NCBI GenBank assembly: GCA_031272075.1
Contig: JAISUK010000065.1
Coordinates: forward strand, 7,420 to 71,419
Length of the DNA: 64,000 nt
Direction: 5' to 3'
Source of the DNA: Dysgonamonadaceae bacterium
GTDB taxonomy: Bacteria; Bacteroidota; Bacteroidia; Bacteroidales; Azobacteroidaceae
Part shown: positions 1 to 64,000 of the stretch, piece after piece
How positions within the stretch are numbered: the stretch's first letter is position 1
How the letters are laid out: the number at the start of each line of letters is the position of its first letter
Translations under genes and position numbers: made by a program
Notes under the pieces: generated by a model
Seen by the model: the letters and a program-made list of their open reading frames with translations, nothing else
Database searches by the model: none
What the model was told of the DNA's origin: nothing

Positions 1-400
1 GCAACTGACCACCGGCCATGTCATTGTGATGGGAAGAAAAACCTACGATTCGCTGCCGAAAGGGGCATTGCCTCATCGCACCAATGTGGTGATCAGCCGC
101 AACAGCAACCTGCGACTGCCGCAGTGCACCGTCCTGAACTCCTTGCAAGCGGCGTTGACTGCATTTGCAGATGAACAGGAAATCTTTATCATCGGCGGAG
201 CAGAAATCTATCGACAATCATTTCCCCTTGCCGACAGGATCTACCTGACACGGGTGCATGCCGAATTCCCTGACGCAGATACGTTTTTCCCTCCAATCGA
301 TCCGGCGGAATGGCAATTGATCGCCGACGAAACACCCCTCGCCGACGAAACATCCCCCTACAACTACTCCTTTTACACCTTCAAACGCAAGCGCGTATGA
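1..400 (+). CDS. folA: Dihydrofolate reductase (5' end outside window)
   Basis: Frame open from base 2 (QLTTGHVIVMGRKTYDSLP...LPHRTNVVISR...IFIIGGAEIY...DADTFFP): classic DHFR motifs; stop TGA 398-400. Confidence 0.95.
   Translation, partial: QLTTGHVIVMGRKTYDSLPKGALPHRTNVVISRNSNLRLPQCTVLNSLQAALTAFADEQEIFIIGGAEIYRQSFPLADRIYLTRVHAEFPDADTFFPPIDPAEWQLIADETPLADETSPYNYSFYTFKRKRV
321..352 (+). repeat. Period-18 tandem duplication inside folA (ADETP/ADETS)
   Basis: TCGCCGACGAAACA at 321-334 and 339-352. Confidence 0.8.
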
Positions 401-491
401 AACGAGCATGATTTTCAAACATCCAAGTCGACGACAATAATGGCATTGCGATTTCCATACGACCTTTTAAAACAAATTATTGACGTATGAA
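397..491 (+). mobile_element. Start-codon element copy A (putative non-autonomous element)
   Basis: ATGAAACGAGCATG...CATCCAAGT...CATACGACC-T/A tract-TTATTGACGT-ATGAA; left ATG overlaps the folA stop; ATG-to-ATG 90 nt. Confidence 0.75.
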
Positions 492-605
492 AAAAGAACG
501 CAAATAACGCAAATTCCTGATTCCGGAACAAAAAAATCGGGGTTCACCTATACTTTTTTCTTTTTCAAGTTACTTATTAGGTGAAACATGTTATTTTTTT
601 GAAGT

Positions 606-1760
606 ATGGAATGGGAAACGAAGATCCCCGAAATTATTTCACGTAAGTTGGCCGGAGACGATGTTACTGAGTGGGAACAAGCTGTTTTCGACGATTGGTT
701 GACAGCGTCTGAAGCGCACGAAGCGATGTATCGGCGGATGTTGTCGGGAGAGAGCCTGGCAACGTATCGGGCGATCCTCGACAAGTCGGATATTCCGGCG
801 GGCATTTCCGCTGTTGAAAAGCGGATAAAAACCCCTGTGATTCGCAGGAGGATTGCGGCCATCACCGCTGTAGCCGCTGCTTTGGCGGCTGTTGTGGTTT
901 TGACGGTACGAGATTTGCCATGGACGTCACCGCCAACGACATCTTCCATCCCGGAAGTGCGCGACAGTCATCCTGCCCTCGTTGCGGAAGATAAAAAAGT
1001 GGTGCTGAGCATGGGGGAAGAGCACATAGAATTGTCGAAAGACGATGACGAAACGGCTTGGCGTCAGCAGGTGGCGGCGCTTCCTGTCGAGCCAAAAGCG
1101 GACGATGCGCCCGACATCGTCAAGATAGCGGTTTCACGCGGCATGACTTACAGGCTTCGTCTGCCCGACAGCACCCAAGTGTGGCTGAATGCCGAAACGA
1201 CGATAGAATTTCCGGAAAAATTCACTGCGGCCACGAGAAATGTAACTGTATCGGGAGAGGCCTATTTCGAGGTAGCACACCATCCCGAACGACCTTTTGT
1301 AATCACGAGCAATCTTTTGAAAATTACCGTCCTCGGCACAAAATTCGTTGTAAACAGTTATGCCGATGCAGGGAAGTCCTTCGTCACGCTGGTAGCAGGT
1401 TCGCTCAAAGTGAGCAATGACGCCGACAGCAGGATACTCAAACCCAACGAACAGGCCGTGTACGACAAGAAAGCAGGCGGACTTGCCGTAACGGAAGTGG
1501 ATGACATCAGGACTTTCACCGCCTGGATGAATGGGCAATTCTATTACCGCTCTTCGCCTCCCGACGTCTTATTCTCTGCATTGGAACGGTGGTATGATGT
1601 GGACTTCGTGTTTGAAGAATCGGATTTGTCAGCCATGGGCAAAATTACGATGATGTTTAGCCGCAAGGACGATTTGACCTCTGTGCTGGAATCCCTCTGT
1701 GCGCTGACGGGATGGCAATATCGGATTGACAACAGATCAATATATATGAGTAAAAAATAA
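606..1760 (+). CDS. FecR-family anti-sigma factor
   Basis: N-terminal anti-sigma helix, TM segment, LPDSTQVWLNAETTIEFP...GEAYFEV...VLGTKF FecR core. Confidence 0.92.
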   Translation: MEWETKIPEIISRKLAGDDVTEWEQAVFDDWLTASEAHEAMYRRMLSGESLATYRAILDKSDIPAGISAVEKRIKTPVIRRRIAAITAVAAALAAVVVLTVRDLPWTSPPTTSSIPEVRDSHPALVAEDKKVVLSMGEEHIELSKDDDETAWRQQVAALPVEPKADDAPDIVKIAVSRGMTYRLRLPDSTQVWLNAETTIEFPEKFTAATRNVTVSGEAYFEVAHHPERPFVITSNLLKITVLGTKFVVNSYADAGKSFVTLVAGSLKVSNDADSRILKPNEQAVYDKKAGGLAVTEVDDIRTFTAWMNGQFYYRSSPPDVLFSALERWYDVDFVFEESDLSAMGKITMMFSRKDDLTSVLESLCALTGWQYRIDNRSIYMSKK

Positions 1761-1762
1761 AT

Positions 1763-1780
1763 AAATTATTGACGTATGAA
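1763..1780 (+). repeat. Solo right end of the start-codon element
   Basis: AAATTATTGACGTATGAA, matching the element 3' end; supplies the susC ATG at 1776. Confidence 0.7.
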
Positions 1781-4700
1781 AAAAAATCTATTTCTCCTCT
1801 TTCTCGTAACCTGTATACTGGGATTTACATTCCCCACATTGCTTGCCGCTCAATCACAGCAGGGTATTACGTTGGAAATGAGACAGGCAACGATAGAGCA
1901 GGTCGTTGTCAAGTTGAAATCGATGACCGATTATGGATTTACCTACCGTAGCAGCGACCTGCCAAAAGAAAAGCGCGATTTCGTATTCCGGAATCTGACG
2001 ATCGCACAGGTGATGGACAAACTGGTCGAAGAAACCACCTTGAGATGGACACGCGCAGGAGATGTGATCACGATCCTTGTCGGCGGAAAAACCAGTAGCG
2101 CTCTTCAGCAAAATCTCGGTAAAGTGACGGGACGAGTGACGGATGAAAACGGCGATCCGCTGATCGGCGTAACGGTCGTCGCGAAAGGCACGACGAAGGG
2201 GGTCGTCACCGATGCCGACGGTCGCTTTGAACTCGACGGACTGTCGGGCGGCAGCGTCCCGCTTCGCATCACTTATATCGGAAAAGAAGCGCAGGAGGTA
2301 ACGGTAAAAATCAATTCATACGTGAATATCCAATTGAAGGACGACGTGAGCCAGATCAACCAGGTGGTGGTGACGGGATATCAGACAATCTCCCGTGAAA
2401 AGTCTACAGGCGCTGTGACAACGGTCAATTCGGCAGAACTCGCAGAACGCTACACACCTAATATTGTAAACAATCTTGAGGGACGCGTTGCGGGATTGGT
2501 GACGTATGAAGGCAAAACAACAATACGGGGAACGGGAAGTCTTTATGCCACGACTTCGCCACTGCTGGTGGTGGATGGACTGCCTGTTGAGGAGAATTTG
2601 GAAGATATTAATCCTTATGACGTGGAAAGCATTACAGTGTTGAAAGATGCGGCTGCTACCGCCATTTACGGCGCACGCGCTTCCAATGGGATTATCGTCA
2701 TAAAGACAAAACGGGCTACTCAACGGGATCGCATTGATGTGGATGTGTCGGCTAATTTTACAATTTATCAGAAACGCGACTTGGATTATGCCCGCAACTT
2801 TTACATGACCCCGGAACAGCAGATCAAGACAGAGCAGGATTATTACCAATACTACTTTTTCGATAACGACGGCGAAGTGGTCGACCCGATAGGAACAACC
2901 GAAGCGGCTATTACTGCCACCGCGTATTCAGCCATGAGTCCGATATATTACGCTTATTATCAACTTGCCAAAGGAGACATCTCGCAAAGCGAACTGGATC
3001 GTCGGATCGCGGAATATAAGCAGAACAATTTCGCAAAAGAGTATGCCGACCACGCGCTACTCAACCGTTTCCTGCAACAATACAACATTTCTGCGCGTAC
3101 CCGCTCCGACAACTACCAGTCGAATTTGGTCATCAACTTCAAACGGGATAATATGGGCATCCGAAAGGCCGATAGCAATCAAATGACCATCTTTTACAAA
3201 GGAACTTACGACATAGCATCGTGGGTAACGGTCAATTTCAGTATCAACAGCATATTGGCTAAATCGCAAAGCAGCAACAGTGCGTATGCTACCGATCCAT
3301 TCAATGTTCCAGCTTACTACCGCCTGCTAAACGACGACGGGAGCTACAATTATTATTCAACTTCCATGTACAATATTTACAATACTTTGCCGGAAGAAAA
3401 TTCTGCCCTGCGTACCATGCGATTCAATCATCTGGATGAATTGTCCTATGACCAAACCAATACCGATCGTAGAAATACCCGCTACCATGCTGACCTGCTT
3501 TTCCGTATCCTCCCCGAACTGACCGTCAATACCCAGTTCATCTACGAAACCAACCGGCAAACGGAAACCTCGTATGCCGAAGCGGAGAGTTACATCATGC
3601 GTACAATGCGCAATGTTTATACCGTGCAGTCAGGAACTACCTACAGCTATATGATTCCGGAAAACGGCGGAAAATTGGCAACCGTGAATACAAAAGGTGA
3701 TCACTGGACAGGACGAGGACAGATCGACTACAACCGCAACTTTGGGAAACACGCCTTGAATTTATTGGCCGGGTTGGAGTTCCGTCAGACATTTACCAAC
3801 GGCACACGAGGATTGTTGCTGGGCTACGACGACCAACTGCAGACAGACGCCACCATTTCGGTGAACATACCTGCATTGGAAAATCTTGTTTACACTTCTT
3901 TTTTTATGCCCGGATATCCAGCGATGTCATTGATGTATAATCCATATATTTCTTCGGCCATAGGTACAGTGAAAGAACAACGTCACCGATACGGTTCGGG
4001 CTATGCCAATGCCACCTACACCTACGATAATCGCTACAACGTTTTCGGTTCATTCCGTAAGGATTATGCCGATGTCTACGGGTTGGATACCAGATTCCGA
4101 GGCAAGCCGTTGTGGTCGGTTGGCATCGGATGGAACCTGCACAACGAGGCTTTCCTGGCAGAGGCGTCAAACGTGAATTTTTTGAAAATGCGTGCCAGCT
4201 ACGGAGCAACCGGCAATATCTACCAAGGCGCCACCAGCCACATGACTGCTGCTTCCGGGTTTAATGCCTCTACAAAACTCCCGATGTCGTCGATTGAAAG
4301 CCCGGCAAATTCAGAGTTAAAATGGGAGGAGAATGTAACAACCGACATCGGTGTGGATTTCATGTTGTTCGACCGACTGAAAGGGTCATTAGACTGGTAT
4401 CATAAAAAGGGGAAGGATATTTTCTCCCGAAAAACGCTTGACCCCTCGAAAGGGTTTACCAGCATCGTGATGAACTTAGCCGGATTGAAAAACGACGGCA
4501 TAGAATGGACAATCTCCTACGACTGGTTCAAAGAAAAAAAGGAGGCTGGTTTTGCCTGGAACACAGCGCTTATAGGCTCTAATAACAAAAATAAAATAAC
4601 GGAAGTGGAATCGCAGGCTACGCGGGCAAGTGAGCTGATTTCTACGCCTTTTAAAGTAGGATATCCGGTAAGTGCGCTTTTTTCTTATCAGTTTGCCGGG

Positions 4701-5276
4701 ATCGACGATCAAGGGCAACCAACCTGGTATGCGGCAGACGGAACAATAGTGAAAGCCGCAACCGGCACCGGAGTCGATGCGATGGTTTATTCCGGTCAAT
4801 CAGATCCCATAACCGTGCTTGGGATGGAAAATCACTTAAGCTACAATGGTTTCAGCTTGAACGTACTGATGTGTTACTACGGAGGACACAAAATGCGGGT
4901 GCTTCAGGCCAATCCAACCTTTGGCGTGCCTTATGAGGCTATTCCCAGCTATTTTCTGAATGCCTGGACTCCCCAGAATACGGAAACCAACGTGCCGGGC
5001 ATTGGACGATATTCCGCTGTAACGCTGGGAGGAGAAACGACCTATACCGATATTTATGTACAACCGGCTGATTTTTTAAAGATACGAAACATCGTGTTGG
5101 GTTATGATTTACCCCGCACATTTTTTTCTAAAATGGGGATGCGTCGTGCAGTGTTGCGTTTCCAAATCGACAATCCAAAATACTTGTGGGTGAAAAACAA
5201 GGTAGGCATCGACCCGGAAACACGATCGCTGCGAACACCCTCCTCGTATATTATTGGGATGAATATTAACTTTTAA
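1776..5276 (+). CDS. SusC/RagA TonB-dependent transporter with N-terminal signalling extension
   Basis: Signal peptide, STN-like N-terminus, VVVTGYQ, SPLLVVDGLP, LKDAAATAIYGARASNGIIVI plug motif, C-terminal F. Confidence 0.95.
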   Translation: MKKNLFLLFLVTCILGFTFPTLLAAQSQQGITLEMRQATIEQVVVKLKSMTDYGFTYRSSDLPKEKRDFVFRNLTIAQVMDKLVEETTLRWTRAGDVITILVGGKTSSALQQNLGKVTGRVTDENGDPLIGVTVVAKGTTKGVVTDADGRFELDGLSGGSVPLRITYIGKEAQEVTVKINSYVNIQLKDDVSQINQVVVTGYQTISREKSTGAVTTVNSAELAERYTPNIVNNLEGRVAGLVTYEGKTTIRGTGSLYATTSPLLVVDGLPVEENLEDINPYDVESITVLKDAAATAIYGARASNGIIVIKTKRATQRDRIDVDVSANFTIYQKRDLDYARNFYMTPEQQIKTEQDYYQYYFFDNDGEVVDPIGTTEAAITATAYSAMSPIYYAYYQLAKGDISQSELDRRIAEYKQNNFAKEYADHALLNRFLQQYNISARTRSDNYQSNLVINFKRDNMGIRKADSNQMTIFYKGTYDIASWVTVNFSINSILAKSQSSNSAYATDPFNVPAYYRLLNDDGSYNYYSTSMYNIYNTLPEENSALRTMRFNHLDELSYDQTNTDRRNTRYHADLLFRILPELTVNTQFIYETNRQTETSYAEAESYIMRTMRNVYTVQSGTTYSYMIPENGGKLATVNTKGDHWTGRGQIDYNRNFGKHALNLLAGLEFRQTFTNGTRGLLLGYDDQLQTDATISVNIPALENLVYTSFFMPGYPAMSLMYNPYISSAIGTVKEQRHRYGSGYANATYTYDNRYNVFGSFRKDYADVYGLDTRFRGKPLWSVGIGWNLHNEAFLAEASNVNFLKMRASYGATGNIYQGATSHMTAASGFNASTKLPMSSIESPANSELKWEENVTTDIGVDFMLFDRLKGSLDWYHKKGKDIFSRKTLDPSKGFTSIVMNLAGLKNDGIEWTISYDWFKEKKEAGFAWNTALIGSNNKNKITEVESQATRASELISTPFKVGYPVSALFSYQFAGIDDQGQPTWYAADGTIVKAATGTGVDAMVYSGQSDPITVLGMENHLSYNGFSLNVLMCYYGGHKMRVLQANPTFGVPYEAIPSYFLNAWTPQNTETNVPGIGRYSAVTLGGETTYTDIYVQPADFLKIRNIVLGYDLPRTFFSKMGMRRAVLRFQIDNPKYLWVKNKVGIDPETRSLRTPSSYIIGMNINF

Positions 5277-5288
5277 TCACAACAAAAA

Positions 5289-6668
5289 ATGAAGAAGACT
5301 ATATACGGAATCCTTCTTATCGTCCTCGTTGTAATTTCCGCATGCGGAAATTTCACAGATATCGAACCCAAGGGCATGAACCTTTTAAACCGGGTAACCG
5401 ACCTGGATCAATTGCTTAATTATCGTTACCTCAATGGCGTATTCGGAGTAGGCGATTGTTCAATATTAATTAACGACGCCTATCCAACCCTAAACATACC
5501 TAACGAAATCAGTCGTCCGGTTAAAACACTCCGAACAGCATTATTAACCTGGGACGAACGAATCAACCGAGCAGAACTGTCTACTTCGGATACAAAATAT
5601 GAACTTTATTACCGAATCATTGGACGTGTAGCCAATCCCGTACTGCTTCAAGTAGATGATGCTGAAGGCGATCGTGTTTTGGCCATGCAACTGAAAGCAG
5701 AAGCATACGTATTGCGCGCCTGGTTTCACTACTTGGCTGTAAACGTTTTCGCAAAGGCCTATAACCCGACAACAACCGCCACCGATCCGGGCATACCATA
5801 CGTAAAAGAGCACGATCTGCTATCGGTACCCAGTAAGAAATACACGGTTCAGGAAGTCTACGATTTTATTCTGGCAGACTTGCGGGCAGCGCTTGAGCTA
5901 AACAGCCTGCCAAACGAAGCGACAAACTTGATGCGAGTCAGTCTTCCGTTTGCCTACGCTGTGGAAGCGCAGGTACGAATGTCGATGCATGATTTCTCCG
6001 GCGCTTGGCAGGCAGCGGAAAAATCGCTGGCGATAAAAAACACGATCGACGATCACCGTCCATTTGTTGGCGAGACTTTCGCGCGTCCGGAATTGCAAAG
6101 TACGGAAGATTTATTTTTTGCTGGCCAAGCATATATAATGATGATAGCGCCAACACCGGAACTGAGCGCTGTTTTTGAGCCGGGCAGCATCTTCAATAAC
6201 ACAATATCAAAGATGAATGAGCGTGGTCCGGCGATGTTTGGATTAACGACAGATGTCATTTATTCATTAACAACCTACTTATGCGGATCCGGCTTGACCA
6301 CCGTAGACATGAACTTGGTCTGCGCCGAATGTAAACTTCGTTCAGGCGATATTTCCGGAACGATGGAAATCATTAACCACATCCGAGAATACCGGATCGA
6401 CCCGGCGATGTACGCACCGTTAACCGCTGCCAATGCTACGGAGGCTTTCGCAGCATTGAAAAAATCATGGAGAACAGAGAACTGGTGCGGCCCCAAGAAT
6501 TTTATTAACTTGAAACGGTGGAATACAGAAGCGGCTTACAAAGAGACACTTCGCAAAACATTGCTCGGTGTGAATTACGAATTGCCTCCAGATTCGCCAT
6601 TATGGATATTCCCATTTCCACAAAATGCGATAGCTTACAATCCCAACTTGACACAAAACTATGAATAA
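5289..6668 (+). CDS. SusD/RagB lipoprotein
   Basis: Lipobox ISAC, EAYVLRAWFHY motif, C-terminal FPFPQNAIAYNPNLTQN; follows susC. Confidence 0.9.
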   Translation: MKKTIYGILLIVLVVISACGNFTDIEPKGMNLLNRVTDLDQLLNYRYLNGVFGVGDCSILINDAYPTLNIPNEISRPVKTLRTALLTWDERINRAELSTSDTKYELYYRIIGRVANPVLLQVDDAEGDRVLAMQLKAEAYVLRAWFHYLAVNVFAKAYNPTTTATDPGIPYVKEHDLLSVPSKKYTVQEVYDFILADLRAALELNSLPNEATNLMRVSLPFAYAVEAQVRMSMHDFSGAWQAAEKSLAIKNTIDDHRPFVGETFARPELQSTEDLFFAGQAYIMMIAPTPELSAVFEPGSIFNNTISKMNERGPAMFGLTTDVIYSLTTYLCGSGLTTVDMNLVCAECKLRSGDISGTMEIINHIREYRIDPAMYAPLTAANATEAFAALKKSWRTENWCGPKNFINLKRWNTEAAYKETLRKTLLGVNYELPPDSPLWIFPFPQNAIAYNPNLTQNYE

Positions 6669-6702
6669 AAGTAAAGTAAAATATAATTAATTTTAAAATA
6701 AA

Positions 6703-7860
6703 ATGAAGATGAAAACAATTCTAAGCATGTTATGCAGCGTGGTGGTATTTTTGAGTGTATATGGCGAAGAAGTGGATGCTAACAAGTGTAAAATCAGGAT
6801 TACAGCTGAGAATTACCCGCTGGACACGGTCACCCTGCTATGGTCGGAGAACGGCGCTCGAAAAACTTTACCTGTAGCGCTTCCCGGCGGGAAAGGCGAG
6901 ATTGAGGTTGCTACAGCCGATTTAACCTCCCTAATAATATTGAATAGAGATATGAACTCGGTGATCAAAATAGGCGATAAGGGTGTCATTCCTTTGCCGC
7001 CGGTGGAATTTTTTGCAGAAAATGGCAAGTTGGTACAGATCAGTTTTGACAACCTAAAATGGCCAGAAATGGAGATTTCAGGCGGGACGGTAAACAATGA
7101 TTTAATGACATTGCGGAAAGTGACGGCGCCGTTGAAAGCCGAACAATACGCTTTGCGACGGGAGATGAATAACGAAGGCGCTGATCAGCAGTCGATCGAG
7201 AAACAAATCGAAGAAATCTCCGCCAAGATTGAATTTGCAGAAAAAGAATTTATGGCCTCGAACCCGGAGAGTTACATCTCTCTCACGTTGTTGAGAAGCA
7301 AACCTTTTATGCCCGTTGCTGAAGCGGAAAGCATATTCGCCAAGTTGCCTCCAGCTGTGCGTGACAGCGAGCTGGGGAAGCAGGTTGCGAGCGAGTTGGA
7401 AAAGAAAAAGACTTTGTCGCCCGGTCAACCGGCCCCTCTATTCTCAAAGAAGGATAAGGATGGAAATATTATTACTCTGGCTGATTTGAGAGGAAAATAT
7501 GTGTTGCTTGATTTTTGGGGAAGCTGGTGTGGCCCTTGCCGACAATCGCATCCTCACCTGATTGCTTTGCATCAGAAATACGCCCCAATGGGAATGGAAT
7601 TTATCAGTATTGCGTTTGAACACGTCGCTATTGATAAAGCGAGAGAATTATGGTTGAAAGCGGTGCAGGAGGACAAATTGACATGGACACAAATTTTGAA
7701 TAACGAAGATGAGAAATCGTGCAATGTGGTTCGATTATATGACATCAAAGCATTTCCAACAAAAATCCTCATTGATAGGGAAGGAAAAATCATCGCCGCC
7801 TATCTGGGTGATGATGGTCAGTTGGTAGACGAAAAATTGAAAGAGTTATTCCCTGAATAA
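6703..7860 (+). CDS. TlpA-like thioredoxin/disulfide reductase with N-terminal extension
   Basis: GKYVLLDFWGSWCGPCR CxxC motif, FPTKILIDREGKI; signal peptide. Confidence 0.9.
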   Translation: MKMKTILSMLCSVVVFLSVYGEEVDANKCKIRITAENYPLDTVTLLWSENGARKTLPVALPGGKGEIEVATADLTSLIILNRDMNSVIKIGDKGVIPLPPVEFFAENGKLVQISFDNLKWPEMEISGGTVNNDLMTLRKVTAPLKAEQYALRREMNNEGADQQSIEKQIEEISAKIEFAEKEFMASNPESYISLTLLRSKPFMPVAEAESIFAKLPPAVRDSELGKQVASELEKKKTLSPGQPAPLFSKKDKDGNIITLADLRGKYVLLDFWGSWCGPCRQSHPHLIALHQKYAPMGMEFISIAFEHVAIDKARELWLKAVQEDKLTWTQILNNEDEKSCNVVRLYDIKAFPTKILIDREGKIIAAYLGDDGQLVDEKLKELFPE

Positions 7861-8036
7861 GACACCACTTTAAATGTTTTCTTTCTATGCCTGGACGAAC
7901 TTTTGACGAATAAAAACGGGAGGCGTTAGTATAACATGTATAATTCAAAAAATGTGATTATGCCGATATGATTTTTTGTTTTTTTGGGAAGAAAAGCGGA
8001 ACTTTGTGAAAAAATCAACAACCTTGATGTAGCAGT

Positions 8037-8594
8037 ATGGATGATACAACGCTTTCGCTAAACATTTCACAGGGAGATCATAGCGCTTTTCGCCTCCTGA
8101 TGGAGCGTTATTATGGAGCGCTTTGGGTCTTTTCTAACCGCATACTTGATGATGATTTCTATGCAGAGGATGTCGTTCAGGATGTTTTTGTAGATGTTTG
8201 GTCGCAACGGAAGCAACTGGCGGAAGTCGTCTCGGTGAAAAGCTACCTGTATGGAATGGTTAAAAACAAGTGTTTGACAGTAATCCGTTCATCCAAAATA
8301 TCCGAAAAATACCCGTGCGAATTTCAGCACATCGAGGACGATATGCTGGATAAATACATCGAAACGGAAACGATACGGCTTTTGTTGAATGCCGTTGAGG
8401 CACTGCCGCCACGAAGCGCCCGGGTGCTCAAACTGTCGTTGGAAGGTTTGCGACAGGAAAAGATCGCAGAACAGATGGGCATCACGGTGGCCACCGTGAA
8501 GGCCTTGAAAGCGGAGGGAATCAAAAAGCTAAAGAAAAACCTGTCGCTGACTTTAGCTATAAATATTATTTTTGCGTGGCTTTGCGCCCACTGA
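8037..8594 (+). CDS. ECF sigma-70 factor (Bacteroidota-expanded type)
   Basis: AEDVVQDVFVDVW, KSYLYGMVKNKCL, LPPRSARV...KIAEQMGITVATVK. Confidence 0.9.
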   Translation: MDDTTLSLNISQGDHSAFRLLMERYYGALWVFSNRILDDDFYAEDVVQDVFVDVWSQRKQLAEVVSVKSYLYGMVKNKCLTVIRSSKISEKYPCEFQHIEDDMLDKYIETETIRLLLNAVEALPPRSARVLKLSLEGLRQEKIAEQMGITVATVKALKAEGIKKLKKNLSLTLAINIIFAWLCAH

Positions 8595-8702
8595 CAATTG
8601 CAACGACACAATACCACATGACGATCGGCGCGATACAGACTGCCGCGATGCCTTCAAACAGAGCTCTGAGTAAAACAGTTTTTATTTTAGCAGGAAAAAC
8701 AT

Positions 8703-8710
8703 TATCTTTG
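8703..8710 (+). promoter_or_regulatory. Bacteroidota -7 promoter element
   Basis: TATCTTTG matches TAnnTTTG, 35 nt upstream of the second ECF gene. Confidence 0.55.
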
Positions 8711-8745
8711 CGCTTATCAAACATTTTTACGATGCCTGATAAGCT

Positions 8746-9306
8746 ATGGACGAGTCTAATACTTCACTCTTAGAACGGATTGCAAAAGATGACAATCGCG
8801 CATTTCGTGCTTTCTACGATTTATACTATTCCACGATATATAAATATGCATCCTATTATGTGAAGTCGCTTGTCTTGCGGGAGGAAGTCGTGTCGGATGT
8901 TTTCTTTCAATTTTGGCAAAACCGAAAGAAAAATGTCGAACTTAACAACCCAGAAGCCTACCTTATCACCATGACAAAAAACAGGGCTTTGCGAGCGCTT
9001 GACAACGAAAGTCGATTCAATCTTGAAGTCATTGAGCAACTACACCAAGATCGATTGGCGCACAAACAGACACCCGAAAGCATTTTGATTGACCACGAAA
9101 TAGCCAAGAACATTAAAGATGCCATCGACCAGCTGCCCGAACGTTGCCGTACCATATTTCTCCTGGCACGTGAGGAAGGGTTGAAATACCGCGAAATTGC
9201 CGAAGCATTGCAGATATCGGAAAAGACCGTCGATGCCCAAATGGTGATTGCAATCCGAAAACTCACTCAATTATTGGGGAAATATTTTTTCTTTCTCTTC
9301 TTCTAA
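8746..9306 (+). CDS. ECF sigma-70 factor
   Basis: EEVVSDVFFQFW, LPERCRTIFLLAREEGLKYREIAEALQISEKTV. Confidence 0.93.
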   Translation: MDESNTSLLERIAKDDNRAFRAFYDLYYSTIYKYASYYVKSLVLREEVVSDVFFQFWQNRKKNVELNNPEAYLITMTKNRALRALDNESRFNLEVIEQLHQDRLAHKQTPESILIDHEIAKNIKDAIDQLPERCRTIFLLAREEGLKYREIAEALQISEKTVDAQMVIAIRKLTQLLGKYFFFLFF

Positions 9307-9392
9307 TCAAAAAAAAATCTCACCCGTTTAGGGGTATTTTTGGTTTTTGGGCTCTATAATAGTGATAAACAAACTAAAGAACGTCGAGTATC

Positions 9393-10355
9393 ATGAACGA
9401 TCCCGAATTATTGGCTGCCATTGCCGCCTGTCTCAACGGAAGCGCCTTCGAATCGGAGACAAAAGCCGTGGAAAGCTGGTTGAACAAAGACCCACGTCAT
9501 CAGGCTATCTATACCGAATTGGCAAAACGAGATTACCAAACACAGATAGCCCAAGAGTCGGCCGAAGCCAAAGAACGTATTTTTTATCAAGTGGAGCATC
9601 GCATCCACCGACAGACACAACGCCGACGATTGCGCATCTGGCAATGCGTGGCGGCAGCTTCAATCGTTGCCCTGCTTGCCTTTGCAGGAGGGGAATGGCT
9701 CTCCCGTTCGACCACAAATAAACACCGGTTGCTTGAGGCGCAGAGTCCCAAAGGAGCACGGTCGCAGATCGTTCTCGGCGACGGCACGCGGGTCAGTCTC
9801 AATGCCGGCTCTACACTGCATTATCCTGTGTGCTTCGATAAAAAGACTCGCACAGTATCACTCACGGGCGAGGCCTATTTCGAAGTTGCCAAAGATGCAA
9901 ATCATCCATTTGTTGTCGAGGCAGGCGGGATAAGCGTCAATGTGTTGGGCACGCATTTCAATGTCAGATGTTTTGAGAACGACAATAGCGTGGTAACCAC
10001 GCTGCTCGAAGGTTCGGTAAAGGTAAACGATGTTGTCTTAAAGCCCAATCAACAACTGATATACGACAAAGCAACCCACACAGCCTCCCTGCGTGAAGTC
10101 GATGCAGAACAATATGTAATATGGAAAGACGGACAGTATTACTTCGACAGCGAACGATTTGCCAATATCATCAATGAACTGGAGCGCGGATTCGGGATTA
10201 AGATCACAATTCAGGCAGAAGAATTGAAGGATCAGACCTACTCAGGCATATTCACCGCAGAACAAACACTTTATCAGATACTTGAAGCCTTCAAGAAGCA
10301 CCGCAGTTTCAATTATCACAGACACGAAAACGAAATACGAATTTCCTCGCAATAA
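9393..10355 (+). CDS. FecR-family anti-sigma factor
   Basis: LGDGTRVSLNAGSTLHYP...GEAYFEVAKD...VLGTHFNV; adjacent to ECF. Confidence 0.94.
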   Translation: MNDPELLAAIAACLNGSAFESETKAVESWLNKDPRHQAIYTELAKRDYQTQIAQESAEAKERIFYQVEHRIHRQTQRRRLRIWQCVAAASIVALLAFAGGEWLSRSTTNKHRLLEAQSPKGARSQIVLGDGTRVSLNAGSTLHYPVCFDKKTRTVSLTGEAYFEVAKDANHPFVVEAGGISVNVLGTHFNVRCFENDNSVVTTLLEGSVKVNDVVLKPNQQLIYDKATHTASLREVDAEQYVIWKDGQYYFDSERFANIINELERGFGIKITIQAEELKDQTYSGIFTAEQTLYQILEAFKKHRSFNYHRHENEIRISSQ

Positions 10356-10421
10356 AAAATCAGTATTAACCCTCATATTCTAATCCATGATGCTTACAAA
10401 CGACGAACCGCCAAATACAAA

Positions 10422-10457
10422 AGAGCCGACAGATGCGGTCTCATCTTTTTCGGCTCT
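10422..10457. promoter_or_regulatory. Hairpin in the FecR-susC leader
   Basis: AGAGCCGA/TCGGCTCT 8-bp stem plus inner AGATG/CATCT stem. Confidence 0.6.
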
Positions 10458-10510
10458 AAAGTTTCAGTGAAAAAACAAATCGAAATTGTTAAACTAAAAC
10501 GTTCAAAGGT

Positions 10511-10606
10511 ATGAAACGAGCAGGATTTTACCATCATCCTAGTTGATGACAATCATGTCATGCGAGTTCCATACGACCCTTTAAAAACAAATTATTGACG
10601 TATGAA
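10511..10606 (+). mobile_element. Start-codon element copy B
   Basis: gtATGAAACGAGCAGG...CATACGACCCTTTAAAAACAAATTATTGACGT-ATGAA; ATG-to-ATG 91 nt; supplies the susC start at 10602. Confidence 0.75.
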
Positions 10607-13600
10607 ATTAAATAATTCAAGTGTATGTTTTTTGTCTAAAAAAACCATAAGAACCATGAAAGTGAGTTTAATCCTGTTGATATTATCGGCTTTCACTTTG
10701 GTATCCGCCAGCGTTCTTCCACAAAATGCAAGAGTAAGTATTGATGCCCGAAATATCAAGATTAAAGAAGTGCTGTATGAGATCAAGAAGCAAACCAACT
10801 ACTCCTTTCTCTATAGCAACAAGGAACTGAATGACAACAACCGTGTTACAGTCAAGGTCGATAATGAAACGATCGACAAGGTGCTCGACATAATTTTGCA
10901 AGGTCAATCGTTATCCTACGACGTTAACGATGACATGATTGTCATCTACAAGACGGGGCGGCAGAAGAACGCTCCAACCGGCGATGCCAAATCGCCTCTC
11001 TTTGTCAACCAACAAAAGATCACGGTGAACGGCCTCGTGCTCGATCTGACGCAGGGCGACCCCATTGTCGGCGCAAATATCACAGAGAAAGGCACGAAGA
11101 ATATCACTATTAGCGACATAAATGGTCGTTTTTCTTTAGACGTTTCATCGCCCGATGCTATTTTGCAAGTATCCTATATGGGATATCAGACGGAAGAAAT
11201 GACAGTAGGCAACCGCCGAATGTTCGAGATTGCCTTGCAGGAGGATATCAAAGCCTTGAGTGAGGTAGTGGTTGTGGGTTACGGCACCCAAAAACGACAG
11301 AATATAACTGGAGCTGTATCGTCGGTCAATTTTGCCAAAGAAGCCCAATCACGGCCTGTGACATCAACGCCGTTGGCATTAGTCGGTTTGGCGCCCGGCT
11401 TGGGAATACAACAACTTTCTGCCCAGCCAGGCATAGAGAGCATGACGATACGAATCCGCGGTAACGGGACGCTTAACAACAATAGCCCTTTGGTGATCGT
11501 CGATGGTTTTGAAGCGACCATCACCAATGTCAATGCGGATGATATTGAGAGTGTTTCCATCCTGAAAGATGCGGCGTCATGTGCCATCTATGGCAATAGG
11601 GGCGCCAACGGTGTCATCCTGATCACAACCAAATCCGGCAAATCAGGACACAGCTCGATCTCTTACAGCTCCATTTTTGCTGTCAACAAACCCCAACACA
11701 CGATTGACGTCATCTCCAATTATGCCGATTATATGGAAATCATGAATGAATCGGCAGAGAATATCGACATCGCACTGCCCTTCTCCCAGTCCATGATTGA
11801 CCTTTGGCGTGAGAAGGCGAAAGACCCCAATGGCATCGCCGAATCGGGCTATCCAAATTACGTGGCTTACCCCAATGTCGATTGGATGGACTGCATCTTT
11901 GAGAACAACCTCTACCAGAAGCACAACCTGTCGGCAGAAGGTCAGACAGGCAATGCAAAATACCTTATTTCTGCGTCCTACATGGACAATCCCGGCATTA
12001 TGATGAAATCGGGGTTTGATAAAATCTCGTTGCGTGCCAATATTTCATCGAAAATCAATCATTGGCTGGAAGTCGGCGCCAGAATATGGGAATACCGCTC
12101 TACGCGAGAACTCCAGGACTTGAGTGGGGCATTTAGCTATATGTCCCGCGCTCATCCGGGCATCTATCCCTACTACGACGGGAAATACGGCAGCTGGCAG
12201 GAGAACCCCGAACAGAGCGCAAACTCCCGTAACAACCTTTATTTTGTCGATCGTAGTGATGGACAGGATAAAATTCATTATACCAATAGCGCAGTGTTTG
12301 TCAACGTCAAACTTCCATACGCCCTGAAATATAATGTGTCTTTCAACTACATTCATCAGGATGAGGATTATAAATACTACACACGCACGTTGAATACCTT
12401 CTCTTTCCGTACCGGCGAGTGGTCATACCTTTATCAAGACTTGAGCAAATTGCTTATAAGAGGTCAATACCCCAGCACCTCTCACTGGACATTCCAAAAC
12501 ACGCTATCATGGAATGCCAATTTTGCTAAACACGAGATTTCTACATTGGCCGGCTTCGAGTCGATGTATCATAATACCAGTAGCGCCAATGTTGAAAAAA
12601 ACAGTTTCCTGAATGATCTGCTCACCGAACTCAGTACGGCAACCAACATGGTGTCTATCACCGGCACTCAAACAGATTACGCCACAGCATCGCTCTTCGG
12701 ACGGGCGCAATATGCCTACGACAGGCGCTATCTGTTTGAAGTAAACCTTCGCTATGACGGCTCTTCACGTTTTGCACGAAAAACACGTTGGGGTCTTTTC
12801 CCATCCGTATCTGCCGGATGGCGCATTTCTCAGGAAGCTTTCATGAATAATTCGGGCATCGACAACCTCAAATTACGCGCCTCGTACGGAAAATTGGGCA
12901 ATCACAGCATTGGCAATTACGATTATCAGGCAACTTACGTAACGGGGAGCTACTATTCGTTTGGCGGAAAGCAAGTATCGGGAATCACATCCTCACTTTC
13001 CAACGACTTGCTTGAATGGGAAACGACCACATCAACAGATATGGGGCTTGAAATAGGGATATTAAACAACCGGCTCACATTTGAAGCCGACTATTATCAC
13101 AAATTGACAGACGGCATCCTCTATCGCGCTCCTATTTTTGCAACGGTAGGAGTCAAGTCGGCTCCTTATCAGAATATTTGCGAAGTCACAAACAATGGCG
13201 TGGAACTCACAGTCGGATGGCGGGATAAAATCAACGATCTCAATTATGGCGTTTCAGTCAATTTCTCCAGAAATTACAACCAAGTTACCAAATACAACGG
13301 TCCCTTAAAAGCGGGCTGGGTAACAGATGAGAATGGTTTCCGATCCTACCAGACCAACATCGGCGATGTAAGCACCAAAGTAGATAATATGCGACGTACG
13401 ATGGAGGGCAAAATAATCAACGAGTTTTACCTGGCTGAACCCTATCGCGGTGACGGCACTTATTTCTTCGGCGACGGATCGGTCAATCCGTCCGGCGGAC
13501 CGCGCGACGGCATGATCCGCACCGAAGCCGATATGCAATGGTTGGAAGCGATGGTTGCGCAAGGCAATACCTTCCTGCCCAATAAGACGATCGGCAAAAA

Positions 13601-14213
13601 AGGAATCTGGTATGGCGACTTTATCTATGCCGATATAAATGGCGATGGCGTGTATGGCGACGAGAACGACTACAGGTTTCAGAATGTTTCCGTAACCCCG
13701 AAATTCTACTACGGTCTCCAATTCGACATGTCGTGGAAAGGCCTTGATTTTTCGATGTTATGGGCAGGCGCCGGCGGTTTTTCCCAATATTGGAGATTTG
13801 CCGGATTCAATGCCTATTCGACACGAGCCGATCTGACGCTTCCGAAAGGGATTGCTTACGATCACTATTTCTACGATCCGAACAATCCCGGTGATCCACG
13901 AACCAATTTGACTTCGGAGCATGGCCGCTTAACGATGAACTATGGTTCGGAACAGAATGGAGGTACAAATTATACGACGCTTTGGCTTTACAAAGCCGAT
14001 TACCTGAAACTAAAAAATCTGACTGTTGGGTATACCATTCCCGGTAAGTGGCTTCGGAAAGTCGGCATGCAGGATGCCCGCGTGTTCGTCAGCGGCGATA
14101 ACCTGCTGACAAAGACCGACTACCCCGGAATGGATCCGGAGATGTCCGGCACAGACCTTCAGTTCTATGCCAACCTCAAGCAATATTCAATAGGTCTCAG
14201 TGTTAAATTCTAA
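10602..14213 (+). CDS. SusC/RagA TonB-dependent transducer
   Basis: STN N-domain, EVVVVGYGTQK, LKDAASCAIYGNRGANGVILITTK, C-terminal GLSVKF. Confidence 0.96.
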   Translation: MKLNNSSVCFLSKKTIRTMKVSLILLILSAFTLVSASVLPQNARVSIDARNIKIKEVLYEIKKQTNYSFLYSNKELNDNNRVTVKVDNETIDKVLDIILQGQSLSYDVNDDMIVIYKTGRQKNAPTGDAKSPLFVNQQKITVNGLVLDLTQGDPIVGANITEKGTKNITISDINGRFSLDVSSPDAILQVSYMGYQTEEMTVGNRRMFEIALQEDIKALSEVVVVGYGTQKRQNITGAVSSVNFAKEAQSRPVTSTPLALVGLAPGLGIQQLSAQPGIESMTIRIRGNGTLNNNSPLVIVDGFEATITNVNADDIESVSILKDAASCAIYGNRGANGVILITTKSGKSGHSSISYSSIFAVNKPQHTIDVISNYADYMEIMNESAENIDIALPFSQSMIDLWREKAKDPNGIAESGYPNYVAYPNVDWMDCIFENNLYQKHNLSAEGQTGNAKYLISASYMDNPGIMMKSGFDKISLRANISSKINHWLEVGARIWEYRSTRELQDLSGAFSYMSRAHPGIYPYYDGKYGSWQENPEQSANSRNNLYFVDRSDGQDKIHYTNSAVFVNVKLPYALKYNVSFNYIHQDEDYKYYTRTLNTFSFRTGEWSYLYQDLSKLLIRGQYPSTSHWTFQNTLSWNANFAKHEISTLAGFESMYHNTSSANVEKNSFLNDLLTELSTATNMVSITGTQTDYATASLFGRAQYAYDRRYLFEVNLRYDGSSRFARKTRWGLFPSVSAGWRISQEAFMNNSGIDNLKLRASYGKLGNHSIGNYDYQATYVTGSYYSFGGKQVSGITSSLSNDLLEWETTTSTDMGLEIGILNNRLTFEADYYHKLTDGILYRAPIFATVGVKSAPYQNICEVTNNGVELTVGWRDKINDLNYGVSVNFSRNYNQVTKYNGPLKAGWVTDENGFRSYQTNIGDVSTKVDNMRRTMEGKIINEFYLAEPYRGDGTYFFGDGSVNPSGGPRDGMIRTEADMQWLEAMVAQGNTFLPNKTIGKKGIWYGDFIYADINGDGVYGDENDYRFQNVSVTPKFYYGLQFDMSWKGLDFSMLWAGAGGFSQYWRFAGFNAYSTRADLTLPKGIAYDHYFYDPNNPGDPRTNLTSEHGRLTMNYGSEQNGGTNYTTLWLYKADYLKLKNLTVGYTIPGKWLRKVGMQDARVFVSGDNLLTKTDYPGMDPEMSGTDLQFYANLKQYSIGLSVKF

Positions 14214-14226
14214 AAACAGTCATATT

Positions 14227-14319
14227 ATGAAACGAGCATGTTTTTCAAACATCCAAGTTGATGACAATAATGACATGCAAGTTTCATACGACCTTAAAAA
14301 AAAATTATTGACGTATGAA
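14227..14319 (+). mobile_element. Start-codon element copy C
   Basis: ATGAAACGAGCATG...GTTTCATACGACC...TTATTGACGT-ATGAA; 88 nt; between susC and susD. Confidence 0.75.
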
Positions 14320-16081
14320 TAACTTATATAAAATCTTCTTGTCGTTAGTCTTGATCTGTTCGATCGCCGGATGCAGTGATTTTTTAGACCGCAATCCTTA
14401 TGACGAGGTAAGTTCAGGAAATGTATTCAATTCCGCTTCTTTAGCGGAGACTGTCGTGATTAGCGCTTACAGTAATTTACGTTACGACTACACCGGTACC
14501 GGCCGAGACCTTCTCAATTGGGATGCTTTCGCGTCGGTGATAGATCCAACCGATGCCCATATTTTTCTGAACTACAACTACCTTACAGGCGCTATACAAT
14601 CTAATGATGCCTCGTTTCTAACGTATTGGAAACGCTTCTACGAAGGTGTGTCGCGTGCCAACGATGTGATAAACAACATCGGACGTGTTCCGGACATGAC
14701 CGACGCACTCAAATCACAACGGATTGCCGAATGTAAATTTATCAGGGCTTATCATTATTATCAACTGAACTGCCGGTGGCGCGGCGTTCCTGTCTATCTC
14801 GAAAATCTCGCTAATTCGGAATATACACGTCCCCGTTCTTCGGAAGAGGAAGTGTGGAATGTGATTGTCAAGGATTTGACGGACTGCATCGACTGTCCGG
14901 ATCTGCCCGGAAAATATGCATCCAACAGCAGCGACTATGGACGTATCACCAAAGGGGCAGCCTATACACTTCGGGGCAAAGTTTACCTGTGGCAACAGAA
15001 ATGGGCATTGGCTGAAGCGGACTTCCGGGAGGTTGGAAAATTGGGATATTCGCTTTATCCCGGCAACTATGCCGACCTGTTCAAACTTGCACAGGAAAAA
15101 TGCGATGAAATGATTTTCAGCATACAAATGGAAGAACTGTCCGGTCAAGGCAATGCGTTCAGCTATACGTATGGCAATTGGATGACGGCGGGCGGCGGCA
15201 ATTCGTCGTTCTTCATGAACACAAAATTTGTGGACACATACGAATGGGCGAATGGTAAACCATTTGACTGGAACGATGTTGTTGCCGGTTACAACAGTAT
15301 GACAACTCAAGCCCGTAGCGTCTATTTCCTGCGTGACAACATTACCTCGACCGAGCAGAGCACCATGCAAATCTATGGAGCCGACATGAGCAAATACCTT
15401 TCCACAGGCAACGAAGCGCGTATCAAAGCGGCATATACCGATCGCGATCCGCGGCTCTTAGCAACGGTGATTACTCCTTATTCCACCTATTCCGGCGGTT
15501 TTTCGGGCGCTGCAATCGATTATTCGCCCAGATGGCCGTTCCGCAGCAGTTCCGCTTCGCCGTATGATCTGCAAACCAAGTCAAACAGCCACTTCCTCTA
15601 TTCGATTCGGAAGTTTGTAGCGCCGGGACGCGAATTTCTCAACATCGCTTTCAATCCGATTGATGTCCCGGTATTCCGCTATGCTGATGTGTTGCTCTGC
15701 TTAGCGGAGGCGCTCAACGAGCAGGGAAAATATCAGGAAGCCATCACTTTTATAAACCAGGTGCGAAACCGAGCAAAAATAGCTCCCCTCAACGAAGCAG
15801 GAAATGCATTTGTCGCCGTAAACAACTCCGATCAGTTGCGCCCAAGGATACGCAACGAGCGTAAATGGGAACTCGCCGGCGAGTTGCAACTATACTATGA
15901 CGAGCTCCGCTGGGGAACATGGAAGGACGACAAATTCGCCGACGGCAATGGCTTGCTGGAGGCATGGGGCACACCTGTATATTCCTATGTCTGGGGAGGA
16001 TCGGCATACCTCAAATGGCCGATACCGGCATCTGAAAAAGAAATGAATACGAATCTTGAACAAAACGAAGGTTGGAATTGA
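14315..16081 (+). CDS. SusD/RagB lipoprotein
   Basis: IAGCSDFLDRNP lipobox, AECKFIRAYHYY, FRYADVLLCLAEA, ERKWELAGE, LEQNEGW. Confidence 0.95.
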   Translation: MNNLYKIFLSLVLICSIAGCSDFLDRNPYDEVSSGNVFNSASLAETVVISAYSNLRYDYTGTGRDLLNWDAFASVIDPTDAHIFLNYNYLTGAIQSNDASFLTYWKRFYEGVSRANDVINNIGRVPDMTDALKSQRIAECKFIRAYHYYQLNCRWRGVPVYLENLANSEYTRPRSSEEEVWNVIVKDLTDCIDCPDLPGKYASNSSDYGRITKGAAYTLRGKVYLWQQKWALAEADFREVGKLGYSLYPGNYADLFKLAQEKCDEMIFSIQMEELSGQGNAFSYTYGNWMTAGGGNSSFFMNTKFVDTYEWANGKPFDWNDVVAGYNSMTTQARSVYFLRDNITSTEQSTMQIYGADMSKYLSTGNEARIKAAYTDRDPRLLATVITPYSTYSGGFSGAAIDYSPRWPFRSSSASPYDLQTKSNSHFLYSIRKFVAPGREFLNIAFNPIDVPVFRYADVLLCLAEALNEQGKYQEAITFINQVRNRAKIAPLNEAGNAFVAVNNSDQLRPRIRNERKWELAGELQLYYDELRWGTWKDDKFADGNGLLEAWGTPVYSYVWGGSAYLKWPIPASEKEMNTNLEQNEGWN

Positions 16082-16105
16082 TTCAGTTACTAAAATTTAA
16101 ATTTT

Positions 16106-17683
16106 ATGGAAAAGATAATAAAACACATCGGTTTATTGTATATTCTGCTCACTTTGTTTGCAACCGGATGCGAAAATTCATCCGACAATAACCATAGTTT
16201 GGAATACACCACCCTCACAGTTAACTTCGAGGGATCTCTGCTCAATGGAACGTGGAACGACGGCGCTCAAATCGGAATATTTGCTTCCTGCACTCGAAAC
16301 GAAGAACAGCATGTGTCAATGAGCGCCAATGTCAATGCAAAATACACCGCATCGGCAGGAGAAACGGCTCATTTATTGAAAGCATCTGATAACGACCTGA
16401 TCGTTGCAAACATGACCGACCACAATTTTCAATTTTACGCCTATTATCCCTATTCCGGCGCAATAACAAACCTGTCGAACATCGAGGTATCGGTGCCTTC
16501 GAAACAAGATTATGCCACAGGCGCTATGAATTACGGCGCTTATGTGGCGAACAAACAGGTAACAACCATTGTGCCAACTGTTAAACTCGAATTTCGGGGA
16601 TTATTCAGCCTGTTGGATCTTTATCTGCCTAATGACATCACCGACGACGACGGCCACTCTACTATCCGGTCGCTGACCCTGAAGCCGGTCGTTGCCGAAA
16701 ATTTCACCGGAACGTTGACCACCGGGGGTACTTATAATCTTGAAACCGAAACGTTTACTGAAAACCCATCCATGCAAGGTGATTCGGTACAGTTGGATTT
16801 TGGAGCCACCGGTCTTACGCTCACCGACGCTTTCACCAAAGTATCGCTCGCCGTTGCTCCATTCACCGTTCCCGTCGGCGGCATGAGCGTCGTTGTTACT
16901 GACATGTCGGGCACAGAAAAAACCGTGTCAATGCTTACCAAAGACGAGGACGCCGGAATCGCATTATCTGCGGGAGAGGCATTGACGGTCTATCTCAGCA
17001 GTGACGACGACGGCATCATCCCGGTAACTTTCCCTGTGGTTTTCCCACTTGGATCGCCCTATAATGGTGAGGCTCAGGGCGCTTTCCATGCCACCCGTCA
17101 ACCAAGATGGGTCAATGAGGGTTATTGGATCTGTCTGACCCAGTCGCAGGCATACGCTACATGGACATGGGTTTCGACATTAACGCCTGCTCCTTTTCGC
17201 GAAACCATCAACAGCGGCGTCATCAGTTCACCGGGTGTCAAAGGCATTTGGACCGGCGATTATTTCGAATTTGTCCTTCCGGTAAAAAAATTTGCGGCCG
17301 GAACGTCGGTTACAATGGAATTTCCGGTGCTCACACGTTTTGCTCCCGCATTTTGGAATATAGAATATTACGACGATGAACAGTGGAAATGCAATAAAAC
17401 AAACGTAACTTGTTTCAACCGTACGGAACAGGCCACTTTTGCGATAAACTCTTACAATGCAGGGATAATCATTGAGCACACCATGACTTTCACAAAGGCC
17501 ATCAAAAGCGGATATGTGAAAATCAGGCTCACGTGCGCCAACGGGTCTCTTTTAGTGGGCAATGGAGTGGTTGAAGAATATGCAAAACCGCACACCAATG
17601 CCGCAGGCACTGCATACGATGCTCCGTTCTATTTCTATAAGGCTTCATCGGATGTAACAAGTATCACATTTTCAGTTAACTAA
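16106..17683 (+). CDS. Fimbrillin (Mfa-like) family lipoprotein, probable surface glycan-binding protein
   Basis: Lipobox ATGC; W-x-D-G-x-x-IGIF and FYAYYPY motifs of fimbrillin-like domains; position after susD. Confidence 0.6.
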   Translation: MEKIIKHIGLLYILLTLFATGCENSSDNNHSLEYTTLTVNFEGSLLNGTWNDGAQIGIFASCTRNEEQHVSMSANVNAKYTASAGETAHLLKASDNDLIVANMTDHNFQFYAYYPYSGAITNLSNIEVSVPSKQDYATGAMNYGAYVANKQVTTIVPTVKLEFRGLFSLLDLYLPNDITDDDGHSTIRSLTLKPVVAENFTGTLTTGGTYNLETETFTENPSMQGDSVQLDFGATGLTLTDAFTKVSLAVAPFTVPVGGMSVVVTDMSGTEKTVSMLTKDEDAGIALSAGEALTVYLSSDDDGIIPVTFPVVFPLGSPYNGEAQGAFHATRQPRWVNEGYWICLTQSQAYATWTWVSTLTPAPFRETINSGVISSPGVKGIWTGDYFEFVLPVKKFAAGTSVTMEFPVLTRFAPAFWNIEYYDDEQWKCNKTNVTCFNRTEQATFAINSYNAGIIIEHTMTFTKAIKSGYVKIRLTCANGSLLVGNGVVEEYAKPHTNAAGTAYDAPFYFYKASSDVTSITFSVN

Positions 17684-17690
17684 ATACAAA

Positions 17691-17784
17691 ATGAAACGAG
17701 CATGGTTATACAAACATCCAAATTGATGACAATCATGTCATGCGAGTTCCATAAGACCTTTTAATAAAATTATTGACGTATGAA
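17691..17784 (+). mobile_element. Start-codon element copy D
   Basis: aaATGAAACGAGCATGG...CATAAGACC...TTATTGACGT-ATGAA; 89 nt; 7 nt after the upstream stop. Confidence 0.75.
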
Positions 17785-18922
17785 ACGTATCTATATTGTT
17801 TTTGTTTGTTGTGCAATGGCGGCATTGTCCGCCTGCACAACAAAAGTCCCAACGATTGAAAGATTGTCGTTCGGAAAACTGTCGACGGGTGAAGAGGTTA
17901 CGCTCTACCGTCTGAAAAACGGCAATGGTTCGTCGGTGGATGTGATTGATTACGGTTGCCGCATTGTACGGATCTGTGTGCCAGACCGCAACGGTGTGAT
18001 AGACGATGTCGTTCCGGGCTATGGCAATATTCGGGATTTTGAATTCGGAAAAGAACGCTTTTTCGGCGCCTTGATAGGTCGCTACGGCAATCGAATCTCT
18101 AACGGCAGTTTTATGCTCGACAGCCTGCATGTGCAACTGTCCCGCAATGAAAAACTGGGGGAGTATTCGGGACACCTCCACGGCGGAGAGAAAGGCTTCG
18201 ATCGCGTGATGTGGGAAGGCGAACCCGTTACGGAACAAAACCGCCTGGGAGTGAAGTTCAGGCGCATCAGTCCTGACGGTGAAGAGGGCTATCCGGGGAA
18301 TCTCGACTGTGAGGTAATCTATTGGTGGAACAAAGACAACGTTTTGAAAATAGAATACCGTGCCACGACCGACAAGCCGACCATCGTGAATCTTTCAAAC
18401 CACACCTATTTCAATCTGAAAGGTGCTGACGGCGGATATATCATGGATCATATCTTGTGTGTCGAAGCGGATAAATATCTTCCTAACACCGACCATTACG
18501 TTCCCAAAGGAACAATAGAACCGGTGGAAGGCACTCCTTTTGATATGCGCGAACCCCACCGGGTGGACTATGCCATTGATACACCCAACGAACACTTGCA
18601 AACCATGCACGGATTCTCCGTTACATGGGTTTTGCGGAATCAAACGGGAGAACTCGCAAAAGCAGCCGACTTGTGGGAACCACGTAGCGGTCGAGGCGTT
18701 GAGACATGGACAACGGAACCCGGACTGCTGACATACACCGGTCGCGGCCTTTCTGAGGCAATCGTAGGCAAGGAAGGCAAACCGCTCGAAAAGTTCGGCG
18801 GTATGCTGCTCGAAACGCTGCATTTTCCCGACTCGCCCAACCATCCGGAATATCCGTCAACAAAACTATATCCCGGACAAACCTATTATTCAACTACTGA
18901 ATTTAAATTTTATGTTAAATGA
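17780..18922 (+). CDS. galM: Aldose 1-epimerase (mutarotase) with lipoprotein signal
   Basis: IGRYGNRI, HLHGG, GYPGNL, NLSNHTYFNL, LETLHFPDSPN motifs; N-terminus MKRIYIV...LSAC. Confidence 0.88.
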   Translation: MKRIYIVFVCCAMAALSACTTKVPTIERLSFGKLSTGEEVTLYRLKNGNGSSVDVIDYGCRIVRICVPDRNGVIDDVVPGYGNIRDFEFGKERFFGALIGRYGNRISNGSFMLDSLHVQLSRNEKLGEYSGHLHGGEKGFDRVMWEGEPVTEQNRLGVKFRRISPDGEEGYPGNLDCEVIYWWNKDNVLKIEYRATTDKPTIVNLSNHTYFNLKGADGGYIMDHILCVEADKYLPNTDHYVPKGTIEPVEGTPFDMREPHRVDYAIDTPNEHLQTMHGFSVTWVLRNQTGELAKAADLWEPRSGRGVETWTTEPGLLTYTGRGLSEAIVGKEGKPLEKFGGMLLETLHFPDSPNHPEYPSTKLYPGQTYYSTTEFKFYVK

Positions 18923-20700
18923 AGCGACAATTCGTACATATCCTCTTGTTGGCGCTTTGTTACAGTGTGGCAGCGTCATGCAGTAAATCGGACGACCCCG
19001 AACTCGATCCGGATTCGGGAGGCGTCGGACAATCGCAAACGCTGCAATTAACGCCTGTTGGAAAATTGAATCAAGGGACGCCGGTGATCAATTCCCATGC
19101 CGACGTGACCGCCCGCTCGTCACTGAAGATGGACTATCGCAGCTATGTAGAGATCGGCAGCAGCCAAGTACAGGTTGCCGCTCCGGTCTATCCCCGCGTG
19201 AAGAAAATGGCAAATGGCCGGTACATTCTCTTCTACCACAACAATCAGATTGGCGCCGATTCTTACTATGTCCGCAGTTCGGACTTATTGACATGGACAG
19301 GAGGAGACAGGGTGTTTGCCAGGTATTCCATCATCGACCAGTCGGGTGCAAGCAACGAACGCCGTTTTTCAAATTGCAACGGATTGGTGCTCGCTAATGG
19401 CGACGTTCTTGCCGTAGCCTCCTATCGCGCCAATGCAAATTATAAAACCCTCAAAAAGGATAATGGCTTAATCTTGCGGCGAAGTACCGACAATGGTGAG
19501 ACATGGAGCAATCCGGTCGAAATTTATCAAGGCACAAATTGGGAACCGCACCTGTTACAGCTGCCTTCCGGCGAGATTCACTGCTATTTCACCGAATCCA
19601 GAACCGATATAGCAGACTATAACTCAGGTGTAGGGCTGATCATTTCTAATGACAACGGTTATACGTGGACACCCTCTTTTGGGAACGAACCATACAGGGT
19701 GATTCGTAAAAAATTTGGAGAAAAAGACGGCGTCGGTCTTTTCACAGACCAAATGCCGGGCGTGATCAAACTCAACAACAGCAACCAACTTGTCGCAGCG
19801 TTGGAGACCTATTACGATGGGGTTTATTACCATATCTCGATGGCCTATTCCGACAATAACGGACAGTGGCCGCATCTTACGATAAACGAGGAAGGCCCCG
19901 CCGATCGACACAATTTCATCTACCTCGGCGCAGCGCCCAGCTTAGCTCAATTTCCTTCAGGTGAAACACTCTTATCCTACAACGCATCATCGCGTTTCAC
20001 TCTGAGATTGGGAGACGCCACAGCGCGTACATTCGGTGAGGCTTATGACCCTTTCCCAAAAACCGGTTATTGGGGAACGCTCGAACCGATAGACGCCCAC
20101 CAGATCATAGGATCGATGCATACTTCGGGCGCCTTGATGTTGGCGCGTTTCATCCTGAACCACCGCATTGTCGCAACGCACAGGACAGTGAATGTTGATG
20201 GCAATAATTCGGAATGGAGCACCACTGACGATGCGCTCTTTGTAGGTGAAAAATCCCAGGCTCAAGCCACATTACGATGCTCTTGCGACAACGATAACAT
20301 CTACTTCTTGGTCGAAGTGCTTGATCAAGCTATTTCGCAGGACGATGATGTAAATATCTTCCTCTCTCCCATCACTGCAACGGGTGATCTGAACTCCGAT
20401 GCGCGACGCATCAAGGTGGCGTACAGCGGATTGAAGAGTACGGATATTTATGCCGGAGGGTGGCGCACTACAGATATGAACGTTTCGGTGAAAGGTGCCT
20501 ACGACGGTACATTATCGGATAACAGCGATTCCGACAACGGATATCTGATCGAAATCGCCATTCCGCGTTCTCAATTGAATCTGTCGTCCGGCACCCTTTT
20601 GGTGAATTTTGCATTATTCGACAGCCAAGGAGGGGAAGACGCTATCTGCAACACCGCATCGAAAAGCCTCGCAACCTGGATTCCAATATCCGGGTTATAG
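18919..20700 (+). CDS. Asp-box beta-propeller lipoprotein (sialidase-fold/GH93-like) with probable C-terminal sugar-binding domain
   Basis: Asp-boxes STDNGETW and SNDNGYTW; YPR, WEP and QMP motifs; C-terminal VDGNNSEW...DNIYFLVEV CBM9/DOMON-like segment. Confidence 0.65.
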   Translation: MKRQFVHILLLALCYSVAASCSKSDDPELDPDSGGVGQSQTLQLTPVGKLNQGTPVINSHADVTARSSLKMDYRSYVEIGSSQVQVAAPVYPRVKKMANGRYILFYHNNQIGADSYYVRSSDLLTWTGGDRVFARYSIIDQSGASNERRFSNCNGLVLANGDVLAVASYRANANYKTLKKDNGLILRRSTDNGETWSNPVEIYQGTNWEPHLLQLPSGEIHCYFTESRTDIADYNSGVGLIISNDNGYTWTPSFGNEPYRVIRKKFGEKDGVGLFTDQMPGVIKLNNSNQLVAALETYYDGVYYHISMAYSDNNGQWPHLTINEEGPADRHNFIYLGAAPSLAQFPSGETLLSYNASSRFTLRLGDATARTFGEAYDPFPKTGYWGTLEPIDAHQIIGSMHTSGALMLARFILNHRIVATHRTVNVDGNNSEWSTTDDALFVGEKSQAQATLRCSCDNDNIYFLVEVLDQAISQDDDVNIFLSPITATGDLNSDARRIKVAYSGLKSTDIYAGGWRTTDMNVSVKGAYDGTLSDNSDSDNGYLIEIAIPRSQLNLSSGTLLVNFALFDSQGGEDAICNTASKSLATWIPISGL

Positions 20701-20732
20701 ATAATGAATGTATAACAACTATTTAACATCGT

Positions 20733-23700
20733 ATGAAACAACAATTTATACTTCTTTTTTGTTTACTGTGGACATTGGTCTCCAATATATCAGCCCAAGA
20801 TTCTTTTGTAAAAGCGTGGGAAGGAACCTTAGAAATCCCATCCTATAAAATCGGACCGTCAGAAACCGCTCCGATTTTTGACTGCGATTGGTCATACCAA
20901 CGGGCGCGACGCGCGGTCTATCCCTATTCGTTGAACGATAATTTCACCAGAAAGAAAGAAAATGTAACTTACAAGGCGTTATATCTCGAAAACGAATATG
21001 TTCAATTGTGCGTCCTCCCGGAGATAGGCGGACGACTGTTTTACGCCATCGACAAAACCAACGGATACGATATTTTCTATCACCAGGATGTGATAAAACC
21101 GGCCAATGTGGGTATGACCGGCGCCTGGATTTCGGGTGGCGTGGAATGGAATGTCTTTCATCATCATCGAGCAACGTCTCATTCAATGGTTGATTACAAG
21201 ATGATCGAGAACAAAAATGGTAGCAAAACCATCTGGATAGGTGAGACAGAACTGCGCCATCGCATGTCGTGGGCGATTGGCATCACCCTCCATCCCGACA
21301 AATCCTATATAGAAATCAGTGGGCGGCTGATTAATTCAACTCCCAACAGCAATGCTATCCTCTACTGGTCGAATGTCTCTACCGGCGTTGATGAAAACTA
21401 TCAGATTATTTTCCCGCAAAATACGGAATTTGGAATGTTCCACAGTAAAGAATATTTTTGCCATTGGCCGTTCACAGCGGAGGCTTATACAGGCGTCGAG
21501 GAGTACAAAAATGGTATTGATGCTTCGTGGTGGAAGAATCACCCGGTAGGTAACTCCATTTTTGCTTACGATTTGAAAGACGATTTTATCGCCGGATACG
21601 ACCATGGCAAAAAAGCCGGTACCATGTTGGTCGGCAACCACCACATCGTCAAAGGCGGAAAATTCTGGTCGTGGGGTCCGAATGCCGGTTGGGACACGAA
21701 AATCCTGACCGACCATGCCGGGCACTATATTGAGCTGATGGCAGGCGCATATTCTGACAATCAGCCGGATTACAACTGGACTTATCCGTATGAAGTGAAG
21801 ACTTTTTCTCAATATTGGTACGCTATCCGCAATATTGGCGGGGTAAAGAAAGGGTCAAAACAGGCGGCGCTCAATCTTGATTTGCTCGGCAATGGGAAAA
21901 TGTTGCTTGGAGTGAACGGAACGGAAAAATTGAACGACATTACAGTAACAGTTGTCAAGGGAGAGCAGACTTTATTTTCGGAAAAAATCCAAGTCGCCCC
22001 GAATACACCCTTCGTAAAAAGCGTTCCTGTTGAAAAAAATATCAAAGAGCATGAATTAACCATGACGCTCATCGACAGCAACGGCAAACAGCTTCTTTCC
22101 TACACCCCTGTCGAGAAAGATCCCGACAACCCGCTTCCCGATATTGTAAGACCGCCCCTTTTGCCCAAACAGATTGAGAATACCGAAGAATGTTATTTAG
22201 TCGGTCTTCGCAACTTGCAATTTCACAACCCCTTCATCCAACCCTCCGATTATTTTTTAGAGGTGCTTCGCCGCGATCCCGACGATACCCGCGCTAATAC
22301 ACAGATGGGCATATATTGGCGGTTGAGGGGAGATAACGAGAAGGCGGCCATGTATTTGCGTAAAGCCATCAAACGTCAGACCAAAGATTATACGCGCCCG
22401 AATGATTGCGAGGCAATGTATAATCTGGGACTTGTCCTCAAATCGGAAGCAAAAATCGAAGCAGCAATAGACACATTATATCGCGCTGTCTGGAACTATA
22501 CCTATAACTCGGCGGCAAACTATCAGCTTGCGCAGATTTATACGGCGCAAGGCGATTTCGACATGGCTTTGGATAGATTGGAAGAGGCAATTACGTATAA
22601 TGGCCACAATCTGCCCGCTATCAATTTGAAGAGTTCCATCCTTCGCATGCTGGGGGAAAAAGAAGAGGCAAAAGCCTGTATCGAGAAAGTATTAGCGTTC
22701 GATCCGGTAAATGCTTACGCCACTTACGAAAACCACCTGCTGACCAAGGACGACTATTTTTCAACCCTGATGCGCGACAATGTTGAATCCTACCTCGAAC
22801 TTGCGATAGAATATCTGCACAATGGATTTGAGGCACAGACCTTCAGCCTGTTAAAAGACATTGACGCCAAGCGACCCTATCCTACCGTCAGACTGTGGCT
22901 CGGTTATTTGACCGATAAAGCAGGGGATAAAAATAAAGCTGCCGATTACTTTAATTCGGCGCTGGAAATGTCCGTCGATTTTTGTCATCCGTTCAGAATA
23001 GAAACCATTTCTGTCCTAGAAAAGGCCAAGGAATATTGTCCGGACAACGATAAACTCTACTACTACTTGGGAAATATCTTCTACGACAAGCAACCTGAAA
23101 GGGCAATGATGGAATGGAATAAATGTATCAGCCTCAATCCGTCGTTTGCAATGGCATGGCGCAACCTTGGCTGGGCAAACTGGAAACATGCCAAAAATTA
23201 TGCCGAATCGGCAAAGGCATACCGCAAGGCCATAGAGATAGACCCCACACAAGCATTGTTTCTTGAAGAAATCGACCAAGTTTACGAGGCGATGGGAGCC
23301 GATGTCTCGGTGCGTTACAATCTGCTTAAAAGCATGCACGATGTATGTGTCAAACGCTACTATCCACTTGCGGCAGAGGTGATCACAGGAACATTCGTCG
23401 GAGACTATGATTATGTGATTGACCTACTTCGAAACTGCTATTTCCCGACACGCGAGGGTGTAGCCAACTTCCACGATGTCTATGTCAATGCGCTCCTTCT
23501 TGCAGGGGAAGATAAATTTGCAAAAGGATCTAATAAAGAGGCTATTGCACTTTTTGAAGAAGCATTCGAGTATCCCGAAAACCATCAAGTGTTCTATGTT
23601 GACACACGTTTTCCGAGAGATGCACAAATCTATTATTCGATTGCCGATGCCTATGAAAAAATGGGCGATAAGTCTAAAGCACAGCTAAACTATAAAAAAG

Positions 23701-24041
23701 CGGCAACGGTGAACGTAAAGAAAACAAATTACCGCTATTGGAAAGCGCTGGCGCTTAAAAAACTAAACAAGACTGCCGAGGCAGAAATCCTGTTCAGGGC
23801 GCTTGCGGAAGACGGATCCAACAGCATTGTTCAGAGTTGGGTGAATTTTTACGGCGCAGAGGGTACCACCGGCGAAACGGTGGAGACCATCAATACAAAA
23901 GCATATTATACCAAAGGATTAGGAGAATTGGGACTCGGCAACAAATCAGAAGCGGAAAAAAGTTTCAAAAAATCTGTCGAACTAAAACCGGATAATCTTT
24001 GGTCGACGGTCATGCTAAAATTATTAAAATCAGATAATTAA
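20733..24041 (+). CDS. DUF5107-like N-domain plus multiple TPR repeats
   Basis: LENEYVQLCVLPEIGGRL...WISGGVEWN N-domain; helical TPR-like C-terminal region; signal peptide. Confidence 0.75.
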   Translation: MKQQFILLFCLLWTLVSNISAQDSFVKAWEGTLEIPSYKIGPSETAPIFDCDWSYQRARRAVYPYSLNDNFTRKKENVTYKALYLENEYVQLCVLPEIGGRLFYAIDKTNGYDIFYHQDVIKPANVGMTGAWISGGVEWNVFHHHRATSHSMVDYKMIENKNGSKTIWIGETELRHRMSWAIGITLHPDKSYIEISGRLINSTPNSNAILYWSNVSTGVDENYQIIFPQNTEFGMFHSKEYFCHWPFTAEAYTGVEEYKNGIDASWWKNHPVGNSIFAYDLKDDFIAGYDHGKKAGTMLVGNHHIVKGGKFWSWGPNAGWDTKILTDHAGHYIELMAGAYSDNQPDYNWTYPYEVKTFSQYWYAIRNIGGVKKGSKQAALNLDLLGNGKMLLGVNGTEKLNDITVTVVKGEQTLFSEKIQVAPNTPFVKSVPVEKNIKEHELTMTLIDSNGKQLLSYTPVEKDPDNPLPDIVRPPLLPKQIENTEECYLVGLRNLQFHNPFIQPSDYFLEVLRRDPDDTRANTQMGIYWRLRGDNEKAAMYLRKAIKRQTKDYTRPNDCEAMYNLGLVLKSEAKIEAAIDTLYRAVWNYTYNSAANYQLAQIYTAQGDFDMALDRLEEAITYNGHNLPAINLKSSILRMLGEKEEAKACIEKVLAFDPVNAYATYENHLLTKDDYFSTLMRDNVESYLELAIEYLHNGFEAQTFSLLKDIDAKRPYPTVRLWLGYLTDKAGDKNKAADYFNSALEMSVDFCHPFRIETISVLEKAKEYCPDNDKLYYYLGNIFYDKQPERAMMEWNKCISLNPSFAMAWRNLGWANWKHAKNYAESAKAYRKAIEIDPTQALFLEEIDQVYEAMGADVSVRYNLLKSMHDVCVKRYYPLAAEVITGTFVGDYDYVIDLLRNCYFPTREGVANFHDVYVNALLLAGEDKFAKGSNKEAIALFEEAFEYPENHQVFYVDTRFPRDAQIYYSIADAYEKMGDKSKAQLNYKKAATVNVKKTNYRYWKALALKKLNKTAEAEILFRALAEDGSNSIVQSWVNFYGAEGTTGETVETINTKAYYTKGLGELGLGNKSEAEKSFKKSVELKPDNLWSTVMLKLLKSDN

Positions 24042-24062
24042 ATTACAATAAAACAACTAATC

Positions 24063-25859
24063 ATGATAAAGTTAAAAACGTTATCGGGTATCGTACTGTG
24101 TTTACTAGCACTCGGATGTTCTAATAATAAGCCTGACAGTAACGAATGTGATGTTCGTATATCTTGGGACTACAATACCTATCAAGAAATGATCGAAGTC
24201 AATGTTCAAAATAAAGGCTTTATAGAGAAGAACTTCTACTACCCGCGTATTAAAAGGCTTTCTAACGGCTCTTTATTGATGTCGTTCTCAAACCATCACT
24301 ATGGATGGAATATTTATGTGCGCCGTAGCGACGATAATGGAAAAACGTGGAGCGACGCGCTGTTGTTAAGGGAAACCTACAAAACTGCTTCTACCGTCGG
24401 TGACGACGATAAAGTGTTTGTCAACGCTGATTTTATAGAGTTGAGCGACAATCGCATACTGCTGGCTTATCAATGGCGCTACAGGTTGGGCTATGCCGAT
24501 ATTCCTAATACCAACAACAATTGTGGTATAGAAATTATGTTCAGTGATGATTTCGGTCTTACCTTTTCCGAACCGCGAGAAGTGTATCGGGGTCGTTGTT
24601 GGGAGCCGGCAATGCTTCAGTTACCCTCCGGTGAAATTCAAATGTATATTACCTCGTCGCAGGATGTCAAGGATGAAATTTCATATCCGCGAACAGTCGT
24701 TATTCGTTCGTTTGACGGCGGGACAACATGGCAAGGTAAGGAATTGTGTACCTATCTCGACAATGAAGCGATTTCGCGTACCATCGACGACCGATACGCC
24801 TACGACGGAATGCCTTCGGGCGTATGGCTCGACGACAATAATGGCATTGCGGTGCCTTTGGAGGTTTGGCACAGCAAATACGTTGTTGACCAAACTCCTA
24901 TTATTGTAAAAACCGAAGCCGATGTCAATTGGCGCATCGATCAGAATAAAATACTCAATGAAGGCGGCCCCGATTACCCGAACAAGAAACAGGTGAATAA
25001 AGATCTTTGGGGGTACGGTCCTTATTCTACCAAATTGAATACAGGCGAGATGCTTGTGTTGTGTAACGGCACATATAAAGGTGTTGAGGGCATCTGGACG
25101 CTGATTGGGGATAAAAAAGCCGATAATTTCAGATTTGCAACTTCGCCTTTTGAAGGATACTGGGGTTCAATAGATTATATCGGCAACGGCGAAGTCATTG
25201 CCACTGGGACGGTTCGATATGACGACAACGGTGATGCACGAGGCAAAGTACGCGTGATGAAAGGACGATTAAACTATGCCAAAACCGTCAATAAAGGTGA
25301 GGTCAAAATGGTGCCGATAACAGCGTTTGATCGGGAAAACAATGATTATTGGTTTCTCGGGAAAACAACGCCGGCTTCTGTTTTTACGAATTTCGGATAT
25401 ACTGACAACGGCTTTCAGTTTGCTACTTACCTGTACGATAAAAATATAGCTGCATTCACGCCTGAAAATTCGGATGCCTCCGTGATGCTGCTCAACAGGA
25501 CAACCGGCAAAGACGGGGTTTCGCAGAACTACAAATTTGTGATCAATGCCAACGGTAAATTTACTGTATATAAAGAGGAGAATTATTCATGGGTTCTCAT
25601 TCACCGAGGCACAAGCGACACAGTAGAAGTTTCAGGAACCATTAATAATGACGATGACGAAGACCTCGGTTTTGCAGCAAAGATAGTTGTCGATTGGAAG
25701 TTGTTGGGAGGCAAACCTGTTCCAAAAGAGACGTTCAGGGTACACTTGCAGCATTGCTATAAGGCCCAATCATCAGAGAAACCATTGTCCGTTCTTGAGA
25801 ATATGGCGGGCGAGAATAGCGATTATCCGCAAGAATGGCTCCGCATAACTCTGAAATAG
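24063..25859 (+). CDS. Second Asp-box beta-propeller lipoprotein (sialidase-fold/GH93-like)
   Basis: LGC lipobox; YPR, SDDNGKTW, WEP, SFDGGTTW and GMP motifs. Confidence 0.65.
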   Translation: MIKLKTLSGIVLCLLALGCSNNKPDSNECDVRISWDYNTYQEMIEVNVQNKGFIEKNFYYPRIKRLSNGSLLMSFSNHHYGWNIYVRRSDDNGKTWSDALLLRETYKTASTVGDDDKVFVNADFIELSDNRILLAYQWRYRLGYADIPNTNNNCGIEIMFSDDFGLTFSEPREVYRGRCWEPAMLQLPSGEIQMYITSSQDVKDEISYPRTVVIRSFDGGTTWQGKELCTYLDNEAISRTIDDRYAYDGMPSGVWLDDNNGIAVPLEVWHSKYVVDQTPIIVKTEADVNWRIDQNKILNEGGPDYPNKKQVNKDLWGYGPYSTKLNTGEMLVLCNGTYKGVEGIWTLIGDKKADNFRFATSPFEGYWGSIDYIGNGEVIATGTVRYDDNGDARGKVRVMKGRLNYAKTVNKGEVKMVPITAFDRENNDYWFLGKTTPASVFTNFGYTDNGFQFATYLYDKNIAAFTPENSDASVMLLNRTTGKDGVSQNYKFVINANGKFTVYKEENYSWVLIHRGTSDTVEVSGTINNDDDEDLGFAAKIVVDWKLLGGKPVPKETFRVHLQHCYKAQSSEKPLSVLENMAGENSDYPQEWLRITLK

Positions 25860-25906
25860 AGAAGTATTCCCTGTTTTTCGGTTAATTCCAAACCCCATTC
25901 AAGCTA

Positions 25907-26063
25907 AAGAGGTTGTCGCAAAAGTATTTTTTACCGCAAAGGACACAAAGATAGCGCAATGCACACAAGGCGTAAAGTTTTAATAGTAATTGCTTTGCGT
26001 TCTTGGCGAAACCTTTGCGCACTTTGCGGTTTAATCAACTATTGGCTTTTGAGACAACCTCTT
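25907..26063. mobile_element. MITE-like 157-bp palindromic element
   Basis: 18-bp terminal inverted repeats AAGAGGTTGTCGCAAAAG / CTTTTGAGACAACCTCTT (1 mismatch) around an ACCGCAAAG...CTTTGCGGT imperfect palindrome; between convergent genes. Confidence 0.6.
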
Positions 26064-26098
26064 CATTCTTCAGATTTGCAATCATGAATGTTTACGCG

Positions 26099-26935
26099 CT
26101 ACCAATTGAGTTGGAGGGTATAAGCATTGATGCCGTTGCCCAACGACGTGACGGAACTTCCGGCGTAGTTCCAGAAATGTTTTTCTGCCAGCACAAAAAT
26201 GGCATAATCAGCATTTTCCGTATTTTCTACAATAAACACATTGAAGGCATTGTCGGTGTTTTCCACTGTCGTTTTGAGTGATTCAACGAGGTCTTTTTTC
26301 ACCGTTCCGATCATCAGGAAGTTCATGTAGTTGCGTTTCATGGTAGACATCACGCCTTCGTCACCGCCAAAAGCAGCGAGATGTGCTTGTGTCTCAAAGC
26401 GCGCCGTCCGGAAATAGATATCGAACGAGATCTTCTCCCCGTCTTCACGTTGACCTTCCATTTTCAATGTCTGGCCGGAGATGTGGCAATCATTGGCAAT
26501 TTTGTGTGATTCCGAGCCGATGACCGGCGCATTGAGCAGCAAGGTGCTGCCTTCGAACGAACCGGAGGCGGAAATCTTGTTAAACGCCAAATACGTCCAG
26601 TGCTTGGAGTCGAGAGCGCTTTTGAGCACCGGATTTTGTTGTGCCGAAGTATGATACGACACATCGGTGCGGTCGATGATGCCCAACCATGAGCCTTCCA
26701 CCGACCGAAGCGTGGTGGTGAAATAGGTGTTTATGGGCGCATAATCCGCCTCCGTCGTGCCGATCGGCGCATTGGTCAGTTTCGACACAAAATGCACCTG
26801 TGTCGTGAAATTACTCGACGGCCATACTTCTACCGATTCGGCGGTGATTGGGTCGTCCTTGACACAGCCGGCAAAGAGGAGTGTAATCAGCAAACTGCCG
26901 ACAGATATAAAATGATGTTTCATTATTGTTATCAT
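26099..26935 (-). CDS. Lipoprotein of unknown function
   Basis: FAGC lipobox; last gene of the susC-susD-EEP operon; no catalytic motif recognised. Confidence 0.75.
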   Translation of the reverse strand: MITIMKHHFISVGSLLITLLFAGCVKDDPITAESVEVWPSSNFTTQVHFVSKLTNAPIGTTEADYAPINTYFTTTLRSVEGSWLGIIDRTDVSYHTSAQQNPVLKSALDSKHWTYLAFNKISASGSFEGSTLLLNAPVIGSESHKIANDCHISGQTLKMEGQREDGEKISFDIYFRTARFETQAHLAAFGGDEGVMSTMKRNYMNFLMIGTVKKDLVESLKTTVENTDNAFNVFIVENTENADYAIFVLAEKHFWNYAGSSVTSLGNGINAYTLQLNW

Positions 26936-26953
26936 TTAATGGGTTTTACAAAA

Positions 26954-27793
26954 TCATGGATTCAACGTTACTACGCCGACAATCGGGTAATGATCGGACA
27001 ACTGGTTGAGCGACAGTCCGCCGCTTAGCTGGCCGCTGCTTTTTACTACGGTATAGGAATTTTTCGTCCATTTTCCGGCGGGATACGAAAAGAAATAGTC
27101 CAGCTTACTGCTGTTGCCGTAGGTCGTGGTGTTGTCGCACACACGATCCATGGCTCCGCCGTAAGCGTTGTCGCCGGTATAGGCGGTAATGGCCGCGGTG
27201 GTCGTCCCCTGGTTCATATCGCCCAACAGCAAGGCCGGGTACGGGCAATCTTTGATCGTCTGGGTTTTCACGTCCCTTGCCTGGTCGCGGCGGTTATTGG
27301 CGGTTCCCTGATGATCGAGGTGCGTACAGACTACCCGGATGGTGACGCCTTCGGGATGTTGCGCCGTCGGCACAAGTATATCCACATATTCCACGCTACG
27401 CTGGTCTGCGGTGCCGCTCGGTTTTGTTATCAATGATGAGTACGTATTCACGTAGGGGTATTTCGAAAGGATGCCGTTGCCGTAGTAGCCGACATCTTTC
27501 ACATACGAAAATCCGAAAAACGGATACATGCCGAGCAGTCGAGCTACTTCCGTCAGTTTTTCCACATAATTCATGCGCGAGGTAGCCGTTTCAAATTCGT
27601 TGAAACAGATGACGTCGGGATTGTGTTCTTTGATCAAATCGACGTATGGCTGCACGTTAAAGCCCGCCACGTTGTTGATACCTTCAAACGACAGGATGTT
27701 CCATTCCATCACTTTCAGTGTTTGCGCTTGAAGTGAAGCGGTCAGCAGCAACAATGCCGCCAAACCTGTAAAATAATATTTGATACGTTTCAT
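26954..27793 (-). CDS. Exported endonuclease/exonuclease/phosphatase (EEP) family protein
   Basis: LKVMEWNI, PDVICFNE, CTHLDH, LLGDMN, LDYFF, SDHYPI catalytic motifs; signal peptide. Confidence 0.9.
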   Translation of the reverse strand: MKRIKYYFTGLAALLLLTASLQAQTLKVMEWNILSFEGINNVAGFNVQPYVDLIKEHNPDVICFNEFETATSRMNYVEKLTEVARLLGMYPFFGFSYVKDVGYYGNGILSKYPYVNTYSSLITKPSGTADQRSVEYVDILVPTAQHPEGVTIRVVCTHLDHQGTANNRRDQARDVKTQTIKDCPYPALLLGDMNQGTTTAAITAYTGDNAYGGAMDRVCDNTTTYGNSSKLDYFFSYPAGKWTKNSYTVVKSSGQLSGGLSLNQLSDHYPIVGVVTLNP

Positions 27794-27809
27794 AAGTCCT
27801 AAATATGTA

Positions 27810-29447
27810 TTAATAACCGATGTTTTGTTTTAGATTGACGTTTCCTTCGAAAGCTTGCGACGGAATCGGAAACACATGATGTATATTCGGGTCGAAACTG
27901 CGTGCGCCATAGATTTCGGAAGTGCCGGTGATGGTCACAGGACCATTGACGACGGTGCCTGCGGTATAGGTCACGCCATGCGTAGGTTGGGCGTACAACC
28001 TTTGTGCGTCGCCCCAACGAACAACATCGATGTGTCGGCTGGGCAGGTATTCGGCTGCAAGTTCCACTCGGCGTTCGTTTTTCAGTTGTTCTTTCGTTGC
28101 GGCGCTGTTTTCCGGCAACCGGGCACGTTTGCGAATCCGATTGAGCAATTGCTTCGCTTCGCTGTCGCCTTCGCCGTTTTTCCAGATCAGCGCTTCGGCT
28201 TTCATCAGCAGCACGTCGGAAAAGCGGATAAGGCTTGTGCCGAGCGTGTTGCACATGTAATTACCGTTTGTATTGACATCTTTGCCGATGCAGTCAGCAG
28301 CTTCGTAAGGCGACATGAATTTACGGAATGTCATGCCAGAAGTGGACGAAATGCCCCAGGTGCGGGTCGAATTGCTGATCGCGTCGAATGTCATTCCGCC
28401 GAACAACACGTCGCGGCCTACAAATTGAATATGGTCGCCCGGTCGCAAGATCGTCGCATCGCGGCGGGTATCGTCCGCCTCAAAAGCATTCCACAGTTCC
28501 AACGTCGGCTGGTAGTATCCCCAGGTGTTGATGATGCTGTATCCGTCCTGGTTAAACCCGACGCCATGGTAAATAGGACCCTGGTTGGCATTGCCGAGCA
28601 TGGAAAAAATGTATTCGGAAGAAAAATTGTTTTCCTTACGCCACAATTTGGCAAACGGTACGGCGGAATTGTCGTCGAACAACTCCCGTCGATCGGCGCC
28701 TGTCAAAGCCATAATCTTATTGCAAAAGTCAATGACAGTATCGAAATATTTGGCGTCGTATTGAGCGGCGTACAGAGCGGCGCGTGCACCGAATGCCCAT
28801 GCTGCCGCCTTATGCGGGTAGCCGTACAGATTTTCCGGTAACTGTGAGAAGAGCGGCAGTTTTTCGCCCGCCGTATACATGTCAGCGATAATCTGGTCGT
28901 AGTTGGCCAATACCGAAGTCGGTCGCGGCACGTCCATATCTACCGGTTCGGTCGTTTCAAGGATAATCGGAATCCCGCCGTTCGGGCCGTTGTCGCCATA
29001 CCAGGGCGCTAACCACAGCATGGAAAAGCCGCGAAAGAAATAGGCGATGCCTACCGTCTGTTCGATGTAAGTCTTATCCAGTTCCATGGTGGGCACCAGT
29101 TTGATGATATTGTTTGCTTTGGTCACATTCTGATACATGTCGCGCCATACATAACGCTGGTCGTCGGAGTTGTTGGCCGGCATCAGGAAATTGCGAATCT
29201 GATCGGCCGAAGCCCTTGTGCGTCCGGGAACTGTATTGTCGCTACAACATTCCAGCCACATGTGACCACGTCCGCCACACCATTCCGTGGTAGTGAAATT
29301 GAAAAGGGCGGCGATCGCCAAATCCACATCTTCGACGGTTTGCCATCCGGTAGGCCGTCCGTAGTGGGGCGTATCCAAAAAATCGCTGCATCCTGCAATG
29401 ACCAGGATACTGACAAATAAACTGATTATTAATATTTTCGTTTTCAT
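27810..29447 (-). CDS. SusD/RagB lipoprotein
   Basis: IAGCSDFLD, AYFFRGFS, IRFSDVLLMKAEA, ERRVELAAE, LKQNIGY. Confidence 0.94.
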   Translation of the reverse strand: MKTKILIISLFVSILVIAGCSDFLDTPHYGRPTGWQTVEDVDLAIAALFNFTTTEWCGGRGHMWLECCSDNTVPGRTRASADQIRNFLMPANNSDDQRYVWRDMYQNVTKANNIIKLVPTMELDKTYIEQTVGIAYFFRGFSMLWLAPWYGDNGPNGGIPIILETTEPVDMDVPRPTSVLANYDQIIADMYTAGEKLPLFSQLPENLYGYPHKAAAWAFGARAALYAAQYDAKYFDTVIDFCNKIMALTGADRRELFDDNSAVPFAKLWRKENNFSSEYIFSMLGNANQGPIYHGVGFNQDGYSIINTWGYYQPTLELWNAFEADDTRRDATILRPGDHIQFVGRDVLFGGMTFDAISNSTRTWGISSTSGMTFRKFMSPYEAADCIGKDVNTNGNYMCNTLGTSLIRFSDVLLMKAEALIWKNGEGDSEAKQLLNRIRKRARLPENSAATKEQLKNERRVELAAEYLPSRHIDVVRWGDAQRLYAQPTHGVTYTAGTVVNGPVTITGTSEIYGARSFDPNIHHVFPIPSQAFEGNVNLKQNIGY

Positions 29448-29534
29448 ACGTCAATAATTTTTTTAAAGGTCGTATGGAACCCGCATGTCATTATTGTCAT
29501 CAACTTGGATGTTTGAAAATGATGCTCGTTTCAT
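29443..29534 (-). mobile_element. Start-codon element copy E
   Basis: Minus strand cgtATGAAACGAGCATC...GTTCCATACGACCTTTAAAAAAAATTATTGACGT-ATGAA; 87 nt; between susC and susD. Confidence 0.75.
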
Positions 29535-29555
29535 ACGAATATGTTTTATTAGACA

Positions 29556-32500
29556 TTAAAAATTGAGGTTGAGGCCAAAATTCACGAAATGCGGCATGGG
29601 ATACACGCCACGGTCCACCCCGTAGTTGCCGGTTTCGGGATCGATACCCGTGTAGTCGGTAAATGTCACGAGATTGTCGGCGCTCACATAGAGGCGCAAC
29701 CGCAACTGCTGCATGCCGGCTGAGCGCATCAGTGAGGCAGGCAGGGTGTAACCGAGCGTCACGTTTTTCAACCTGAGGTAATCGCCCTGTTCCAGGAAAA
29801 TGTCGGAGAAATTCAGGTAATTGCCGTTGGTATCTTCTACCAAGCCGAGGCGTGGCCAGCGACTGGCGGGATTGAAATCCCAGGTGTCCAATGCCGTTTT
29901 CAGCAAGTTGCCGCCTTGCTGCCGTCCATTCATTGCCATCTGTTTCATACCGTTATAGATATAGTTTCCGGCAACGCCCTGAAACATGATGTTGAAGTCA
30001 AATCCTTTGTAATCGACTGAGGCGCCGAATGAGAAAGTACGTTTCGGGTCATACGAACCGGCAAATACGCGGTCGTCGCCATTGATTTTGCCATCGCCGT
30101 TGGTGTCGACATAGCGGAGATCGCCCGGTTTGGCATTCGGCATGATAATCGAAGTCTCGCCGGTCTCCGGGTTTTTGCTTACGTATTTCACGACATCGTC
30201 GTACGACTGAAAAATGCCTGCGGTGCGGTAGATATAGAACGAATGCCAGGGTTCGCCGGCAAACGAATACAACAATGGTTGGCTGTTCAGATTCGGATTG
30301 GTATGCACCACCGGGTCGAGGCGGTTGCCGTAGTCTTTTACATATCCTTTATTGAACGACACCATGCCCCAGACATTAAAACCGAGTTCACCGATATTAT
30401 TGTGGTAATTGGCAGAAAATTCCCAGCCGCGATTCACCACTTCGCCCATGTTGCCCATCGGCGCTTCGTTCACCCCTACTTGCCATGGCGTAGGAATGTA
30501 GTCAATCAGGTCTTTGGTGCGTTTGTCATACCAGTCGACATTGATTTCCAAGGCCTGGTTGAGGAGTGTCAAATCCAATCCGGCGCTGGTCTGCTCGGTG
30601 ATTTCCCAGCGGGCATTGGGGTTCGGGATGGTATTCAGGTAGGTGCCGGCGATAGGGTTGTCCAGATGAGCCCCGAAGATGGAGGCGTTGGAATACGATA
30701 GCAACGACACGTCCACAGCATCGGTCGGATACAAATCCACATTGCCGGTTTTCCCCCAGCCGCCTCTGAATTTCACCAGATTGACACGATCTCCCAGGTT
30801 CAGACTCTTGAAGAATGGCTCCGACGACAGTTTCCACGATGCCGAAAGCGACGGGAAATTGTCGAACTGATGCGAGGTGGGCAATACCGATGCGCCGTCT
30901 ACGCGCACACTGCCGACCAGGAAGTATCGGTCGTCGTAAGAATAGCCCAATCGTCCGAGAGCCCCGACCATCGAACGCGCCTGAATGGTTTCTTCCGGCG
31001 CACGCGAGGCGCTCCATTTCGAGCCGTCGTAGGTGAAAGTATTGTCTTCTTCATAAGGATATTCTTGCGTAAAGACGCCTCGGTTGGTGACTTTCCTGTA
31101 ATCCATCGTGAAGCCTGCCATGGCGCTTAAATGATGCTTCTCGGCCAATACGCTTGCATAGTTTGCGGTGCTTTCCCACAGCCAGTGATAGATCTTATCC
31201 TGAAATTCTTCCCGCAGGTTTGCGGTTCGCATCAATCCGGGTTCTTCCATCTTCGGATAAAATTCGTCACGGTCTTTCACGTTCAAGTCGACAGTGAAAT
31301 CCGACTTCAATGTCAGGCCGAACAACGGTTTTATTTCCAATCCCGTGGTAGAAAACACTTTCAGGTCGGGATAACGGCGGTGAAGTCGGGTGAGGTATGC
31401 CACCGGGTTATATACCAATGGGTATCCCGATACGCTTGCCCAGCGGGGTGAAGTACCGGCAAACAGTTTCTCGCCTTTCTCATCGTAAACATATTCGCCG
31501 TTTTCCGAAAGTTCATATACGGATGCACTGCGCGGATACCACACTGCGCCCATAATCGGGCCTTCGTGTCCGGTATCTACATTCCCTTGACCGTTGGAGT
31601 AGGAGACATTCACCCGTTCGGAGAATTTCAGCCATTTCGTCACTTGGAAATCTTGCACTGTACGCGCCGTAATACCTTCCGAATAGGTGTTCAGCAGTAC
31701 CCCTTCCGACTTGTCGTAAGCGAGGGAAAACAGCGACTGGATGGTTTCGCTGCCGCCGGAGATGGTGGCGGCATAATGTTGCACTTTGCCTGTGCGGAAA
31801 ATTTCGTCCAGCCAGTCCGTGCGCGTGGTGTTTCCCCAGGGAAATAATTCCGGATTCGCCGCCGAAGGCAATTGTCCGCTGGAGGAATTGGCGACCGCTT
31901 TTGCCCATACGGTATTGTATTCTTCGGCAGTAAGCAGATTCGGCAGATTGGATACCGATTTGAACCCTGAAGAAAGGTTGAAATCGACTTTTATTTTTCC
32001 TGTCTTTGCCTTTTTGGTGGTGATAAGTACCACCCCGCTGGCACCTACCTGCGAACCGTAGATAGCCGCTGAGGCCGCATCTTTCAGCACTGTGACGGTC
32101 TCTATGTCATCGACCGAATACGGCGCATTTGGGACACCGTCCACGACAAACAACACGCCATTGGCCGAGGTCGGGTCGTTGTCGTTCCCTTTTGAGCCGC
32201 GTCCACGGATCGAAAACGAAGTCGGCAACATCGGGTCGCCGGTCTGCATGACCGTCATTCCCGAAACCCGGCCTTGCAACACCGTACCGATGTCGGAAGG
32301 ACGGCCTTTCACCATGTCGTCGACTTTCATGGAATACACCGACATCGAAAGGTCTTGTTTCCGCTGGTTGCCGTATCCGATCGCCACCACTTCGTTCAAC
32401 CCGATGGCATCTTCCGACAATACGACATTCAGCGTACTTTTTCCTTTCACCGGCATTTCCGTCGTTTTCATCCCCAAATAGGTAAATACCAACGTCGCGT

Positions 32501-32750
32501 CGTCCGGAACGGTCAGCGAGTAATCACCGTTAATGTCCGTCACCATGCCCTGACGGGTGCCTTTCAGCACCACAGAAACCCCTGGGAGCGGCTGTCCGCC
32601 GGTGTCGGTCACTTTGCCGGATACAGGCTTTGTCTCCTGAGCGGCAGCAATTTGCACCATACTTAGCAGCCACAACAAAACGGTAATTCTTAGATTCATA
32701 AATCCCTTGTGCAACCAATGTCGGTCGCGGTAATTAAAAAGAATTTTCAT
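29556..32750 (-). CDS. SusC/RagA TonB-dependent transporter (no STN domain)
   Basis: EVVAIGYG, LKDAASAAIYGSQ, C-terminal GLNLNF; true start may be the later MNLRIT ATG. Confidence 0.95.
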   Translation of the reverse strand: MKILFNYRDRHWLHKGFMNLRITVLLWLLSMVQIAAAQETKPVSGKVTDTGGQPLPGVSVVLKGTRQGMVTDINGDYSLTVPDDATLVFTYLGMKTTEMPVKGKSTLNVVLSEDAIGLNEVVAIGYGNQRKQDLSMSVYSMKVDDMVKGRPSDIGTVLQGRVSGMTVMQTGDPMLPTSFSIRGRGSKGNDNDPTSANGVLFVVDGVPNAPYSVDDIETVTVLKDAASAAIYGSQVGASGVVLITTKKAKTGKIKVDFNLSSGFKSVSNLPNLLTAEEYNTVWAKAVANSSSGQLPSAANPELFPWGNTTRTDWLDEIFRTGKVQHYAATISGGSETIQSLFSLAYDKSEGVLLNTYSEGITARTVQDFQVTKWLKFSERVNVSYSNGQGNVDTGHEGPIMGAVWYPRSASVYELSENGEYVYDEKGEKLFAGTSPRWASVSGYPLVYNPVAYLTRLHRRYPDLKVFSTTGLEIKPLFGLTLKSDFTVDLNVKDRDEFYPKMEEPGLMRTANLREEFQDKIYHWLWESTANYASVLAEKHHLSAMAGFTMDYRKVTNRGVFTQEYPYEEDNTFTYDGSKWSASRAPEETIQARSMVGALGRLGYSYDDRYFLVGSVRVDGASVLPTSHQFDNFPSLSASWKLSSEPFFKSLNLGDRVNLVKFRGGWGKTGNVDLYPTDAVDVSLLSYSNASIFGAHLDNPIAGTYLNTIPNPNARWEITEQTSAGLDLTLLNQALEINVDWYDKRTKDLIDYIPTPWQVGVNEAPMGNMGEVVNRGWEFSANYHNNIGELGFNVWGMVSFNKGYVKDYGNRLDPVVHTNPNLNSQPLLYSFAGEPWHSFYIYRTAGIFQSYDDVVKYVSKNPETGETSIIMPNAKPGDLRYVDTNGDGKINGDDRVFAGSYDPKRTFSFGASVDYKGFDFNIMFQGVAGNYIYNGMKQMAMNGRQQGGNLLKTALDTWDFNPASRWPRLGLVEDTNGNYLNFSDIFLEQGDYLRLKNVTLGYTLPASLMRSAGMQQLRLRLYVSADNLVTFTDYTGIDPETGNYGVDRGVYPMPHFVNFGLNLNF

Positions 32751-32832
32751 ACACTTTGATTGTTTTTAAGATTAGTAACTGATCTTTTATTTAAAACGCT
32801 TTGATTGTTGTTTTTATGTTTTTCATCAGGCG

Positions 32833-32867
32833 ATAGACAAAATCTATTAATCATAGACAATATCTAT
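32833..32867. promoter_or_regulatory. Tandem dyad operator candidate (LysR/OxyR-like)
   Basis: ATAG-N7-CTAT-N5-ATAG-N7-CTAT upstream of susC of locus 3. Confidence 0.45.
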
Positions 32868-33143
32868 TTTATTGTCAATTGGTTTTCTATGACAATCTTC
32901 TATACTGACGGGGCATTTTAGCATGCCTGTAACCGAGTGGCGAAATATTTCCATGGCTGTAGATTCTTTTATATTTCTTTTTGCCACAAATATACGATCT
33001 TTCAAATAGAAATACCAAAACTCAACGGTCAATATTTTGCAGCGAATGATTCTACTTATTGATCGCCATAGAATTAAAAATGATGTAGGAGCGAACAGGC
33101 TGCTCACCAAATCCGGACTTTTTCACGGATAATCGTAAAACGC

Positions 33144-33174
33144 TTTGAATATTATGGCTTTTATGTTAATTTTG
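33144..33174 (+). promoter_or_regulatory. Primary-sigma promoter of ffh-folD
   Basis: TTTG-N19-TAATTTTG, exact Bacteroidota -33/-7 consensus. Confidence 0.7.
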
Positions 33175-33197
33175 CATCGCAATTTTACGAAAAAAAT

Positions 33198-34520
33198 ATG
33201 TTTGAAAATTTAAGTGAGAGGCTTGAACGGTCGTTTAAGCTGTTGAAAGGACAAGGCCGAATTACCGAGATCAATGTCGCGGAAACCTTAAAGGATGTCC
33301 GGAAAGCGTTGCTCGACGCCGATGTCAATTATAAAGTCGCCAAGAAATTTACGGACGACGTCAAGGAAAAGGCGCTTGGCCAAAATGTGCTGACAGCCAT
33401 CAAACCCAATGAACTGATGGTGAAGATTGTGCACGACGAATTGACGCGTCTGATGGGAGGTGAAGCCACCGAAATCAACCTGAAGGGTTCGCCGGCGCTG
33501 ATTCTCATGTCGGGTTTGCAGGGTTCGGGTAAGACTACTTTCTCCGGGAAGTTGGCAAAAATGCTGAAAGAGAAGCGAGGAAAAAGGCCGTTGTTGGTTG
33601 CCTGCGATGTATACCGTCCGGCGGCTATCGAACAATTGAAAATATTGGGAGAACAGATCCAGGTACCGGTTTATACGGAAGAAGATAATAAGAATCCTGT
33701 CAAGATTGCTCAAAATGCCGTCAAGTTTGCCAAATTGCACGGCAATGATGTGGTGATCATCGATACTGCGGGTCGATTGGCCATCGACAACCAGATGATG
33801 GATGAAATATCCGCTATCCGGTCGGCGGTCAATCCGGACGAAATATTGTTTGTGGTCGATGCCATGACAGGCCAGGATGCGGTCAATACAGCCAAAGAAT
33901 TTAATGATCGTCTCAATTTCAATGGTGTAGTGCTGACCAAACTCGACGGGGATACCCGTGGGGGCGCGGCGCTTTCTATCCGTGCGGTGGTAGATAAACC
34001 GATAAAATTTATCGGTACAGGTGAAAAACTGGACGCTGTAGATCCTTTCTATCCGCGACGGATGGCCGATCGTATTTTGGGGATGGGCGACATCGTGTCG
34101 TTGGTAGAGAAAGCCCAGGAACAATATGACGAAGAAGAAGCCAAACGTCTGCAACGCAAAATTGCAAAAAATCAGTTCGATTTCAATGATTTTCTCTCCC
34201 AAATCCATCAGATAAAGAAGATGGGGAACTTGAAAGACTTGGCTTCCATGATTCCCGGGATGAACAAGACATTGAAAGACATCGATATAGATGACGATGC
34301 ATTCAAAAGTATTGAAGCGATTATTTTTTCCATGACGCCCGTAGAACGAACGAATCCCGCCATACTCAACGGTTCACGTAGAGCGCGGATAGCAAAAGGC
34401 AGCGGAACCAATGTGGCCGAAGTCAATAAATTGCTCAAACAATTTGAAGAAACGCGAAAGATGATGAAATTGGTGACCACCGCCAAATTTCCGAAAAAAG
34501 CAATGATGAAAAAGAGATGA
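33198..34520 (+). CDS. ffh: Signal recognition particle protein
   Basis: [30 protein letters not shown]-domain. Confidence 0.98.
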
Positions 34521-34521
34521 C

Positions 34522-35403
34522 ATGCAATTGATTGACGGAAAGGCAGTAGCAGCACAAATCAAATTGGAGATTGCCGCGGAAGTGGTACAAATAAAAGCGC
34601 GCGGCGGAAAGGCCCCGCATCTGGCCGCCATTCTGGTGGGCCACGACGGTGGAAGCGAAACGTATGTCGCCAACAAAGTGCGTACCTGTAGTGAAATCGG
34701 ATTTCAATCTACCTTGATCCGTTATGAGGCGGATGTGACAGAAAGCGCTCTGCTGGAGAAGATTGTCGAATTGAACCGCGATGCTTCCGTAGATGGATTT
34801 ATCGTTCAGCTGCCGTTGCCCAAACACATTTCCGAACAAAAAGTCATTGAAGCCATCGACTATCGCAAAGATGTCGACGGATTCCATCCGGTCAATGTCG
34901 GACGCATGGCCATCGGATTGCCTTGCTATCTTTCCGCTACGCCAGCCGGGATTCTGGAATTGTTGAAACGCTACCGTATTGAAACTTCGGGCAAACATTG
35001 CGTGGTGCTGGGAAGGAGCAATATCGTCGGGAAACCTGTGGCTTCGCTGATGATGCAAAAGACCTATCCCGGCGACTGTACCGTAACTGTTTGCCACAGC
35101 CATACAAAAGACATCAAATCGCACTGCCTGCAAGCGGACATCGTCATCTCCGCATTGGGGGCTCCGCGATTCCTCACCGCCGACATGGTCAAAGAGGGCG
35201 CTGTGGTCATTGACGTGGGAACTACGCGCGTTCCCTCCGAACATACCAAATCGGGGTTTAAATTGTCGGGTGATGTCTGTTTTGATGAGGTGGCGCCCAA
35301 ATGCTCATTCATCACGCCTGTGCCGGGTGGCGTGGGGCCAATGACAATCGTTTCGTTGATGAACAACACGCTTTTGGCTGCCAAAAAAAGCGTTTATCCA
35401 TAA
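34522..35403 (+). CDS. folD: Methylenetetrahydrofolate dehydrogenase/cyclohydrolase
   Basis: [28 protein letters not shown]. Confidence 0.98.
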
Positions 35404-35487
35404 TCCGTGCAGATTTCGGAGAAAATTATTTTTGAAAACATGCAAGAAATTCAAGAGAAAGTTATATCTTTGCATCCTAATTTTAAT

Positions 35488-35562
35488 GGTGGTTGTAGCT
35501 CAGCTGGTTAGAGCATCAGATTGTGGTTCTGAGGGTCGTGGGTTCGAATCCCATCATCCACC
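35488..35562 (+). tRNA. tRNA-His (GTG)
   Basis: G-1 plus cloverleaf: GCTC/GAGC D-stem, TCAGA-TTGTGGT-TCTGA anticodon arm, TTCGAAT T-loop, discriminator C; CCA not encoded. Confidence 0.95.
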
Positions 35563-35631
35563 CTTTTTCTATCCTAACTTTCCCAAAACCAAAGTCGAAC
35601 ATCTGCTAACTTCTTTACAAATAAAAGCCAT

Positions 35632-36054
35632 TCAAGCAATAGAACGGGCAGTCTTGTGGAGCTGAGTGCTGATGTCGTCCAGGGCGCTTGAGAGTATTTC
35701 TAATTCTTTGTCGGTGAAAGCGACCGGGACGCCATTGACGTAATGCCCATTGACGCGCTGTGATAGCCAGGCGCGGCTTTTTTTGAAATAATTCTCAGCG
35801 ATGTAAGACATGGAAATAATATCCAGAATACTTCCAAGTTTCTGTTTGACATTAACATAGTTATAAACATTACTTGCACGGTCGATGGCTTGTTGCGCAT
35901 CTTCGACGAGCGCGTTTGATAACTCTTTCAATTCGTCATCGGTTTTACTGTCGATACTCGATTTAATTTTTTTGCGGAAATCTTCAATTTCAGCATCGGT
36001 ATTTAAGGACATAAACTCCGATTTTAATTTTTCCAATTCGTTTTTAATTTTCAT
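35632..36054 (-). CDS. DUF5053-like protein with C-terminal HTH-like motif
   Basis: ISMSYIAENYFKKSRAWLSQRVNGHYVNG..FT resembles the DUF5053 signature (recalled, not searched). Confidence 0.7.
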   Translation of the reverse strand: MKIKNELEKLKSEFMSLNTDAEIEDFRKKIKSSIDSKTDDELKELSNALVEDAQQAIDRASNVYNYVNVKQKLGSILDIISMSYIAENYFKKSRAWLSQRVNGHYVNGVPVAFTDKELEILSSALDDISTQLHKTARSIA

Positions 36055-36063
36055 ACGTCAATA
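36050..36063 (-). repeat. Solo right end of the start-codon element
   Basis: TATTGACGTATGAA on the minus strand supplying the ATG at 36054. Confidence 0.6.
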
Positions 36064-36110
36064 CTTTATTTAATATGATGACTACAAAGCTCCTCCGAAG
36101 AAGAGTTTTG

Positions 36111-36293
36111 TTAACCTTTCAGTTTTTCAAGCAAATCGATCAATCGGTCAAGATGAAAGTCAATTCGTTTTTCAAACTCCCCGCGTGGGAACTTTTTTTG
36201 AAGCTCCTCGAAAAACAAGGCGTAGAACATAAGATTTTTCTTTTCGTGCTCTATGAGAGTATTTAGCTCATTTTCTTCTTTTTTGTCCAACAT
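36111..36293 (-). CDS. 60-aa helical small protein
   Basis: ATG start, own consensus promoter, co-oriented upstream of the DUF5053-like gene. Confidence 0.55.
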   Translation of the reverse strand: MLDKKEENELNTLIEHEKKNLMFYALFFEELQKKFPRGEFEKRIDFHLDRLIDLLEKLKG

Positions 36294-36318
36294 TTCAATG
36301 AACTTTTAATTGACATCA

Positions 36319-36349
36319 CAAAAATAATAACGTTTTGTTTATTATCAAA
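36319..36349 (-). promoter_or_regulatory. Primary-sigma promoter for the small-gene pair
   Basis: Minus strand TTTG-N19-TATTTTTG, 25 nt upstream of the ATG. Confidence 0.65.
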
Positions 36350-36479
36350 TTTTTTCGCGCTTTTTTTTTGAATGAAAGCGTGGAATTGACTATTTTTAAA
36401 GGTTCGTTTATTATCAAAGCGCTGCGAGAGTGTCAAATTGGATTTGTATCTTTGTAGCGCAAAAAGAGAATAATAAATA

Positions 36480-36911
36480 ATGAAATCCATTCAAATACAG
36501 CATGTAAGTCTGCTTCGCCAAGCGGCAGAAGCGTTTGTGCCGATGACTGCAAATCATCGTATTTTCGCTTTTCTGGGCGAAATGGGCGTTGGGAAAACCA
36601 CCTTCATCAAGGCCGTATGTGAAGTCCTTGGCGTTGAAGAAAGTATCAACAGTCCCACGTTTGCTATCGTCAATGAATACCATTCAAAAACCATTGCAAA
36701 ATCGATTTTTCATTTTGACTTCTATCGCATCAATTCTGTTGCCGAAGCATTGGCGATCGGTATTGAGGATTATTTTGACCAAGATGCGCTTTGTTTTATT
36801 GAATGGCCTGAAAAAATCGAAGCATTGCTGCCCGAAGACACGGTTTTTGTTAGGATGACTGCGCTTCCCGACGATTCACGTTCACTCTCTTTTCTTTCGG
36901 ATATTCGGTAG
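36480..36911 (+). CDS. tsaE: tRNA threonylcarbamoyladenosine biosynthesis ATPase
   Basis: GEMGVGKTTF, SPTFAIVNEY, HFDFYRI, IEWPE. Confidence 0.96.
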   Translation: MKSIQIQHVSLLRQAAEAFVPMTANHRIFAFLGEMGVGKTTFIKAVCEVLGVEESINSPTFAIVNEYHSKTIAKSIFHFDFYRINSVAEALAIGIEDYFDQDALCFIEWPEKIEALLPEDTVFVRMTALPDDSRSLSFLSDIR

Positions 36912-38093
36912 AAAACCGGCTACCAATCCGATCAACGGCAAGAAAGAACAGATAAAATAAAGGTATTCGATACCGATATTATCCGCCAGGCGTCCCAGCA
37001 ACGCTGATCCGATGCCTGCTACGCCGAAGGCGAATCCGAAGAATAATCCTGCAATCATGCCCACTTTCCCCGGAACCAATTCTTGGGCATACACCAATAT
37101 CGCTGAAAAGGCGGAAGCCAGGATCAACCCGATCAGAATGCTGAAAACACAGGTCCAGAACAAATCCAGATGGGGCATCATCAGGGAGAAGGGCGCAACG
37201 CCGAGTATCGAGAACCAGATCACATATTTTCGTCCGATCTTGTCGCCGATAGGTCCGCCGAGAAAAGTGCCTGCCGCCACTGCAAATAAATAAGCAAAAA
37301 GAAAGAATTGTGACTGTTGGATGCTCACATGGAATTTATGGATGAGGTAAAAAGTGTAATAATTCGTGATGCTTGCCATATAGAAATATTTGGAGAAAAT
37401 CAGAATCAACAAAATACAGAAAGTAACCGTGATCTTGCGTTTGGACAAGCGTGGTTGGGATACTTCCGTTACAACCGATTGTTCGCGTGGCTTGAGGCGG
37501 TATAGGTTGCGTTTGTACCAGCGACTGACGCGCAGCATCACCAGGATTGTCAGAAATGCCAGGACCGTGAAACGGATGATATGGAATTGACCGTAAGGCG
37601 CAATAATCAACGCTGCCAGCAATGGCCCCAGCGAACTTCCGAAATTTCCGCCTACCTGGAAGATGGACTGCGCCAGTCCCGTTCTGCCTCCGGAAGCCAT
37701 GTACGCCAGTCGCGATGCTTCGGGATGCAGGATGGACGAACCGATGCCGGTAAAAAACACTGCGACCAACACCATCCCGAAACTGTTGGATAAAGCAAGG
37801 AGCGAGATGCCCACCATTGTCGAGCACATCCCCAGCGGAAGTGAATAGGGTTGCGGCCGTTTGTCGGTGTACCATCCGATGAGCGGTTGCAGCAACGAAG
37901 ACGACAATTGAAAAACCAGCGTAATGAGTCCTATCTGCGAAAAATTGAGATGCAGCGAATTTTTTACCAATGGATAAACCGAAGGGATCAACGACTGCAA
38001 TGTGTCGTTGGACATGTGTATGAAACTGAGCGCCAACAATATCGCAAAGGTAGTGTTGTTCGCCGAATCCTTTGTCTTGCCTTTTAATTCCAT
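36882..38093 (-). CDS. MFS transporter, Fsr (fosmidomycin-resistance)-like
   Basis: HMSNDTLQSLIP, HPEASR, GLAQSIFQVGGNFGSSLGP, GLFFGFAFG. Confidence 0.88.
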   Translation of the reverse strand: MELKGKTKDSANNTTFAILLALSFIHMSNDTLQSLIPSVYPLVKNSLHLNFSQIGLITLVFQLSSSLLQPLIGWYTDKRPQPYSLPLGMCSTMVGISLLALSNSFGMVLVAVFFTGIGSSILHPEASRLAYMASGGRTGLAQSIFQVGGNFGSSLGPLLAALIIAPYGQFHIIRFTVLAFLTILVMLRVSRWYKRNLYRLKPREQSVVTEVSQPRLSKRKITVTFCILLILIFSKYFYMASITNYYTFYLIHKFHVSIQQSQFFLFAYLFAVAAGTFLGGPIGDKIGRKYVIWFSILGVAPFSLMMPHLDLFWTCVFSILIGLILASAFSAILVYAQELVPGKVGMIAGLFFGFAFGVAGIGSALLGRLADNIGIEYLYFICSFLPLIGLVAGFLPNIRKKRE

Positions 38094-38104
38094 CTCTGAT
38101 AAAT

Positions 38105-38136
38105 AAAGAAAAAAGGCATTACACGATGTAATACCT
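38105..38136 (-). terminator. Intrinsic terminator of rpsA
   Basis: Minus strand AGGTATTACA-TCG-TGTAATGCCT followed by a T run. Confidence 0.7.
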
Positions 38137-38173
38137 CTTTTCCTAATAGTTGAATAAGAATTTAGATTCCAGC

Positions 38174-40345
38174 TTATTCCGCGTTCCCTTCCATTTTTTC
38201 TTTCAAAGCAGCCAATTCTTCAATATCGCCGAGCGTGGTCTTTTCCATGACCGGCTGAATGATTTGGACTTCTTCTTCTTTTTTCTCTTTCCTGGATTTG
38301 CGGGAAGATTTCTTTTCGGTACCTTCTTTCTTTGCTTCAGCGCGTTGTTCGTCTTCAAAGATGCGGCTGTGTGAAAGAATGATCCGTTTGGAATCTTTGT
38401 TAAATTCAATCACCTTGAAGTCTAATTTTTCTTCCAATTGTGCGGAAGAACCATCTTCTTTCACCAAATGCTTGGGCGTTGAAAAACCTTCTACGCCGTA
38501 GGGCAATGAAATGACCGCCCCTTTGTCCAACAATTCGATGATGGTGCCTTCATGAACCGAACCGACAGTGAAAATCGTTTCAAACACATCCCAGGGATTT
38601 TCTTCCAACTGCTTGTGACCTAAGCTGAGACGTCGATTTTCCTTGTCTATCTCCAGTACCTGAACTTCAATGTCCGCACCGATGGAAGTAAATTCGCTCG
38701 GATGTTTGATTTTCTTTGTCCAGGACAGATCTGAGATGTGAATCAATCCTTCTACGCCTTCTTCAATTTCGACAAACACACCAAAATTGGTGAAATTACG
38801 TACTTTGGCCAAGTGCTTGGTGCCAACGGCATATTTATCTTCGACATTTTCCCATGGGTCGGGTTTCAATTGCTTGATTCCCAACGACATTTTTCGTTCG
38901 TCACGATCCAGGGTCAGAATGACGGCTTCTACTTCGTCACCCACTTTCATGAAATCCTGAGCGCTCTTGAGATGTTGTGTCCAACTCATTTCCGAGACAT
39001 GAATCAGTCCTTCCACGCCTTGCGATATTTCGATGAACGCGCCGTAATCGGCCATCACCACAACTTTGCCTGTGACTTTGTCGCCAACTTTGAGATCCAA
39101 ATCCAGGGCATCCCACGGGTGTGGCGTCAATTGTTTCAATCCCAGTGCAATTCGTTTCTTTTCGTCGTCGAAATCAAGGATAACAACATTGATTTTATCG
39201 TCTAATTGCACCACTTCTTCAGGATGCGATACCCGTCCCCAGGAAAGATCGGTGATATGAATCAATCCGTCTACGCCGCCCAGGTCGATAAATACCCCGT
39301 ATGAAGTAATATTTTTGACAATCCCTTCCAATACCTGGCCTTTTTCCAGTTTGGAGATAATATCTTTCTTTTGTTGCTCCAATTCGGCTTCAATAAGCGC
39401 TTTGTGAGAAACGACGACATTTTTAAATTCTTGGTTGATTTTGACAACCTTAAATTCCATCGTTTTATCTACAAATACATCATAATCCCGAATCGGCTTA
39501 ACATCGATCTGAGAACCGGGCAGAAAGGCTTCTATGCCAAACACGTCTACAATCATACCGCCTTTGGTGCGGCATTTAATGAGACCTTTGATGATTTCAT
39601 TATTTTCAAGTGCTTCATTGACACGATCCCACGAACGTGAGGCGCGCGCTTTTCTGTGAGAAAGGTTCAACTGTCCCTTTTTGTCCTCCTGGCTTTCGAC
39701 GTAGACTTCCACTTCGTCGCCTACTTTCAGGTCGGGATTGTAGCGAAATTCATTCATCGAAACGACGCCGTCGGATTTATAGCCGATATTGATGACAACT
39801 TCGCGTTTGTTTAATGACGTCACTTTGCCGATAACAACTTCGTGGTCATTGACTTTCTTGAGAGACTGATCGTACGTTTGTATCAGGTCTTCGCGACTGA
39901 CATTGCCATACGTCTCTCCCTTTTCATAAATATCCCAATCAAATTCGGCAGGCGAAGCTGACTTCGTTATTGTTTTCGCTTTTGTTTCAACAACTTCCGG
40001 TTCAACAGGGATTGCTTCTGCTTCCGGCTCCTCTACAGGGATGGGAGCTTCTTTTTCTTCGGCAACGACAGGCGCTTCCGGCGCTTCGGCCGTTACTTCT
40101 TCTTCCGAAACAACAGGCGTTTCCGTTTCTTCGGGCGTTTCAAGTGCTTCAGGTGTTACTTTTTCTTCCGCGGGCGCTTCAGCAAGCACTTCGGTAGCGG
40201 GATTTTCCTCGATTTTTTCGATTCTTTCTTGTTCTTCCGCGATAATGGGCGTTACCGCAGTTTCCAGTTCTACTGCCGACGTTTCGACAGTCGAAGCAGT
40301 GTCCGGACTTTCCACTACTTCTTCTTTCTTAAGTTCTTCACTCAT
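38174..40345 (-). CDS. rpsA: 30S ribosomal protein S1 with long acidic N-terminal extension
   Basis: Repeated S1 domains (YGVFIDLGGVDGLIHITDLSW, etc.); the core starts near EFDWD after ~130 Glu/Ala/Pro-rich residues. Confidence 0.97.
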   Translation of the reverse strand: MSEELKKEEVVESPDTASTVETSAVELETAVTPIIAEEQERIEKIEENPATEVLAEAPAEEKVTPEALETPEETETPVVSEEEVTAEAPEAPVVAEEKEAPIPVEEPEAEAIPVEPEVVETKAKTITKSASPAEFDWDIYEKGETYGNVSREDLIQTYDQSLKKVNDHEVVIGKVTSLNKREVVINIGYKSDGVVSMNEFRYNPDLKVGDEVEVYVESQEDKKGQLNLSHRKARASRSWDRVNEALENNEIIKGLIKCRTKGGMIVDVFGIEAFLPGSQIDVKPIRDYDVFVDKTMEFKVVKINQEFKNVVVSHKALIEAELEQQKKDIISKLEKGQVLEGIVKNITSYGVFIDLGGVDGLIHITDLSWGRVSHPEEVVQLDDKINVVILDFDDEKKRIALGLKQLTPHPWDALDLDLKVGDKVTGKVVVMADYGAFIEISQGVEGLIHVSEMSWTQHLKSAQDFMKVGDEVEAVILTLDRDERKMSLGIKQLKPDPWENVEDKYAVGTKHLAKVRNFTNFGVFVEIEEGVEGLIHISDLSWTKKIKHPSEFTSIGADIEVQVLEIDKENRRLSLGHKQLEENPWDVFETIFTVGSVHEGTIIELLDKGAVISLPYGVEGFSTPKHLVKEDGSSAQLEEKLDFKVIEFNKDSKRIILSHSRIFEDEQRAEAKKEGTEKKSSRKSRKEKKEEEVQIIQPVMEKTTLGDIEELAALKEKMEGNAE

Positions 40346-40570
40346 GATGGGTTAGTAATAATTTTTCTTTTTTAATTAATAAGTTAGACATTATTTTTTA
40401 ATGAAAACGGTTGCAAAGTTAATGGTTATTTTCTGATTATCAATAGCCTCCAACAAAATTTTTTTCGACTGGCAGATATTTTTTTGCAATCTCTCTTTTC
40501 TCTGACAGAAAAAGAATATCTTTGCACTTCATTTCAAAATCAAAATTCAGGGTTGCCCCAGGCTAAAAAA

Positions 40571-41191
40571 ATGGAACTTATTCAGCATTATTTTCCGAAC
40601 ATTACGGAGAAACAATTCGGACAATTTGCCGCTCTTTACGAACTGTACCTGGATTGGAATCTCAAAATCAATTTAATTTCGCGAAAAGACGTCGGGAATC
40701 TCTACGAGCACCATGTGTTACATTCGTTGGGCATCACCGCTGTTCTCCGTTTCAAAGACGATACGCGCGTAATGGATGTAGGCACAGGAGGTGGCTTCCC
40801 GGGGATCCCGTTGGCAATTTATTTCCCGAAAGTCCAATTCTTGCTGATCGATAGCGTGGGCAAAAAGCTGCGTGCTGCGGAAGATATTGCCGCCAAAATA
40901 AATCTGGAAAACGTTCGTTTCAAACATTGCCGAGTGGAAGAAGTACACGAGAAAATCGATTTTGCCGTCAGCAGAGCCGTCATGCCATTGCCGAATTTAG
41001 TCGCAGTAACGGCCAAAAATATCAGTCATGAGCAACGAAACGGACTGCCCAATGGCTTTATCTGTTTCAAAGGAGGAGATCTCCAGGCCGAAATCCGCCA
41101 ATACCGTAAAAAGGCGATTGTTTACGACTTGGGCGAATATTTCAAAGAAGACTTTTTCAAAACAAAAAAAATAATTTACTTGCCGAATTAA
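40571..41191 (+). CDS. rsmG: 16S rRNA m7G527 methyltransferase
   Basis: HVLHSL, DVGTGGGFPGIPLAI, SRAV; ATG at 40571 preferred over the TTG at 40484. Confidence 0.95.
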   Translation: MELIQHYFPNITEKQFGQFAALYELYLDWNLKINLISRKDVGNLYEHHVLHSLGITAVLRFKDDTRVMDVGTGGGFPGIPLAIYFPKVQFLLIDSVGKKLRAAEDIAAKINLENVRFKHCRVEEVHEKIDFAVSRAVMPLPNLVAVTAKNISHEQRNGLPNGFICFKGGDLQAEIRQYRKKAIVYDLGEYFKEDFFKTKKIIYLPN

Positions 41192-41206
41192 AAAAGAGGA
41201 AGCAAT

Positions 41207-41845
41207 ATGATGCAAATACAGCGATTTGAATTTAATCAGATAGAAGAAAACACTTATGTCATTTATGATGAGACAAATGACGCGGCCATCATTGACTGCG
41301 GCGCATTTTTTAGCGAAGAACAAGCGCGGTTACAACAATTTATTTCCGGTCATCAATTATCTTTGAAACAGTTGTTAAACACCCACCTTCACGCGGATCA
41401 TATTTTTGGGAATCAGTTTATTTATGATACTTACGGGATTCTTTCGGCGTATCATCAACTGGAAGATTCGATCCCGCCATTGAAAGAACAATCCAAATAT
41501 TTTAATCTCGATATCATGGAAGAAAAACTCCCGGCAGCCTATTATATCGATGAAGGAGACCTCATTTCCATTGGGAATATGCGACTGAAAGCCCTGTTGA
41601 TTCCGGGACATTCGCCGGGCAGCCTTTGCTTCTATTCCGAAGCGGATCATTGCGTGTTTACGGGCGATGTCCTGTTTGAGGAAAGCATCGGTCGTTCCGA
41701 CCTTTGGGGAGGCAATTATCCGCGACTGGTGGCCGGAATCAAAGAAAAATTACTGACGTTGCCCGACAATACGGTGGTCTATCCGGGACATGGGCCTGCA
41801 ACCACCATTCAACATGAAAAATTATATAATCCTTATTTAAAATAA
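41207..41845 (+). CDS. Metallo-beta-lactamase-fold hydrolase (glyoxalase II-like)
   Basis: THLHADH, PGHSPGS, FTGDVLF, YPGHGP. Confidence 0.92.
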   Translation: MMQIQRFEFNQIEENTYVIYDETNDAAIIDCGAFFSEEQARLQQFISGHQLSLKQLLNTHLHADHIFGNQFIYDTYGILSAYHQLEDSIPPLKEQSKYFNLDIMEEKLPAAYYIDEGDLISIGNMRLKALLIPGHSPGSLCFYSEADHCVFTGDVLFEESIGRSDLWGGNYPRLVAGIKEKLLTLPDNTVVYPGHGPATTIQHEKLYNPYLK

Positions 41846-44713
41846 ATGATCAACAATAACTTTATGGAACCCGATCTGTTTGTCAACAGACATGTAGGAG
41901 TGAATACGAATGATTTGCAGAAAATGTTGCAAAAACTCCATGTGACCGGCTTGCAACAATTGATTGAAGAGACAATCCCGGAAAACATCCGTCTGAACGA
42001 AGACCTCAATTTGCCGGATGCGATGTCAGAACGCGAATATGCTGAGCACATCGCCGAACTTGCCTCCAAAAACGAGATTTTTACTTCGTATATCGGCTTG
42101 GGATGGTACGATACCGTATCGCCGACGCCCATCCTGCGCAATGTGTTTGAAAACCCCTGTTGGTATACTTCCTATACTCCCTACCAGGCTGAAATTTCAC
42201 AAGGGCGACTGGAGGCTTTATTGAACTTCCAGACCATGATCAGCGATTTAACGGGACTGCCGCTTTCCAATTGTTCGTTGCTGGATGAAGCGACAGCTGC
42301 CGCCGAAGCCGCCAATATGCTCTTTCGGTCTCGCACGCGCGAGCAAATAAAAGCTGAAACGAACTGCCTTTTCGTCGATGAAAAAGTTTTCGATTCGACG
42401 TATGCCGTGCTGCAAACCCGCGCCATCCCGCAAGGCATCCGCTTGGTGAAAGGAAACTACCGGACGGCCATGCTCACCGGCGACATGTTCGGGGCTATTG
42501 TTCAATTCCCCGATTCCGACGGGTCGATAGAAGATTACAAAACATTTATTTCCAAAGCAAACGGCGCAGGAATCAAAGTGGCTGTCGCTGCCGACATCCT
42601 GAGCCTGATATTGTTCTCTCCTCCCGGTGAATGGGGCGCCGAAATTGTTTTCGGTAGCGCCCAGCGGATGGGAATCCCGATGTATTATGGCGGACCGTCG
42701 GCAGGCTATTTGGCGGCCAAAGACGAGTATAAACGGATTATCCCCGGACGCATCATCGGCATTTCCAAAGATGCTAACGGCCACCGTGCGTTGCGGATGG
42801 CGCTGCAAACCCGTGAGCAACACATCAAGCGCGAAAAAGCGACTTCCAACATCTGCACAGCTCAAGCACTGCTGGCTTCAATGGCAGGATTTTATGCCGT
42901 TTATCACGGTCCGGAAGGCCTTCGGAAGATAGCGAATCGAATCCATGCCATGGCGGGATTCCTGGCTTCGGAACTGACGGCAATGGGCTATTCGCAGCTG
43001 AATGAAAATTATTTCGACACCTTGAAGATCCGCTTGCCCGAAGACGTTTCCGTTGATTTGTTGACCGAAACCGCCCTGGCTTGTAAGGTGAATCTCCGCT
43101 ATTTCGATACAGGAGAAATAGGAATCAGCCTCGACGAAACAACGTTGCCGGACGACCTCGGTGTATTGTTATACATCTTTTCAACTGCCAAAAAGACCGA
43201 ATATTTATTGAACAAAAATATCCCTGCCAAACGGTATTTTAATGAAAAATTCATCCGTCATTCTTCATTCCTGTCACACGAAGTGTTCAACAGCTATCAT
43301 ACGGAAACCGAACTGATGCGCTACATCAAAATGCTCGAACGCCGCGATATCTCATTGACACATTCGATGATTTCTTTGGGATCCTGCACAATGAAACTGA
43401 ATGCGGCTTCCGAAATGCTTCCGCTGAATTATCCCGGATTCGCAAACATCCATCCTTATGCGCCAGAAGACCAAACGGAAGGATATCGGGAATTGATCCG
43501 AAACCTGACGGACTATCTGTGCGCCATTACCGGATTTTCAGGGGTCAGTTTTCAGCCTAACTCCGGCGCAGCAGGCGAATATGCGGGATTGCGGGTAATC
43601 CGTTCTTATCAGGAATCGATCGGGCAAGGACACCGCAATCTGGTTTTAATTCCCGCTTCCGCACATGGGACAAATCCGGCAAGCGCAATCCAGGCGGGCT
43701 ATGACACCGTCACTGTGGCCTGCGATGCGTTCGGAAATACAGACATCCAAGATCTGAAAGCAAAAGCCGAACAACACAAGGACGCACTCGCGGCATTCAT
43801 GATTACCTATCCATCTACGCACGGGATTTTTGAAACCGACATCGTTGAGATGTGCCGGATCATCCACGACAATGGCGGACAGGTCTACATGGATGGCGCC
43901 AATATGAACGCACAAGTGGGATTGACCAATCCGGGAATGATCGGCGCCGACGTCTGTCACCTGAATTTGCATAAAACCTTTGCCATTCCACATGGCGGAG
44001 GAGGTCCGGGCGAAGGCCCGATCTGCGTTGCCCACCACCTGATTCCGTTTTTGCCGTCGCATCCCGTTACGGAGGGATCTTGTCTAAATACCGTGGCGGC
44101 TTCTCCCTACGGAAGCGCAGGCATTTTGCCGATAACCTACGGCTACATCCGGATGATGGGAGCCGAAGGACTTGTTTACGCTACGCAAATCGCCATCCTG
44201 AACGCCAACTACCTGGCAGCGTGCCTGGCAGATAAATATGGGATTGTGTTCAAAAACAAGAGTGGAAGGGTCGGCCATGAATTGATACTCGAATGCAGGA
44301 ATCTGAAAGATTATTCCGGCATTACCGAGACGGATATTGCCAAACGGCTGATCGACTACGGATTCCATGCGCCCACACTCTCGTTCCCGGTTCACGGAAC
44401 GTTGATGATAGAGCCGACGGAAAGCGAAAGCCTGCGGGAATTGGATCGTTTTGTCCAAGCCATGTCGGCTATCCGCGAAGAAATCGAAGAAGTCGCGTTG
44501 GGAAAAGCCGACAAGTCGGACAATGTGCTCATCAACGCCCCACACCCGGAATACGCTGTTTGTGCAGACGAATGGGAGCATGCTTATTCGCGCAACAAAG
44601 CAGCATTCCCCCTGGATTGGCTGAAGGAAAATAAATTCTGGGTGAAGGTCGCACGTGTTGACGATGCCTTCGGCGACCGAAATCTGGTGGCCGTCCAATG
44701 TAATTGCGACTGA
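41846..44713 (+). CDS. gcvP: Glycine dehydrogenase (glycine cleavage P protein)
   Basis: YTPYQAEISQGRLE, REQHIKREKATSNICTAQ, HLNLHKTFAIPHGGGGPG. Confidence 0.98.
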   Translation: MINNNFMEPDLFVNRHVGVNTNDLQKMLQKLHVTGLQQLIEETIPENIRLNEDLNLPDAMSEREYAEHIAELASKNEIFTSYIGLGWYDTVSPTPILRNVFENPCWYTSYTPYQAEISQGRLEALLNFQTMISDLTGLPLSNCSLLDEATAAAEAANMLFRSRTREQIKAETNCLFVDEKVFDSTYAVLQTRAIPQGIRLVKGNYRTAMLTGDMFGAIVQFPDSDGSIEDYKTFISKANGAGIKVAVAADILSLILFSPPGEWGAEIVFGSAQRMGIPMYYGGPSAGYLAAKDEYKRIIPGRIIGISKDANGHRALRMALQTREQHIKREKATSNICTAQALLASMAGFYAVYHGPEGLRKIANRIHAMAGFLASELTAMGYSQLNENYFDTLKIRLPEDVSVDLLTETALACKVNLRYFDTGEIGISLDETTLPDDLGVLLYIFSTAKKTEYLLNKNIPAKRYFNEKFIRHSSFLSHEVFNSYHTETELMRYIKMLERRDISLTHSMISLGSCTMKLNAASEMLPLNYPGFANIHPYAPEDQTEGYRELIRNLTDYLCAITGFSGVSFQPNSGAAGEYAGLRVIRSYQESIGQGHRNLVLIPASAHGTNPASAIQAGYDTVTVACDAFGNTDIQDLKAKAEQHKDALAAFMITYPSTHGIFETDIVEMCRIIHDNGGQVYMDGANMNAQVGLTNPGMIGADVCHLNLHKTFAIPHGGGGPGEGPICVAHHLIPFLPSHPVTEGSCLNTVAASPYGSAGILPITYGYIRMMGAEGLVYATQIAILNANYLAACLADKYGIVFKNKSGRVGHELILECRNLKDYSGITETDIAKRLIDYGFHAPTLSFPVHGTLMIEPTESESLRELDRFVQAMSAIREEIEEVALGKADKSDNVLINAPHPEYAVCADEWEHAYSRNKAAFPLDWLKENKFWVKVARVDDAFGDRNLVAVQCNCD

Positions 44714-44801
44714 TGACAAAACAATTTTCCGTTTTCGGTTGTTATATTTATTCTCTTAAAACAATTAATATTGATGTTTAACGCTATAAAAATTAAAAAT
44801 T

Positions 44802-45290
44802 ATGTCGAATGTTAAAATGGAAACTGCATTAAATAAACAAGTTAATGCAGAATTGTGGTCTGCCTATTTGTATCTCTCAATGTCGTACGACATGAGCAAC
44901 AAAGGATTCAACGGAATCGCTTCCTGGTTTGCAAAACAAGCAAAAGAAGAATTTGAACACGCTACGAAATTCATGAAATTTATTGAAGATACGGACGGAA
45001 AAGTAAAATTATCCCCCATCGAAGAAGTGCGTCAGGAATGGAACTCCCCGAAAGATGCTTTCGAAGATACCTTGTTGCACGAAAAGAAAGTCACTTCCCT
45101 GATCCACGGATTGATGGACCTGGCCATAGAATTGAAAGATTATGCTGCTCAAAATCTGCTGTCATGGTTTGTCGACGAGCAGGTGGAAGAAGAAAATACG
45201 GCGCGGGGTTACCTGGCTGCATTGGAAAAAATAGAAAAAGATCCGGCAGCGCTCTATTTGTTTGACAAAAAACTGGGAAAACGCGATTAG
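44802..45290 (+). CDS. ftnA: Non-heme ferritin
   Basis: NAELWSAYLYLSM, EEFEHA, HEKKVT, WFVDEQVEEE ferroxidase motifs. Confidence 0.93.
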   Translation: MSNVKMETALNKQVNAELWSAYLYLSMSYDMSNKGFNGIASWFAKQAKEEFEHATKFMKFIEDTDGKVKLSPIEEVRQEWNSPKDAFEDTLLHEKKVTSLIHGLMDLAIELKDYAAQNLLSWFVDEQVEEENTARGYLAALEKIEKDPAALYLFDKKLGKRD

Positions 45291-45335
45291 TTTTCTGAGT
45301 TTTCTTCTATTCACCTTAATCTGGAGGGTTGTCTT

Positions 45336-46487
45336 TTGAAGACAGCGCATTTTTTTCTTTTGCTCGTGCTGGCGGGACTTGCCGCCTGCATTGGGCAGCC
45401 TATCGACGAAGCCGTTTCCGGGATGTATCATCGTGCCTGGGGATCCGTCTATTATACCCCTAAATCCGGAACGCTGATAGTAAACGGAAATAAAATAAAA
45501 GGGGCGGATGCAAAAACATTCACCCCGCTCGCCGAAACGGTGGGAGCGGACAAACATACGGTCTATTTCAGAATTTTTCCGCAGCCGCAAGTCGACCGAG
45601 CTACTTTTCGCGTCCTGGAAGACGGTACCATGCGCGATAAAGATCATATTTATATTCCTTCCTTCTCCGACGGCGATGAAAGTAAACTGAAACCCTTATA
45701 CAATGTCGACACGGATACTTATGGGAGTTTTAAGGGTCATGCGGGGTGGGGGTATGATAAAAATCAGGTGTATTGTCGCTACAGTACGCCTGTAGATGTC
45801 GATCGCGAAACATTTGTTTTTCTTTCCGACAACTACATGAAAGACAAAAATTATGTCTATGCAGTAAGTTTCGACGGATTGAAAAAGAGGCAAATGAATA
45901 CGGATTCCATTCAGGCAGTATCAGCGCTGTATCTTCGCGACAATCGCCGGGTCTATTATTTCGATGTCGCTTCAGGCGACTTCCTGGAGATTCCGTTCGA
46001 TGCCCCGAAGTCGGTGCAGCCGCTCGCCGGCCCGTATATCATTGTCGATGGGCAGGTCTATTCCAACGGCAAATTGCTGAACGGTGGCGAGGCAGATGCC
46101 TCGACATTCACTTGCCTGGATGCGTATTACAGCCGTGACGACAAGCATGTCTTTTACGACAATGCGGCAATTCCCAACGCCGATGCCGCCGGTTTTGAAG
46201 CGCTACAGGAAGGCATGGCCAAGGACACGCATTCTGTATATTATATGGGTCGCAAACTTGCCGGAGTGGATCCCGGCTCCCTCCGTATTGTGAATCCGCT
46301 GTATTTTGCCGATCGAAATCATGTCTATTTTATTCGTTCCAGACCTGAAAATGCTGATTTTTTCTTTGTCGTCGAAAATGCCGATCCGGCTTCCTTTGCC
46401 TGTAACCCCAACAAAGGGTTTGCTTTTGGTTACGACAAGAAAAACGAATACTACAACGGCATGACTGTCGTTTCCTCTTCCTGGTAA
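45336..46487 (+). CDS. DKNYY-repeat family lipoprotein
   Basis: Repeated DKN/DKD/DRN-x-VY motifs and ADAxTF repeats; LAAC lipobox; TTG start. Confidence 0.8.
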   Translation: MKTAHFFLLLVLAGLAACIGQPIDEAVSGMYHRAWGSVYYTPKSGTLIVNGNKIKGADAKTFTPLAETVGADKHTVYFRIFPQPQVDRATFRVLEDGTMRDKDHIYIPSFSDGDESKLKPLYNVDTDTYGSFKGHAGWGYDKNQVYCRYSTPVDVDRETFVFLSDNYMKDKNYVYAVSFDGLKKRQMNTDSIQAVSALYLRDNRRVYYFDVASGDFLEIPFDAPKSVQPLAGPYIIVDGQVYSNGKLLNGGEADASTFTCLDAYYSRDDKHVFYDNAAIPNADAAGFEALQEGMAKDTHSVYYMGRKLAGVDPGSLRIVNPLYFADRNHVYFIRSRPENADFFFVVENADPASFACNPNKGFAFGYDKKNEYYNGMTVVSSSW

Positions 46488-46573
46488 AAACGCTTGCAAT
46501 CCATATAGCCAAAATTGGCTATTGACAGGTATTATTCCATCCGTTAATTTTGTGGCGTAAATAGAATTAATGT

Positions 46574-46696
46574 ATGAATCATCAAGATTTTATCCTTTCG
46601 GATGACTTCAAGCGCGGCTTGAATGAAATTTGCAGCATCGCTTCCGGATGCAGCAGACCGGCTGTCGCACAGTCTCCTGCCGACTGGTGGGGGTAA
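46574..46696 (+). CDS. Candidate 40-aa small ORF (below ORF-track cutoff)
   Basis: MNHQDFILSDDFKRGLNEICSIASGCSRPAVAQSPADWWG; TAATTTTG -7 element at 46545-46552. Confidence 0.25.
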   Translation: MNHQDFILSDDFKRGLNEICSIASGCSRPAVAQSPADWWG

Positions 46697-46785
46697 TTGG
46701 CATACTGTCTGATGGTTATAATTTAACAATCGGGTTATATACGTGTAGCCGTGTGGGAATCAGTTCCTGCACGTCGCACAAAGAT

Positions 46786-46818
46786 AAACCTAACAGGTCT
46801 TGGAGACCTGTTAGGTTT
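46786..46818. repeat. REP-like perfect palindrome
   Basis: AAACCTAACAGGTCT-TGG-AGACCTGTTAGGTTT (15-bp stem); partial echo ACAGTTAGGTTT just downstream. Confidence 0.65.
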
Positions 46819-46934
46819 TGAAGGAGGACAGTTAGGTTTTTTCTATGCCGAGTCGCGAGAATTTGTGAAAATATAAAAAAAGCATTACTTTCGTTCCCTG
46901 AAAAAACGAGTATATCACTAAAAAATACCCTGAT

Positions 46935-56324: not shown

Positions 56325-57311
56325 ATGAATAAAAATATCGTCAGACAGAAAGCCAAAGAATGTATCCGGCTGTTGCAAGATGTGGATTTCGATCGCTTGG
56401 GAATCAGTCAATACAATTTGGAATACATCCGGCAGTTGCTTCCTGATCTGGAATATCATTTCCGTATTTATACGGATTCAATTTTAATCTTGCTGAAGAA
56501 AGAAACAGTACAAAAGCACTTTGTTGATTTTGGAGGCGGGCATGGCTTTTTGAGTATTTTGTTGAAAAGTCTGGGCTTTAAGGTAATTTATTGCGATCAC
56601 AATCCACTGTCGGTGCAGACGGTTACTAAATTGGGCGCCGCATTGAATCTGTCGCCCGACCACATCGTCGAGGGGTCAAGCGCCGAACTGCATGCTTATT
56701 GTGCGGTGAATAAGTTGAAGCCGAACTACCTGATTGGCACAGACTTGATTGAGCATGTGTATGATCTGAATGTTTTTTTTGCAAACTTGCATCAAATCAA
56801 TCCACGGTTTAAGATGATTTTTACAACTTGTGCCAATCCTTCCAATCCATATTGCGTCTGGAAACTGCGTAAGTTGATGCTTCAGACCGAAAAAAACATA
56901 TTCTTCCCGATGCGGAGTGATTTCATCCAGGAAAATTATCCGGAACTTGCTGAAAAAGAACGTCTTTTCCTGGCGAAACAGACGCGCGGACTGACGTATA
57001 AAACGATGGAAGACGCCATTGAGGTTTATCAGGAAACGAGACAAATTCCGCAGCCCGATGTCGACAAATACAATACCTGTGACCCGCAAAGCGGGAATTG
57101 GATGGAGCGGATTCTTCCGCTGAAAGACTACCAGGAACTATTGAAAAAGCATGGATTCAAAGCGGAATTTAAGAAAGGATTCTACAACGAAAAACGAAAT
57201 CGGATGTTGGTTTCCCTATTCGTGAAACTGGTAAACAAGGTGGTGAAATACACCGGTATTATCGGCAGAACAATCTGCGCTTACCTGATTATCAAAGTGA
57301 TTCCTCGATAA
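56325..57311 (+). CDS. Class I SAM-dependent methyltransferase-like protein
   Basis: FVDFGGGHG motif I, IYCD, DLIEHV. Confidence 0.7.
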   Translation: MNKNIVRQKAKECIRLLQDVDFDRLGISQYNLEYIRQLLPDLEYHFRIYTDSILILLKKETVQKHFVDFGGGHGFLSILLKSLGFKVIYCDHNPLSVQTVTKLGAALNLSPDHIVEGSSAELHAYCAVNKLKPNYLIGTDLIEHVYDLNVFFANLHQINPRFKMIFTTCANPSNPYCVWKLRKLMLQTEKNIFFPMRSDFIQENYPELAEKERLFLAKQTRGLTYKTMEDAIEVYQETRQIPQPDVDKYNTCDPQSGNWMERILPLKDYQELLKKHGFKAEFKKGFYNEKRNRMLVSLFVKLVNKVVKYTGIIGRTICAYLIIKVIPR

Positions 57312-60111
57312 AAGAGCGTAGTTTTTGCTTCAGGAACCGTCCGGTATGCGAATGCTCACACTGCGCAATCTGTTCGGGTGTCCCTTCGCAAACGATATAT
57401 CCGCCCTGGTCGCCTCCTTCAGGCCCTATGTCGATGACATGATCGGCGCATTTAATGATGTCCATATTGTGTTCGATCAGGATGATGGTATGCCCGCGTC
57501 CGATCAGCGCAGAAAAAGCTTTCAGTAAAGTCTTGATGTCATGGAAATGCAATCCGGTGGTCGGTTCGTCGAAAATAAACAGCGTAGGTTGCGTCTTCTC
57601 TTCACTCAGGTGATAAGCCAGTTTTACCCGTTGATTTTCACCGCCCGAAAGTGTATAAGAACTCTGTCCGAGTTTGATGTAACCCAATCCCACTTCGCTC
57701 AGACAGCGCAACTTTTTGCTGATTTTCTTCTCCTGGGCGCCGCATTTCCCGCTTTCGAAAAATTCAATGGCTTCGTCAATCGTCATTTCCAGGATTTCAT
57801 AGATATTTTTGTTTTTATATGTTACTTCCAAAATGTCCTGTTTGAACCGTTTTCCGTGGCATTGGTCACATTCCAGCACCACGTCGGCCATGAACTGCAT
57901 TTCTACTGTAATGAATCCTTCGCCTTTACATTCTTCGCACCGTCCGCCTTCAGTATTGAAAGAGAAATAGGCGGGGGTATAATTCATCTGTTTGGCCAGT
58001 GTCTGGTCGGCAAACAACTTTCTTATCTCATCGTAGATCTTGATGTAGGTCACAGGATTCGACCGCGTTGACCTGCCGATCGGATTCTGGTCAACAAATT
58101 CGACGGCTTTGATCAGGTGTAAGTCTCCTTCCATCCGTTGCATCTGAATGGAATGGTTGTTGTTTTCGTAGTAGGCTTTCAATGATTGATAGAGCACATC
58201 GTGCACCAGCGACGATTTTCCCGAACCGCTTACGCCCGTGACCACCGTCATCACATTTAATGGGAATTTGACGTCGATGGATTTCAGGTTATGCTCTCTG
58301 GCGCCTTTGATCTCGATGAAATTGTTCCATTTACGGCGTAATGAAGGCGTTTCGATGCAGTCTTCGCCGGTAAGGTAGCGTACGGTGACACTCTCCGAAT
58401 GGGTTTCCAGGTCAGCAATGGCGCCCTGGTAAACAATCCGTCCGCCCAATTGACCGGCCATCGGACCGATATCGATGATGTAGTCTGCGGCGCGAATGAT
58501 CTCTTCATCGTGTTCTACAACGACAAGCGTATTGCCCAACCCTTGAAGTTGCCTCAACACTTTGATCAACAGTCCGGTGTCCCTTGAATGAAGTCCGATG
58601 CTCGGCTCGTCCAGGATATAAAGCGAGCCTACCAGGCTGCTGCCCAAGGAAGTAACCAGGTTGATTCGCTGACTTTCTCCGCCCGACAACGACGATGACA
58701 ACCGGTTAAGAGAGAGGTAGCCCAAGCCCACATCCAGCAGAAATTGCAGGCGCGTGTTGATTTCCAGTAATAACCGTTTCGCTACCAGTCGATCGTGTTC
58801 GTCCAGCGCCAGTCGCTCGAAAAACAACTTGAGGTCTTTCACGGACATCACTACCAGCTCGGAGATGGATTTCCCGGCAATCTTGACGTACAATGCCTGC
58901 GGCTTCAGACGGGTTCCCTTGCAGGTGGGACACAGTGTTTTTCCCCGATAACGCGACAGCATGACGCGGTACTGAATTTTATACAGGTTTTCTTCTACAT
59001 GTTTGAAAAAATCGTCGATTCCATGCAGTCGCCCGTCGTTGCTTCCATGCCACAATAAGTCTTTTTCCCGATCCGAAAGTTGATAATACGGCTTATGGAT
59101 CGGAAAATCGTATTTCCCGGCATGTTGAATAAACCAGCGCTTAAATTCGCTCATTTTTTCTCCTTTCCAACAAACGACGGCATCGTCGTATACCGACAAT
59201 GATTGGTTTGGAATCACCAGGTTTTCATCAATCCCGATGACATTGCCGAAGCCTTCGCAGCGTGGGCAGGCGCCGGAAGGGCTGTTGAAATTAAACATCA
59301 ATTCGCTGGGTTCTTCAAACACCATCCCGTCGGCTTCAAACCGTTTGGAAAATTCCTTGGTCTCAATCCCTGTTTGGGTATGGAATTTGAAGATGCAATA
59401 GCCGTTCCCTTCAAAAAACGCAGTCTCGACGGAATCGGCAATCCGGTTGAGCGCTTGCGGATCCGAAGTGGCGACAAAGCGGTCGATAAGCAAAAAGACC
59501 TCGTCGGATTGCAACAACTCCGGTTGCCCGATCGCTTCGTCGATCCTGCAGATCTGTTCCCGGATTTCGACCCTGGAATAGCCTTCTTTCGCCAACACTT
59601 CCAATTGTTCACGCAGGGTACGTTCGTGCGACGGTTGTATCCGGGCGAGCAAGGAGATCCGCGTTCCTTCGGGATAAAGAGCGATAGCGTCGATCACATC
59701 GCTTACCTGGTATTTTTTCACGATTTCTCCCGAAACAGGGGAGATTGTTTTACCGATACGGGCATACAAAAGTTTCAGGTAATCGTAAATCTCGGTCGAA
59801 GTGCCTACCGTTGAACGCGGGTTGCGGGTGTTGACTTTTTGTTCGATCGCAATGGCGGGAGGGATTCCCATGATGTAATCACATTCCGGTTTACTCATTC
59901 TTCCAAGGAACTGCCGCGCGTAGGAAGAAAGGCTTTCCACATAACGCCGTTGCCCCTCGGCATACAGTGTGTCGAAAGCCAAAGATGATTTTCCGGAGCC
60001 GGATAACCCTGTGATTACAATCAGTTTATCGCGCGGGATGAATACGTCGATGTTTTTCAGATTGTTTACCCTTGCCCCTTTAATAATAATGTGAGATCCC
60101 GAATCCATCAA
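57292..60111 (-). CDS. uvrA: Excinuclease ABC subunit A
   Basis: [36 protein letters not shown], CxxC zinc fingers, second ABC domain. Confidence 0.97.
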
Positions 60112-60291
60112 TCGTTGAAATAAGATGCAAAGGTAATATTTTCCATTGATTTCTCTTTGCTCTATACAAAATATGTTTTATAACATATCTATAAAGTTGT
60201 ATATCCGTTAAATATTTTATAATTTGCGCCCCCGTTTGAGAAAATTATTTATTATCAGTCTTAATTGTTAAACATATTTTAAATCGGTATC

Positions 60292-62448
60292 ATGAAAGTA
60301 TATCAAACAAATGAAATCAGGAACATTGCTATTATCGGCAGTTCCGGCTCCGGGAAAACCACCCTCGCAGAAGCCATGCTCTACGAGGGTGGTATTATAA
60401 AACGGAGGGGAAATATTGACGCAAAAAACACCATTTGCGATTATTTCCCGGTAGAGAAAGAATACGGTTATTCGGTGTTTTCAACCATATTCAGTGTGGA
60501 ATGGATGAATAAAAAACTCAATTTCATCGATTGTCCGGGTTCGGACGATTTTGTGGGAGGCGCTGTCTCCGCCCTGAATGTGACCGACACGGCCTTGATG
60601 CTCGTCAATGGTCAATATGGCGTGGAAGTCGGTACGATCAACCTGTTTCGTTACACCGAACGCATGAACAAACCGGTCATTTTTGTCGTCAATCAGTTGG
60701 ATCACGACAAATGTGATTTCGATAATGTGCTGAACCAATTGAAAGAGACCTACGGCCCGCGTGTCGTCCCGGTACAGTATCCCGTCACCTGTGGCGCTTC
60801 TTTCAATGCGGTGGTGGATGTGCTGAAAATGAAGATGTACAAATGGAAGCCCGAAGGCGGCGTACCGGAAGTATTGGAAATTCCGGAATCGGAAAAATCC
60901 AAAGCGGAAACGCTGTATCAGGCATTGGTTGAAGCAGCCGCGGAAAACGATGAAACGCTGATGGAGAAATTTTTCGACCAGGGGAGCCTGACGGAAGAAG
61001 AAATGCGCAAAGGAATCCGGCAAGGCCTGATCACAAGGGGGATGTTCCCGGTATTTTGTGTCTGCGCCGAACGCGACATGTGCGTTCGCCGCACCATGGA
61101 ATTTCTGGGCGATGTGGTTCCCGAAGTGGGCGAAATGCCGGCATGCGTCAATACCGAAGGGAAAGAAGTCTCCCCCGACCCGAACGCTCCGACAAGCATT
61201 TTTGTCTTCAAAACCACGGTAGAACCGCATATCGGGAAGGTGTCCTATTTCAAAGTGATGACCGGGAAAATCAAATCAGGAGACGATCTGACGAACGAAG
61301 ACCGCGGCTCGAAAGAACGAATCTCCCAATTGTTTGTGGTCGCAGGGCAAAACAGAACCGAAGTCCCGGAAATTGTCGCAGGAGATCTCGGTGCAACCGT
61401 CAAACTGAAAGATGTCAGCACCGGCAACACCCTGAACGCGAAAGGCGTCGAAAACAAGTTTGATTTCATCAAATATCCCAACTCTAAATATCGTCGCGCG
61501 ATCAAATCGGTCAATGAAGCTGATTCCGAAAAGATGATGGAAATCCTGAACCGGATGCGTTCGGAAGATCCTACTTGGGTAGTGGAACAATCGAAAGAAT
61601 TGAAGCAAATCATCCTTTCCGGACAAGGCGAATTTCATTTGAAGACCTTGAAATGGCGGATTGAAAACAACGACAAACTGCCTATCGAATTTCTTGAACC
61701 GAAGATTCCTTATCGGGAAACGATTACGAAGACAGCCCGCGCCGATTACCGGCATAAGAAACAGTCCGGGGGCGCCGGACAGTTCGGGGAAGTGCACCTG
61801 ATCGTTGAGCCGTACCAGGAAGGAATGCCCACGCCGGAAATCTATAAGTTCAATAATCAGGAATTTAAGATTCAGGTGCGTGATTTGCAGGAAATTCCGC
61901 TAGAGTGGGGCGGCAAGTTGATCTTTATTAACAGTATCGTCGGCGGTTCCATCGACGCGCGTTTCCTCCCTGCGATTCTGAAAGGCGTCATGGCTCGGAT
62001 GGAACAAGGTCCTTTGACCGGTTCGTATGCCCGCGATGTGCGTGTCATTGTCTACGACGGCAAGATGCACCCGGTCGATTCCAACGAAGTCTCGTTTATG
62101 CTTGCGGGTCGCAATGCTTTCAGTGAGGCGTTCCGGAATGCCGGACCGAAGATTCTGGAACCGATTTACGACGTTGAAGTCTCGCTTCCAGCCGACTGTA
62201 TGGGCGACGTGATGGGCGATTTGCAAGGACGCCGCGCCATGATCATGGGCATGTCGTCGGAAAAAGGATATGAAAAACTGATGGCAAAGGTGCCGCTGAA
62301 AGAAATGAGTAATTACTCTACTTCTTTGAGTTCAATCACCGGCGGACGCGCCTCTTTCACCATGAAGTTCGCTTCATACGAACTCGTCCCGACAGACGTT
62401 CAGGATAAATTATTGAAAGAATACGAAGCACAACAGGAAGCGGAATAA
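60292..62448 (+). CDS. fusA2: Elongation factor G paralog (EF-G2)
   Basis: GSSGSGKTT, DCPGSDDF in place of DTPGHVDF, HKKQSGGAGQFGEV, MHPVDS; extra segment in domain IV. Confidence 0.9.
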   Translation: MKVYQTNEIRNIAIIGSSGSGKTTLAEAMLYEGGIIKRRGNIDAKNTICDYFPVEKEYGYSVFSTIFSVEWMNKKLNFIDCPGSDDFVGGAVSALNVTDTALMLVNGQYGVEVGTINLFRYTERMNKPVIFVVNQLDHDKCDFDNVLNQLKETYGPRVVPVQYPVTCGASFNAVVDVLKMKMYKWKPEGGVPEVLEIPESEKSKAETLYQALVEAAAENDETLMEKFFDQGSLTEEEMRKGIRQGLITRGMFPVFCVCAERDMCVRRTMEFLGDVVPEVGEMPACVNTEGKEVSPDPNAPTSIFVFKTTVEPHIGKVSYFKVMTGKIKSGDDLTNEDRGSKERISQLFVVAGQNRTEVPEIVAGDLGATVKLKDVSTGNTLNAKGVENKFDFIKYPNSKYRRAIKSVNEADSEKMMEILNRMRSEDPTWVVEQSKELKQIILSGQGEFHLKTLKWRIENNDKLPIEFLEPKIPYRETITKTARADYRHKKQSGGAGQFGEVHLIVEPYQEGMPTPEIYKFNNQEFKIQVRDLQEIPLEWGGKLIFINSIVGGSIDARFLPAILKGVMARMEQGPLTGSYARDVRVIVYDGKMHPVDSNEVSFMLAGRNAFSEAFRNAGPKILEPIYDVEVSLPADCMGDVMGDLQGRRAMIMGMSSEKGYEKLMAKVPLKEMSNYSTSLSSITGGRASFTMKFASYELVPTDVQDKLLKEYEAQQEAE

Positions 62449-63564
62449 CTATCCGTCTTCATTTCGGATTACAACCTTCAGCCGGTCGATGGCCATATTC
62501 ACCTCGACCGGCGCGAAGTACCGCGGATGCACAAAATTCAGGTATTTCAATATCTTGAAAGCGTTGAAATAATTGAAAAACCGTTTTCGGAATGCCTCCG
62601 GACGGTTTGTGTTGCGGTTGATTTCTTCCAGTCGGTCGGTGATGGTTTCGTTTTCCAGAAACGCCTTCAACGGGTCAGGCAGCTCGCTGATGATGTCGGC
62701 AATCGCATCCGTCGGCGTGTGATAAAATCGGTCAATCCGGCAGAAAAAAGTTTTCAGTAATTGAAACGACTCGACACTGTAGGTCGTCTTGATGGGTTGC
62801 GCGCCTGCCGTCAGTTTGATTAATTCCGGCCCCGTGCCGAACGGCACCCTGTCGGAGAGCCTGGCAGCAGGATAAACACAGGTAGTGTCAATAAATCGGG
62901 TCTTCCCCAGCGGGAAGACTTTTTGCATAAAATAGAAATCTTCTCCGGCCTGCAGTTTACTCATTCCGCCGGCACGGGCGTAGGTTTCGCACCGAACGGC
63001 TATCGCCGAGCCGATGGTGTAATAAGCATAAGGGTAGCCGCAGTATTCCAGCGCCGCACGGTAATATCGTAGATAGTTTTCATAGATGGTTGCCGCTTTT
63101 CGGACAGGATCGGTTTCGGGCAGGTGTTCTGTCGGATGATGAAACGCGATCGTCGCCGAACACAGGTCGTGGGCATGAAACAGACGATAAATCTCCGTCA
63201 GGTAATTGGTGTCAACCGTGCAATCCGCATCCAGCGATACGATGATTCCCTGATTGCGACCGATGCGGTCGAACCGGCACAACGCCTCATCCATCCCCAG
63301 TTTACGCGGGATGCCCGCACCGCTTTGATGGCCGGGCAGATCTTCTATCAACAGCGGAATCAGACGGAAATGAGGATTGTTGTGTCTTGCGGCAAAATCC
63401 AGACTTTCGCGGTAAGTGCGTCGATTGGCTTCTTTGATATCGTTATCATTGAATTGGTAAGAATTGATTACCAGCAGGATTTCCGTAACGAAATTTCCAT
63501 TGACACATTCGAGCAGACTGTTCAGCGTGCCGTGGACATCCGGTTCATGGTAGCAGGGGATCAC
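62449..63564 (-). CDS. Family 2 glycosyltransferase-like protein (start uncertain, probably further upstream)
   Basis: IPCYHEP, SLDADC, YTIGSA, AGEDFYF, RVPFGTG; reading frame stays open upstream of 63564. Confidence 0.8.
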   Translation of the reverse strand: MIPCYHEPDVHGTLNSLLECVNGNFVTEILLVINSYQFNDNDIKEANRRTYRESLDFAARHNNPHFRLIPLLIEDLPGHQSGAGIPRKLGMDEALCRFDRIGRNQGIIVSLDADCTVDTNYLTEIYRLFHAHDLCSATIAFHHPTEHLPETDPVRKAATIYENYLRYYRAALEYCGYPYAYYTIGSAIAVRCETYARAGGMSKLQAGEDFYFMQKVFPLGKTRFIDTTCVYPAARLSDRVPFGTGPELIKLTAGAQPIKTTYSVESFQLLKTFFCRIDRFYHTPTDAIADIISELPDPLKAFLENETITDRLEEINRNTNRPEAFRKRFFNYFNAFKILKYLNFVHPRYFAPVEVNMAIDRLKVVIRNEDG

Positions 63565-63667
63565 TACGATAATGCCCGTGTTTTCCGAAATCGGAAATCG
63601 GGAAGTGAGGGAGTGCTTGAGGTGCTTCTCCAGATAGTCTGCTATGACCGCTTGTTTAACGATAGGA

Positions 63668-64000
63668 TCAGTTTTCCTTGGGGACGTATCGTTTATTCAG
63701 GAAATCCGTAACTTCGCGGGTAATATCGAAAACATCGTCGGCATAGAGCATGGGGCTGGTTCCCATATTGCTGAAAATGATCTGGTATTTCTTTTTCTCG
63801 TTGTAGATTTTGAGTGAGGCGACAATCGTATCTTCCAATTGTTTGTTCACTCTCCCGCGTTCGGCGAGAAATTCATTTTGGGTACGGGAGGCCAATTCTT
63901 CCAGATCTTGTTGTTTCTTTTTCAAGCGGCTTTCTTCCTGCATCATCCGTTCATTGGTCAGAAAAGCATTGTTTTGGGCTTTCATCTGGAAATCCATCAC
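63668..64000 (-). CDS. OmpH/Skp family chaperone (5' end outside window)
   Basis: Helical coiled coil ending YQIIFSN...LYADDVFDITREV. Confidence 0.8.
   Translation of the reverse strand: MMDFQMKAQNNAFLTNERMMQEESRLKKKQQDLEELASRTQNEFLAERGRVNKQLEDTIVASLKIYNEKKKYQIIFSNMGTSPMLYADDVFDITREVTDFLNKRYVPKEN

Follow-up and report, generated by a model that had tools for sequence, protein, structure and literature searches.

A gene-less ~95-nt repeat bracketed by ATGAA and its probable one-way insertion at gene starts of Bacteroidia

Neisseria REP2 and the Borrelia repeats IR-A and IR-B are dispersed 120-150-bp sequences without terminal inverted repeats (Delihas, 2011; PMC3184786). Like the ~95-nt repeat described here, they contain internal stem-loops, lie directly upstream of ORFs and supply the ATG of the gene (PMC3184786). 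REP2 further carries a promoter and a Shine-Dalgarno site and occurs in about 25 copies, and neither a duplicated start-codon bracket nor a fixed hexamer nor evidence from empty and filled sites is described for it (PMC3184786). Our element, unlike REP2, has predicted helices that are supported by covariation throughout the class, and there is no sequence similarity between the two; their likeness is functional only, without any sequence relation. As summarised in PMC3184786, mycobacterial MIRUs (Supply et al., 1997) are 40-100-bp repeats that are located in operons and co-oriented with the genes. According to the same source, they share with our element ends that overlap the stop and start of neighbouring ORFs, and filled and empty sites together with short direct repeats suggest that they insert; they differ by small ORFs for translational coupling, direct repeats of 4 nt and G+C-richness, whereas the reading frames of our element are not conserved and its bracket is the start hexamer itself.

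PATEs and REP/REPIN sequences, which are moved by Y1 HUH transposases, are likewise tiny and hairpin-bearing without terminal inverted repeats, insert one-way beside a motif of 4-5 nt and have internal bases that pair with the cleavage site. Our element differs from them by the absence of a Y1 gene from this genome and from three other carriers, by the lack of replication-strand bias and by the architecture of its ends. MITEs (Correia/NEMIS, ERIC) are also non-autonomous, present in high copy number, co-transcribed with their neighbours and flanked by short direct repeats. However, they possess terminal inverted repeats, insert in either orientation and use short degenerate targets such as TA, whereas our element has no such repeats, a strict orientation and a 6-nt target. 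Like MITEs, it has a short direct repeat at both ends (ATGAA) that is single at empty sites, but no autonomous IS sharing its ends was found in this genome or at ~180 loci. Rfam 15 finds no match to the element at gathering score in the 64-kb window, i.e., the whole stretch of 64,000 nucleotides that was analysed, where only a tRNA is detected; at E <= 10, only chance-level matches appear, on copies of two different subfamilies. Literature searches with the end sequences and with keywords returned no description of it, and the element is apparently undescribed.

The window belongs to a 3.0-Mb metagenome-assembled genome (MAG) of the Dysgonomonadaceae (G000) that is 93% complete. Six copies of the repeat can be read directly in it, each with the first letters ATGAAACGAGC and the last letters GACGTATGAA; neither end is an inverted copy of the other, so that terminal inverted repeats are lacking. 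A preliminary description of this DNA had stated that every full copy is bracketed by ATGAA and that the left flanks differ; both statements hold for all six, whose left flanks are unrelated (gcgcgt, aaaggt, catatt, tacaaa, attcgt, and ttgacgt). A covariance model matches six times in the window (E <= 6e-12) and a 34-nt core pattern three times, with 0 matches expected, which is far beyond chance. Copies, the parts of copy C and solo right-end tails are as follows.

397-491, plus strand: copy A; its left ATGA overlaps the TGA stop of an ECF-sigma gene, a non-start insertion
10511-10606, plus strand: copy B; ends on the start codon of susC (10602-14213)
14227-14319, plus strand: copy C; between susC and susD
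14227-14231, plus strand: left ATGAA of copy C; 13 nt past the susC stop, opens a non-conserved frame of 31 codons
14232-14314, plus strand: core of copy C
14315-14319, plus strand: right ATGAA of copy C; supplies the start codon used by susD (14315-16081)
17691-17784, plus strand: copy D; 7 nt past the stop of an Mfa-like lipoprotein gene, ends on the galM start (17780)
29443-29534, minus strand: minus-strand copy; 21 nt past a susC stop (29556), ends on a susD-like start (29447)
55263-55364, plus strand: copy F; at the Gfo/DUF1080 junction, an insertion as 13 of 13 orthologous junctions are empty
55250-55262, plus strand: solo right-end tail ATTATTGACGT; adjoins the left side of copy F and is taken for the remnant of an earlier copy
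1763-1780, plus strand: solo tail AAATTATTGACGT plus ATGAA; at a susC start (1776-5276), read as a decayed copy
36050-36068, minus strand: solo tail GTATTGACGT plus ATGAA; where a 140-aa ORF (35632-36054) starts

It had been argued that the distances from the upstream stop to the left ATG match the gaps at element-free junctions of the same operons. Both sets of values are correct, the former according to the ORF table (13 nt, 14213 to 14227; 7 nt, 17683 to 17691; 21 nt, 29556 to 29534 on the minus strand) and the latter with 12, 24, 21, 18, and 16 nt (5276/5289, 16081/16106, 24041/24063, 26935/26954, and 27793/27810). Removal of the core and one ATGAA leaves, as had been claimed, the gene start ATG AAT AAC for SusD, with the typical lipoprotein signal peptide MNNLYKIFLSLVLICSIAGCS, and ATG AAA CGT for GalM. 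The stop/ATG overlap reported for copy A is also present, the TGA at 398-400 lying within the ATGA at 397-400. The right ATG of this copy opens only six codons (MKKERK*), the anti-sigma gene beginning at 606, and therefore the target was here the stop-overlapping ATGAA and not a gene start.

In the whole genome, 129 copies are detected (nhmmer, E < 1e-10). The left ATGAA is present in 104 and the right ATGAA in 116 of 119 copies, and an ORF of at least 60 codons begins at the right ATG, on the same strand, in 97 of the 119. The left ATG opens a short frame reading MKRA* in 88 of 119 copies and frames of 11-31 codons elsewhere; this frame is not conserved, and a leader peptide was rejected. The right ATGAA is followed by A in 90%, T in 9%, C in 1%, and G in 0% (n=116), whereas generic ORFs starting with ATGAA show A, G, T, and C in 46, 22, 21, and 11%, respectively. 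In effect, the real target is a hexamer, ATGAA[A/T]; it is always left of the element, and the strand is fixed relative to it. About 15% of the genome copies are situated away from recognisable gene starts. By a crude estimate, 85% of non-tandem copies are at gene starts versus ~50% expected for random insertion at ATGAA followed by survival, which leaves some extra preference or benefit unexplained. Signal-peptide-like products are not more frequent among genes with an element (70%) than among any ORFs starting with ATGAAA (73%), and thus no functional specificity exists beyond the target. The genome also contains 84 solo tails (GACGTATGAA), 72 of them at ORF starts, and internal deletions form a continuum. 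Copies differ from their consensus by ~5%, so all of them may be relics.

Four tandem pairs overlap by exactly one common ATGAA. Arrays with one common core, and a core that is identical on both sides, would also be expected if a tyrosine-type recombinase, integron-like or other, recombined a circular or tandem element with its target, ATGAA(A) being the crossover core. The inverted AAC...GTT motifs, with a centre that varies in sequence and is constant in structure, even look loosely like attC. However, the attC consensus RYYYAAC/GTTRRRY is not met, as only AAC/GTT of the element's ATGAAAC and GTTCCAT fit, the neighbouring genes are syntenic chromosomal genes and not cassettes, no recombinase is linked, and a double-stranded circle of 95 bp is implausible. 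We consider this explanation very unlikely.

Comparison with relatives, which the preliminary description had proposed as the test, supports insertion. At the Gfo/DUF1080 junction, 13 of 13 relatives of the family are element-free with a single ATGAAA, and the nearest susC/susD pairs read stop, 10-12 nt, ATGAAA, again without the element. Conversely, 12 of 14 genes that bear an element in relatives are empty at the start in this genome; five of these 12 are syntenic on both sides and constitute filled/empty pairs, and the motif at three syntenic empty sites of this genome is ATGAAG. Between L022 and C35 of G000, the closest pair, the flanks are homologous up to the left ATGAA and again immediately after the right ATGAA. 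At one orthologous site this genome carries a centre of its own type and another genome (G007) a different subfamily, in alignable flanks. In three copies the TGA stop of the upstream gene is located inside the left ATGA and the downstream gene is started by the right ATG; both copies of the pentamer are therefore in use. The galM locus has no orthologue in the genus (best match 43-44% identical). For strain-level empty sites, look-ups of exact proteins returned only the sample from which the source genome comes, and its Logan contigs end in the repeat or chimerise through it. The element family occurs in 60 of 301 Bacteroidia genomes and 38 of 167 genera, with subfamily centres that are species-specific and homogeneous.

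Pentamer-exact insertion polymorphism, target preference, tandems sharing an ATGAA and decay to solo tails are thus direct observations. With a probability of roughly 80%, we interpret the ATGAA brackets as footprints of a gene-less, non-autonomous mobile DNA element of ~95 nt that inserts one-way at ATGAA[A/T]. The earlier insertion reading is supported, with three qualifications. That the left ATG was the original start agrees with the single ATGAA(A) at the bracket position in empty relatives, but cannot apply to copy A, which is not at a gene start. The proposal that ATGAA is a target-site duplication or recombination core is likewise consistent with these single motifs; sequence alone does not distinguish a staggered cut that duplicated the target from insertion beside the target by an element that ends in ATGAA itself. 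As to the suggested Met-Lys/Met-Asn start as target, most sites are indeed ATGAA[A/T] gene starts, but the target is effectively a hexamer and a start codon is not required.

RNAalifold recovers two helices of the sense strand for the family, P1 (AAC-GA-GC.../...GC-GA-GUU, with tandem G.A pairs) and P3 (CAUAYG/CRUAUG), which includes the rebuilt AUG. In copy C the predicted elements are as follows.

14231-14233 (AAC) with 14281-14283 (GTT), plus strand: P1; inner stem 14236-14242/14272-14278, with a G.A/A.A internal loop in place of the family's tandem G.A
14250-14253 with 14260-14263, plus strand: P2, tentative
14284-14290 (TCATACG) with 14312-14318 (CGTATGA), plus strand: P3; its 5' strand is followed by an A-rich loop and its 3' strand contains the right ATG

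Judged by the alignments, P1 and P3 are covariation-supported across the class. The Y:R pair of P3 is C-G in 161, T-A in 52, T.G in 6, and C.A in 3 cases; in 105 copies, 95.2% of cells pair versus 87.8% in shuffles, and the covariation score of 0.219 versus 0.087 is reached by 0 of 500 shuffles. In the complete genome G191 the usual pairs are replaced by CATCTG/CAGATG, CATGTG/CACATG, CATAAG/CTTATG, CC/GG, and AT/AT. For the P2 hairpin (loop CAAAG), covarying examples exist (CATC/GATG, TTCAC/GTGAA, and TCGC/GCGA), but in a crude scan its mean stem of 2.8 bp showed no excess over shuffles (3.1 bp), and P2 is kept as tentative. Likeness to hammerhead, T-loop, K-turn, and attC was judged by eye and dropped, as the defining positions vary across subfamilies.

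Such a fold might be expected of an ancient cis-regulatory RNA leader of the host, i.e., a riboregulator, thermosensor or protein-binding site, in which P3 gates the start codon and which disappeared from some lineages when the sequence between the ATGAA repeats was deleted, its spread being due to duplication or recombination instead of transposition. Besides class-wide covariation, the start codon is always in P3, always on the sense strand and inside operons. Within this genome, substitutions are rarer in stems (3.0%) than in loops (6.9-8.7%) and G.T (39) exceeds A.C (24); stem conservation hints at selection after insertion, i.e., a host-level RNA role. Initiation in Bacteroidetes is tuned by mRNA structure and A at position -3 (PMC6847099), and a hairpin with the invariant C at -3 and the AUG paired in P3 would matter in this context. 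The same features leave the idea of an optimised ready-made leader unsupported, since A-3 and open structure favour initiation (PMC6847099). Evidence against the RNA leader comes from the empty orthologous sites in both comparisons, from species-specific homogeneous centres and different subfamilies at one orthologous site, from tandems and copies on non-start ATGAA, and from frequent decay to solo tails. Moreover, gene-class specificity beyond ATGAAA is lacking, 122 pair-breaking or wobble changes face only three compensatory ones in the stems within the genome, and no Rfam family is matched. A leader of this kind is therefore highly improbable in our opinion. The Bacteroidetes -7 box is TAnnTTTG, and by eye the tail of the element does not fit it; to our knowledge, a Shine-Dalgarno site is not expected in Bacteroidetes.

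The mobilising enzyme remains unidentified. In this genome, 93% complete, there is no match to Y1_Tnp, RVT_1, or IS110 DEDD. No gene is enclosed by a left-end/right-end pair in G000 or at ~180 loci, so that an autonomous partner was not found among them. Across 41 genomes the presence of Y1 does not track the element, and reverse transcriptase and IS110 do not co-occur with it. One of 12 Y1 loci of relatives merely has a whole element on its start codon.

Several features would suit a derivative of IS200/IS605 "peel-and-paste" elements, similar to PATEs or REPs, in which a Y1 HUH enzyme inserts the single-stranded element 3' of ATGAA, the right ATGAA is its own cleavage site without any duplication, and the internal TTCCAT/CATAYG guides pairing with target and right end. 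Insertion is one-way and adjoins a fixed penta- or hexanucleotide, terminal inverted repeats are absent, structure is conserved on one strand, the internal complement pairs with the right end (P3 covariation), and in seven copies a right ATGAA is combined with NTGAA (GTG/TTG/CTG) as the left bracket, as expected for an element-borne right copy. However, Y1 transposase (PF01797) has 0 matches in the carriers G000, G002, G004, and G005 (98% complete), and none of 12 Y1 loci of relatives is flanked by element ends. Local GC skew in G000 (elements 45:31, baseline 50:50) is uninformative in a fragmented MAG, and the replication-strand test was moved to the complete 3.38-Mb genome G191, where the copies divide into 13 co-oriented and 12 counter-oriented with respect to the GC-skew replichores; there is thus no lagging-strand bias. 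The ends lack the paired, similar subterminal hairpins of IS608, and opposite the left ATGAA the base at the junction is still mismatched (C or A), so that pairing of the left end is without visible selection. We regard this explanation as quite unlikely, and the evidence disfavours Y1-HUH enzymes (IS200/IS605 or RAYT) as well as reverse transcriptase and IS110.

According to the favoured reading of a non-autonomous mobile element, integration would occur in one orientation at ATGAA[A/T], with which Bacteroidia genes usually start (Met-Lys/Met-Asn), among them many that encode exported proteins, and would leave one ATGAA on each side. The left one would keep its prior role, be it as a dead start or as the ATGA in which stop and start overlap at the end of the upstream gene, and the right one, behind the A/T-rich tail, would become the start codon, so that the gene would survive the insertion. 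Copies in sense orientation could build up at gene starts because the interrupted genes survive. Recognition by the mobilising enzyme is, as we infer, the most likely purpose of the fold. As a side or co-opted effect, the start codon would be held in a weak hairpin and have a C at -3, which should damp and not boost translation. A further-reaching possibility is that of a new class of small mobile elements, independent of Y1-HUH, RT and IS110 enzymes, whose conserved fold exposes an internal anti-start, GTTCCAUAYG, for pairing with the start codon that the element has rebuilt, and perhaps also with the target ATGAAA, directing integration and gating translation of several percent of genes as a genome-wide, transposon-built regulon in Bacteroidia; for roughly 2,200 crudely called genes, the burden amounts to about 130 full copies, to which about 70 solo tails located at ORF starts are added. 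We think this possibility unlikely.

The repeat breaks short-read assemblies, as seen in chimeric and truncated contigs, and leaders, uORFs, and "conserved RNA motifs" can be misannotated on account of it. If insertion as a mobile element is true, about one in five Bacteroidia genomes would harbour a repeat that enters genes non-lethally by replacing their start codon, and an unidentified integration machinery with 6-nt specificity would be implied. Operon spacers would be inflated, ATGA stop/start overlaps uncoupled, and the start codons of many genes, mostly with signal-peptide-like N-termini, placed in one common hairpin. The element would then offer a natural system in which SD-less ribosomes of Bacteroidia meet structured initiation regions.

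The region 14211-14322 contains one copy (copy C, 14227-14319) of a repeat of about 95 nt, which reads ATGAA-ACGAGCATG, a variable centre, CATGCGAGTTCCATACGACC, an A/T-rich spacer and ATTATTGACGT-ATGAA. A 34-nt core pattern gave three matches vs none expected, and a covariance model recovers exactly six copies in the window (E ≤ 6e-12), copy C and the five listed here together with solo tails, read as right-end remnants of decayed copies, and two other features.

397-491, forward strand: copy A
10511-10606, forward strand: copy B
17691-17784, forward strand: copy D
29534-29443, reverse strand: copy E
55263-55364, forward strand: copy F
1763-1780: solo tail
36050-36068, reverse strand: solo tail
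left flank of copy F: solo tail
38720-39277, reverse strand, in ORF 38174-40345 (723 aa): three 39-nt direct repeats about 260 nt apart, probably an internal protein-domain repeat
35489-35562, forward strand: tRNA gene, the sole Rfam gathering-score match in the window

The preliminary description had proposed that the element inserted into ancestral start codons, and its observations hold: the left flanks are gcgcgt, aaaggt, catatt, tacaaa and attcgt, and the ORF table agrees with distances of 13, 7 and 21 nt from the upstream stop to the left ATG, with the ATGA overlap in copy A and with gaps of 12, 24, 21, 18 and 16 nt at element-free junctions. Copy A does not mark a gene start, since its right ATG opens only MKKERK before a stop and the anti-sigma gene begins at 606; its site is a non-start ATGAA overlapping the TGA of the sigma gene.

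Comparison of orthologous junctions supports the insertion reading. The Gfo-DUF1080 gene pair flanking copy F is kept in 13 family relatives (protein identity 66-73% upstream and 65-84% downstream), and in all 13 the element is missing from the junction, which has a single ATGAAA start. The nearest homologous pairs of the susC-susD junction of copy C are likewise without the element and carry one ATGAAA, located 12 nt behind the TAA in one genome (G075, 59/57% identity) and 10 nt behind it in another (G008); five remoter pairs are empty too. In the reverse comparison, employing 14 element-bearing genes of same-genus relatives whose orthologues in the source genome (G000) have an identity of 55% or more, the site in G000 is empty in 12 cases, five of them syntenic on both sides, and filled in two. 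In the closest pair (86% identical), the filled locus L022 of genome G002 reads ...gtaaaaacgtaaaatttt-ATGAA-[79 nt]-ATGAA-tatattatc..., and the empty site on contig C35 of G000 reads ...gtaaaaacgtgaaatt-ATGAG-tatattgtc.... For the galM junction no orthologue was found within the genus. Empty alleles with a single ATGAA, which had been named as support for insertion at the ancestral ATG, are thus present, and neither proposed refutation, i.e., the element at all orthologous junctions or a breakpoint elsewhere, was met.

G000, a MAG of 3.0 Mb in 94 contigs (46.8% G+C), contains 129 nhmmer matches at E < 1e-10, 116 of them full length. Of the 119 copies whose 3' end is intact, 104 have ATGAA on the left and 116 on the right, and in 97 the right ATG is the start of an ORF of 60 codons or more on its own strand. 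In 75 of the 119, an ORF of 100 codons or longer, also on the strand of the copy, ends no more than 150 nt upstream, placing these copies inside operons. Four tandem pairs (on C14, twice on C21, and on C41) overlap by exactly the common ATGAA. In three copies the TGA stop of the upstream gene lies within the left ATGA and the right ATG begins an ORF of 256-800 codons, so that both copies of the pentamer are used, as a duplication predicts.

ATGAA stands as the bracket, and the target proposed from it requires refinement. The right ATGAA (n=116) is followed by A in 90% of copies, by T in 9%, by C in 1% and by G in 0%, vs 46% A, 22% G, 21% T and 11% C at generic ATGAA-start ORFs; together with ATGAAG at three syntenic empty sites of G000, this bias makes ATGAA[A/T] the effective target. 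Signal-peptide-like sequences occur in 70% of element-bearing genes, a share equal to that among ATGAAA-start ORFs in general (73%) and unlike that of long ORFs as a whole (38%); the apparent link to exported and PUL proteins is fully accounted for by the target sequence. By a crude count, ATGAA occurs about 836 times at gene starts and about 850 times at other intergenic positions; about 85% of non-tandem copies lie at starts vs about 50% expected from random insertion and survival, an excess that is unexplained.

The mobilizing enzyme has not been identified, and the mechanism and any RNA role remain open. G000 lacks Y1_Tnp, RVT_1 and IS110 DEDD domains, none of these tracks the element across 41 genomes, and element ends do not flank the Y1 loci of relatives. 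One relative has an IS200-type Y1 transposase gene whose start codon is occupied by a complete element (L216, G003:C210, 183-271); lacking a second end downstream, this copy looks like an ordinary insertion and not an autonomous element. In the complete genome G191 (32% G+C), which has two GC-skew replichores, the 25 copies split 13:12 relative to them, arguing against an IS608-like lagging-strand mechanism. A scan of G000 found no left/right pair of element ends enclosing a gene. The first base of the left ATG varies in 10% of copies, and seven combine a left GTG/TTG/CTG-AA with a right ATGAA, which is compatible with a right end carried by the element as well as with simple drift of a left ATG free of selection; whether the brackets are a true duplication is undecided.

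Exact-motif matches occur in Paludibacter, Dysgonomonadaceae, Tannerellaceae/Parabacteroides, Prolixibacteraceae, Geofilum, Azobacteroides, Proteiniphilum, Microbacter and an Ignavibacteriaceae MAG, and the covariance model detects the element in 60 of 301 Bacteroidia genomes (38 of 167 genera), finished ones included. No Rfam family matches it, and none of the papers searched contains its end sequences. The nearest described elements, Neisseria REP2, Borrelia IR-A/B and MIRUs (PMC3184786), as well as the PATE/REP elements, each share some traits but fail others. In the finished Bacteroidia genome G311 (6.2 Mb), where most matches lie between 2.2 and 3.8 Mb, longer variants (about 128 nt) form tandem arrays of two or three units (C1, 2996851-2997230 and 835538-835745).

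Copies of relatives have the same ends and centres typical of each species. At one orthologous gene start with flanks about 75% identical, C28:3558-3652 of G000 and L047 of G007 belong to two different subfamilies, indicating independent colonization or replacement. Outside copies, 84 solo tails GACGTATGAA occur, 72 at ORF starts, and form a graded series of internally deleted forms; copies thus decay until tail and start codon are left. Several gene starts are directly preceded by A/T-rich short tandem repeats of the GGAATTA, AGTTAGA or TTAAGAA types (G000 C49:~9940-9976, C55:~28950-28991 and C67:~7040-7081; L193, L194 and L199-L201 in relatives), a separate, unexplained spacer feature. A different assembly from this sample (Logan contig L002, SRR14710912, 2886-3001) has TauE, RpiB and transketolase genes ahead of the identical susD, in the place of susC, and the join passes through a hybrid repeat copy, which makes it an assembly chimera; contig L001 terminates within the repeat. 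The element breaks short-read contigs and joins them wrongly.

For 39 diverse copies RNAalifold predicts two helices, P1 (AAC-GA-GC(A).../...(U)GC-GA-GUU, with tandem G.A pairs) and P3 (CAUAYG/CRUAUG), the 3' strand of which includes the gene's AUG. The Y:R pair of P3 is C-G in 161, T-A in 52, T.G in 6 and C.A in 3 of 224 distinct copies. With 105 copies aligned to the model, pairing holds in 95.2% of cells vs 87.8% in shuffles, and the covariation score of 0.219 (0.087 shuffled) was reached in 0 of 500 shuffles, while slid controls collapse; this alignment was fitted to the model, but a MAFFT-based count agrees. G191 has the P3 variants CATCTG/CAGATG, CATGTG/CACATG and CATAAG/CTTATG, and in P1 CC/GG as well as AT/AT replacing the tandem G.A; the Watson-Crick A-T/T-A replacement at L225 (245972-246066, AACATCC...GGATGTT) shows that the G.A pairs are part of a continuous helix. 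Copy C folds in this manner (-19.4 kcal/mol, z = -3.2), and its positions 14315-17 fall within P3. A plausible central hairpin, with CAAAG as its loop, does not reach significance. Within G000, substitutions amount to 3.0% in stems and 6.9-8.7% in loops; with G.T 39 vs A.C 24 and only three compensatory doubles, the pattern is chiefly one of decay, with a slight sign of constraint.

What the element displaces is an open, A-rich native leader, and empty sites mostly have A at -3; in the leader that it supplies, C at -3 is invariant, additional AUGs lie upstream and the start codon is paired. A-3 and weak structure favor initiation in Flavobacterium johnsoniae, which avoids AUGs in the neighborhood of starts (PMC6847099). 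Judged against these preferences, and inferred without transcript data, the element would more likely be a burden that the host tolerates, or a damper open to co-option, than an optimized leader.

Follow-up and report, generated by a model that had tools for sequence, protein, structure and literature searches.

A mobile hairpin repeat that spares the gene it enters is the probable source of a two-fold leader at a susC-susD junction in a Dysgonamonadaceae bacterium

The junction between a susC-like and a susD-like gene on contig JAISUK010000065.1 of a Dysgonamonadaceae bacterium holds a short internal sequence that is complementary to two start-like words, one on either side of it, and the question raised by this locus is whether the arrangement is a regulatory switch or has some other origin. 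The first-pass annotation of the 64,000-nt stretch of DNA analysed here (the window) read it as a possible portable translational attenuator, in which ribosome loading at the upstream ATG could select between two mutually exclusive folds, one freeing and one hiding the real start codon, and so tune stoichiometry inside susC-susD operons. Our analysis leads us to prefer, with modest confidence, another account of the locus, namely that a mobile hairpin repeat of ~95 nt, one that spares the genes it enters, has inserted here, and that the switch is a by-product rather than an evolved device for susC-susD stoichiometry.

All coordinates given here are those of the window and, unless otherwise stated, of its plus strand. 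The gene for the SusC-like TonB-dependent transporter (10602-14213; domains Plug, TonB_dep_Rec, STN and CarbopepD_reg_2) ends in a TAA codon at 14211-14213, and homologous junctions in two genomes of the same genus identify the 13 nt that follow (14214-14226) as the native susC-susD spacer and ancestral susD initiation region. At 13 nt, the interval between the susC stop and the left ATG is the same as the native gaps at homologous loci; in the two same-genus genomes the gaps directly before ATGAAA are 13 nt and 22 nt. The left ATGAA (14227-14231; TATGAA in context, with its ATG at 14227) lies within TATGAAAC (14226-14233), which also begins a long imperfect hairpin (14226-14288) that is recovered in the RNA MFE structure, in the RNAalifold consensus of 47 diverse copies and in pair counts. 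The foot of the hairpin joins TATGAAAC to GTTTCATA (14281-14288) in a perfect 8 bp; a GA/AA internal loop separates this foot from an inner helix of GCATGTT (14236-14242) with GACATGC (14272-14278), and an apical CATC/GATG helix pairs 14250-14253 with 14260-14263. The internal stretch GTTTCATACG (14281-14290) contains the 'anti-start' TTCATACG (14283-14290; consensus TTCCATACG), and is followed by an A/T-rich tail, ACCTTAAAAAAAAATTATTGACGT (14291-14314), which is kept in all copies and would serve as an element-borne translation initiation region before the gene's ATG. The right direct repeat, CGTATGAA (14312-14319), holds the working susD start codon (14315-14317) of a gene with SusD_RagB and SusD-like_3 domains. 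The complementarity of the anti-start to both starts, as originally described, is borne out to the base, as is its perfect 8-bp pairing with CGTATGAA over a 21-nt A/T loop (ACCTTAAAAAAAAATTATTGA, 14291-14311). The 'CG' said to extend the left-hand pairing is absent from this copy (copy C), whose left flank reads ATT. Copy C is itself atypical in its perfect 8 bp, as ~93% of copies carry TTCCATACG, which places an A.C mismatch in both helices, and the C responsible for this weakening of the two RNA helices is kept across genera.

The same three-part arrangement of left repeat, internal anti-start and right repeat is common to all six copies in the window. Besides copy C these are copy A (397-491), the right ATG of which opens an ORF of only 6 codons; copy B (10511-10606), between a FecR-like anti-sigma gene and the SusC-like gene (ATG 10602); copy D (17691-17784), before an aldose 1-epimerase gene (ATG 17780), which carries the internal CATAAG reported for it; a further copy on the minus strand (29443-29534), flanked by a SusC-like gene (29556-32750) and by a SusD-like gene that starts at 29447 on the minus strand; and copy F (55263-55364), nested behind a solo tail before a gene with a 3-keto-disaccharide hydrolase domain (ATG 55360). 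Each full element consists of one hairpin, over element positions 1-68, and an unstructured A/T-rich right tail of 25-30 nt. The 3.0-Mb genome contains ~125 near-full copies of this interspersed repeat, with a median identity to consensus of 94% (45 of the 125 are at 95% or above), and 70 copies with exact ends are found genome-wide against none for a reversed-pattern control, well in excess of chance. Tail-only remnants stand at ~90-100 further gene starts (103 long-ORF starts by one count, ~89 by a second). Where a right ATG is present it opens an ORF of at least 100 aa in 95 of 119 copies (80%), and 4 abut another copy. Full copies (74) and tails (103) together precede ~8% of gene starts among ~2,100 long ORFs, and the genes concerned are of all kinds, with diverse, unrelated functions and no coherent group among them, so the element is not tied to susC-susD pairs as the proposed stoichiometry device would have it. 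Relatives of the repeat are present in many Bacteroidales genera, and cultured carriers include Anaerophaga thermohalophila DSM 12881, Marinilabilia salmonicolor JCM 21150 and Parabacteroides sp. PF5-9.

With regard to the nature of the repeat, a protein-coding function was rejected on the grounds that indels shift the frame and that the consensus stops after 4 codons. Rfam, applied to the window at the gathering threshold, returned only a tRNA elsewhere, and positions 14150-14400 searched at E up to 10 gave only noise. Three weak sigma-70-like promoter matches fall in the element against 1.5 expected, no terminator is predicted within it, inspection of the sense strand by eye yielded no Bacteroidota-type TAnnTTTG box, and literature searches for start-codon repeats or MITEs in Bacteroidetes gave no matching description. 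No autonomous parent was found among the 'left-end only' copies, the downstream ORFs of which are ordinary host genes (among them an ECF sigma factor, lipoproteins and a protease).

The left ATGAA has the properties to be expected of the old susD start codon, which would have been both the target of insertion and the source of the left direct repeat. Across 110 copies conservation begins sharply at the A of the left ATG, and in 91 non-nested copies the composition of the flank from -6 to -1 matches that of 541 ordinary ATGAA starts (T at -1, 0.48 vs 0.44). ATGAA flanks all copies on both sides, and every copy is co-oriented with its gene. A 5-bp target duplication would look the same as an oriented insertion 3' of ATGAA. 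Exact-protein look-ups revealed no strain-level empty site, the matches being contigs of the same sample only; in the sole other assembly, also from that sample, one contig breaks inside the repeat and one is chimeric across it. It is reasonable to propose that the repeat integrates at the pentamer ATGAA, always in one orientation and usually at a Met-Lys or Met-Asn start codon, such that the old ATGAA and the native upstream region would stay on the left of the insertion while the right side would supply the A/T-rich tail and a new (CGT)ATGAA as the working start. The internal TTC(C/T)ATACG would then be the 3' foot of the element's long hairpin.

An anti-start complementary to the ATGAA core is therefore complementary to both direct repeats, and since the same sequences can pair with either repeat, two mutually exclusive mRNA helices necessarily result. 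These two folds, which the first-pass annotation had anticipated, are present in our models and close in predicted energy: partition functions computed in silico over 103 copies find a competitive alternative fold, with a mean left-to-right energy difference of -1.2 kcal/mol. The folds lie within +/-1.5 kcal/mol of one another in 35% of copies, the left being favoured by more than 1.5 in 46% and the right in 19%, and the mean predicted P(left) is 0.50 vs a mean P(right) of 0.34, such that the default (left) fold prevails on average in the models. Blocking of the left arm in silico mimics a ribosome sitting on the old ATG. Under this condition the predicted mean P(right) rises from 0.34 to 0.62, and in copy C from 0.11 to 1.00, with start accessibility falling from 0.39 to 0.18. 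Element-bearing genes are predicted to be as open as ordinary genes over the region from -15 to +12 (0.55 vs 0.50-0.52), and the start codon itself to be somewhat less accessible (0.39 vs 0.45-0.49). Because 19% of copies prefer the start-hiding fold and the start codon is less accessible, an effect of the element on expression is likely on these predictions, and some loci could have exploited such an effect. In vivo the default fold is presumably the left hairpin, which would be the first to form in transcription and usually the more stable, and which would sequester the old AUG and leave the new A/U-rich region open; the alternative helix would hide the new AUG. With fold energies so nearly equal, some damping or switching of translation is physically plausible, and would be a by-product carried to every gene hit by the element.

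Whether the host has made a regulator of this is a separate matter. An attenuator would operate by way of a ribosome at the old AUG, which melts the left arm and frees the anti-start to hide the real start, thereby tuning the downstream cistron (susD relative to susC). The near-isoenergetic folds, the halved start accessibility of copy C when its left arm is blocked and the strong covariation of the right helix (see below) all speak in its favor, as does the position of 43 of the 110 copies no more than 40 nt behind a same-strand gene, from which terminating ribosomes could reinitiate at the old AUG. It is also established that mRNA structure, and not Shine-Dalgarno pairing, tunes initiation in Bacteroidota (PMC6847099). 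Against this stands an upstream ORF that varies in both length and sequence. In ~75% of copies it consists of 4 codons (MKRA-stop) and in the consensus ends 75 nt before the gene; versions of 31 codons are confined to copy C and a small number of others, and other subfamilies differ again. The copy C version (MKRACFSNIQVDDNNDMQVSYDLKKKLLTYE, 14227-14322) was opened by a TGA to TGT change at codon 5, and its TAA (14320-14322) overlaps the susD start (ATGAATAA). The upstream ORF ends within -30 to +32 of the gene's ATG in only 21 of 110 copies, and operon junctions show no enrichment in such bridging ORFs (10 of 43 vs 11 of 67 elsewhere); adaptation of the upstream ORF by the host at these junctions was rejected accordingly. 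Also difficult to reconcile with an attenuator are the downstream genes, which show no coherent grouping, the 103 genes that carry the tail alone without an anti-start, the conserved C that weakens the start-hiding helix in 93% of copies (copy C being the exception), and a target that is only ATGAA. The anti-start is about as variable (~5% per site) as the positions next to it (~7%). As to the selection of folds through the upstream ATG, the physical half of the idea holds in silico, where a blocked left arm leads to the start-hiding fold, and the half that depends on a conserved upstream ORF is not supported. Given the variable ORF, the tail-only genes, the variation of the anti-start and the conserved weakening C, we see no host-level signature of a regulator. 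The switch is partly supported as predicted physics and unproven as regulation, and the model of an evolved attenuator seems to us quite improbable.

A constitutive role in the RNA, without any switching, must also be considered. In the manner of REP, ERIC or Correia sequences, the element could stabilise the message between cistrons or offer a target to RNase, and could also hide the old start, mildly damp the new one and passively shift the susC:susD ratio. The hairpin of copy C is predicted to be stable (RNA MFE -22.6 kcal/mol, z -3.2), and no terminator separates susC from susD, which makes transcription of the element as part of the operon probable. The modest loss of start accessibility in element-bearing genes (0.39 vs 0.47) fits such a role, and REP hairpins are known to affect mRNA turnover (summarised in PMC3479197). 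However, any effect of this kind would be incidental to the insertion, and it would leave unexplained the covariation between the internal and right-end triplets; we consider it unlikely that a constitutive role accounts for the element.

This covariation was examined in 184 unique elements from the present genome and more than 45 others, and concerns the last three bases of the anti-start and the three bases before the gene's ATG. The internal triplet departs from the consensus in 38 of the 184, and in 17 of these the right-end triplet is exactly complementary, in six types; over 10,000 trials, shuffled triplet pairs averaged 1.0 such match and never exceeded 7. The internal triplet is complementary to the left flank in only 1 of the 38 variants. 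Selection of the target by pairing of a guide with bases upstream of the old ATG was rejected on this count and on the background composition of the left flank. In the alignment of the right-hand helix, 96.4% of cells are paired and double-change cells number 18 vs 4.8 +/- 1.6, a value reached in 0 of 500 shuffles, and about half of the cells are unpaired for the left-flank extension pairs. The right helix is thus maintained, by way of compensatory changes, in more than 45 genomes, and no covariation is seen in the left flank. These data bear upon the simplest reading of the locus, by which the complementarity is a trivial consequence of a target duplication combined with an inverted repeat, has no role in mobility or expression, and makes the switch meaningless. 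It is true that an internal arm inverse to the duplicated target core must pair with both copies of it, and that invariance at most helix positions leaves them uninformative about covariation. But the triplet that precedes the right ATG is no part of the duplicated core and yet covaries with the internal triplet, six complementary combinations being found; the bases of the left flank show no such covariation, and the occurrence of six pair types in different subfamilies disfavors a single inherited event. The trivial reading is accordingly very hard to credit. Since the right-end triplet covaries though it is outside the duplicated core, there must have been selection on pairing somewhere in the element's life.

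Formally, a DNA hairpin at the joined ends of the element explains the covariation of the right helix just as well as does the right-hand RNA helix. Transitions at the covarying pairs are about equally divided between top-strand wobbles (14) and bottom-strand wobbles (17), a split that favors neither RNA nor bottom-strand DNA as the molecule in which the helix matters. The joined ends, folded as single-stranded DNA, form one long hairpin in either strand (top -9.9 and bottom -11.5 kcal/mol, both z ~-3.3), and the bottom strand has a G.T in place of the conserved A.C mismatch. We infer that the covariation serves mobility at the level of DNA, with the last three anti-start bases kept complementary to the three bases before the right-end ATG during propagation. 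Joined right and left ends (a circle or tandem junction, reading ...GACGT|ATGAAACGAGC...), or a single-stranded right end, would provide a 10-bp hairpin foot of the form NNNATG-A-AAC x GTT-C-CATN'N'N'. A more specific and more tentative version of this idea, which we regard as possible though rather doubtful, is that the internal TTCCAT-NNN is the guide of an undescribed hairpin-based mobile system. The 9-nt guide would pair by turns with the old start, as the ATGAA target, and with the right end of the element itself (NNNATGAA), thereby defining both junctions; the switch would act on single-stranded DNA in transposition, and the bistable mRNA leader would be its shadow on ~8% of genes.

None of the obvious candidate enzymes for such mobility was found. 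In this 93%-complete draft genome, of a kind that can lose multi-copy insertion sequences, there are no matches to Y1_Tnp (PF01797; IS200/IS605, RAYT), and the IS110 DEDD transposase and the TnpB zinc-ribbon domain are likewise absent. Among 41 relatives Y1 does not track the element, being found in 10 of 15 that have it and 16 of 26 that do not. Y1, IS110 and TnpB were rejected as mobilisers, none being detectable in the genome. The ~125 young copies thus reside in a genome without a detectable enzyme of these three kinds.

A comparison with known systems places the element near several of them. Leaders of the erm/cat type have either a conserved peptide or an element that senses a ligand or a stall, and they control a defined class of genes. 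They share with the present element a short upstream ORF and two exclusive helices, one of which occludes the downstream initiation region, and here two comparable helices of this description are predicted in silico; however, the ORF lacks conservation, a sensor is not evident, and in place of a coherent gene set the 'regulon' is any gene that starts with ATGAA. MIRUs are likewise short, high-copy and apparently mobile, and insert in the sense orientation at start codons, often inside operons (summarised in PMC12548453). The present repeat also spares the gene it enters, as the 95 of 119 copies that start a long ORF and the native-length spacer attest. However, MIRUs preserve expression by means of their own internal ORF, which is translationally coupled to the gene through a -4 overlap (PMC12548453), whereas the consensus ORF here ends far upstream of the gene and the element instead brings its own complete A/U-rich initiation region together with a new ATGAA, and covers the old ATG with a long hairpin.

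A parallel in logic is found in the IS200/IS605 family (IS608) and the gene-less PATEs, which have a hairpin-based architecture, insert one way just 3' of a short word with the same word at the right end, and have their cleavage or target sites read by pairing with an internal 'guide' beside the hairpin foot (PMC3201880, PMC5934647). This guide logic predicts covariation between guide and end as seen in the present element (17 of 38 complementary vs 1.0 expected), the use of such pairing by a protein being a candidate mechanism. The oriented insertion 3' of a specific sequence with a similar right end is also shared. In contrast to these systems, there is one major hairpin rather than a subterminal imperfect hairpin at each end, the two ends would have to share one guide-like segment, located on the foot's 3' side, and the genome has neither a Y1 HUH transposase (PF01797) nor TnpB, with no Y1 correlation among relatives. 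REP/BIME and REPIN sequences with their RAYT (TnpA-REP) are also high-copy extragenic palindromes, often intercistronic, with RNA hairpins that can alter operon expression; they are, however, GC-rich palindromes of 20-40 nt with a 5' tetranucleotide, associated with RAYT genes and not bound to start codons (PMC3333891, PMC8266576), whereas the present element is ~95 nt, A/T-rich, welded to ATGAA starts and without a Y1-family gene. A classical MITE derived from a DDE transposon would have terminal inverted repeats at its two ends and a target-site duplication around them; here ACG...CGT is all that the termini have in common, the partner of the left end in the inverted repeat lies inside the element, ~25-30 nt short of the right end, and an ATGAA direct repeat is present. 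As for integron attC sites, with RYYYAAC/GTTRRRY core sites on either side of an imperfect palindrome, the foot reads ATGAAAC and GTTCCAT; it has the AAC/GTT parts, along with an unpaired GA/GA spacer, but does not fit at RYYY and RRRY.

If the locus is indeed a single insertion of a mobile, gene-sparing hairpin repeat, then around 1 in 12 gene starts in this organism would use an initiation region that derives from a selfish repeat, and each full copy would add a hairpin that hides the old start and is able, on paper, to hide the new one. For annotation, the shared leader should not be mistaken for a gene-specific regulator, nor the left ATG for a start codon. The family would constitute a natural experiment in Shine-Dalgarno-independent initiation in Bacteroidota and a source of insertion-driven variation of expression in polysaccharide utilisation loci. 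Finally, because a guide-like segment covaries with the right end and the known guided transposases are absent, the repeat may point to a new mode of homing to a short DNA word.

Six copies of the element lie within the window, and the whole 3.0-Mb draft holds 70 copies with exact ends (none for a reversed control pattern) and 125 near-full copies by blastn, which have a median identity to the consensus of 94%, 45 of them at 95% or above. The anatomy is constant, comprising a left flank, ATGAAACGAGCATG, a variable centre, CATGCGAGTTCCATACGACC, TTTTAAAAACAAATTATTGACGT and then a gene opening with ATGAA(A), and the conserved block opens exactly with the first base of the left ATG and closes after the right ATGAA. 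Among the 119 copies having a right ATG, it opens a reading frame of at least 100 aa in 95, and 4 adjoin another copy. Genes downstream of the window copies encode a SusC-like transporter, two SusD-like proteins, an aldose 1-epimerase and a 3-keto-disaccharide hydrolase-domain protein. Genome-wide, 72% of the proteins downstream of the element are signal-peptide-like, as opposed to 60% for other ATGAA-starting genes, and given this background the bias is largely that of Met-Lys/Met-Asn starts. The last 10–32 nt of the element also stand alone, as solo tails, at 103 further long-ORF starts (~89 by a second count), and full copies and solo tails together supply the initiation region of ~8% of long ORFs, where gene calls are a long-ORF heuristic. 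One such tail, AAATTATTGACGT, precedes an ATGAAA start at 1752–1798. Copy lengths are bimodal, either full-length or at most ~32 nt with almost no intermediates, which suggests that the whole hairpin is lost, rather than random 5' truncation. Tandem or nested arrangements, in which a solo tail or full copy abuts the next through one shared ATGAA, are seen at 55239–55364 and on contigs C21, C14 and C41. The repeat is present at three junctions of the locus at 8746–20700, which runs from an ECF sigma factor through a FecR-like anti-sigma factor, a SusC with an STN domain, SusD and an Mfa-like fimbrillin-domain protein to an aldose 1-epimerase; a tRNA gene at 35489–35562 is the sole Rfam match at gathering threshold in the window.

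The copy between susC and susD (copy C) can be read directly from the sequence. The susC-like gene stops at TAA (14211–14213), and 13 bases later lies TATGAAAC (14226–14233), with the old ATG at 14227; the internal anti-start region, GTTTCATACG, occupies 14281–14290, and CGTATGAA (14312–14319) carries the ATG at 14315 that opens a SusD-family protein of 588 aa. Pairing of TTCATACG with CGTATGAA gives a perfect 8-bp right helix enclosing a 21-nt A/T loop (14291–14311), and pairing of TATGAAAC with GTTTCATA gives an equally perfect 8-bp left helix; an upstream ORF of 31 codons extends from 14227 to a TAA at 14320–14322. The description in the first-pass annotation is correct to the base, and the CATAAG it reported in a second copy (copy D, 17691) is present. 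No terminator was found between susC and susD.

In two genomes of the same genus, the homologous susC-susD junctions span 13 and 22 nt and lead straight into ATGAAA, and at the copy C locus a 13-nt gap stands before the left ATG, a comparison that is evidence of insertion at the ancestral susD start. In base composition, the six positions preceding the old ATG match 541 ordinary ATGAA starts (T at −1, 0.48 versus 0.44; G at −2, 0.20 versus 0.17; C at −3, 0.21 versus 0.16), counted without the 19 of 110 copies that lie behind an older tail, and the insertion target is thus simply ATGAA(A). Since extragenic ATGAA and TATGAAA words in this genome are mostly start codons, sequence-directed insertion coupled with the loss of in-gene insertions can explain much of the association with starts. 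No strain-level empty site was shown among contigs of the same sample. In a Logan contig of SRR14710912 that encodes the identical SusD (L120, 2880–3010), the right half of copy C follows the left flank of a different copy, one that lies behind a TauE-family gene on contig C62 of this genome; this junction across the repeat is either an assembly chimera or a genuine recombination. Another contig from that run begins inside copy D.

The strongest new result of the analysis is a covariation between the internal triplet (the three bases after the CAT of the anti-start segment) and the right end of the element. Across 184 unique elements, drawn from this genome and from over 45 further genomes, the triplet exactly complements the three bases that precede the right ATG in 141 cases. 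Where it departs from ACG (38 elements), the right end is exactly complementary in 17, as six types (ATG/CAT 9, GCG/CGC 3, GTG/CAC 2, CTG/CAG 1, CCG/CGG 1 and AAG/CTT 1), against a shuffled expectation averaging 1.0, with no more than 7 in any of 10,000 trials; CAG/CTG and TCG/CGA pairs were also seen in a looser first pass, and some variant pairs fall within a single genome and a single subfamily. Alignment A2 has 96.4% of cells paired, falling to 15–52% when the partner column is slid, and 18 double-change cells versus 4.8 ± 1.6, a number reached in 0 of 500 shuffles. The left flank is complementary to the variant triplet in only 1 of the 38, and the pairs that would extend into the left flank are unpaired in about half of their cells. 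The internal segment therefore retains complementarity to the right end of its own element, and it pairs with the old start solely through the constant ATGAA(AC). This covariation fits the right-hand RNA helix of the first-pass annotation, and fits equally a helix formed only when the right and left ends join, in a circular intermediate or at a tandem junction, the latter occurring in this genome and in large numbers in other genomes. Joining of the ends would let NNN-ATG-A-AAC pair with GTT-C-CAT-N'N'N' as a 10-bp foot. As single-stranded DNA the joined form is predicted to make one long hairpin (top strand −9.9, bottom strand −11.5 kcal/mol, both z ~−3.3), in which the conserved A.C mismatch becomes G.T on the bottom strand; among transition-type mismatches in the covarying pairs, top-strand wobbles are about as frequent as bottom-strand ones (14 versus 17).

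Such foot pairing of joined ends would follow the guide logic of IS608, whose cleavage and target sites are recognised by base pairing with a guide beside a hairpin (PMC3201880); altering that guide can reprogramme the sites (PMC5934647). The element has this logic in common with IS200/IS605 and their PATE derivatives, but it has one hairpin rather than two and lacks the enzyme: no Y1 transposase, IS110 DEDD transposase or TnpB occurs in this genome, and Y1 presence does not track element presence among 41 relatives. Intercistronic REP hairpins are among the closest kinds of element, and MIRUs likewise insert at start codons but spare the gene in another way. A description of the family was not found in the searchable literature or in Rfam. 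Diverged relatives are found in 8 of 8 genomes in the genus and sporadically in other families of its order, and an exact-pattern scan of species genomes returned at least 95 stretches. Among the matches listed are MAGs labelled Paludibacter, Dysgonomonadaceae, Prolixibacteraceae, Lentimicrobiaceae and Prevotella, and the cultured Anaerophaga thermohalophila, Marinilabilia salmonicolor and Parabacteroides sp. PF5-9; these genomes keep both the tail and the two arms, ATGAAACGA(A)GCATG and CATGCGAGTTCCATAYGACC, with the centre swapped for unrelated, still-folding sequences. Two MAGs labelled Dysgonamonadaceae (Md513_bin7 and bin8; L048 and L113) carry the subfamily found here, with the same centre and TTGACGT tail, and Paludibacter-labelled MAGs carry others. 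A subfamily common to differently labelled MAGs could reflect close kinship or horizontal spread.

As RNA, copy C is predicted to form a long hairpin (−22.6 kcal/mol, z −3.2) pairing the old start region with GTTTCATA, GCATGTT with GACATGC, and CATC with GATG, and RNAalifold recovers the outer helices from 47 diverse copies. The first-pass annotation had proposed two mutually exclusive folds forming a portable translational attenuator that tunes susC-susD stoichiometry. Partition functions including flanks, the calculation it had suggested, were computed for 103 copies (all energies being equilibrium predictions for naked RNA), and a competing fold does exist in silico, so that the proposal is not refuted on this count: the mean probability is 0.50 for left and 0.34 for right pairing, and the best left-stem structure beats the best right-stem structure by a mean of 1.2 kcal/mol, with 35% of copies within ±1.5 kcal/mol, 46% favouring left and 19% right. 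The left-right difference is −3.1 kcal/mol with a CGT left flank and −0.7 with others, and the modelled balance depends on this accidental flank. Copy C prefers the left fold (P = 0.87; right, 0.11; −23.5 versus −22.0 kcal/mol). Forcing the left arm single-stranded, a crude mimic of a ribosome, raises right pairing to 1.00 in copy C (mean, 0.34 to 0.62) and lowers its start-codon accessibility from 0.39 to 0.18.

An evolved attenuator is argued against by several features. The upstream ORF is MKRA-stop in ~75% of copies, is longer only where the codon-5 TGA is lost (as in copy C) and differs again in other subfamilies; those that reach the gene show no excess at tight operon junctions (10/43 versus 11/67 elsewhere). 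The C of TTCCAT, which weakens both RNA helices, is retained in ~93% of this genome's copies and across nearly all genera; the perfect helix of copy C is the exception, and the anti-start is no more conserved among copies than neighbouring positions. More than 100 genes function with the tail alone, and the element lacks a conserved sensor, unlike leader-peptide attenuators, with which it has alternative helices in common. Predicted openness from −15 to +12 is 0.55 in element-bearing genes, as high as in ordinary genes (0.50–0.52), with the start codon itself somewhat less open (0.39 versus 0.45–0.49). In copy C, ribosomes that terminate on susC, 13 nt before the old AUG, could start again there and, the TGA having become TGT, could traverse the whole element and halt at the UAA overlapping the susD AUG (AUGAAUAA). 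This would give a coupling like that of MIRUs (PMC12548453), as a trait of copy C and not of the family, and would melt both helices rather than select one. Three copies (C93:31073(+), C32:1498(−) and C71:41931(−)) have in common TGA to TGT at codon 5 and TTGACG to TGGACG, which remove both in-frame stops, so that the old ATG reads through in frame and would add a 30-aa extension (MKRACFSNIQVDDN...GR) before the gene's own Met. Taken together, the arguments against an attenuator fit an element that is harmless by design, its old start buried and its new start exposed; whatever damping of translation it causes would be incidental.
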